The notes under the pieces are model-generated. The model was not told the origin of the DNA. It did no database searches and saw only the letters and a program-made list of their open reading frames with translations. Below, one piece after another: positions 1-38,375 of a stretch of 38,375 nt of DNA. The first letter of the stretch is position 1, and each line of letters begins with the position of its first letter. Made by a program: the position numbers and the translations under genes. Source of the stretch: Candidatus Gastranaerophilales bacterium. GTDB taxonomy: Bacteria > Cyanobacteriota > Vampirovibrionia > Gastranaerophilales > Gastranaerophilaceae. The DNA lies in contig CANQRT010000001.1 of NCBI GenBank assembly GCA_947626325.1, forward strand, positions 1 to 38,375, read 5' to 3'.

Positions 1-711
1 TAACCCGTTTAGCGCACATTCAAGCTGAAGCGCACCAGCAAAATAACTCTCTACCGTTACTGCCGTTGCCATGCCAAGGTCATTGTGGTTGTGAACCGAT
101 ATAACTATATCTTTTGGAAGTGCATTATATACCTTTTCTACAAGATTAATAAATGTTTTTGGACGTGTCCTTTCAACAGTATTAGGCAGATTAATTACAT
201 TTGCTCCCGCTTTTACTATTTGTTTAAGCGTATCTATAACAAAATCAATGTTTTCAGCACAATCACCAAAATGCTCAACGGAAAATTGCACTTCTCCCTT
301 GCTTCCGATAGTTTTCTTTGCAAACTCAACTGCCTCTATTGCCTGCTTTCTTACCTGTTCAGGCGATTTATTTAAAACATACTGCATATTAAAGGGGCTC
401 ATGGCAATAAATGTATGAATTCTCTGCTTTGGAGCAGATTTTATCGCTTCAGACGCTTTTATAATGTCATTTTCCACGCACCTTGCAAGCGCTGAAATTA
501 CAATATTATCAGGAGCAATTGAGGCTAAATGCGAGCATGCCTCATAATCCATTTCCGAAGCAGCTGCAAAACCTGCCTCTATTCCTTGAACACCGAGCTC
601 TTTTAAGTGATTAAATATTATCTCTTTTTCATAAGTGTTCCACGGCTTTTTTAATGATTGATTGCCGTCACGCAATGTTATATCATAGAAAAAAGGCTGT
701 CTTTGCACCAT
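1..711 (-). CDS. 2-isopropylmalate synthase / homocitrate synthase family protein (HMGL-like). Only the N-terminal 237 codons are present; the 3' end runs off the window.
   Basis: My own minus-strand translation from ATG at 711-709 reads MVQRQPFFYDITLRDGNQSLKKPWNTYEKEIIFNHLKELGVQGIEAGFAAASEMDYE...VHNHNDLGMATAVTVESYFAGALQLECALNGL. LRDGNQ, HNHNDLG and ECxxNGxG are hallmark motifs of the family. AAGGAG sits 5 nt upstream of the ATG. It is open to position 1 (711 nt = 237 codons) and is absent from the ORF track because there is no stop in the window. Confidence 0.75.
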   Translation of the reverse strand, partial: MVQRQPFFYDITLRDGNQSLKKPWNTYEKEIIFNHLKELGVQGIEAGFAAASEMDYEACSHLASIAPDNIVISALARCVENDIIKASEAIKSAPKQRIHTFIAMSPFNMQYVLNKSPEQVRKQAIEAVEFAKKTIGSKGEVQFSVEHFGDCAENIDFVIDTLKQIVKAGANVINLPNTVERTRPKTFINLVEKVYNALPKDIVISVHNHNDLGMATAVTVESYFAGALQLECALNGL

Positions 712-731
712 TTATGCTCCTTTATCCATTC

Positions 732-760
732 TTGAACTATGTTATCTGTTATTGTAAAAT
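732..760 (+). promoter_or_regulatory. Candidate sigma70-type promoter for purB
   Basis: TTGAAC (732-737), a 17-nt spacer, then TAAAAT (755-760) preceded by TG. It lies 26 nt upstream of the purB ATG in the 74-nt divergent intergenic region. Confidence 0.4.
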
Positions 761-785
761 AAAAGAATTGAAAAAGGAAGTTTTT

Positions 786-2078
786 ATGATTGACAGGTAT
801 TCTCGCGATGAAATGAAAAAAATATGGGATTTAGATAGCAAATTCCAATATTATCTTAACGTTGAACTTGCGGTTTGCAAAGCATATAATGAACTTGGCG
901 TGATTTCAAACAGCGTGCTTGAAGATATTACTAAAAGTGCTTCCTTTTCCGTTGACAGAATTGCGGAAATTGAAAAAGAAGTCCGCCACGACGTAATTGC
1001 ATTTCTTACAAGTGTGAATGAAAATGTGGGCGAAAATTCAAGATATATCCACATGGGGCTTACAAGCTCGGATGTTATAGATACTGCACTCGCCCTGCAG
1101 ATGAAAGACAGCGGGAATATTATTTTAAAAGATTTAGATGAAATCATTTGCACCGTTAAAGAAAAGGCAAAGGAACATAAAAATACCGTATGTATAGGGC
1201 GCTCGCACGGTATTCACGCAGAGCCGATGACCTTTGGTGTTAAACTCTGCGGGTGGATTGACCTGTTTGAACGTGCAAAACGCAGTTTTAAATTTGCGCT
1301 TGATGAAGCTTTGGTTGGTCAAGTTTCAGGCCCTGTCGGTACTTACAGCAATATTAATCCAGAAATAGAAAAACTCGTTTGCAAATATTTAGGCTTGAAA
1401 CCTGCTAAATTTTCTACTCAAATTATTGCCCGTGATATCCATGCCCGCTTTATCCAGTCATTGGCTGTTATTGGCAGTGTAATAGAACAAATAGCAGTTG
1501 AGCTTCGCCACCTCCAAAGAACCGAAGTATCAGAGGTCGAGGAGGGATTTAGCGCAGGACAAAAGGGTTCATCAGCTATGCCTCATAAAAAAAATCCAAT
1601 CTCGGGCGAAAATTTAACGGGATTAGCCAGAATTGTCCGCTCTAATTCTATTAGTGCACTTGAAAATATTGCGCTTTGGCATGAAAGAGATATTTCTCAC
1701 TCAAGCGTGGAAAGGATTATCTTCCCCGATACTACAATTTTAATTGATTATATGCTGTCAAGGCTCAATAACGTTATTAAAAATCTTGTCGTGCATAAAG
1801 ATACAATGCTTAAAAATACCAATAAATTCGGCGGTATTGTGTTTTCACAAAAAGTACTGCTGAAACTCTGCGAAAAAGGACTGTCCCGCGAAGATGCCTA
1901 TAAACTTGTTCAAAAAAACGCACTCAAGGCATTTAATAATAACGGCAGTTTTATTGATAATCTTTTAAATGATGAAGAAATTAAATCAAAACTAACCGAG
2001 GCTGAAATAAAATCCTGCTTTGATATAAAAGATTATCTAAAGAATATAGAGCAGATATATTCCCGCTTTGGAGTTTAG
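786..2078 (+). CDS. purB: Adenylosuccinate lyase
   Basis: MIDRYSRDEMKKIWDLDSKFQYYLNVELA..., GLTSSDVIDTA and SSAMPHKKNP (the fumarate-lyase signature) are typical of PurB. I chose the start at the internal ATG 786 (AAGGAAG upstream) rather than the track start 654, whose 44-aa extension overlaps the divergent gene's start and looks non-coding. Confidence 0.9.
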   Translation: MIDRYSRDEMKKIWDLDSKFQYYLNVELAVCKAYNELGVISNSVLEDITKSASFSVDRIAEIEKEVRHDVIAFLTSVNENVGENSRYIHMGLTSSDVIDTALALQMKDSGNIILKDLDEIICTVKEKAKEHKNTVCIGRSHGIHAEPMTFGVKLCGWIDLFERAKRSFKFALDEALVGQVSGPVGTYSNINPEIEKLVCKYLGLKPAKFSTQIIARDIHARFIQSLAVIGSVIEQIAVELRHLQRTEVSEVEEGFSAGQKGSSAMPHKKNPISGENLTGLARIVRSNSISALENIALWHERDISHSSVERIIFPDTTILIDYMLSRLNNVIKNLVVHKDTMLKNTNKFGGIVFSQKVLLKLCEKGLSREDAYKLVQKNALKAFNNNGSFIDNLLNDEEIKSKLTEAEIKSCFDIKDYLKNIEQIYSRFGV

Positions 2079-3070
2079 TTAAAATCTATATTCTTTACAA
2101 CAGCGTCTGCTAATTCTTCATAAGCTCTTTCTGTCGGGTGCAGATTGTCCTGCATTTTGTATTCGGGTGAATTTAAGTCGGCTTTAATATAATCACTTAC
2201 TTTTAAAACAATAAAATTATTTTCTTTTAATTTGTCAATGAAAACATCTGTATGGTTTAAATGCCAGTCATCATAAACAATAACAATAAATTTGACTTTT
2301 TTGCCCCAGCGTTTTTCCATAGCCTCTCTTGATAAAAGAAAGTATTTAAGAGCGGTGTCTGTTAATTTTTTGTTATTCTTAAAGTTTTTTACATAATTAT
2401 CCGCATATATGTGATTAAAATGTTTGACTGTGTATAACGAATTGAAAAAAGTGACAGGCAGATTGTTATAATTATCCATTACAAATTTGTCTTTTTTAAA
2501 AGTATAGTGAGGGTAAACAAAACTGTCGGTTACATCAAAATAATTTAGTAAAGTACGTCTGTAATGGTCATTAATCATAATATAAATTACTGTATCAGAG
2601 GGCGGAACATCTTTATAAAAATCTCTGCCTTTTTCATCATTAGTTTGAAAATACATTAAATGCCAGCTTCCGCCGATTATTCCTCTGTTATAAACAGGAC
2701 GTTTTAATTTATTCGCCAGCTTGTAACTGAATGTTTGATTGTATTTTAAATATTGACCGTAAGCGTAAGATCCTCCAAATAAAACAATAGGACGGCAATC
2801 TTTTTTGCCTTTGCAATATTTAAGTCCGTCGGGCTTTCTGCCCCAATAATAAATATCGTCCTTTTCTTTAAAAAATCCGCTTAAATCATAAATGTAGCTT
2901 GGAATATAATGCTTGTATGTAAAATTCGGTATTTGCGAGGTTTTTGGACGTATATCGTAGAAAATGTTTTTATAATGCTTGTAAACTAATAAATCTGAAA
3001 TAAATAAAACTAAAGATAAAATTAAAATATTAATAAAAAAAACTAACGAAATTTTAAACAACTTTTTCAT
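2075..3070 (-). CDS. Membrane-anchored SGNH/GDSL-type hydrolase or acyltransferase-like protein
   Basis: 331 aa with an N-terminal hydrophobic anchor (ISLVFFINILILSLVLFISDLLVY). SGNH-like blocks are FGGSYAYGQ (block I Ser), IMINDH (block III Asn) and DNLHPT (block V Asp-x-x-His). The exact substrate is unknown. Confidence 0.5.
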   Translation of the reverse strand: MKKLFKISLVFFINILILSLVLFISDLLVYKHYKNIFYDIRPKTSQIPNFTYKHYIPSYIYDLSGFFKEKDDIYYWGRKPDGLKYCKGKKDCRPIVLFGGSYAYGQYLKYNQTFSYKLANKLKRPVYNRGIIGGSWHLMYFQTNDEKGRDFYKDVPPSDTVIYIMINDHYRRTLLNYFDVTDSFVYPHYTFKKDKFVMDNYNNLPVTFFNSLYTVKHFNHIYADNYVKNFKNNKKLTDTALKYFLLSREAMEKRWGKKVKFIVIVYDDWHLNHTDVFIDKLKENNFIVLKVSDYIKADLNSPEYKMQDNLHPTERAYEELADAVVKNIDFN

Positions 3071-3353
3071 AAAGTATATATTAACATGTTTGATTTTAAC
3101 TGGCAGAATGATTGTTTAATAAAAAATAAAAAACTTTAAACATGTTAAGAAAAATTTACAATACGGTGAATAAATAATCAAAGCGGGTATTTTAGAGAGT
3201 CGCAATTTTGTTGTATATTTCATTAATTTAAAAAAACAATATCTAAAATAAAAAATAAAATGGGTTAAAAAAAGTATTTGTGTAAGAAAAAAAGGCTTGA
3301 TTTGAAAAATTTAACATGTAGGATATATTTATTGACAAAATAAAGAGGAAAAA

Positions 3354-3569
3354 ATGTCAAAAGACGTAATAGAATTCGAAGGAACAATAATAGAATCACT
3401 GCCGAATGCAATGTTTCGAGTTGGTTTAGAAAACGGGCATGAAATACTGGCGCATATATCAGGTAAGATAAGAAAGAATTTTATTAAAATATTACCTGGA
3501 GATAAAGTGAAAGTAGAGATGACACCCTACGATTTAACAAGAGGCAGAATTACATACAGGTTGAAATAG
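3354..3569 (+). CDS. infA: Translation initiation factor IF-1
   Basis: A 71-aa S1-like protein, [23 protein letters not shown]...[35 protein letters not shown], a near-canonical IF-1. AGAGGA RBS upstream. Confidence 0.95.
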
Positions 3570-3669
3570 TTAAACCGCGCAGGCGGGCTAACACTGGGGA
3601 GAGGGAAGGTAAGAAAAAACTAAAAACCCTCTCGATAAAAAGGAATGATATAAGGAAAAGGAAAATAAA

Positions 3670-3783
3670 ATGAAAGTTAGAGCATCAGTAAAACCGCTTT
3701 GCGATAAATGCAAAGTAATAAAAAGAAAGGGCAGAGTAGCAATAATTTGTGAAAACCCGAAACACAAACAAAGACAGGGCTGA
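3670..3783 (+). CDS. rpmJ: 50S ribosomal protein L36
   Basis: Not in the ORF track because it is too short. My own translation is [37 protein letters not shown] with stop TGA at 3781-3783. This is canonical L36 sequence, in the canonical position between infA and rpsM. Confidence 0.9.
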
Positions 3784-3788
3784 TTTTC

Positions 3789-3812
3789 CGTAGGGCGGAG
3801 TTGAGCACAGCG
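3789..3812. repeat. Direct repeat copy 1 (CGTAGGGCGGAGTTGAGCACAGCG)
   Basis: Matches 3951-3974 at 23 of 24 positions (A/G difference at position 19). Confidence 0.85.
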
Positions 3813-3950
3813 AACGAGCCCGAAGAGGCGCAAATCGGTCGGAGCGCAAAAAGCCAAAAGGCTTTTGAAGCGAAGAAGAAGATTAAGCCGAGAGGAAAAT
3901 CAGGACAACGACAGGCTTAAGCGAAAAGCAATTTCAAGACAGCGAAATTG

Positions 3951-3974
3951 CGTAGGGCGGAGTTGAGCGCAGCG
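3951..3974. repeat. Direct repeat copy 2 (CGTAGGGCGGAGTTGAGCGCAGCG)
   Basis: Matches 3789-3812 at 23 of 24 positions. The copies are 162 nt apart, start to start. Confidence 0.85.
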
Positions 3975-4132
3975 GTTTTTACGTAGAGCAAAGCTCGAAT
4001 ATGTGAGGGGCGAAACGACAACAGCGGAGCGTAGGAGTGACAGCCCCGAGAGAGAGTAAAAACAAGACACCCGAACTAGCCCGATAATCAAAACAACAAC
4101 AAAGTAAATAAAACATAATAAAAGGAGAAACT

Positions 4133-4504
4133 ATGGCAAGACTTGCCGGGGTAGATTTACCCCGTAATAAGAGAATGGTAATCGCATTGACCTATATCTA
4201 CGGAATAGGGCCGACAAGAAGTGCTAAAATATTAGCTGCTTGCGGTATATCCGAAGATTTAAGAACAGACGATTTAACCGACGACAACATTAAAAAATTA
4301 AGAGATGAAATCTCACATTACACTATTGAAGGTGATTTGAGAAGAGAAGAATCTGTAAACATCAAAAGATTGAGCGAAATCAACTCATACAGAGGAATGC
4401 GCCACAGACGTAAACTTCCTGTAAGAGGACAGAGAACAAAAACAAACGCAAGAACAAGACGTGGTAAGAAAACAGGCCCAATCGCCAATAAGAAAACAAT
4501 TTAA
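4133..4504 (+). CDS. rpsM: 30S ribosomal protein S13
   Basis: [26 protein letters not shown]... is canonical S13. AAAGGAG RBS upstream. Confidence 0.95.
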
Positions 4505-4519
4505 GGAGTAATATAAACA

Positions 4520-4906
4520 ATGGCTAGACCCGTAAAAACAAAAAAGAAAGAAAAAAAGAATGTATTGCAAGGTGTTGTACATATACAATCAACCTTCAAT
4601 AATACAATCGTAACTTCAACAGATACGCAAGGCAACGCTATTGCATGGGCTTCAGCAGGCGGGTGCGGATTTAAAGGAGCAAGAAAAGGTACTCCTTTTG
4701 CAGCACAATCAGCAGCTGAAAAAGTCGCAAAGCAATCAATCGACCAAGGTATGAAAAAAGTTGAGGTTTATATCAAAGGACCGGGTTCGGGCAGAGAAAC
4801 AGCAATAAGAGCTATTCAAGCTGCAGGACTCGAAATTACATTAATAAAGGACGTTACACCTATTCCTCATAACGGCTGCCGTCCTCCAAAAAGACGTAGA
4901 GTATAA
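4520..4906 (+). CDS. rpsK: 30S ribosomal protein S11
   Basis: [30 protein letters not shown]...[12 protein letters not shown]...[19 protein letters not shown]-type sequence is canonical S11. Confidence 0.95.
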
Positions 4907-4926
4907 TAAGAGTAAGGAGTCGTAAA

Positions 4927-5529
4927 TTGGCTAAGTATACAGGACCATCAAATAAATTATTTCGTAACTACGGAGTTACGGATTTATCTAACAGAAAGTT
5001 GGTTTCTTCACTAAGACAAAATGCTTCTGGTCAGCATGGCGCAGCAAGAAAAAAACTTTCAGAATATGCTATTCACTTGAATGAAAAGCAAAAAATCCGC
5101 TTAACATATTTATTAAGCGAAAAACAATTCGTAAGATACTACAATGAAGCTTCAAGAAGCAAAGGCGTTACAGGTACAGTTCTTCTTCAGCTTTTAGAAT
5201 CAAGACTTGATAATATCTTGTTTAGAACAGGTTTCGCAATTACAAGAAAACAGGCAAGACAAATTGTTAATCACGGGCATGTTCTTGTAAACGGTAAAAG
5301 AGTAGATATCCCTTCATATACCGTTAAAGCAGGCGATGTTATCACATTTAAATCTTCAAGCAGCGAGTTTGTTAAAAATGTGGCAGAATCAATAGATTTA
5401 GCTTTAGCTCCAGCTTGGATAACTATTGATAAAGAAGCTATGAAAGTTACTTTTGACAGAATACCAGAGCGCGAAGAGTTAGACCCTGAACTTAAAGAAC
5501 AACTTGTAATTGAGTATTATTCTAAATAA
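4927..5529 (+). CDS. rpsD: 30S ribosomal protein S4 (TTG start)
   Basis: MAKYTGPSNKLFR..., LESRLDNILFRTGFAITRKQARQIVNHGHVLVNGKRVDIPSYTVKAGD (S4 domain). Starts at TTG 4927 with AAGGAG upstream. Confidence 0.9.
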   Translation: MAKYTGPSNKLFRNYGVTDLSNRKLVSSLRQNASGQHGAARKKLSEYAIHLNEKQKIRLTYLLSEKQFVRYYNEASRSKGVTGTVLLQLLESRLDNILFRTGFAITRKQARQIVNHGHVLVNGKRVDIPSYTVKAGDVITFKSSSSEFVKNVAESIDLALAPAWITIDKEAMKVTFDRIPEREELDPELKEQLVIEYYSK

Positions 5530-5547
5530 TTGTAGGAGATAATTATA

Positions 5548-6522
5548 ATGGAATTGAAAATTAAATGTATTAATACAACAACTTCATCAGACGGTTCACA
5601 ATATGGTAAATTCGTAGTAGAACCGCTTGAAAAGGGTTTTGGAACAACAATAGGCAACGCTTTAAGAAGAGTTTTGTTATCATCTTTAGAAGGTGCTGCA
5701 GTTACTTCAATAAGAATTGAAGGTATTACTCACGAATATACTTCAATCCCTGGAATTGTTGAAGATGCTATAGATATTATGTTGAACTTAAAAGGTTTAA
5801 CAGTAAAAACAGAAGATAAAGATCCTCAGCATTTAAAACTTGAAGTAGACCGTCCAGGCCCTGTACTTGCAAGTGATTTGCAATTACCCGCAGGTGTTAA
5901 AATAGTTAACCCTGATTGGCTGATATGCACAATATCAGAAGGCGGAAGTATTTCTGCTGATATTACTGTTGAAACAGGTAAAGGTTACAGAACAGTTGAT
6001 GTATTAAAAGAAAATAAAGGTAATATTCCGATAGATTTATTACCTATCGACGCTTCATTTATGCCGATAAAAAGAGTAAGCTATAATGTTGAAAATACAC
6101 GTGTAGGCGATGTTATTGACTATGATAAATTAACTCTTGAAATTTGGTCAAATGGAAGCATTGACGTATCAAGCGCATTAAGTCAAGCAGCAAATCTTTT
6201 AATAGAACACTTTATGCAAATAGCTTCAATAACAGGTCAGCCTGCTGTTCTACCTAATCAGCATGTAGTTGAGGAGGTTGAAGAAGAAGCTCAAGCACCA
6301 AGTATCTCTATTGAGGACTTAGAATTGTCTGTAAGAGCTTATAACTGCTTAAAAAGAGCAAGCATAAACTCTTTAGCTGAATTACTTAAAAAATCAGAAC
6401 ACGATTTATTGAATATTAAGAACTTTGGTAAAAAGTCATCTGATGAAGTAATAGAAAAATTACACCAAGTAGGTTTGGAACTTCAACCTAACCCAGAGGG
6501 TGTAGAATATGAAGAAGTTTAA
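5548..6522 (+). CDS. rpoA: DNA-directed RNA polymerase alpha subunit
   Basis: 324 aa with FVVEPLEKGFGTTIGNALRRVLLSSLEGAAVTSIRIEG and a C-terminal domain, IEDLELSVRAYNCLKRASINSLAELL. Confidence 0.95.
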   Translation: MELKIKCINTTTSSDGSQYGKFVVEPLEKGFGTTIGNALRRVLLSSLEGAAVTSIRIEGITHEYTSIPGIVEDAIDIMLNLKGLTVKTEDKDPQHLKLEVDRPGPVLASDLQLPAGVKIVNPDWLICTISEGGSISADITVETGKGYRTVDVLKENKGNIPIDLLPIDASFMPIKRVSYNVENTRVGDVIDYDKLTLEIWSNGSIDVSSALSQAANLLIEHFMQIASITGQPAVLPNQHVVEEVEEEAQAPSISIEDLELSVRAYNCLKRASINSLAELLKKSEHDLLNIKNFGKKSSDEVIEKLHQVGLELQPNPEGVEYEEV

Positions 6523-6548
6523 TAAATAACACAAAAGGATAAATAAAA

Positions 6549-6977
6549 ATGAGACACCAATGCACAAGAAACAGACTGTCAAGACCACAAGACCAGAGAA
6601 AAGCCTTGCTAAGGTCTTTAGCAACAGAATTGTTCTTACATGGCGAGATTAAAACCACTATTTCAAAAGCAAAAGCACTAAAACCTTATGCTGAAGAATT
6701 AATAACTCTCGCTAAAAGAGGCGATTTGCACGCAAGAAGACAGGCTGCAAAATTTATATTTGATGTTGAAACATCAAAATATGTTGATTCTGCAACGGGA
6801 GAAGTTTTTGAAGAATTGCAAGAGGGTAAAAAATTAATTCCTCAAACAGTTTTGAAAAAATTATTTACCGAAATCGGCAAACAATATGAAAGCAGAAACG
6901 GCGGATATACAAGAATATATCACTTACCGCCAAGACGCGGTGACGGCGTAGAAATGGCTTTAATTCAATTAGTATAA
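6549..6977 (+). CDS. rplQ: 50S ribosomal protein L17
   Basis: MRHQCTRNRLSRPQDQRKALLRSLATELFLHGEIKTT...GGYTRI. It is somewhat longer than typical L17 because of an internal insertion. Confidence 0.9.
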   Translation: MRHQCTRNRLSRPQDQRKALLRSLATELFLHGEIKTTISKAKALKPYAEELITLAKRGDLHARRQAAKFIFDVETSKYVDSATGEVFEELQEGKKLIPQTVLKKLFTEIGKQYESRNGGYTRIYHLPPRRGDGVEMALIQLV

Positions 6978-7774
6978 TGACAAGATACTTGATTGAAATA
7001 GAGTATATCGGGACAAACTACGCAGGCAGTCAAAAACAGCCAAATAAAATGCCTAACAGTAATAAACCTGTTGTAACTATTCAGGATGAACTGGAAAAAG
7101 CAATCAGCACATTGACAAAAACAAAAATCAAAACAATATTTTCGGGCAGAACCGATGCTGGAGTTCATGCTAAAGGGCAGACAGCTCACTTTGATATTGA
7201 GCTTGAACTAAATCCAAGTAAGTTCGTTAATTCTTTAAACGGTATATTGCCAAACACAATAAGCGTTAAGGGGTTAAAAAAAGTCGAAAAATCGTTTCAC
7301 GCACAAAAGAGTGCAGTGGCAAGACATTATCAGTATGTCATAGCTAACAGAACTCAGAGAAGCTGCTGGGACGAACATTGTTTACTGGTAAGGTATCCTT
7401 TAAATATTGAAAGGATGAATAAGTCGCTCTCGTATCTTTTAGGCGAACATGATTTTTCCGCCTTTAAGAAATCAAGAACGACTAACCCTGCCAAGGTTTG
7501 CAAAATGTATAAAGCTCAAGCAGTTAAGCAGGGCGACCTTATTTATATAGATTTTATTGCAGACAGATTTTTGTACAATATGATCAGATTGATCGTCGGA
7601 ACTCTCCTTTGGATAGAAAGAAATTCTTTTAACCCCGAAGTAATGAAAGAAATTCTAAATTCTAAGGATATAACAAAAGCAGGTTCGACCATTAGCCCAG
7701 AGGGGCTGACATTAATAAAAGTAATATACAATAACATAAATGGAGAGAAAGCACATGAAAACTTATTCAGCTAA
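6977..7774 (+). CDS. truA: tRNA pseudouridine(38-40) synthase TruA
   Basis: [18 protein letters not shown]..., [17 protein letters not shown] (catalytic Asp motif) and [13 protein letters not shown]. The ATG overlaps the rplQ stop (TAATG). Confidence 0.9.
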
Positions 7775-8195
7775 ACCTCTTGAAGTAGAAAGAAAATGGT
7801 ATTTGCTTGACGCTGAAGGTCAAACATTAGGCAGACTTGCAGTATTAGCAGCAAATTTATTAAGAGGAAAGCACAAACCACAATATACTCCTAACGTAGA
7901 TACAGGTGATTTTGTAATTATAATCAATGCTGAAAAAATAAGCGTTACGGGTAAAAAAGAGACAGGTAAAATTTATTATCACCATACTGGTTATCCAGGC
8001 GGTTTAAAATCAGCATCATTTAAAGAATTAATGGAAAAAGACCCGACAAAAGCTATAGAAAAAGCTGTAAAAGGTATGCTTCCTCATAATACTTTAGGTC
8101 AGGAACAGTTTAATAAATTAAAAGTATATGCAGGTTCTGAACATCCGCATGCAGCACAAAAACCTGTAGTATATAATGAAACGGAGGCTAAATAA
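7755..8195 (+). CDS. rplM: 50S ribosomal protein L13
   Basis: [29 protein letters not shown]... matches the canonical L13 N-terminus. I chose ATG 7755 (GGAGAG 7 nt upstream) over the track start 7740. It overlaps the truA 3' end by 20 nt. Confidence 0.9.
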
Positions 8196-8590
8196 TGGCA
8201 GATAAAGAAATTATGGCAACAGGAAGAAGAAAAACAGCAATTGCCGTTGTTAAGCTTGTTAAAGGTAAAGGCAGAGTTTTTGTTAACGGTAAAACCTTTA
8301 AAGATTATTTTGGCAACCGTGCAGCATTGGAAATGATGATTTATAAACCATTAGCTTTAACAGATAATCAAGAAAAATATGATGTAAGAGTTAAAACTGT
8401 TGGCGGCGGTGTTAGTGCTCAAGCTGGAGCTATAAGACACGGTATTGCTAGAGCTTTATTAAAATCTAATGAAGATTATAAAGCTGTTTTAAAATCAGAA
8501 GGTTTATTAACACGTGACGCTCGTGTTAAAGAACGTAAAAAATACGGACGTAAGAGAGCAAGAAAAAGATTTCAATTCTCAAAACGTTAA
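8195..8590 (+). CDS. rpsI: 30S ribosomal protein S9
   Basis: GRRKTAIAVV..., GGGVSAQAGAIRHGIARAL and a C-terminal KKYGRKRARKRFQFSKR. TAATG overlap with rplM. Confidence 0.95.
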   Translation: MADKEIMATGRRKTAIAVVKLVKGKGRVFVNGKTFKDYFGNRAALEMMIYKPLALTDNQEKYDVRVKTVGGGVSAQAGAIRHGIARALLKSNEDYKAVLKSEGLLTRDARVKERKKYGRKRARKRFQFSKR

Positions 8591-8613
8591 TATTTTCCTA
8601 CTATATTCAAAAA

Positions 8614-8641
8614 GGACTCCCAAAATCGGGAGTCCTTTTTT
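8614..8641. terminator. Bidirectional rho-independent terminator shared by rpsI (+) and the 94-aa gene (-)
   Basis: GGACTCCC (8614-8621), loop AAAATC, GGGAGTCC (8628-8635), then TTTTTT. An A-run upstream gives a U-tract on the other strand as well. Confidence 0.8.
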
Positions 8642-8642
8642 A

Positions 8643-8927
8643 TTATTTTTCATTTTTGTCATCGATTAAAGGTATAGTCCACATTATTCGAATTTTAGGT
8701 TTTTCTTCACTTGGAACTTCACGTGTTTTTACTTCATATTTTATATTCGGATTAAGATTGGAAAATTCCACTATTCCATTCTCACCATTTACAAAAGGGG
8801 TAACTTGTTCTCCAGTTTTTGTATTAAAAACAGCATATTCTCTTATTGGTAGAGTCCACATTATTGCAATAGTTTTTTTGTCATTACTTTGAATTGCTTT
8901 TTCGTTTAATAAATTATTGTTTTTCAT
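8643..8927 (-). CDS. Hypothetical small protein (94 aa) with repeated I-x-IMWT-[LI]-P-[IL] motifs at both ends
   Basis: AAAGGAAG RBS upstream of the ATG and a terminator 1 nt after the stop. No family recognised. The antisense ORF 8656-8892 is rejected. Confidence 0.55.
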   Translation of the reverse strand: MKNNNLLNEKAIQSNDKKTIAIMWTLPIREYAVFNTKTGEQVTPFVNGENGIVEFSNLNPNIKYEVKTREVPSEEKPKIRIMWTIPLIDDKNEK

Positions 8928-9276
8928 AATAAACTTCCTTTCTTTTTTTGCATCAAAAACTTGGCGTCTTTTGGGCGTCGTAAGTTATTTAGGGTTAAAA
9001 AATCTTAATTTAACCGCAATTTTTAAGAACAAAGATATTTAACTGCCATTTTTATGCAGTTTCTTTAAATATTCTTAGTTTTTTATAAAATTTATAAATT
9101 ATATTCGAAATTAATTTTAGGCACAAATCAACGTAATAATATAATGCCCGTTTTTTTGAAATTCTAAACATGTACAAAAATTAAATATCTTTATTTTAAA
9201 CCAAAAAATAGCCAAGGCGGTGATTTTGAGTGTTTAGATTAAGCTTTAAAATAATTTATCTTAAAGGAGATAAATT

Positions 9277-9858
9277 ATGGAAAAAAAGGAATTAAAAGGA
9301 ACTAAAACTAGAGAAAACCTTATGAAAGCGTTTGCGGGCGAATCTATGGCTCGCAACAGATACTGTATATTTGCTTCTATGGCAGAAAAAGAGGGTTTAA
9401 TTCAGATATCGGAAATATTTAAAAAAACCGCACTCAACGAAAAAGAACACGCTGAAATATATTACGAATTTTTAGACGGTGACGATGTTGAAATTACAAA
9501 TATTTCATACCCCTCGTGCAACGGCACTACTTTAGAAAATTTACTGTGTTCCGCTAAGTACGAGGAGGAAGAACATACAACTATGTATCCCGAGTACGGC
9601 AAAATAGCACAGGATGAGGGATTTGATGAAATAGCAAAAGCATTTTTCAATATTGCAAACATAGAAAAACATCATAGTGAAAGGTATAAAACCTTGGCTC
9701 AACGCTTAAAAGACGAAACACTTTTTAAAAGAGAAGAAAAGGTTTTGTGGGTTTGTACTCATTGCGGGCATGTGGTTGAAGCAAAATCTGCGCCTGTAAA
9801 ATGCCCTGTATGTGAGAAAAAACAAGGCTATTTTGAAATTTTATGCGACTGTTTATAA
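9277..9858 (+). CDS. rbr: Rubrerythrin
   Basis: An N-terminal ferritin-like diiron domain (ENLMKAFAGESMARNRY...EKEHAEIY...EEEHTTMY...EKHHSERY) plus a C-terminal rubredoxin-like CxxC...CxxC (WVCTHCGH...KCPVCEK). AAAGGAG RBS upstream. Confidence 0.9.
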   Translation: MEKKELKGTKTRENLMKAFAGESMARNRYCIFASMAEKEGLIQISEIFKKTALNEKEHAEIYYEFLDGDDVEITNISYPSCNGTTLENLLCSAKYEEEEHTTMYPEYGKIAQDEGFDEIAKAFFNIANIEKHHSERYKTLAQRLKDETLFKREEKVLWVCTHCGHVVEAKSAPVKCPVCEKKQGYFEILCDCL

Positions 9859-9860
9859 TT

Positions 9861-10754
9861 TTACCGCCAGTGAAATATTTTTATTCCAAGGATATTAAGC
9901 ATTATTCTTTTATTGTCAATTTGAAGTTTACCCAATAAAAACGGGTAAACTTTTGTATTTAAATCTTCTAATAAGTATGCATTTGTCTCTTTAATTTTAA
10001 GATTATATTTTTCAATATTGTATTTAAGCCAAACGTTAAAAAATCTCTCGGCAGCGAAGGCTTGGCTTCGAATTTCATTATAAGTTTTATACTTAGTTAA
10101 ATCAGTAGTTTTTTCAATTTCGAAAAGAATATTAAAAATCCAATCACACCAGTTTATAAATAAATCTTTTCTCATAACAAAATTAAGTGCAAGATACATT
10201 TCATGCCCGTTTAAAAAATCATTCATACAATTATTGTATTCAGGGTAGTTTGTTTTAACAATTTCAATAAACTTATCAATAATTTCTTTTGGATGTTCTG
10301 AGATATATTGTTCATAAATTGTGAGTTTTAAATTAGAAATGTGCCTTGACAAAATTATGTCATTTCCGTCAATTGCTTTGGCAATGATTTCGGGAGTATT
10401 GTTTTTCAAAAAGTTTTTTGTAAAAAATTTATAATCTGTTAATTTAAAACTGTACGGTTCAACTTTTTTATTAATAAAATCGAAAAATCTTCTATAGTGG
10501 CAAAAACCAATATATTCTATATTCGGATTTTCTTTTAAATAGTTTTTCCAAACCCAATAAGTTGCTGTTAATTCACCATAATAAGGATTTTTTGAGGAAA
10601 TATTATTACCTGTATTATCAGTTAAAATACCCCCCCCCGAGAGAATTTTATTTAATGCACAACCCGCTTGAATAGGTTTAAAAATTTCATTCTGAAAAAT
10701 GGGGGCTTGTTTAAAATATATTGGAAATATTACAATTTTTTGATTATTATTCAT
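9861..10754 (-). CDS. DUF4422-family putative glycosyltransferase
   Basis: DNTGNNISSKNPYYGELTATYWVWKNY...IGFCHYRRFF matches the conserved core I recall for DUF4422 proteins from capsule and LPS loci. Confidence 0.7.
   Translation of the reverse strand: MNNNQKIVIFPIYFKQAPIFQNEIFKPIQAGCALNKILSGGGILTDNTGNNISSKNPYYGELTATYWVWKNYLKENPNIEYIGFCHYRRFFDFINKKVEPYSFKLTDYKFFTKNFLKNNTPEIIAKAIDGNDIILSRHISNLKLTIYEQYISEHPKEIIDKFIEIVKTNYPEYNNCMNDFLNGHEMYLALNFVMRKDLFINWCDWIFNILFEIEKTTDLTKYKTYNEIRSQAFAAERFFNVWLKYNIEKYNLKIKETNAYLLEDLNTKVYPFLLGKLQIDNKRIMLNILGIKIFHWR
10630..10638 (-). repeat. Homopolymeric G9 tract (C9 on the + strand) inside the DUF4422 coding sequence, at codons about 39-42 (SGGG)
   Basis: Read directly: ...aaaatacccccccccgagag.... 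The minus strand reads tcG GGG GGG GGt. Confidence 0.95.
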
Positions 10755-10835
10755 TGTATATATTAATTGTGTATTTTTAACAGTTTAATTTTATCATAAA
10801 TTTAAAATAATAAAAAATATAATTCTAATGGACTT

Positions 10836-10864
10836 TTTACAAATTACTATAAAAATTGTATAAT
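10836..10864 (+). promoter_or_regulatory. Candidate sigma70-type promoter for atpD-atpC
   Basis: TTTACA (10836-10841), a 17-nt spacer, then consensus TATAAT (10859-10864) preceded by TG. It lies 30 nt upstream of the atpD ATG. Confidence 0.55.
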
Positions 10865-10890
10865 AAAATAAAATAGAATAAGTAAGGTGA

Positions 10891-12300
<1,410 letters not shown>

Positions 12301-12309
12301 GCACTATAG

Positions 12310-12717
12310 ATGAGCGAAGAAAAAATACATATTAAAATAATAACTCCCGAAAAAATTGTATATGAAGATGATGTTGAGTCAATCAGTGCTCAGGGTGTAA
12401 AAGGCAGTTTTGGTATACTGCCAAATCATATACCGTTTATGTCTGCTTTGGATATTGATACGGCAAAAGTAATAAAAGACGGCAAAGAAATAACTTTTTC
12501 AATAATGGGCGGGGCTTTCCAGTTTAAGGAAAATGACGCAATAATACTAACTGAAGCGGCAGAATGCGGAAGTGATATTGATACTGCTCGAGCAAAACTT
12601 GCTAAAGAACGTGCACAAGCACAGCTTAGCAGTGCTAAAACTCAGCGGGATATAAAAATAGCAAATGCTGCTATAGCAAGAGCTATGGCTCGTTTAAAGG
12701 CTGCTTCAAAGAATTAA
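12310..12717 (+). CDS. atpC: F1 ATP synthase epsilon subunit
   Basis: 135 aa directly after atpD: IKIITPEKIVYEDDVESISAQGVKGSFGILPNHIPFMSAL plus a helical C-terminus. Confidence 0.85.
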   Translation: MSEEKIHIKIITPEKIVYEDDVESISAQGVKGSFGILPNHIPFMSALDIDTAKVIKDGKEITFSIMGGAFQFKENDAIILTEAAECGSDIDTARAKLAKERAQAQLSSAKTQRDIKIANAAIARAMARLKAASKN

Positions 12718-13785
12718 TTACAAATTAATTACTTTTAATATCTCATGCAAGTCAGCTTTTGTTTTCTTAACTTCTGCATTAGAGTATTTAATTGCGCTGT
12801 CAGGATCTTTTAAACCGTTGCCTGTTAATATGCAGACAGAAGTTGAATTTTCTTTAATAAGTCCTGTTTTATGAGCTTTAATAAGTCCTGCAACAGAAGC
12901 TGCACTGCCAGGTTCAGCTAAAATACCCTCTGTGGAAGCCATAAGTTTGTATGCTTCAATAATTTCATCATCTGTTACGCAGTCTATTGTTCCATTAGAT
13001 AAATCTCTTGCCCGCTCTGCTTGTTTCCAGCTTGCAGGGTTGCCAATTCTGATTGCAGTAGCAATAGTTTCAGGATGAAGTATGCGCTCGCCTCTAACAA
13101 TAGCTGCAGCTCCTTGTGCTTCATATCCCATCATTTTTGGCAGATGAGAGGATTTTTTAAGTGCATAAAATTCTTCATAACCTTTAAAATATGCAGTTAT
13201 ATTACCTGCATTTCCAACGGGGATAAAATGATAATCAGGTGCATCGCCTAATGCTTCAATAATTTCAAAAGCACCTGTTTTTTGTCCCTCTATTCTGTAT
13301 GGATTTACAGAGTTAACAAGGGTAATAGGAGAGTTTTTTGAAATTTCAATTACCATTTCAAGTGCTTCATCAAAATTGCCTTGAATAGCAATAATTTCAG
13401 CTCCATACATCATAGCTTGAGAAAGTTTTCCAAGCGCAATGTATCCGTCTGGGATTAAAACAAAAACTCTAACCCCTGCTTTAGCACCGTATGCAGCAGC
13501 AGCTGCACTTGTATTTCCAGTGGAAGCACAAATAATAGCTTTAGCCCCGTCTTCAACAGCTTTTGTAACAGCCATTGTCATTCCGCGGTCTTTAAAACTG
13601 CCTGTAGGATTTGCCCCCTCATATTTTAAATATACATTTCCTTTTATACCTATTTTTTTTGCCAGATTATCAGCTTTTATTAAGGGGGTATTACCCTCAT
13701 TTAAAGTAATAACTGGTGTTTTGTCTGTTACTGGAAGATACTGTCTGTATTTATTTATTAAACCCTGATAGTGATTTTTCTCCAT
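12718..13785 (-). CDS. thrC: Threonine synthase
   Basis: 355 aa with [31 protein letters not shown] (PLP-lysine motif) and [16 protein letters not shown]. Confidence 0.9.
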
Positions 13786-13793
13786 AAAGCCTC

Positions 13794-15065
13794 CTAATTC
13801 ATAACTCTTAAAAGATTGTTTATATTTTTAATACGAGGAGATTTAAGTAATTCTTTTAAGGCATTCTGTACATCTGCTTCCTTTGCTGTTTCAGTGATGA
13901 CAACAATTTCAGCTGTGTTATCCAAATTAATTCCCTTTTGCATTATTGTTGAAATATTTATATTATTTTGTCCAAATACTGTACCTATCATACCTATTGC
14001 CCCAGGATTATTGCTTGCTGTCACTGAAATGTAATAATCATTATAGGTATCGCCTATATTAATTTGTTCTGCAGTTTCACTATGGTGACAGATTGCTTGT
14101 GGAAGCGGGGAATTAGAAACATTAAGCTCTGAAGCTAAAACAAGTAAGTCGCCAACAACACTGCTTGCAGTAGGTTTAGCACCCGCACCTGCCCCTGTAA
14201 GTACTAAATCGCCAACAGGATTTCCAGTAAGCATAATTGAATTAGTTGCATTCTTTACTTTTGCAAGTAAATGTTTTTTGGAAACAAGCATAGGGTGGAC
14301 TCTTACATCAATTTTATCGTTATCCAGCACTTGTCCCATTGCAATTAATTTAATTCTGTAGCCTAATTCTCTTGCTGATTTTATATCTTGAGAGGTTATT
14401 TTAGTAATTCCCTCACGGTAAATTTTATTTATATCAATTTTTTTATTAAAAGAAATGGTGGATAAGATTGCGATTTTATAAGCAGTATCAAATCCCTCAA
14501 CATCACCTGTTGGATTTGTTTCTGCATATCCCAGCTCCTGCGCTTGTTTTAGTGCAGTTTCATAGGAAAGCTCTTTTTCATCCATTTTTGTCAAAATATA
14601 ATTGGTTGTTCCATTTAGAATAGCTGCAATTTTAGTAATTTTATTAGCGCATAGTATTGTTTTTATTGGCATAATAATAGGAATACCGCCTGCAACAGCT
14701 GCTTCATAAAGTATAATTACATTTTTTTCTTTAGCTAACGAAAATAACTCGCTTCCATTTTTTGCCAATAATTCTTTATTTGCCGTAATTATATGTTTAC
14801 CGTGATTTATGGCAGATTTTAATATGTCAAAAGCAGGCTGTGTACCTCCTGCCACCTCTATTACCACATCAATTTCAGGATTTTCACTGATTTCAAATGG
14901 ATTATCAGTTAATAAAGATGTATCAAAATTTTCAATTTCTCTTTTCTTATTTAAATTTTTTACTGCAATTTTTTTAACGTGAATATTGTCAAAGTTTTTA
15001 AGAACTTCCCAAACTCCAGTTCCTACAGTACCAAAACCGATTATTCCTACATTAAGTGATTTCAT
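13794..15065 (-). CDS. hom: Homoserine dehydrogenase
   Basis: 423 aa with an N-terminal Rossmann motif [13 protein letters not shown], a central [11 protein letters not shown] segment, and a C-terminal ACT-like domain. Confidence 0.9.
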
Positions 15066-15240
15066 AATTACTCCATAATTTTATAGAATAATTAAACCAC
15101 AATTAGGCTTAAAATACACCTGAAACTTAAATTTTATTTTAATGTTAACAAATGTAACAAAAAATAGAAGTTGCGATTTTGCCCCTAAAAAAATGTTTTT
15201 ATATAAGTGAGGATGAAATAAACATAAGGAGGATTTAAAA

Positions 15241-15477
15241 ATGGGGAATTACATGTTTTTTTCAATGACAAATTCAGCAGCTGCAAGTTATGTAATGTTT
15301 TCTTTAAATTCTTCGCATTCAGAAAGTGCAGGTACTGTAGCTGACGGAGGTTACGGCAGTGCATTCTCAAGTTTTGGATTGGGTGCTGAAACAGCAGGTT
15401 CTGTAGCTTGCTTGGGCACATCAAGCTCGGGCGGCGGATATGCTTGTTCGGGTGGTTCTTATTCTGCTGTTGCATAA
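15241..15477 (+). CDS. Small Gly/Ser/Ala/Tyr-rich peptide (78 aa) with no Lys or Arg and 2 Cys. Function unknown.
   Basis: Strong RBS AAGGAGG 7 nt upstream of the ATG and an intrinsic terminator starting 8 nt after the stop. The sequence is MGNYMFFSMTNSAAASYVMFSLNSSHSESAGTVADGGYGSAFSSFGLGAETAGSVACLGTSSSGGGYACSGGSYSAVA. An alternative start is Met5 at 15253. Confidence 0.6.
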   Translation: MGNYMFFSMTNSAAASYVMFSLNSSHSESAGTVADGGYGSAFSSFGLGAETAGSVACLGTSSSGGGYACSGGSYSAVA

Positions 15478-15484
15478 ACAAAAA

Positions 15485-15514
15485 ACAGGATGATTTTTGT
15501 CATCCTGTTTTTTG
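15485..15514. terminator. Bidirectional rho-independent terminator between the peptide gene (+) and the zinc-ribbon gene (-)
   Basis: ACAGGATGA (15485-15493), loop TTTTTG, TCATCCTGT (15500-15508), then TTTTTT. An A-run lies upstream. Confidence 0.8.
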
Positions 15515-15530
15515 TTTCTTAATTTATATT

Positions 15531-15824
15531 TTAAACGGATTCTTGATTTTGTTGTTCCGCTTCTTTTATGGCTGCATAACAGTCTTTGCAGTATACCTCT
15601 TTACCTTCAATAGGTTTAAACGGAACTTTTGTTTGACATCCGCATTTTGAGCAGGTTACTTCATAAAGTTTTCTTCTGTTTTTTTGTCTTCTGTTTTTTC
15701 TGCATTCTGGGCAGCGTTTTGGCTTATTAACGAGACCTCTTTGAGCATAAAATTCCTGTTCACCTGCGGTAAATACAAATTCACTTCCGCAGTCTTCGCA
15801 AATAAGCTTTTCGTCTTCGTACAT
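15531..15824 (-). CDS. Zinc-ribbon protein with two CxxC...CxxC units (zf-trcl-like N-terminal half)
   Basis: 97 aa. CEDCGSEFVFTAGEQEFYAQRGLVNKPKRCPECR is followed by a basic linker and CSKCGCQTKVPFKPIEGKEVYCKDCY. GGAGAA RBS upstream. Confidence 0.7.
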   Translation of the reverse strand: MYEDEKLICEDCGSEFVFTAGEQEFYAQRGLVNKPKRCPECRKNRRQKNRRKLYEVTCSKCGCQTKVPFKPIEGKEVYCKDCYAAIKEAEQQNQESV

Positions 15825-16022
15825 TTTGAGTTTCTCCTTAGCTTGGGTTTAATTAAAAAATTGTTACATAAACATTGTATAATTTTACTCCATTTTTAGC
15901 AAGGATAAAGATAAAAAAAATAAATATTAAGAAACGTAAATTTTTTTAAAAAAAGCTCTAACATGAGGCAATAATATTGTTTTAGGATGTTTAAAACAAC
16001 AGGAATTTATCTGTGAGGTACG

Positions 16023-17054
16023 ATGGTCGACAAAATAGGGGTACAAAATTACAATAATTCGCAACATTTATCTGCATTGACTTTTGGGAATAAGGATGCA
16101 GATAAAAGAAGTAAATGCGAAAATCATGACAGATTAATGGCTGAAGATATTAAGAAACACCCGATTTCAACTCGTTTAAAAATACAATCAGATAAATTAA
16201 CTAAAGCATTTACAAAATACCCCGTAAAAGGCTTTAAAGGTAGTAAGAATGCTAATTTTTATGAGTTTCTTACTATGGGAACAGTACCTTATTTAACAGG
16301 CAGTGCAATGCTGATAGCTGTTTTTAACGGCGCAAGAGCTTTTATTTCTGATGAAGCAAAAAAACAAGCAGCTGCAAAACTTGGTAATAAAATGGGATTA
16401 GGCGTTTTATTTTATGGAATTGCCAAAGTATTATCTAAAAAATTAATCGAACTCCCTGTAAAATGGAAACACGGCATTGACGTTAATTTGCCTTATATAA
16501 AGAAAATTGATGAACTTCCAGAAGAAGATAATACAAATAATCTTGTAAGCTATGAATACCATAAAGCTTATGAGAGCGTTGATTTCCCTCGTTGGGATTT
16601 ATTCTATAATAATAAATTTTATGGAGATGAAAGAAACTCTTATTTCAGCAAAATTGCAAATAAAATGAATATAAATGACGGTGATTTAGAGCATGCCGAC
16701 CAAAAAGTAAAACCTAAAATAAAAGAAAAAGTAATACAAACTAAAGTATTTTCAACATTAATTTCCTATCTGTGGGCGGCTGTAGGAGTCGGCATTGCCA
16801 TGCAAAAACCTTGGGAGAAATTATCACTTCATCCTAAAGAAATTATTAATAAATTTATACAAAGCTGTAAAGAATTTGTTAACAATTCAAATCCTGCGGC
16901 TAAAATAGCTGGTAGAGTTCTGCTCGGAGCCGCAATTGGCATGACTTTATTAGGCAATTTTAAAACTCTTTTTGACTTTAATAAAGATAAGGGGTCAAAA
17001 ACTCATGCAGCTTCATCACTTATTGATGAAAGTAAAGAAAAGGTAGTATGTTAG
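16023..17054 (+). CDS. Hypothetical polytopic membrane protein (343 aa, about 4 TM); first gene of the unknown operon
   Basis: GAGG 5 nt upstream of the ATG. Hydrophobic segments are FLTMGTVPYLTGSAMLIAVF, MGLGVLFYGIAKVL, VFSTLISYLWAAVGVGIAM and IAGRVLLGAAIGMTLLGNF. No family recognised. Confidence 0.7.
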   Translation: MVDKIGVQNYNNSQHLSALTFGNKDADKRSKCENHDRLMAEDIKKHPISTRLKIQSDKLTKAFTKYPVKGFKGSKNANFYEFLTMGTVPYLTGSAMLIAVFNGARAFISDEAKKQAAAKLGNKMGLGVLFYGIAKVLSKKLIELPVKWKHGIDVNLPYIKKIDELPEEDNTNNLVSYEYHKAYESVDFPRWDLFYNNKFYGDERNSYFSKIANKMNINDGDLEHADQKVKPKIKEKVIQTKVFSTLISYLWAAVGVGIAMQKPWEKLSLHPKEIINKFIQSCKEFVNNSNPAAKIAGRVLLGAAIGMTLLGNFKTLFDFNKDKGSKTHAASSLIDESKEKVVC

Positions 17055-17055
17055 G

Positions 17056-19320
17056 ATGTCAAACTTATTAAATTCAATACTGACAAATAATTCAACTGAT
17101 AATAAACATAATTCTTATGTTTATAAACATACTTTTACCTTTGATTCTGAAGGCAGAGTAAAACCAAAAGAGGATAAAGCAAAATTACTTCCGTCAAGAA
17201 TATTCGGCTCCCCTGTTGAATATGCAAAAGATTTAAAAAAAGATGTAGTAAATATTGGGCGTGCAATGAAAGGGCAGGCAAATGACCATGAACTTGGCAG
17301 AATAAATGATGTTGCAATGAAATTAGGTTCATTTGCTTTAGCTTGTTATTTATTTGTTAAAAATCCATTAAAATTAAATAAAACAATGGAATTTGTCGGA
17401 CTGGGAACGTTCTTCACTTCAATGGCTTTATGGCCTAAATTAGCTATACAAGCTCCAATTAAGGCAAGAACGGGCGTTGATATTCATCAAAAATATATTG
17501 ACTCTCAGGGACGTAAGAAAATGATGTTCCAAGATCCTCAATATGATTTAACCGATTTATATTCAAGGGAAGATTTAGACAGAATAGGTAAAAAACTTAA
17601 GGTTTCGGAAAATCTTCCAGATCGTGACAGATTTATTAAACAAAGAGCTAAAAAACTTGCAACTCAAGGTAATACTTTATGGATGATGAGTGCTGGATTA
17701 TCTGCACCAATAATGAGTGCATTAACATGTAATGTACTTGAAAAACCTATAACAAACTTATTAGAAAAGCACGCATTAAATTCAACAAAGAAAGCAATGG
17801 AAGCATTAAATACCAATGCTGCAGGAAAAGAAGTTTGGGAAGCTGTTCAAAAATTCGTTTCGGAAAACGGTCAAACTGTTTTAGATGATGCATCATTACA
17901 AGAATTGATGAAAAAATTGCCAAATGTTAATTCATCTAATTTTAATAACAGTATAAGACAATATATTCAAACGCTGGCAGGTAATATTAGAAATACTTTA
18001 GATAAGAACATTGTAGAACAAGCTGTAAGCGGAAAATTAGATAAATCAGTAATTGAACAAGTATTAGGCGATATGTCTGATGATTTGTTAAAACAAACTT
18101 CTGTTGAAGATATAGCACGCAAACTTGCTAATGCAAGCGGTCTTTCACACGGTAAGAAAAATAAATTAATTGGTGAATTAACAAAATTAATTAAAGAAAC
18201 ACAATCAAAACAACCTGTAACTATAGGTCAAATTGGTGAGCAAATTCAAAAATTAGGTAATTCGTTAGTTAATTTCTCATCGGGTAAAAATGTAATAGAA
18301 AAATTCATTCACGCAAGAGTTGGTGAAGAATCAGGAACTTATATAGCAAACCAATGGGGCAGAGTTACAAAATCCTTATTCAAATCGCTTCATTTAAAAG
18401 ACAGCGAATTAAAAGCACTGCAAAATGGCGGTAATTATGAAATTATTACAAAGAAAATAGCCGAATTACCTGCTGAACAGTATGAAAAATTAATGAGCAA
18501 ACTGTTAAAATTAATTGAAGAATATGAAACAAAGACTGGTGCTGATGAAATGATGAATGCTGTAAGTTCAAAAGCAAAAGAAGTATGCGGTGCAGCGGGA
18601 AAAACATTAACGGAAAACGGGTTTGATGATTTAGCAAGAAGAGTTACAGCAGATGTAAAAGCGGGAACTATAGAAAATGAGATAAATCAAAGAGCTAAGA
18701 ATGGAATATCAGGTGCTAAATCCTCATTCTATAGATTAATACAGTGGATTGATTTATTAAAGAAAGAGCAATCAGGCGATTTAACTAATCAAGTTAAAGA
18801 GGCTCTTAAATTAGCAGGTAAAGATTCAAGTGATGATGCAGTAAAAGCAATGATTGAAAAATGTAAAAGCGTATTATTAGGAGCAACTCCTTCTGATTAT
18901 GCTGAAAAACTAAAATCTGCAAACTTTAGATTAGATAATGATGAGTATAAAATAATAACAGATATATTATTTAAAAACGGCGAAAAAGAAGCAACAAGCG
19001 GTTTAGCTGCTTATAAAAAAGAAATAATGGATAAACTTATTAACTGGAAAAATGATATAACTCCTGATTTATCACGTGCAATATCAGAAAATAGCAGTGT
19101 TGCATCAAACGCTACTGAAAGAAGCGCATTATCAGGTAAACCTATAACAGACTGGATAAAAGAATCAGCTAAAGATTTATATACATCAAGAAAATGGTTA
19201 AAAATCTTTGGCGGTGCAATGATAGCAATAACGGTAATAACTTTAACAGTTGGATTAATTTTAGGTCGTAAAAGCAAGATAGAAAAGCAAGTAGAGGCGG
19301 AAAGTAAGGCAAATGGCTAG
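17056..19320 (+). CDS. Hypothetical membrane protein (754 aa). It has an N-terminal module paralogous to the preceding gene, a roughly 480-aa helical Lys/Glu/Ala-rich region and a C-terminal TM.
   Basis: The ATG lies 1 nt after the upstream stop. TM-like segments are LGSFALACYLFV, FVGLGTFFTSMALWPKLAI, LWMMSAGLSAPIMSALTCNVL and IFGGAMIAITVITLTVGLILG. No family recognised. Confidence 0.7.
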   Translation: MSNLLNSILTNNSTDNKHNSYVYKHTFTFDSEGRVKPKEDKAKLLPSRIFGSPVEYAKDLKKDVVNIGRAMKGQANDHELGRINDVAMKLGSFALACYLFVKNPLKLNKTMEFVGLGTFFTSMALWPKLAIQAPIKARTGVDIHQKYIDSQGRKKMMFQDPQYDLTDLYSREDLDRIGKKLKVSENLPDRDRFIKQRAKKLATQGNTLWMMSAGLSAPIMSALTCNVLEKPITNLLEKHALNSTKKAMEALNTNAAGKEVWEAVQKFVSENGQTVLDDASLQELMKKLPNVNSSNFNNSIRQYIQTLAGNIRNTLDKNIVEQAVSGKLDKSVIEQVLGDMSDDLLKQTSVEDIARKLANASGLSHGKKNKLIGELTKLIKETQSKQPVTIGQIGEQIQKLGNSLVNFSSGKNVIEKFIHARVGEESGTYIANQWGRVTKSLFKSLHLKDSELKALQNGGNYEIITKKIAELPAEQYEKLMSKLLKLIEEYETKTGADEMMNAVSSKAKEVCGAAGKTLTENGFDDLARRVTADVKAGTIENEINQRAKNGISGAKSSFYRLIQWIDLLKKEQSGDLTNQVKEALKLAGKDSSDDAVKAMIEKCKSVLLGATPSDYAEKLKSANFRLDNDEYKIITDILFKNGEKEATSGLAAYKKEIMDKLINWKNDITPDLSRAISENSSVASNATERSALSGKPITDWIKESAKDLYTSRKWLKIFGGAMIAITVITLTVGLILGRKSKIEKQVEAESKANG

Positions 19321-21061
19321 TTATTTAGATTTATATTTGAATAAAATTTCTCAAACAGCACAGCAGCAAATGCCTCCTATGCCTACTGCAGTATTGGCTG
19401 CTAAAGTTGAACCTGCTGTTATTCAGCCTTTAGGCACAAATGTTCTTGAAAAGTATTTGCAAAATCAAGGAAATTCAGCTGTTCTTTGTGTTACTCCAGT
19501 TAATGCAAATTCTGCAAATGGAGAATACAAAAATAATTTAAGAAGTAAATTTAAAAATAATGAAGCGGTTATAATGGGTGTAATCATTAGAAGCATGGGT
19601 GCTCAAAACCGCAGTGGCAATCAGCTTTTAAGAGACGGTGATATAAAAGGTACCTTTAATAATGCTGTCAACAGGCTGGATGAATTAAAGAAATTAGGAA
19701 TAAATACTTTACATGTACTTCCTGTTAATCCTCCTGGAAAACAAAATGCAATGGGAACGGCAGGTTCATTATATTCCCCTGCTGACTTTTTAAAAATTGA
19801 TCCTGCTTTAGATGATCCTAATGATCCAAAAACTGTAAAAGAAGAATTTAAAAACTTTATAAATGAATGTCATAAACGTGGTATAAGTGTAATGCTTGAT
19901 TTACCAAGCTGTGCTTCTTATGATTTATTTAAAGAAAGACCTGAATTAATGGCGTTTGAAAAAGACGGAACGCCGAAGACTCCAGGAGGCTGGAATGATA
20001 TTAGAATGTTCTCGCCTTGGAAAGATGAATCAAAACGTGAATTAAATCCTGAATTATTACAAATGCACAAAGACTTTGTTGATATGTGTATAGATTTAGG
20101 TATTGACGGTATAAGAAGCGATGTTGCAAGAACAAAACCGACTGAGTTTTGGGATATCTTAATTAATTATTCTAGGTCAAAAGATCCTGAATTTGCTTGG
20201 CTTGCAGAAAGCTATACTTATGAGGATGCTTCACCTCAATTAAATATGGATTATGACCGACCAGAAGATTCTTTAAGAGCAGGTTTTGACAGTTATTACG
20301 GTCAATATCATATATTCCATGAATGGACAAAGGCTCAAGATTTATATGATTATGTTGAAGAAAATATTAATATGTCGCAAGATTTGGATAAAGGAAAATC
20401 ATTAATTGGTTCATTTGGTACTCATGATGATATTTCAATAATGAACCACGGCGGTGTTATTTATACTAACTTAGTATCAGGTTTACAGGCAACATTACCA
20501 ATGTTAAACCCTTATTACTTTGACGGTTATCAAACAGGTGATGATTATATTTATGATTTTGAAGGTACAACAGATGAACAAACAGATACAGACTCTAATG
20601 AATGTACCGTTCATAGAGGCAGACCTGATATATTTAACTTCTCCAGACCATTAATAGGTAAATATCCTGAATGTGGTGATTTTATGCAAAATACCCTTTC
20701 TGTAAGAAATAATGAAAAATACCATGATATTTTAACTAAAGGTTCATTTATTCCTTTAAAAGTTAATAAAAATGACCACGACCAGATAATTACATTTGTA
20801 AGACATTTAAATGGAAAAACTTTACTTGTTGTTGCAAATAGAGATGTAAACGCAAGACAGGCTGGGGTTATTGATATTCCAGATTTAAAATCTAATCAAA
20901 AATTAACAAATTTATTCAAATCCTATGGAGATAACAGTGAATTTCAAGTTTCAGACGGTAAATTAACTGCTGATTTAGGCCCTGGCAGAATTCACCTCTT
21001 TGAAATAGATACTCCAAATATTGAAAAATCAGGGTTAAAAGTATTTAAACAAAATGTCTAA
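19313..21061 (+). CDS. Glycoside hydrolase family 13 (alpha-amylase superfamily) protein, divergent, with no signal peptide
   Basis: 582 aa. GH13 regions: GINTLHVLPVNP (beta2-3), MLDLPSCAS (region I), GIDGIRSDVART (region II, nucleophile Asp), AWLAESY (region III, acid/base Glu), GSFGTHDD (region IV), and a C-terminal beta-domain (ITFVRHLNGKTLLVVANRD...LGPGRIHLFEI). The start overlaps the upstream gene by 8 nt (ATGGCTAG). Confidence 0.8.
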   Translation: MASYLDLYLNKISQTAQQQMPPMPTAVLAAKVEPAVIQPLGTNVLEKYLQNQGNSAVLCVTPVNANSANGEYKNNLRSKFKNNEAVIMGVIIRSMGAQNRSGNQLLRDGDIKGTFNNAVNRLDELKKLGINTLHVLPVNPPGKQNAMGTAGSLYSPADFLKIDPALDDPNDPKTVKEEFKNFINECHKRGISVMLDLPSCASYDLFKERPELMAFEKDGTPKTPGGWNDIRMFSPWKDESKRELNPELLQMHKDFVDMCIDLGIDGIRSDVARTKPTEFWDILINYSRSKDPEFAWLAESYTYEDASPQLNMDYDRPEDSLRAGFDSYYGQYHIFHEWTKAQDLYDYVEENINMSQDLDKGKSLIGSFGTHDDISIMNHGGVIYTNLVSGLQATLPMLNPYYFDGYQTGDDYIYDFEGTTDEQTDTDSNECTVHRGRPDIFNFSRPLIGKYPECGDFMQNTLSVRNNEKYHDILTKGSFIPLKVNKNDHDQIITFVRHLNGKTLLVVANRDVNARQAGVIDIPDLKSNQKLTNLFKSYGDNSEFQVSDGKLTADLGPGRIHLFEIDTPNIEKSGLKVFKQNV

Positions 21062-21072
21062 CGGTGATAAAT

Positions 21073-21363
21073 ATGCGTATAAATTCAATTAACAGTGTAA
21101 ATAGAATAAAATTTGCTTCTAATCCATCTGAGAATAAAAGTTCCAAGCAGCAAAATTTATCCTCGGATGAACTGCTTATTAAAAAAACAAAGAAAACAGC
21201 AAGGCTGTGTTTATTAATTGTAACAGGTTTGGCTGTATTATATTTTGCATTTATACGTAACCATAAGATAAATAAAAAAATATCATTTGATAAAATTATG
21301 AACAAAAAAGCTCAAGCAGCCAAACCATTTGTTGAAAACGTTGAAAACTTATGTTTTAACTAA
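21073..21363 (+). CDS. Hypothetical small single-pass membrane protein (96 aa from ATG 21073; the track starts at GTG 21064)
   Basis: GGTGA 6 nt upstream of ATG 21073. There is one TM (LCLLIVTGLAVLYFAFI) flanked by Lys-rich segments. Its 3' end overlaps the convergent deoC by 15 nt. Coding status is less certain than for its neighbours. Confidence 0.45.
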   Translation: MRINSINSVNRIKFASNPSENKSSKQQNLSSDELLIKKTKKTARLCLLIVTGLAVLYFAFIRNHKINKKISFDKIMNKKAQAAKPFVENVENLCFN

Positions 21364-21999
21364 ATTAACTCCTGAGCTTGTGCCAAGTCTTATTGCGCCT
21401 GCTTCTATAAGTTGTAATGCCTGTTCTCTTGTTTTAATTCCGCCTGATGCTTTTATTTTTACATTTGTATTTTTTAAGATGTCATTCATTAATTTCACAT
21501 CTTCAATTTTTGCGCCTAGTCCATTTTTAACAAATCCCGTCGAGGTCTTGGCAAAGTCTGCACCTGATTTTAATATAATTTCACACGCTTTTTTAATTTC
21601 ATCTGTTGTGAGTAAATCTGTTTCAATTATTACTTTTAAAGGAATTTCACCGCAAGAATGTTTTACAGTTTTAATATCTTCTAAAGTGTATTCATAATCT
21701 TTATCTTTTAATGATTGAACATTAATAACCATATCAATCTCATCAGCCCCAAATTTAATAGCTTTTTCGGCTTCAAATGCTTTTACTTCGCTTAAACAAG
21801 CGCCCAAAGGAAATCCTACTACTGAAACCACTTTAACCGAGCTGTTTTTTAATTGTTCTTTCACTAATTTCACATTTGAGCTGTTAACACAGACTCCTAA
21901 AAAGTTGTACTGTTTAGCCTCATCACATAATTTAATGAGGTCTTGTTTTGTTGCATCCTGCTTTAACAGAGTATGTTCTATGTATTTGTTTAATTCCAT
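21349..21999 (-). CDS. deoC: Deoxyribose-phosphate aldolase
   Basis: 216 aa with IEHTLLKQDATKQDL, GVCVNSSNV, VVGFPLGA, DEIDMVIN and FAKTSTGF (Schiff-base Lys), ending in IKASGGIKT. Confidence 0.9.
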   Translation of the reverse strand: MELNKYIEHTLLKQDATKQDLIKLCDEAKQYNFLGVCVNSSNVKLVKEQLKNSSVKVVSVVGFPLGACLSEVKAFEAEKAIKFGADEIDMVINVQSLKDKDYEYTLEDIKTVKHSCGEIPLKVIIETDLLTTDEIKKACEIILKSGADFAKTSTGFVKNGLGAKIEDVKLMNDILKNTNVKIKASGGIKTREQALQLIEAGAIRLGTSSGVNLVKT

Positions 22000-22001
22000 A
22001 T

Positions 22002-22769
22002 TTACCTTATACTTTCAAGAATTTGGCTTGTTTTAAATCTTTTGGGCGAATAGTATTCAATATAATCTTTTAAAAGATTAATGCAAATAGTGCATATTTT
22101 TTCAGTTACGACATTATCGTATTGGGTTTGAGTTGTAAAATCTGCTTTGGAAATAGTATTAAGAAATTCTACAATTTTAAACGGGATTTTAATTTTTTTA
22201 TGTATGTCATAAGCGCAATGAGCGCATAAAATTCCGCCATGTTCTATTGAAAAGTACAATTCTTCTTCATTTTTAACGGAGTTATTACATCTTACACAGG
22301 ATAAAAGCTGAATAGCATAACCTGTAATATCCATAATTTTAAGCTGAAATTTTAGCACGCACAGCATAATTTGTTCTTTTGTCGATGCATTTGAAATTGT
22401 TTCAAGAAAAGTATAAAACAGGTTAAAAATTTCTTCACTGTTAGGGTCATTTTCAATACCGAAGTTAGAAACGATTTCAGAACAATACATTGAATAAAAA
22501 AGTTTATTCATATCGCAGCGGAGTTTATAGAAAGTATTTAAGGCTTCAGCCTGACATATAGTATCAAGATTATTGCCTTTATTAAGCATAAGTTTATTAG
22601 CAACTAATAAGTCCATTCTTCCGCCCAGTTTGCTTGTTGTTTTTTTTATTCCTTTAGCAACTGCACGGATAATGCCTTTTTCCTTTGAATACATAACCAT
22701 AATTTTATCAGCTTCGCTGATATTGTATGATTTAAGATTAATAACGTTTGTTGTAAATTGTTCTTTCAT
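22002..22769 (-). CDS. recO: DNA repair protein RecO
   Basis: 255 aa with an N-terminal OB fold (NVINLKSYNISEADKIMVMYSKEKGIIRAVAKGIKK) and a Cys4 zinc motif (CVRCNN...CAHC). Confidence 0.8.
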   Translation of the reverse strand: MKEQFTTNVINLKSYNISEADKIMVMYSKEKGIIRAVAKGIKKTTSKLGGRMDLLVANKLMLNKGNNLDTICQAEALNTFYKLRCDMNKLFYSMYCSEIVSNFGIENDPNSEEIFNLFYTFLETISNASTKEQIMLCVLKFQLKIMDITGYAIQLLSCVRCNNSVKNEEELYFSIEHGGILCAHCAYDIHKKIKIPFKIVEFLNTISKADFTTQTQYDNVVTEKICTICINLLKDYIEYYSPKRFKTSQILESIR

Positions 22770-23860
22770 TAAAATTCCGTCTTGCTTCCAGAGTATACGC
22801 CTCTAATGTAGTGCATAAGTTCATTAGGGTTATCCGAATTTTCAAGTGCTGTTTCTTTTGAAATAATACCTTTTTTAAACAAATCATATAAAGACATATT
22901 AAAGGTAATCATATCATCATAAGAACCTTTTTGAACGAGTTTATAAATTTCCTCAAGCTCGTCTTTAATAATAAAATCTTTGATTGTAGGAGTAGAAACA
23001 AGCAGTTCAACTGCGGGCATTCTTCCTGTTCCGTCGGATTTGGGCAGGAGTTTTTGCGATATAGAGCCTCTAAATACTTCTGAAAATTGTTTTCTTACTG
23101 CTTCACGCTGTTCTGGGCGATAAAAACTTAAAATACGGTTAATTGTTTGAATTGCATTATATGTATGCAGAGTTGCAAAAACAAGATGCCCTGTTTCTGC
23201 AGCGTGAAGTGCGCTTTGAACCGTATCCATATCTCTTATTTCACCAATTAAGATAACATCAGGGTCTTGACGGAGTGCGAATTTAAGTCCGTCAAGATAA
23301 TTTGCTGTATCAAGTCCGATTTGTCTTTGGGTGAATATGGAATTTTTACTTTTATAAACGTATTCAATCGGATCTTCTATTGTAACTATATGTTTTTTTT
23401 GATGAATATTTATGTTTTCAATAATAGAAGCAATTGTTGTGGATTTTCCAGAGCCTGCAACACCTGTTACAAGTACAATTCCATTATCAAATTGAGAAAA
23501 TTGTTCAAGTGTATGAGGAAGATGCAAATCATCAAAAGTTGGAATTTCATAAGGTACAAGTCTTATAGTCATAGAGTGATACCCAAAAGACATTGCTATA
23601 TTAACTCTAAACCTGCTAACACCATCAATTTCATAAGGAAAATCAGTATCATAAGAATTAAAAATTTTATCACGCATTGAAACGGGAGCCATTGTATCAA
23701 TAGCTTCAATCATATTATCTTCCGTTACTGGTGCAAGTTTAGATTTTATAATCTTTCCGTTAATTCTAAAAGCAGGTACTTCCCCTACTATAAAGTGCAA
23801 ATCGGAGGCTTTAAGCTCAGCTGCCTTTTGAAGTAAAGAATTTATTGTATATTCGCTCAT
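22769..23860 (-). CDS. pilT: Type IV pilus retraction (twitching motility) ATPase, PilT family
   Basis: 363 aa with ASDLHFIVGEVPAFRINGK, Walker A GVAGSGKST, PDVILIGEIRD and GHLVFATLHT. Confidence 0.85.
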   Translation of the reverse strand: MSEYTINSLLQKAAELKASDLHFIVGEVPAFRINGKIIKSKLAPVTEDNMIEAIDTMAPVSMRDKIFNSYDTDFPYEIDGVSRFRVNIAMSFGYHSMTIRLVPYEIPTFDDLHLPHTLEQFSQFDNGIVLVTGVAGSGKSTTIASIIENINIHQKKHIVTIEDPIEYVYKSKNSIFTQRQIGLDTANYLDGLKFALRQDPDVILIGEIRDMDTVQSALHAAETGHLVFATLHTYNAIQTINRILSFYRPEQREAVRKQFSEVFRGSISQKLLPKSDGTGRMPAVELLVSTPTIKDFIIKDELEEIYKLVQKGSYDDMITFNMSLYDLFKKGIISKETALENSDNPNELMHYIRGVYSGSKTEF

Positions 23861-23953
23861 TTTAAATATTCCCCAAATTATATTAATAGTATATAACTTT
23901 TTTTAAAGGAAACAAATAAATTTACATTAGAAATTTTAATCTATGTAAAGTTT

Positions 23954-23982
23954 TTGACTATTACGTGTATTTGTTGTGTAAT
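23954..23982 (+). promoter_or_regulatory. Candidate sigma70-type promoter for the smc operon
   Basis: TTGACT (23954-23959), a 17-nt spacer, then TGTAAT (23977-23982). It lies about 30 nt upstream of the TTG start. Confidence 0.35.
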
Positions 23983-24013
23983 AAAAAATGTCTAGGCATG
24001 GGTATTACCAAAA

Positions 24014-27000
24014 TTGTATATAAAAGAACTGGAAGTCGACAATTTTAAATCATTTGCAAATGATATGACAATCCCGTTTTTAAAAGGATTTACGACAATC
24101 GCAGGTCCGAACGGTTCGGGGAAAAGTAATATCATAGACTCTATTTTATTTGCACTCGGGTTTGCGAGTGCAAGAAATCTGCGTATGGAGCAGGTTTCTG
24201 AGTTTATATCAACGCATACCAAAAAAAATGAAGCGTTTGTTAAAGTGATATTTGCTCCTGAAAACAATGAAGAAGAACAAATAAGCGTTGCAAGGCGGTT
24301 AAAAAAGTCATCACAAGGCTATATTAGTACTTATTATTTGAATGATAAAGCTTCAACTCTTACTGATATACATTCAAAGCTTGAAAAATACAGAATTACT
24401 CCGAATAGTTACAATGTAATGATGCAAAATGACGTTATGAGCATTACAAATTGCTCGCCAAAAGACAGGCGCGGGATTATTGATGAAATAGCAGGAGTTG
24501 CAGATTTTAATAGAAGAATTGAAAAGGCGCAGGATGAACTTTTAACTGTTGAAAAACGTGTTGATGATGCTAATTTAATTCTGACTCAAATAGATGAAAC
24601 TATTACAAGACTTGCAGATGAGAAAGAAACTGCTTTAAAATATCAAAAATTAAAAACCGAAAAAGTTCAGCTGGAAAGTCAAATAACAAGCGTAAAATAT
24701 TTTGATTTTAAACGAAATTTAGAGCTTGCTCATCAAAATATTTTAGACTCTAACAAAAAGAAAAAAGAAGAAGAAGAAAATTTAAGAAAACTTGAGGAGT
24801 CTTTAATTGAGATAAAAAAACGTCATAGCGAGATATCAGAACTTGTAAAAAATAACGGCGAAGCTGAACAAATAGAAACTAAAAAGCAGTTAGAGGAGTT
24901 AAAAGGTCAGATATCACGTAAAGAAATGGCGATAAGCTCTGTTGAAAAGACTATACATGATAATTTAAAGACAATAGAAAACTCTAAAAACGGCATTGAG
25001 AATAATAAAGAAAAAATTGAAAAAATCAATTTAAAAATAGAAGAAAAAAAAGCTGAAATTAAAGCAATTGAAGAAAATATAAAAGTGCAGGAAGCAGAGC
25101 TTCAAAAAATACTTGAAGAAGTTTCAGGATTAAATAAAAATGCGGATAAACAGCTTGAAGAAAGAAACAATCTAAAAAAAGAACTTGAAAAATTAAAAGA
25201 AGAAGAATGGAATACACGAAATGAAAGCCTGCCTTTAGAAACAGAGCTTGCAGGGTATAAAAAAGATATAGAAAATGCCAAAAAATCGCTGGCAGAATTA
25301 ACGGCATTTAAAACAAATTACAAGGATAATAAGGATAAACTTGCGCTTCAAGTTGAAGAATTGACCAAAGAAATGGAAGCTTGCAAAATAGCGCAGGAAA
25401 ATGTCGTATACAATTTAGATAAAAATAAAAATGAGTTATCTGATTTAATGCACGATGTGCAAATGGCGCAAAGGAAATTAATAACACTTGAAGCTCAAAA
25501 AACTGCTAATGAGGAAGTAACGCTTGGCAGAGGCATAGATAGTATAATAAAAGCTAAGATAAAAGGAGTACATGCTCCGTTATTGCAATTAGGCAGTGTG
25601 GATAAAGAACATTCAACAGCTCTGGAAGTAGCAATGGGCGCAAGAATGAAGAATATTGTTGTTGATGATGAAGAAACAGCAAGACATTGTATAGATTATT
25701 TAAAATCATCAAGAGCAGGCACAGCTACATTTTTGCCGTTAAATAGAATGAAAAAAGCGCCTAACAGTTTAAAAATGCCTAAGGAAAAAGGAGTTGTCGA
25801 TTACGCTATAAATCTTGTGGATTTTGATGATAAATATTTAGATGCGTTTTATTATGCACTCGGCGAAACTTTGATTGTGGAAGATTACGACAGTGCAAAA
25901 AGATTAATTGGAAAGTACCGCTTAGTAACTTTAGACGGAAGTTTATTTGAAAAATCTGGTGCTATAACAGGCGGTGATAGGCAATCAAGCGGATTAAAAT
26001 TCAGCCAAAATCAAGATGAGGAACTTGATAAGTATAAAGAACGCTTTGCACAATTGCAAAAGCAATATTCTGCGCTTGAAAAAACAAGGGAAGAACTTGA
26101 AGCACAGCGCGAAAAAATAAGAGCTAATTACTCAAACACAATGACAGCTTTAAACAGCGCTAAAATAGAGCTGAATAATCTTAACAATAACTCGCAAAAT
26201 AATGAGCAAAAAATAGAAGAATATAATAAAACTATTAAAGACAACGAGCCTAAAGTTCAAAATATTGAGAAAAAACTTGAAAAATATGAAGAAAAGCTTG
26301 TTGCGTTAAATGAAAAAATGGTAATTCTTCAAGATAAAATTGCAGAAATTGAAAGCAAAATGTCAGAGGGCGAACTTAAAAAACTCAAAGAAATGACTTC
26401 TGCTATCGAAAATCAAATAAAAGAGTATCAAAATAAAATATTAAGGTTTAATAATGAAATCAATGAAATGAAAAGAGATATTGATTTTAATGAACTATTT
26501 ATTAAAACAAAAGAAGAACAAATCCAAAAACTCTTAAAAGATAATGAAACTGCGCAGGCGGATAAAATAAAATTCTCTGATGAAATAAAGGAAATAGAAG
26601 TAAAAGCTCAGGTGCTTGAAGAAAAGATAAAGTCGCTTGGAGAAAAGCTTTTAGAACTGCAAAAACAGCGTGATTTAATTCAAGAGGAGCTTTTAAATGC
26701 AGAAACTCAAAAGAATAAAATAAATAATGAGATAGAAAAATTAAATGAACAAGTAGAGGCATTTAAAGCAAGAAGACGTGAACTTGAACCTCAATTAGAA
26801 GAAATAATAAATGAATTAAAGGCAAATGATATAAATATAAATACCTTGACTCCTACTGAAATATCGACAGAGGAAATAACAGGTAAAATCCAGCGTTTGC
26901 AAAAGCGTATGGAGGAAATGGAACCTGTAAATATGCTTGCAATACAAGCGTATGATGAAGTAAAAGCTAAGCAGGAGGAGAAAAAAGAGCAGATTGCAAC

Positions 27001-27511
27001 ATTAACTAATGAGCGAAAAGAAATACTGGCTAAAATGACAGGTTATGAACAGGTAAAAAAAGAAACGTTTTTAAAAACATTTAATAACATAAATGATAAT
27101 TTTAAAGAAATATTTGCCAGATTATCTGAAGGCGAGGGAATGCTTGTATTAGAAAATCCTGAAAACCCGTTTGAAGGCGGTTTAACTATAGAAGCTCAAC
27201 ACAGAGATAAGAAAAAACAAAAACTTGGGGCAATGTCAGGCGGTGAAAAATCTTTAACAGCACTAGCTTTGGTATTTGCTATTCAAAAATATATGCCTGC
27301 ACCTTTTTATGCGCTGGATGAGGTTGATGCAAGCCTTGATGAAATCAATGTAAACAGAGTTGCAGATATGATACAAGAGCAAGCAAAAAATACGCAATTT
27401 ATAGTAGTTAGTCACAAGAAATCTATGGTAGAATCAGCTAATAGGACAATAGGTGTAACTCAAAAAGAACATGGAAAAACCCATGTAACAGGCGTTAAGT
27501 TTAGGGAATAA
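24014..27511 (+). CDS. smc: Chromosome partition protein SMC (TTG start)
   Basis: 1165 aa with MYIKELEVDNFKSF, Walker A GPNGSGKSN, long coiled coils flanking a hinge (GVHAPLLQLGSV...), the signature MSGGEKSLTALALVFAIQ, and Walker B FYALDEVDASLD. Confidence 0.95.
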   Translation: MYIKELEVDNFKSFANDMTIPFLKGFTTIAGPNGSGKSNIIDSILFALGFASARNLRMEQVSEFISTHTKKNEAFVKVIFAPENNEEEQISVARRLKKSSQGYISTYYLNDKASTLTDIHSKLEKYRITPNSYNVMMQNDVMSITNCSPKDRRGIIDEIAGVADFNRRIEKAQDELLTVEKRVDDANLILTQIDETITRLADEKETALKYQKLKTEKVQLESQITSVKYFDFKRNLELAHQNILDSNKKKKEEEENLRKLEESLIEIKKRHSEISELVKNNGEAEQIETKKQLEELKGQISRKEMAISSVEKTIHDNLKTIENSKNGIENNKEKIEKINLKIEEKKAEIKAIEENIKVQEAELQKILEEVSGLNKNADKQLEERNNLKKELEKLKEEEWNTRNESLPLETELAGYKKDIENAKKSLAELTAFKTNYKDNKDKLALQVEELTKEMEACKIAQENVVYNLDKNKNELSDLMHDVQMAQRKLITLEAQKTANEEVTLGRGIDSIIKAKIKGVHAPLLQLGSVDKEHSTALEVAMGARMKNIVVDDEETARHCIDYLKSSRAGTATFLPLNRMKKAPNSLKMPKEKGVVDYAINLVDFDDKYLDAFYYALGETLIVEDYDSAKRLIGKYRLVTLDGSLFEKSGAITGGDRQSSGLKFSQNQDEELDKYKERFAQLQKQYSALEKTREELEAQREKIRANYSNTMTALNSAKIELNNLNNNSQNNEQKIEEYNKTIKDNEPKVQNIEKKLEKYEEKLVALNEKMVILQDKIAEIESKMSEGELKKLKEMTSAIENQIKEYQNKILRFNNEINEMKRDIDFNELFIKTKEEQIQKLLKDNETAQADKIKFSDEIKEIEVKAQVLEEKIKSLGEKLLELQKQRDLIQEELLNAETQKNKINNEIEKLNEQVEAFKARRRELEPQLEEIINELKANDININTLTPTEISTEEITGKIQRLQKRMEEMEPVNMLAIQAYDEVKAKQEEKKEQIATLTNERKEILAKMTGYEQVKKETFLKTFNNINDNFKEIFARLSEGEGMLVLENPENPFEGGLTIEAQHRDKKKQKLGAMSGGEKSLTALALVFAIQKYMPAPFYALDEVDASLDEINVNRVADMIQEQAKNTQFIVVSHKKSMVESANRTIGVTQKEHGKTHVTGVKFRE

Positions 27512-27517
27512 AATTAA

Positions 27518-28369
27518 ATGTTAAATCCAAAGGATACAAATAATTTTTATATAGAAAGTTCAACCGAATCATATAAAAAAGATTTGGGCTTTGACGCTGA
27601 AGCAATAATTGAAAGTCCTCAAGAGGAAACAGACGGTATAGAAATTCTTGTGCAAATGGCTAAGCAGGGCAAAATTGATCCTTGGAATATTGATATAGCT
27701 GATATTGCAAATAAATATATGCTCCATTTAGCGCAAACAAAATCAAATAATTTAAGGACAAGTTCAAGAGCATTATTTTTCCTTGCTGTATTATTAAAAT
27801 TAAAATCTAATGTACTTGTAGGGCTCGACCCTATGGAGTTTGAAGCTACTTCAAATAATAATGATTTTCTTGATGATGAAATGCCGCCAGAAGAGGATAT
27901 GTATCAGGATTATCCTAATAATGTAATTCCTTTAAACGAAATCATACAGCGCAGAACCAGTATAAAACTTAATAGAAACAGAATAGTAACCTTAAAAGAT
28001 TTAATCCGTCAGTTAGAGTTTTATGAAGAACTTGATAAAAAACAGGCATTAAAAAACTCTTTAGAACGAGCAAAAAGACGTGTTCACAGTTATAAAAATA
28101 TGTCCTCTGACGACATTATAAATCTTGCTCAAGAAGAATACATTGAAAGCGGAGTAAAAATTCTGCATGAAAATCTTATAAAAATATTTGAAAAAGAAGA
28201 CAAGGTGGAATTAAATACTCTGACTCTTTTAGGACTTGATAAGATAACAGCTTATATTTCGTTATTATTTTTAACTGCGGAAAGTGATTTTGATTTAGAG
28301 CAGAAAGAATTTTATTCGGACTTATATGTCATTAAAAAAGAACCTGTTATGGAACAAAAAGAGGCGTAA
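27518..28369 (+). CDS. scpA: Segregation and condensation protein A (kleisin)
   Basis: 283 aa immediately after smc, with KIDPWNIDIADIANKYMLHL and a C-terminal winged-helix-like region. Confidence 0.8.
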   Translation: MLNPKDTNNFYIESSTESYKKDLGFDAEAIIESPQEETDGIEILVQMAKQGKIDPWNIDIADIANKYMLHLAQTKSNNLRTSSRALFFLAVLLKLKSNVLVGLDPMEFEATSNNNDFLDDEMPPEEDMYQDYPNNVIPLNEIIQRRTSIKLNRNRIVTLKDLIRQLEFYEELDKKQALKNSLERAKRRVHSYKNMSSDDIINLAQEEYIESGVKILHENLIKIFEKEDKVELNTLTLLGLDKITAYISLLFLTAESDFDLEQKEFYSDLYVIKKEPVMEQKEA

Positions 28370-28374
28370 TCAAG

Positions 28375-28890
28375 ATGAGTTTAAAATCAAGAATTGAAGC
28401 TGTATTATTTGTAACAGGTAAAGCTGTTGATTTAAAAGAAATAGCAAAAATCCTTGAAGCTGATGAGCAGGAAGTAGAAGATGCAATGCTTGAACTTATA
28501 ATGGATTATTCTTCACGCGACGGGGCTCTTGAAATAGATGACGAAAATGGTTATATACTTCAAGTAAAAGATGATTATATGGATATAGTAGAAAAACTAT
28601 GTCCTGTAGATATATCAAATGCAGTATTAAAAACTCTGACAGTTATAGCACTAAAAGAACCCATAAGACAATCTTTATTAAAAGATTTACGTGGTGCTTC
28701 TGCTTATGAACATGTGCAAGAGCTTATTGATAAAGGTTTAATAAGTAAAAAGAAAGATAAAAATGGACGTTCATATAACTTAAAAACAACGCCAAAATTT
28801 GCAGAATATTTTAAAATAAAAAGTAACTCAGAAATATTATCAAAACTGGAGCCTGAAAAACTATCGGAAATATTAGAGTTAAATAAATAA
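28375..28890 (+). CDS. scpB: Segregation and condensation protein B
   Basis: 171 aa with IEAVLFVTGKAVDLKEIAKIL...ALEIDDENGYILQVKDDY...LKTLTVIALKEPIRQSLLKDLRG. Confidence 0.8.
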   Translation: MSLKSRIEAVLFVTGKAVDLKEIAKILEADEQEVEDAMLELIMDYSSRDGALEIDDENGYILQVKDDYMDIVEKLCPVDISNAVLKTLTVIALKEPIRQSLLKDLRGASAYEHVQELIDKGLISKKKDKNGRSYNLKTTPKFAEYFKIKSNSEILSKLEPEKLSEILELNK

Positions 28891-28902
28891 AAGGAGATAT
28901 AA

Positions 28903-30546
28903 ATGGAAGACCAAAATAATTCTCAAGAATTAGAAGAACAAGGGCAAAAAGAAAAAACTGAAGCTCAAAAAAAAGCTAAAGACCCAGAAAAAGATAAAAG
29001 AAGTTTGTTTATGACTATCCTTGTATTTGGGATATTGTTGTTTATAATAATCGGTTTTAGAGCTTATTTATCAAATTTATATCCTGAACAACAAATGGCA
29101 AAAGCTAAGAAATATTATAATGATGGTCAATACGAAAAAGCAGTAAAATTATTTGATTCTGCAGCAAATGCACTTCCGCATGATTATGAGCCAATATATT
29201 ATAAAGCGCTGGCACTATCTAAAATGCCTGCTAACGCAGAAAATCAAAAAGAATTATATGAGATAGCCTGGATGGATGATTGTGATAAAGCTAATGAAGT
29301 TGCAGAAAAAGCGTTAGGGCAAATCAGATGGAAATTAAATAAAGAAATAGGTTCAAATTATACAGATAATGTTTTATATGAAGATAAGCTGATAAGGTGG
29401 AATAAGTCAGAGCCCATAACATATTCAATTAAATCTAAAGGACAAATTCCAAACAATTATTATAATGATGTAAAATCAGCCTTTGATGAATGGCAGAAAA
29501 GATTAAATAATGAAATAGTTTTTAAAGAAATAAATAACAATAATGCCAAAATAAATGTTGTGTTTACCGATGAAATTAGCGGTGAAAATATTAATCAAAC
29601 CTCAGGAAATACAAAACCTGTTATTAATAATTCTAAATTAGAAAAAATGAATGTAAAATTAAAAAAACATGATACCGCAGGAAACAATTTTAAAGATGAA
29701 CAATTAACAAGTTTAGCACAGCATGAAATCGGGCATGCTTTAGGGTTATTCGGTCATAGCGCAAATCAATATGACATAATGTATTTAGATAGAGATACAG
29801 TAACACCCCAAACACAATACCAAGGTATATCAGACCGTGATATAAATACTGTTAAAGCCGTTTATAATATGATACCTGATGTAATAGATACTCCTCTATC
29901 TCCTGCAGAGATGAAAAATATGTATTTCCATAATGTTTTAACTTATTATCCTGGAGAAAATTATGAGTTAGACGTTCAAAGAACTTTATCTCAAATAAAA
30001 GAAAGCCAGCAAAGCATAGTATTATGGGTTAATTTAGCTATAGACTATGGTTACAGAGGTCAATATGAGCGTTCTAATTATGTATTAACTCATTTATTCC
30101 CTTTAATAACTAATGATTTTGAAAATCAGTTTGTAGTTTTATATAATATCGCTGTAAATTATTATAAAATGAGAGATTACTCAAATGCACAAAAATATTT
30201 ATATGCTGCAACAAATATAAATGATGATAAAGACACTCAAACATTAGAAGCTTTCTTAGATTATAGAATGGGAAGAACTGAACTGGCTAAAAGTAAGCTG
30301 AAATTATTAAATAATAAATATCCTACAGATATAGAAATTGCTTTAAAGTTAGCTAATGTATATTACAGATTGGATGATATTGAAAAAGAAAATGAAGTTA
30401 TTGACAATATCATTTTAAATAATCCCCAAGCAATGTCTGATAGAAGAATATCAAAATATAGACCATTTGGGGCTAAATACATAAGTAAAAATAATAAGGC
30501 TGATAAAAAAGATAAAAAAAATAAAAAATCAAAAGGAAGCAAATAA
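28903..30546 (+). CDS. Membrane-anchored TPR-repeat protein with a matrixin-like (metzincin, M10-type) zinc metalloprotease domain
   Basis: 547 aa with a charged N-terminus followed by a TM (LFMTILVFGILLFIIIGF). IRWNKSEPITYSI...VKSAFDEWQ...KINVVFTD resembles the matrixin N-terminal sheet. HEIGHALGLFGHS is an HExxHxxGxxH motif, followed by a DIMY Met-turn. TPR-like repeats lie before and after the protease domain, and the tail is Lys-rich. AAAGGAG RBS 12 nt after the scpB stop. Confidence 0.7.
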   Translation: MEDQNNSQELEEQGQKEKTEAQKKAKDPEKDKRSLFMTILVFGILLFIIIGFRAYLSNLYPEQQMAKAKKYYNDGQYEKAVKLFDSAANALPHDYEPIYYKALALSKMPANAENQKELYEIAWMDDCDKANEVAEKALGQIRWKLNKEIGSNYTDNVLYEDKLIRWNKSEPITYSIKSKGQIPNNYYNDVKSAFDEWQKRLNNEIVFKEINNNNAKINVVFTDEISGENINQTSGNTKPVINNSKLEKMNVKLKKHDTAGNNFKDEQLTSLAQHEIGHALGLFGHSANQYDIMYLDRDTVTPQTQYQGISDRDINTVKAVYNMIPDVIDTPLSPAEMKNMYFHNVLTYYPGENYELDVQRTLSQIKESQQSIVLWVNLAIDYGYRGQYERSNYVLTHLFPLITNDFENQFVVLYNIAVNYYKMRDYSNAQKYLYAATNINDDKDTQTLEAFLDYRMGRTELAKSKLKLLNNKYPTDIEIALKLANVYYRLDDIEKENEVIDNIILNNPQAMSDRRISKYRPFGAKYISKNNKADKKDKKNKKSKGSK

Positions 30547-31833
30547 GTCATATTCAGAAGCTCCCGTAACTTTAGCGGTGATAATATCACCAGGCATTAC
30601 GGGAGTTTTTGTATCTATAAACACTAGTCCGTCTACTTCTGGTGCATCTTTATAAGAGCGGGCGCTAACTTTGCCTTTTGAATTAACTGTTTCTACAATG
30701 CAGTCAATCTTTTTGCCGATTAATTTTTTGTTAATCGAGGCAGATATTTCCTGCTGGAGTTTCATTAATGTATTTTTTCTTTGTTTTTTTATTTTGGCGC
30801 TGATTTGAGGTTTAAGCGAGTATGCTTTTGTATTTTTTTCTTTAGAAAACTCAAAAACTCCTACTCTATCGAGCTTCATAGTTTTAATAAAATCATAAAG
30901 TTCATTAAAATCAGCCTCTGTTTCAGCTGGGTAGCCTGTTATAAATGTAGTTCTTATTGCACAGTTAGGGATTATTTTGCGAATTTTTTTAATAAGAGCT
31001 TTATAATCCATAACAGGTCTATTCATAGCTGTCAGCATATTTTTGCTTACATGCTGGAGCGGAACATCAATATATTTAACAACTTTATCAAGTTTATTAA
31101 TGGTATACAAAAGTTCATCAGTTAATAAAGACGGATAGGTATACATAATCCTTATCCAATTAAGGTTATCAATCTTATTAAGCTCTGTAAGAAGCTCAAT
31201 TAATGCGGGTTTGCCGTAAATATCTTTTCCGTAGCTTGTAGTATCTTGAGCTATTAAAACAATTTCTGATGAGCCTTTATCAGCAAGTTCTTTAGCTTCT
31301 AAAACTATATTTTCAATTTTTCTTGATTTATAAGGTCCTCTAAGCTGAGGGATAATGCAATAACCGCAATTAAAATCGCAGCCGTCGGCTATTTTAATAT
31401 AAGAACTTGCACCCATAGTTATCTGCTGGCGTTTAATATCTTCTGGATAGTTATATACAGGTTTATCGCAGACTTTATAATCAGTCCTTTTACTGTTTGT
31501 AATATTTTTAACAACATCAACTATTTTATCAATATCGGAAGTTCCTAAAAAGGCACAGGCTTCGGGGATAAGTTCAGCCAGTTCTTTTTTGTGTTTTTGA
31601 GGCAGACAGCCAGTAATTATTACCTTTTTACCTGCATTAATCATATTAAAAATGGAGGCAACTGACTCTTTTTCTGCATCATGAATAAAAGAGCATGTAT
31701 TTATTATGACAATATCGGCTTTTGTGTCGTCAAGAGTAATTTTATAACCTGCTTGTGCTAGTTTTCCCAGCATTAATTCTGAATCTACAAGGTTTTTAGC
31801 GCAGCCATGATTTATAAGTGCAATTTCTCTCAT
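30529..31833 (-). CDS. rimO: Ribosomal protein S12 methylthiotransferase RimO (radical SAM)
   Basis: 434 aa with HGCAKNLVDSELMLGKL, a radical SAM motif CDFNCGYCIIP, and a C-terminal TRAM domain with APEVDGLVFI, which is typical of RimO rather than MiaB. Confidence 0.85.
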   Translation of the reverse strand: MREIALINHGCAKNLVDSELMLGKLAQAGYKITLDDTKADIVIINTCSFIHDAEKESVASIFNMINAGKKVIITGCLPQKHKKELAELIPEACAFLGTSDIDKIVDVVKNITNSKRTDYKVCDKPVYNYPEDIKRQQITMGASSYIKIADGCDFNCGYCIIPQLRGPYKSRKIENIVLEAKELADKGSSEIVLIAQDTTSYGKDIYGKPALIELLTELNKIDNLNWIRIMYTYPSLLTDELLYTINKLDKVVKYIDVPLQHVSKNMLTAMNRPVMDYKALIKKIRKIIPNCAIRTTFITGYPAETEADFNELYDFIKTMKLDRVGVFEFSKEKNTKAYSLKPQISAKIKKQRKNTLMKLQQEISASINKKLIGKKIDCIVETVNSKGKVSARSYKDAPEVDGLVFIDTKTPVMPGDIITAKVTGASEYDLFASF

Positions 31834-33356
31834 TATTTATTTTTTCCGTATATCTGTACATTATTTATGTTTTGAATGAGTTTGTATTTCTTTTTTATCA
31901 TCTCATAAAAATTTTGTGCATAGTCAATTCCAAAGAAACTTTTTCCGTATTCAATGTTGTTAATGGGCAGGATAATGAAATAATCAGGCATGGATTTTTC
32001 AAAATCAGATAAAATTTTATTTTCGCCAAAAACATCGTCATAAAACAGCGGACTAAGATTATAATAGTAATTAGAACCGTTTTTACTTGTAATAAAATTA
32101 ATAAAATAGCCTTCTGGTAAAACAGCAATTTTATCATCATCAGATGTGTTGTTTATTATAAAATCGCAGGCTGTATTAATGATTTTACCCTCTTTTTTAT
32201 ACGTGTATAAAGCTGCTTTTTTAGTTTCAATTTTATAATTTTTAAAATTTAGTGATTTGAAGTCTGCTCCTGCAAAGAAAAAAGCAAAAATAACCAGGAA
32301 AATAGGAATAAATTTTTGCATACGCTCAAATAAGTTAAATAGCACCAAAACGCAAAGCAGGCAGACTGGGAAAATAAAAGCGCCCATGTGGCTGATGTTA
32401 AGGAAAAATAAAAACTTTGCGCAAGCGCTTATTGCAGTTAAGGTCAATATAAAAACAGGTTTATTTTGATATATTTTTTTTATTTTAGAAACGAATAAAA
32501 TAATAATAATTGCTGGTAAAAATCCAAAAACAGAATAAAAACCGCCATTTAAGCTAAGATTAATTATTGTTTTCAGGTTAAAAAACACACCAAATTTTGA
32601 AAAGAATATTTTTAATGAAGGAGCATACACAAGTTTATTTATTAAAAACGCACTATATTTAATGTCCTCAAGATTTAATCCTTGAAATATCAAGCTAAAC
32701 AGGCACAGGGCAGGAAAGAACAAAAAGCATAAAATTGCTTTAAGAAAGTTCTTTAAGCCTAAAGGTTTTATGAAAGCGAAAACATAAATTAAAATTAAAG
32801 GATAAATGCAGAATTCATACTTATTTGCCAGACTCAGCCCTGCAAAAAGCGAGGATAAATAAGCATAATTATAATTTTCGTTTTTAATATATTTAATTAA
32901 AAAGAGTAATGATATTAAAAAAGTGCAGAGGGCATAAGATATTGCGAAGGTATAAGGCAGATTAGAATTATATAAAAACGTATTAAATACGAGTGAAAAC
33001 ATAATAATTAAGCTGATAAGAAAAGAGATTGATTTTGAAAGGAACTCTCTTGACAGCAAAAATAAAGCAATAATCATTATTAAAGAGTTAACAATTCCTG
33101 CGAAGTAAAGTGTATTAAAGTGTTCTTTAAATATAAAAAACAATAAAGCATTAAATTGATAGGAAAAAGGGCCGTAAATATTAAAAATATCTTTATATAA
33201 TACTTCACCTTTAAGCATTTGAGAGGGAATATAAAATTCTCTGCCCGTATCAATAAGCAATAGGCCTTGATGAAATATGAAAAACGGCAGAAAACAAAGG
33301 AATATGATAATTAAAAATGTTATAAATCCTTTATCTGTTTTAAAAAAGTTAATCAT
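31833..33356 (-). CDS. Polytopic membrane protein, possibly a GT-C-fold (ArnT/PMT-like) glycosyltransferase
   Basis: 507 aa with about 11-12 hydrophobic segments and a soluble C-terminal domain of about 130 aa. An acidic loop motif follows TM1 (IDTGREFYIP). The family assignment is tentative. Confidence 0.4.
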   Translation of the reverse strand: MINFFKTDKGFITFLIIIFLCFLPFFIFHQGLLLIDTGREFYIPSQMLKGEVLYKDIFNIYGPFSYQFNALLFFIFKEHFNTLYFAGIVNSLIMIIALFLLSREFLSKSISFLISLIIMFSLVFNTFLYNSNLPYTFAISYALCTFLISLLFLIKYIKNENYNYAYLSSLFAGLSLANKYEFCIYPLILIYVFAFIKPLGLKNFLKAILCFLFFPALCLFSLIFQGLNLEDIKYSAFLINKLVYAPSLKIFFSKFGVFFNLKTIINLSLNGGFYSVFGFLPAIIIILFVSKIKKIYQNKPVFILTLTAISACAKFLFFLNISHMGAFIFPVCLLCVLVLFNLFERMQKFIPIFLVIFAFFFAGADFKSLNFKNYKIETKKAALYTYKKEGKIINTACDFIINNTSDDDKIAVLPEGYFINFITSKNGSNYYYNLSPLFYDDVFGENKILSDFEKSMPDYFIILPINNIEYGKSFFGIDYAQNFYEMIKKKYKLIQNINNVQIYGKNK

Positions 33357-33368
33357 AAAAGGAGACCT

Positions 33369-35942
33369 CTAATCAAAATTTAAAGACAATTGAGGAATAT
33401 CAGGCAGATTTTGTTTAGATTTTTTATGTGATAAATCTTTTGAATAATCTTTTTGCATTCTATTCATAATGCTTTTAGCTTTAGAAATAACGCTTTCAGG
33501 CAAACCTGCCATTTTGGCAACTTGAATACCGTAGCTTTTGCTGGCACTGCCCTCTACTACCTTACGCAGGAAATGGATTTCGCCGTTTTCTTCTTCAATA
33601 GTAATTCTGTAATTTTTAATTTGGTCAAAAGATTTAGGCATTACATTAAGCTCGTGATAATGAGTCGCAAAAATAGTTCTGGCTTTGATTTTAGTAGCAA
33701 TATACTCTGCAACCGACCAAGCAATAGCAACTCCGTCATAAGTAGAAGTACCTCTGCCGATTTCATCGAGAAGTATCAAACTCTTTTCGGTAGCGCTGTT
33801 AATGATGAAAGCGGTTTCATTCATTTCAACCATAAAAGTGGACTGACCTAAAGAAAGGTCATCAACGGCACCAACTCTGGTAAATATTTTATCGACAATT
33901 CCAATTCGAGCATAAGAAGCAGGAACAAAAGAACCTATTTGAGCCAAAAGAACAATCAAGGCATTTTGGCGCATATAGGTGGATTTTCCAGCCATATTTG
34001 GCCCTGTAAGTATCATAAATTGGGTATCTTCAAAATTATGATTATCTGCAATAAGTTTCAAATCGTTAGGAACGTACTGTCCCATTGGTAAAATCTTTTC
34101 AACAACGGGATGTCTGCCGTCTTTAATATATAATTCATCGGTTTCGCACATTTCAGGACGAACATAACCCGCCTCAACTGCAGTCTGTGCAAAGGATAAA
34201 ATAACATCACATTTTGCAATAAAGTGGGAAACTGACTTTATATCGTCAACAAAAGATTTAGAATATTCAACTAAATCGTTATAAATTTTTTGTTCAAGTT
34301 CAATACTTTTAAGTTTAGCAGAAGCAACATCATTTTCATGCCTGCGAAGTTCATCTGTAGTATATCTTTCAGCATTGGTAAGAGTTTGTTTTCTAATATA
34401 GTTCATTGGAACTTGGCTCAAATTAGATTTTGTAATTTCTATAAAGAACCCGAAATTGTTATTATAGCCGACTTTAAGATTTTTAATACCAGTAAGTTCT
34501 TTTTGTTTATTTTCAAAATCTTTAATCCAGCCCTCACCGCCTGATAAAAGGTCTCTATAGTAATCAAGCTCTGTATTAACATTCTTGTTAATAACCCCGC
34601 CGTCTTTAAACAAAACAGGAGTTTCTGGGTTAATTGTACGTTTAATTACAGATGAAAATTCTAACAAATCCTCAATGTTTGCATTAAAATCAGTGATATA
34701 AGAACTTTTAAACTTTGAAACAATTGCTTTAAAGTTTGGCAGAAGCTCAATGGTATCAGCAAGAGCAAGAAAGTCACGAGGATTTACAGATGAATTGCTT
34801 AATTTCACAGCTAAGCGTTCAATATCGTAGACACTGCCTAAAATATTGGATAAATTAAGAACAATTTGCGGATTATTAATAAATTCTTCAACGCTGTCGT
34901 GGCGGGCATTAATTTCCTCCAATTTTTTAAGAGGCTGAGTAATCCAAGATTTTAAAAGTCTTGATCCCATGGGAGTTTTAACTTTATCAATTGCCCAGAG
35001 TAAGCTTCCGTATTTAGTTTTATCTCTTGAAGTCTCGGTTAATTCAAGGTTACGTCTTGTAGATGCGTCTATTGACATATATTCAGATAAAGAATAAGGT
35101 GAAATAACATCAAATTTAGGTAAAATACCTCTTTGAGTTTCTATAATATAATCTACAATAGCACCTGCGGCACGAAACGCTGTTTGAAATCCGTTAAATC
35201 CAAATGGTTCAAGAGAAATAACATTAAATAATTTTTTAATTTTTTCTTGAGCATTATCTAAATCAAAAGAGGAGCAAGAAATTTTAGTACAAGTATAAAA
35301 ATTTATAATTTCATTAGGCAGGTCAATTTTTTCCTCTGGAACTATTTGAAATGGCGTAACTTTAAGTTTTTTAACAGGTGCTAAAATTTCAGCTGGTTTA
35401 ATTCTTGCAAGTTCAGATAAAATATCAGTTAAAGCACCTTGTGTAACTTTAAATTCCCCTGTAGAAATATCAGTATATGCAAGACCAAACGTGTTATTTT
35501 CTTGAATAATTGAAGCAAGATAGTTATTTCCCGTAGGTTCAAGCAGATTAGTTTCCGTAATTGTACCAGCTGTAATGGTTTTAACAATATCTCTTTTAAC
35601 TAATTTTACGGCATCTTTAGGGTTTTCAACCTGTTCGCAGATAGCAACTTTATAGTTTTTTTCAAGTAATTTAGGTATATAAGTATTGACGGATTTAAAA
35701 GGAATACCAGCCATAGGCACTTTCCCTAGTTCACCGCCGTCTTTAGATGTTAAAGTAAGTCCTAGGTCTTTTTGAAAGATAATAGCGTCCTCAAAAAATC
35801 CCTCATAAAAATCTCCTAAGCGATAAAGGAGTACAACGCCCTGATATTTGCGTTTTATTTCAAGAAATTGCTTAAACATAGGCGTTGCAAGTTCAATATT
35901 TACTTTAGAGCTGTCAATATTCTTGATTTCTTCGTTTAACAT
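33369..35942 (-). CDS. mutS: DNA mismatch repair protein MutS
   Basis: 857 aa with TPMFKQFLEIKRKY, the mismatch-binding GDFYEGFFEDA, Walker A GPNMAGKSTYMRQ, DEIGRGTSTYDG and FATHYHEL. Confidence 0.95.
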   Translation of the reverse strand: MLNEEIKNIDSSKVNIELATPMFKQFLEIKRKYQGVVLLYRLGDFYEGFFEDAIIFQKDLGLTLTSKDGGELGKVPMAGIPFKSVNTYIPKLLEKNYKVAICEQVENPKDAVKLVKRDIVKTITAGTITETNLLEPTGNNYLASIIQENNTFGLAYTDISTGEFKVTQGALTDILSELARIKPAEILAPVKKLKVTPFQIVPEEKIDLPNEIINFYTCTKISCSSFDLDNAQEKIKKLFNVISLEPFGFNGFQTAFRAAGAIVDYIIETQRGILPKFDVISPYSLSEYMSIDASTRRNLELTETSRDKTKYGSLLWAIDKVKTPMGSRLLKSWITQPLKKLEEINARHDSVEEFINNPQIVLNLSNILGSVYDIERLAVKLSNSSVNPRDFLALADTIELLPNFKAIVSKFKSSYITDFNANIEDLLEFSSVIKRTINPETPVLFKDGGVINKNVNTELDYYRDLLSGGEGWIKDFENKQKELTGIKNLKVGYNNNFGFFIEITKSNLSQVPMNYIRKQTLTNAERYTTDELRRHENDVASAKLKSIELEQKIYNDLVEYSKSFVDDIKSVSHFIAKCDVILSFAQTAVEAGYVRPEMCETDELYIKDGRHPVVEKILPMGQYVPNDLKLIADNHNFEDTQFMILTGPNMAGKSTYMRQNALIVLLAQIGSFVPASYARIGIVDKIFTRVGAVDDLSLGQSTFMVEMNETAFIINSATEKSLILLDEIGRGTSTYDGVAIAWSVAEYIATKIKARTIFATHYHELNVMPKSFDQIKNYRITIEEENGEIHFLRKVVEGSASKSYGIQVAKMAGLPESVISKAKSIMNRMQKDYSKDLSHKKSKQNLPDIPQLSLNFD

Positions 35943-36002
35943 AGCTATACTTAAATGTAATACAAATTGGCGTTAAATTCAATTAAATATAAAGGAGTTT
36001 TA

Positions 36003-36605
36003 ATGAAAGGCTGTTTTAGTTTTATAATAAAGACAATCATTGCATTACTGGTGTTTTTCGGGCTAATGCACCTCGGTGTAATAGATTTTATAAAAGAGAA
36101 GATAGAAGAAAATAACAGTTCTTCGCAAGAGCGGATAATGGAAAAAACAAAAGATATTCTAGATTTTTCGCAGATAGGTGAAGAATATTCTCTGGATAAA
36201 AATTTAAAGCTGTTAAAAAACAGAATGATAATAGCAGAGCATAATGCAAGCGGACAAAAGATGATAATGATTGTCCCGAAAGACGATGCAATTTTAACTA
36301 AAGCTGATATTAAGAGTGATAAATTGCAAGAGAAAGTTGATGAGGCTATAAACAAGTATAAATACAAAGTAGTAAGGATAGATAAAGCTGAAGTAACAAA
36401 ACGAGGAGAATTTAAAGGGATAGAACAGCAAATTCCTTATGCAAGAATAAACGCAAATATATCGAGCCTGCCTGTTAAAGATATGGAAGGAATTTTAGGT
36501 GTTGCTGAATTAAAAGACGGCAAAAACTTAATTGTTATATCCGTAAACGAGAAGGGGAAATACTCGCAAATAATAACAGAAGCGTTTTACGGGCAGGTAA
36601 AATAA
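36003..36605 (+). CDS. Hypothetical signal-anchored or secreted protein (200 aa from ATG 36003)
   Basis: AAAGGAG 6 nt upstream of ATG 36003, preferred over the track start 35967. It has a hydrophobic N-terminus (MKGCFSFIIKTIIALLVFFGLMHLG). No family recognised. The antisense ORF 35951-36367 is rejected. Confidence 0.6.
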   Translation: MKGCFSFIIKTIIALLVFFGLMHLGVIDFIKEKIEENNSSSQERIMEKTKDILDFSQIGEEYSLDKNLKLLKNRMIIAEHNASGQKMIMIVPKDDAILTKADIKSDKLQEKVDEAINKYKYKVVRIDKAEVTKRGEFKGIEQQIPYARINANISSLPVKDMEGILGVAELKDGKNLIVISVNEKGKYSQIITEAFYGQVK

Positions 36606-37700
36606 TTGGAAAAAGAGTATAAAAGACTAATGAAAAGGTGTATAAATCTTGCCAAAAAAAGTGCAGGCAGGGTTTCGCCTAATCCGTTAGTCGGTGCGAT
36701 TATATTTGATGATGATTTTAAGGTAATATCAGAGGGCAGGCATGAATACTACGGAGGTAATCATGCCGAAAGAAATGCTATATTAACTGCTCAAGAAGAT
36801 TTAAGAGGTAAGTCAATAATAGTAAATTTAGAGCCCTGCTGTCATTACGGTAAAACTCCGCCTTGCGCCGATTTAATTATAGAGCGGGGAATAAAGCGGG
36901 TAATATCGGGCATGGTTGATCCTAATCCAATAGTAGCAGGCAAGGGGCTTGAACGGTTAAAATCTGCAGGCATTGAGGTTATTCAAGGTGTGCTGGAGGA
37001 AGAATGCCTTGAACTAAATAAATTTTTTGTAAAAAATCAAACTAAAAAACTGCCTTATATAACAATAAAAACGGCAGTAACGCTTGACGGAAAAATAGCA
37101 ACAAGGTCAAATAAATCTAAATGGATAACAGATGAAACATCACGGGCTGAGGTACAAAAATTAAGGAACTCTTATGATGCAATATTAACAGGAAGCGGGA
37201 CAATAAAATATGATAATCCGTCATTAACCTGCAGAATGAAAGGCGGCAGAAATCCTGTAAGAGTTGTTTTAGATACGAATTTATCAACGGATGAAAGTTC
37301 AAAAGTATACACAGATGACGGTACAAGGGTAATAATAATAGCAGGCGAAAAGGTTTCAAACTCAAGAATAAAAGAATATCCGAGCCATATAGAGATAGAA
37401 AAATGCAAACTTAAAAATAATAAAATTGATATTTCAACGGCTGTTAAAATACTTTATGAAAAAGGTTTAAGGAGTATAATGACAGAGTGCGGAGGCTTGT
37501 TGAATAAATCAATAATTGAAGAAAAACTCGCAGACGAGCTTATACAATTTATAGCTCCAAAACTGCTTGGCGACACAAAGGCAAAGAGTTTTGCAGAAGG
37601 ATTTGACAGAAATGAAATCAATGAATGTAACAAATTAAAAATAGTATCGACGAAAGTATTAAAACAGGATATAATAGTAAACAGCAAATTTAATTATTAG
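36606..37700 (+). CDS. ribD: Bifunctional riboflavin biosynthesis protein RibD (pyrimidine deaminase / uracil reductase), TTG start
   Basis: 364 aa with the CMP/dCMP deaminase zinc motif HAERNA...LEPCCHYGKTPPC, then the reductase domain ITIKTAVTLDGKIAT...WITDE. An alternative ATG start lies at 36633. Confidence 0.9.
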   Translation: MEKEYKRLMKRCINLAKKSAGRVSPNPLVGAIIFDDDFKVISEGRHEYYGGNHAERNAILTAQEDLRGKSIIVNLEPCCHYGKTPPCADLIIERGIKRVISGMVDPNPIVAGKGLERLKSAGIEVIQGVLEEECLELNKFFVKNQTKKLPYITIKTAVTLDGKIATRSNKSKWITDETSRAEVQKLRNSYDAILTGSGTIKYDNPSLTCRMKGGRNPVRVVLDTNLSTDESSKVYTDDGTRVIIIAGEKVSNSRIKEYPSHIEIEKCKLKNNKIDISTAVKILYEKGLRSIMTECGGLLNKSIIEEKLADELIQFIAPKLLGDTKAKSFAEGFDRNEINECNKLKIVSTKVLKQDIIVNSKFNY

Positions 37701-37712
37701 AATAAGTAAGAT

Positions 37713-38375
37713 ATGGTAAACGAATTAGAAGAAAAAGTATATAATTTACAAAAGAATGTGTTAGAACTTCACAATTTATTTGATTTAAACATGGCGGCAA
37801 ATCAGTCACGCAGTATGGAAGACTTGCTTTCAAAGGTCGCTGTGTTAATAAAATCTTCTGTGAATGTCAAAAATATAAGATTTTTCTTAAACAACAACGG
37901 TATATTTCAAACAAAGAACATAGTAAGTCATTCAGACTTAGAATTTGAATTTAATGCAGACAATACACCGTTTTTGCAGAATGAAACAACAGATTTAATA
38001 AAAGTAGTAAATAATGACGGAAGTTATATTTATAAAGCATTTTGGAATACATACAAACTGGAAGAACTTGAAACAAAATATATAAAAGTATTTTATAAAG
38101 AGGGAAATGCTTTTTGTATCTGTTCATTAAGCTCAAAAGAAGATAATACTGAGTACACTCAAGAGGATTTAACATACCTAGAGCAAGTATTCAGCTGTAT
38201 AGAGCCTATATTGGATAAATTCATCAGGACAAAAGAGCAGGAAGAAAAGATAAGGGATTTAAATAAGACACTGCATAATTTGTCGATTTTATACAATATA
38301 TCTCAAGCAGTAAACTTTATAGACGATTTAAAGCGATTAATAGGTGTAATTCTTGATAAAGCGATAGAAACAGTA
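37713..38375 (+). CDS. GAF-domain-like sensory protein, N-terminal 221 codons; the 3' end runs off the window
   Basis: My own translation from ATG 37713 is MVNELEEKVYNLQKNVLELHNLFDLNMAANQSRSMEDLLSKVAVLIKSSVNVKNIRFFL...LHNLSILYNISQAVNFIDDLKRLIGVILDKAIETV. The L-x-L/I-x-x-I/L-S/N-xx..-SLEDLL-type openings, repeated twice, are typical of tandem GAF domains. It is open to the window end and absent from the ORF track. Confidence 0.55.
   Translation, partial: MVNELEEKVYNLQKNVLELHNLFDLNMAANQSRSMEDLLSKVAVLIKSSVNVKNIRFFLNNNGIFQTKNIVSHSDLEFEFNADNTPFLQNETTDLIKVVNNDGSYIYKAFWNTYKLEELETKYIKVFYKEGNAFCICSLSSKEDNTEYTQEDLTYLEQVFSCIEPILDKFIRTKEQEEKIRDLNKTLHNLSILYNISQAVNFIDDLKRLIGVILDKAIETV

Follow-up and report, generated by a model that had tools for sequence, protein, structure and literature searches.

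The locus analysed here lies on the chromosome of a member of the Gastranaerophilales (Melainabacteria) from rabbit gut, in a window of 38,375 nucleotides, by which the whole stretch of DNA examined is meant. Four open reading frames, designated A to D, occupy positions 16023-21363 of the + strand, as given in the original prediction, and are preceded by a non-coding gap. Coordinates of these genes and of the parts of their products are as follows, with TM denoting a transmembrane segment:

15825..16022, + strand: AT-rich intergenic region upstream of gene A, 198 nt non-coding after the divergent Zn-ribbon gene; probable promoter region
16023..17054, + strand: gene A, four-TM membrane protein of 343 aa
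17056..19320, + strand: gene B, four-TM membrane protein of 754 aa
17056..17742, + strand: B residues 1-229, N-terminal segment, TM1-TM2 hairpin, conserved loop and TM3 (alignments A1 and A3)
17743..19191, + strand: B residues 230-712, all-helical, variable and modular domain, predicted to be periplasmic
19192..19320, + strand: B residues 713-754, TM4 and conserved basic tail GRKxKxEKQxE
19313..21061, + strand: gene C, divergent GH13 protein of 582 aa
19313..19564, + strand: C residues 1-84, N-terminal extension without a signal peptide (alignments A4 and A5)
19565..21061, + strand: C residues 85-582, GH13 catalytic barrel and C-terminal beta domain
20120-20122, 20207-20209 and 20423-20428, + strand: checked codons of C catalytic residues D270 (nucleophile), E299 (acid/base) and H371-D372 (region IV)
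21073..21363, + strand: gene D, small bitopic protein of 96 aa

A sigma-70-like match is found at 15946-15975, but such matches in the gap upstream of A are no commoner than in shuffled sequence. Direct reading of the A/B junction reveals TAG-g-ATG at 17052-17058 with a 1-nt gap, while B and C share an 8-nt overlap, ATGGCTAG, at 19313-19320, with the B stop codon located within the C start region. The TAA stop codon of C is followed by 11 nt (cGGTGAtaaat) and the ATG of D at 21073, with an alternative GTG start at 21064 that would yield a 99-aa product, and the 3' end of D overlaps the convergent deoC gene by 15 nt. This geometry recurs in 54 species-level genomes, with the A stop and the B start 1 nt apart, an overlap of B and C in most of them and a C-D gap of mostly 0-16 nt, with one of -4, and hence the tight junctions represent a conserved feature rather than chance. 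The tightly coupled operon proposed from the sequence was thus borne out, as its junctions are conserved in all related loci.

In the 54 species loci, genes A, B and C lie side by side wherever the contig is long enough to tell, and the same holds for about 40 metagenome loci that were approached from C. Within the window's clade alone, synteny constitutes weak evidence, since the wider neighbourhood (hom, Zn-ribbon, deoC, recO, pilT and smc) is conserved there as well, as would be expected if the four genes were mere neighbours in a syntenic core-chromosome region without any joint function. However, the A-B-C order is retained with completely different flanks in distant relatives (L058, L059, L142 and L144, and L061 in the form of a B-C fusion), in lineages spanning GC contents of 31-58%, and L060 and L143 also carry A-B with different flanks on contigs that end inside B. 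Furthermore, the start/stop overlaps are conserved, and C-type GH13 proteins scoring at least about 600 bits are never found without A/B where upstream DNA is available. In locus L061, positions 5027-8050 encode a single protein of 1007 aa, in which a B core match (E = 5e-30) and a GH13 match (E = 1e-100) are separated by a TM4-like segment, and the basic tail of B runs directly into the GH13 domain, with the B linker replacing the N-terminal extension of C. This fusion was found in one lineage. Together, the B-C fusion and the flank-independent linkage effectively refute a coincidental neighbourhood, which retains hardly any credibility, and the loss of synteny that had been named as one of two findings that would refute the assignment was not observed, since the genes stay together even in very distant relatives whose neighbouring genes differ. 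In nine loci, a giant neopullulanase-like GH13 adjoins the module in two different arrangements.

Proteins A and B were originally described as two paralogous membrane proteins, and profile-profile comparison indeed aligns them over 177 columns (hhalign, 83% probability, E = 8.5e-6), with B residues 1-229 corresponding to A residues 19-241, while the B-family HMM picks up distant A proteins with E values of 1e-11 to 5e-6. Both contain four TMs, the first two of which comprise only about 12-16 hydrophobic residues and are weakly hydrophobic, and nothing marks either protein as a channel. A follows the same plan as B, except that a short loop takes the place of the helical domain, and terminates with an invariant KEKVVC (alignment A2). 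In B, the 75-aa loop between TM2 and TM3 contains the conserved motifs RTGVDxxQxYxDSxxRKK, DPQYxLTD and PDRDxFIKQRAKK, TM4 is the strongest hydrophobic segment (KD 2.29), and W714, G719, G737, R738, K739, E743 and E747 are invariant in the C-terminal part (alignment A1). The stretch of about 480 residues between TM3 and TM4 had been described as Lys/Glu/Ala-rich and all-helical. Its helical nature agrees with the AF2 model, in which residues 190-735 are predicted to be all-helical with pLDDT mostly above 90 between about 260 and 640, but the compositional label is only roughly right, given K 12%, L 10%, A 8.7%, S 8.7% and E 8.1% in residues 230-712. This domain evolves rapidly, with 31% identity as compared to 79-84% in the predicted cytoplasmic parts of B, and its length ranges from about 250 to about 1000 aa in relatives, whose whole B proteins measure 527 to 1286 aa and contain internal repeats in L059.

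Neither protein could be assigned to a characterized family by profile searches or by Foldseek comparison of AlphaFold models, in agreement with the initial failure to place them. A gave zero matches in Pfam, NCBIfam, PADLOC, PHROGs and PDB sequence profile searches, and its AF2 model (pLDDT 77, pTM 0.70) found no Foldseek match in PDB, with a TM-score of at most 0.20. All 779 A homologues are without a name or called hypothetical, none has a Pfam domain, and they amount to only 167 clusters among 1.84 billion representatives. B likewise has no Foldseek relatives in PDB (best TM-score 0.13), and its searches against Pfam, NCBIfam, PADLOC, PHROGs and PDB sequences returned only scattered sub-threshold matches without a consistent family. 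Among these, DUF445 (PF04286) membrane proteins, for which we know of no function, gave weak matches under the Pfam cut-off in 2 of 21 scanned B homologues (best E = 4.6e-4) and also appear in two precomputed annotations of B homologues, whereas the window's B and most homologues exhibit no such match.

Counts of Lys and Arg residues in 84 B and 50 A sequences favour an inside location of the TM2-TM3 loop and of the C-terminal tail, with the TM3-TM4 region outside. Based on the charges flanking TM3 and TM4 and on the fusion, the helical domain of B is most likely periplasmic, and the fusion together with the positive-inside statistics would place the GH13 protein and the conserved loops in the cytoplasm. 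The topology of A and B nevertheless remains uncertain, as it rests on charge statistics and parity, and in the L061 fusion the flanks of TM4 (four Arg before and two Lys after) are, if anything, reversed.

Protein C matches PF00128 with 31.3 bits (cut-off 22), although only residues 108-211 align, and remains below the cut-off of PF16657. It lacks any hydrophobic N-terminal segment, signal peptide or TM, and its N-terminal extension of about 84 aa is real, carrying the motifs MANYIDKY and GTNILExFLQNQG with variable linkers between them, so that its description as a divergent GH13 with such an extension holds. From the absence of a signal peptide and the topology statistics, C is presumed to be cytoplasmic. 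C is the most constrained component, with 73-79% identity as compared to 45-50% for B. A profile of the C family against PDB gives a best E value of 4.6e-18, with similarity beginning at about residue 85-105, and the best sequence matches are the Thermotoga maltosyltransferase (1gju), T. neapolitana AmyB (4gkl), an L. plantarum amylase (3dhu) and GlgE (3zss), at E values of 5e-18 to 2e-12. The enzymes of this group work inside the cell on maltosyl or maltodextrin units and show no export signal in the aligned region. C shares with them the GTxGSxY loop, the nucleophile Asp within DGxRxDVA of region II and the acid/base Glu within LAE of region III; its DGIRSDVA aligns with DGYRCDVA/DGFRCDVA and its WLAES with WLAES/WISET of 3dhu and 4gkl. 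However, the alignment, at about 25% identity, covers no more than the first half of the barrel, C contains a clade-specific insertion, GDDYxYDFEG...TDTD...VHRGxPDIFNFSRP, in addition to its 84-aa extension, and, unlike C, none of these enzymes has a membrane protein encoded alongside it or fused to it.

Across 36 close and 12 divergent sequences, with identities between 99% and 42%, no substitution occurs at D270, E299, H371-D372, R268 or D196. Region IV, GSFGTHDD, with His-Asp as the putative transition-state stabiliser, has the expected form and is invariant, while the HMMER alignments to solved structures stop short of it. With its catalytic residues intact, C is apparently an active enzyme. 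Region I departs from the canonical DxxxNH, since C has D196-L-P-S-C200 (DLPSC) where the aligned 4gkl has DMVLNHA, and the SC pair replacing NH is invariant even in distant members. Because Cys replaces the canonical region I His of subsite -1, C may act on something other than a plain alpha-1,4-glucan. Scores of C fall below the NCBIfam equivalog cut-offs for GlgE, TreS, TreY/TreZ, GlgX, pullulanase and cyclomaltodextrinase by a wide margin, with the best values obtained for the TreS N-terminal model (43.7 bits, cut-off 678) and MalA (43.1 bits, cut-off 875). Among PADLOC anti-phage models, the sole match is a generic GlgB-type GH13 model for C (27.5 bits), and A, B and D have none. A sister clade of secreted GH13 proteins (L117, L122-L130 and L132-L140) is closest to C, with 36-44% identity, and those of its members that could be named belong to CAG:306, Ca. 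Limenecus and Ca. Spyradomonas, which we take to be Gastranaerophilales of the same order as the window. The proteins of this clade share with C the region I PSCG/PACG, the catalytic residues and the TDxD insertion, but possess Sec signal peptides where C has its extension, and no A/B genes are located nearby.

Protein D, with the motif DEIxTAKTKKAxSEC-TM-ILYFAMKRNxK, is a clade-specific accessory. In 49/49 loci of the window's clade, C is followed by a small ORF that encodes a hydrophobic segment, consistent with the bitopic fourth protein initially described, but no such ORF was found after C in more distant loci, and hence D does not belong to the conserved core. D scores 17.2 bits against the Pfam phage holin superfamily 6 (PF09682; cut-off 24.9, E = 0.0067) and has no PHROGs match below E = 0.08. 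The A-B-C-(D) module as a whole matches no known system.

The reading to which we assign about an even chance is that A and B constitute an inner-membrane platform holding C, as an active alpha-glucan GH13 enzyme, on its cytoplasmic face. A and B would assemble, probably as a heteromer, with their conserved N-terminal segments, TM2-TM3 loops and C-terminal tails directed to the cytoplasm and the large, fast-evolving helical domain of B projecting into the periplasm. C would act as a retaining GH13 of the maltosyltransferase/AmyB/GlgE-like branch, and its N-terminal extension most likely docks beside the C-terminal tail of B, since the same two ends are joined covalently in one lineage. Such a complex could confine the cleavage or transglycosylation of an alpha-glucan (maltodextrin or glycogen-like) to the membrane, with the reaction most plausibly linked to the glucan crossing it or to a periplasmic cue. 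In other lineages the second giant GH13 would join the module, with D taking the fourth position in the window's clade. The fusion, the recurrent second GH13 and the topology statistics all lend support to the membrane-tethered alpha-glucan-processing complex suggested at the outset, while its biochemical role, like the physical contact between A, B and C, the substrate and the coupling to transport, is what we infer.

In a bolder and rather unlikely version, A and B would serve as a glucan conduit, with C building or feeding an alpha-glucan by transglycosylation and threading it out or pulling it in, the second giant GH13 joining C in many lineages and the periplasmic helical domain of B guiding the chain. 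If true, this would represent polysaccharide translocation driven by a glycoside-hydrolase-family enzyme without a glycosyltransferase. As an analogy, the fungal alpha-1,3-glucan synthase Ags1/Mok1 combines a GH13-type transglycosylase and a multi-TM domain in one alpha-glucan machine. However, Ags1 contains a GT5 synthase domain in addition and carries its GH13 domain on the outside of the cell, whereas Pfam and NCBIfam searches revealed no glycosyltransferase in the operon. The large, well-folded and variable domain of B, anchored at both ends, together with cytoplasmic loops conserved in the manner of a signalling interface, would also suit a sensor of envelope or osmotic signals that allosterically controls the GH13 enzyme without transporting anything, the latter then mobilising stored glucan or making a compatible solute such as trehalose or maltose. 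The top partial NCBIfam match of C to the TreS N-terminal model points in this direction, but its score is far too low for TreS membership, no known sensor or transmitter domain, such as HAMP, PAS, kinase or GGDEF, was found in any component by Pfam and NCBIfam searches, and the range of lengths of the B domain is unusual for a specific ligand sensor, so that this reading is also improbable.

As the closest relatives of C are secreted, there is room for an extracytoplasmic role, in which A and B together with a holin-like D would provide a non-Sec route or an anchor for C in the periplasm. The classical Sec signal peptides of the sister clade, the weak holin-family match of D and the TM4 flanks of the L061 fusion, which would fit an N-in/C-out signal anchor, are in line with such a role. 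On the other hand, the charge counts for the whole family favour an inside position of the C-terminal tail of B and thereby of the fused GH13, the faces conserved in A and B are those predicted to be cytoplasmic, the N-terminus of C contains no recognisable export signal, most lineages with A-B-C have no D, and the holin score of D is below the cut-off, making this alternative quite improbable. A GH13-fold protein as an obligate partner of a membrane protein has a precedent in the SLC3 heavy chains (rBAT and 4F2hc) of SLC7 amino-acid transporters. In those systems the heavy chain is a type II membrane glycoprotein whose GH13-like domain lies outside the cell, and a disulphide bond connects the chain to a transporter of 12 TMs with the LeuT fold. 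By analogy, C might be a structural, non-enzymatic subunit of a new A/B transporter, as the obligate genetic linkage and the fusion could suggest. We regard this as very unlikely, since the invariance of the Asp/Glu/Asp, Arg and region IV His residues over deep divergence argues that the chemistry has been retained, C is devoid of TMs, unlike the singly anchored SLC3 proteins, and is predicted to be cytoplasmic rather than extracellular, and the four-TM A and B proteins, with their unmatched fold, do not resemble any transporter fold.

Melainabacteria are non-photosynthetic relatives of Cyanobacteria common in animal and human guts, and the gut lineages concerned are, to our knowledge, uncultured. 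In them and in a few more distant lineages the module represents a conserved trait of narrow distribution, comprising two membrane-protein families without detectable relatives and with confidently predicted but unmatched folds, and a new GH13 subfamily whose subsite -1 motif is altered. Should the proposed complex be real, we know of no earlier bacterial case of an apparently active amylase-family enzyme serving as an obligate, sometimes fused, subunit of a membrane complex. The module thus offers a concrete hypothesis as to how these bacteria might handle starch- or glycogen-type polymers at the membrane, and the naturally occurring B-C fusion provides a construct ready for use in biochemistry and cryo-EM.

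The four genes of the block at 16023-21363 were confirmed as open reading frames, together with their junctions, in agreement with the original prediction of a tightly coupled operon. A and B encode two four-TM membrane proteins, C a divergent GH13 protein and D a small bitopic protein without known family.

16023-17054, forward strand: A, ORF of 343 aa
17056-19320, forward strand: B, ORF of 754 aa
19313-21061, forward strand: C, ORF of 582 aa
21073-21363, forward strand: D, ORF of 96 aa (an alternative GTG start at 21064 gives 99 aa)

Read directly from the sequence, the A/B junction is ...GTA TGT TAG g ATG, B ends and C begins within the same ATGGCTAG, and the TAA of C is followed by 11 nt including GGTGA and then by the ATG of D, whose final 15 nt overlap the convergent deoC. 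The 1-nt spacing of the A stop and B start and a B/C overlap of usually 8 nt are found across a set of 54 related loci. At 17025-17058, the terminal KEKVVC of A is invariant in the clade of the window (50/50) and is not found in distant A proteins; since the nucleotides encoding it (GAAAAGGTAGTATGTTAGGATG) also hold the likely ribosome-binding site of B, either the RNA or the protein, or both together, may be what is conserved. RNA support for a single transcript was sought, and the sequence was found in no RNA run, only in DNA runs (rabbit gut metagenomes and one cetacean metagenome).

Outside the block, the window carries ordinary core-chromosome genes (purB, rpsM/rpsD/rpoA, truA, atpD/atpC, thrC, hom, deoC, recO, pilT, smc-scpA-scpB, miaB, mutS and ribD), and GC content across the operon block is flat at 30-34%, on which grounds a mobile element was rejected. 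A defence system was likewise rejected, since PADLOC gave no match, and the block contains no tRNA or Rfam features. Other features of the window include a perfect 19-bp hairpin flanked on either side by T-runs at 15476-15517, between hom and a Zn-ribbon gene, which looks like a bidirectional intrinsic terminator; ORFs of 331 and 212 aa unmatched in Pfam (2075-3070, reverse strand, and 35967-36605, forward strand); a peptidase of the matrixin (M10) type that also matches TPR below threshold (28903-30546, forward strand); and a DUF4422 protein (9861-10754, reverse strand) inside the lowest-GC kilobase (25.5%). Names attached to homologues include Candidatus Gastranaerophilales, 'Cyanobacteria bacterium SIG29' and 'uncultured Vampirovibrio'. 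Six GenBank MAG records containing the operon (L018, L024, L038, L039, L043 and L054) are titled 'uncultured Muribaculaceae bacterium'; most have flanks typical of Gastranaerophilales, and the titles are probably mislabelled.

A and B had been considered unassignable to any family, and this held in single, profile and member-by-member searches, which gave no family in Pfam, NCBIfam, PADLOC, PHROGs or PDB sequences. The sole family trace for B is DUF445 (PF04286), matched below threshold by 2 of 21 members of the B-family alignment and by the homologues P0075 and P0091 (best E = 4.6e-4) and not by the B of the window itself; a very remote connection is possible. A TolA-like reading of B was rejected, as no match supported it. 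Good AlphaFold2 models of A (pLDDT 77, pTM 0.70) and B (pLDDT 80, pTM 0.72, the helical domain mostly >90) were compared with the PDB by Foldseek, as had been proposed, with no meaningful match (best TM-scores 0.20 and 0.13, respectively). An exhaustive profile search of 1.84 billion cluster representatives yielded only 167 clusters for the A family, which is narrow. The paralogy of A and B was borne out by hhalign (A 19-241 versus B 25-206, 83% probability, E = 8.5e-6), by the detection of distant A proteins with the B-family HMM (E = 1e-11 to 5e-6) and by a one-to-one correspondence of motifs:

A KGxxGSKNANFYEF, B KGxANDHELGRIND
A PVKxKYGIDVNLPY, B PIKARTGVDIHQKY
A FPRWDLFY, B DPQYDLTDLY

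In both proteins an N-terminal tail leads into a TM1-TM2 hairpin, followed by a 75-100-aa conserved loop that contains a beta-hairpin; TM3 and TM4 then flank a variable segment, and a short tail closes the chain. The variable segment spans about 30 aa in the A of the window; in B it is entirely helical and reaches about 480 aa.

C matches PF00128 at 31.3 bits (cut-off 22), limited to residues 108-211. A profile of 36 C orthologues matched PDB structures of L. plantarum amylase (3dhu), T. neapolitana AmyB (4gkl), T. maritima maltosyltransferase (1gju) and GlgE (E = 4.6e-18 to ~1e-12), again over the first half of the barrel only. These alignments match D270 (DGIRSDVA) to the nucleophile and E299 (WLAES) to the acid/base residue; GSFGTHDD, which lies outside the aligned barrel half, has a region IV-like form. 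By the Pfam threshold and two of the three catalytic positions aligned to structures, C is a GH13 member. It falls outside all characterised GH13 subfamilies tested and departs from the region I consensus by an invariant 'SC' in place of the canonical 'NH'. D270, E299, GSFGTHDD, R268 and D196 do not vary among close orthologues or within a 12-sequence set down to 42% identity. C is the most constrained of the four proteins, with identities among the listed relatives of 73-79% (A 55-68%, B 45-50%). Its N-terminus has no hydrophobic segment, in accordance with the predicted lack of a signal peptide, and the N-terminal extension, also foreseen, comprises about 84 residues with two short conserved motifs amid variable linkers.

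Conservation of the gene neighbourhood, a check proposed with the original prediction, was examined from the sides of B, A and C. A pattern scan for B in one genome per GTDB species gave the 54 loci, and A-B-C are adjacent in every one with enough DNA. From the side of A, the weakest full-length matches of the exhaustive search were placed on contigs (GC 31-58%), where flanks are wholly different (EF-P/accBC, fumarase/murB, lpxC, infC/pyrF and others); A-B-C is kept in L058, L059, L142 and L144 and as a B-C fusion in L061, B varies from 527 to 1286 aa across these loci, and in L060 and L143 A is followed by B, inside which the contigs end. Starting from C, 80 loci were recovered by scanning metagenomes; in these, all C homologues of at least about 600 bits have B directly upstream, and A too where the contig reaches. 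These tests establish A-B-C as a neighbourhood-independent unit. D is not part of this conserved core: a small TM-containing ORF follows C in 49/49 loci of the clade of the window, to which it is confined, and none was found after C in the more distant loci. A holin identity for D was rejected, the score being below cut-off.

The same metagenome scan revealed a separate clade of C homologues (36-44% identity) with neither A nor B and with classical Sec signal peptides, which share with C a TDxD insertion as well as the unusual region I motif (PSCG/PACG).

L122:6914-8452, secreted GH13
L127:6926-8467, secreted GH13
L130/L140:6947-8467, secreted GH13
L132:6803-8524, secreted GH13 (others were also found)

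Genome names, where recovered, are CAG:306, Ca. Limenecus and Ca. Spyradomonas, which we take to belong to the same order as the organism of the window (Gastranaerophilales). The A-B-C module accompanies one particular branch, lacking a signal peptide, of a GH13 group that is specific to the lineage. Small bitopic proteins precede the secreted paralogues at L122:6559-6870, a 103-aa D-like ORF (MYLNSISSV...IFKAKF...TM), and at L127:6178-6921 and L140:6215-6937, where they measure about 240 aa and have a C-terminus that is LysM-like by eye and matched no NCBIfam family.

Strong evidence of B and C acting together comes from L061 (GC 50%), where A (L061:3813-5030) is followed by a single 1007-aa B-C protein (L061:5027-8050). 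Its residues 83-258 match the core of B (E = 5e-30) and 510-1005 match C (E = 1e-100), and the stretch in between comprises a helical region of reduced length and the hydrophobic, TM4-like GGIGGTVAVLSGLYYAFGLG. The fusion joins exactly the ends that overlap in the window, the tail of B and the N-terminus of C, and it could serve directly as a construct with which to test the complex. By parity, it places the GH13 on the side of the B C-tail, opposite to the helical domain. K+R counts in the flanks of 84 B and 50 A sequences (before and after the segment: B TM3, 3.9 and 2.2; B TM4, 3.3 and 5.3; A TM2, 2.2 and 4.5; A TM3, 5.7 and 3.2) are all consistent with the N-terminus in, the conserved loop in, the variable segment out and the C-tail in; hydrophobicity is weak in TM1 and TM2, which are also short, and the TM4 flank charges of the L061 fusion point the opposite way to this family-wide topology. 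Taken with parity and the lack of a signal peptide on C, these counts assign the GH13 and every highly conserved part of A and B to the cytoplasm. Identity in B is 79-84% in the predicted cytoplasmic regions versus 31% in the helical domain, and this fast-evolving domain would be periplasmic.

A second tie of the module to alpha-glucan enzymology is provided by a giant GH13-related protein (1222 to >1650 aa), whose linkage recurs in two arrangements in nine loci other than the window: directly downstream of C (L086, L093, L103, L109, L142 and L144) or divergent and upstream of A (L060, L061 and L106).

L103:8716-12717, giant GH13
L086:8658-13073, giant GH13
L142:13492-17385, giant GH13
L144:5506-end, giant GH13
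L060:2775-6791, reverse strand, giant GH13
L061:2-3667, reverse strand, giant GH13
L106, about 6-3641, reverse strand, giant GH13

Its N-terminal part matches neopullulanase/cyclomaltodextrinase-type GH13s (E down to ~1e-12) with large insertions; it has no signal peptide, and the 38-kb window holds no copy.

A physical assembly of A, B and C with C on the cytoplasmic face is considered quite probable; chance adjacency is excluded by the B-C fusion and by linkage kept with different flanks. A and B would form a heteromeric inner-membrane platform, whose conserved cytoplasmic loops and tails would hold an active GH13, with the N-terminal extension of C docking beside the tail of B, the ends that are covalently joined in L061, and C would cleave or transfer alpha-glucan at the membrane. 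The nearest characterised relatives of C act on maltosyl units or maltodextrins, and alpha-glucan is a reasonable candidate substrate given the intact catalytic machinery, the substrates of those relatives and the linked second GH13; the His-to-Cys change at subsite -1 of C is a counter-signal. The membrane-tethered alpha-glucan complex put forward earlier is supported and considerably strengthened by the fusion, the recurrent linkage of a second GH13 and the topology statistics, its activity and substrate being putative. The observation underlying it is confirmed.

As to what tethering would serve, coupling to glucan movement across the membrane is favoured, for example by handling products of the secreted paralogue or by export of a polymer, with a sensor-effector arrangement as the main alternative. 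Export of C to the periplasm is a weaker explanation, given that C has no hydrophobic N-terminal segment and that charge counts put the C-tail side inside. A purely structural C would resemble the SLC3 heavy chains, which with SLC7 transporters are a functional analogy to C with A/B, as is fungal Ags1, which combines GH13 and membrane domains; this too is a weaker explanation, since the catalytic residues are invariant down to 42% identity. These analogues differ from A-B-C in membrane side, catalytic status, partner fold and glycosyltransferase presence. No description of the module came up in the literature searched on GH13, amylase or alpha-glucan in Gastranaerophilales, Melainabacteria or Vampirovibrionia. 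As far as is known, the module occurs in mostly uncultured bacteria only. It falls outside all known kinds of system that were tested, and its function is inferred.

A loose common pattern was seen in the predicted disordered N-termini of A (16023-16100), B (17056-17160), D (21073-21130) and the giant GH13 of L086, L103, L142 and L144, consisting of M-x-[VI]-x..., an Asn/Ser-rich stretch and, around residues 15-40, [SP]-x-F-[KGT](G). The share of proteins with SF[KG] is 64% for A, 30% for D and 2/6 for E (probably the giant GH13), versus about 10% of background genes, among which the A genes are still counted. The pattern, which is suggestive and not solid, could be a docking or targeting motif common to the components or a compositional effect.
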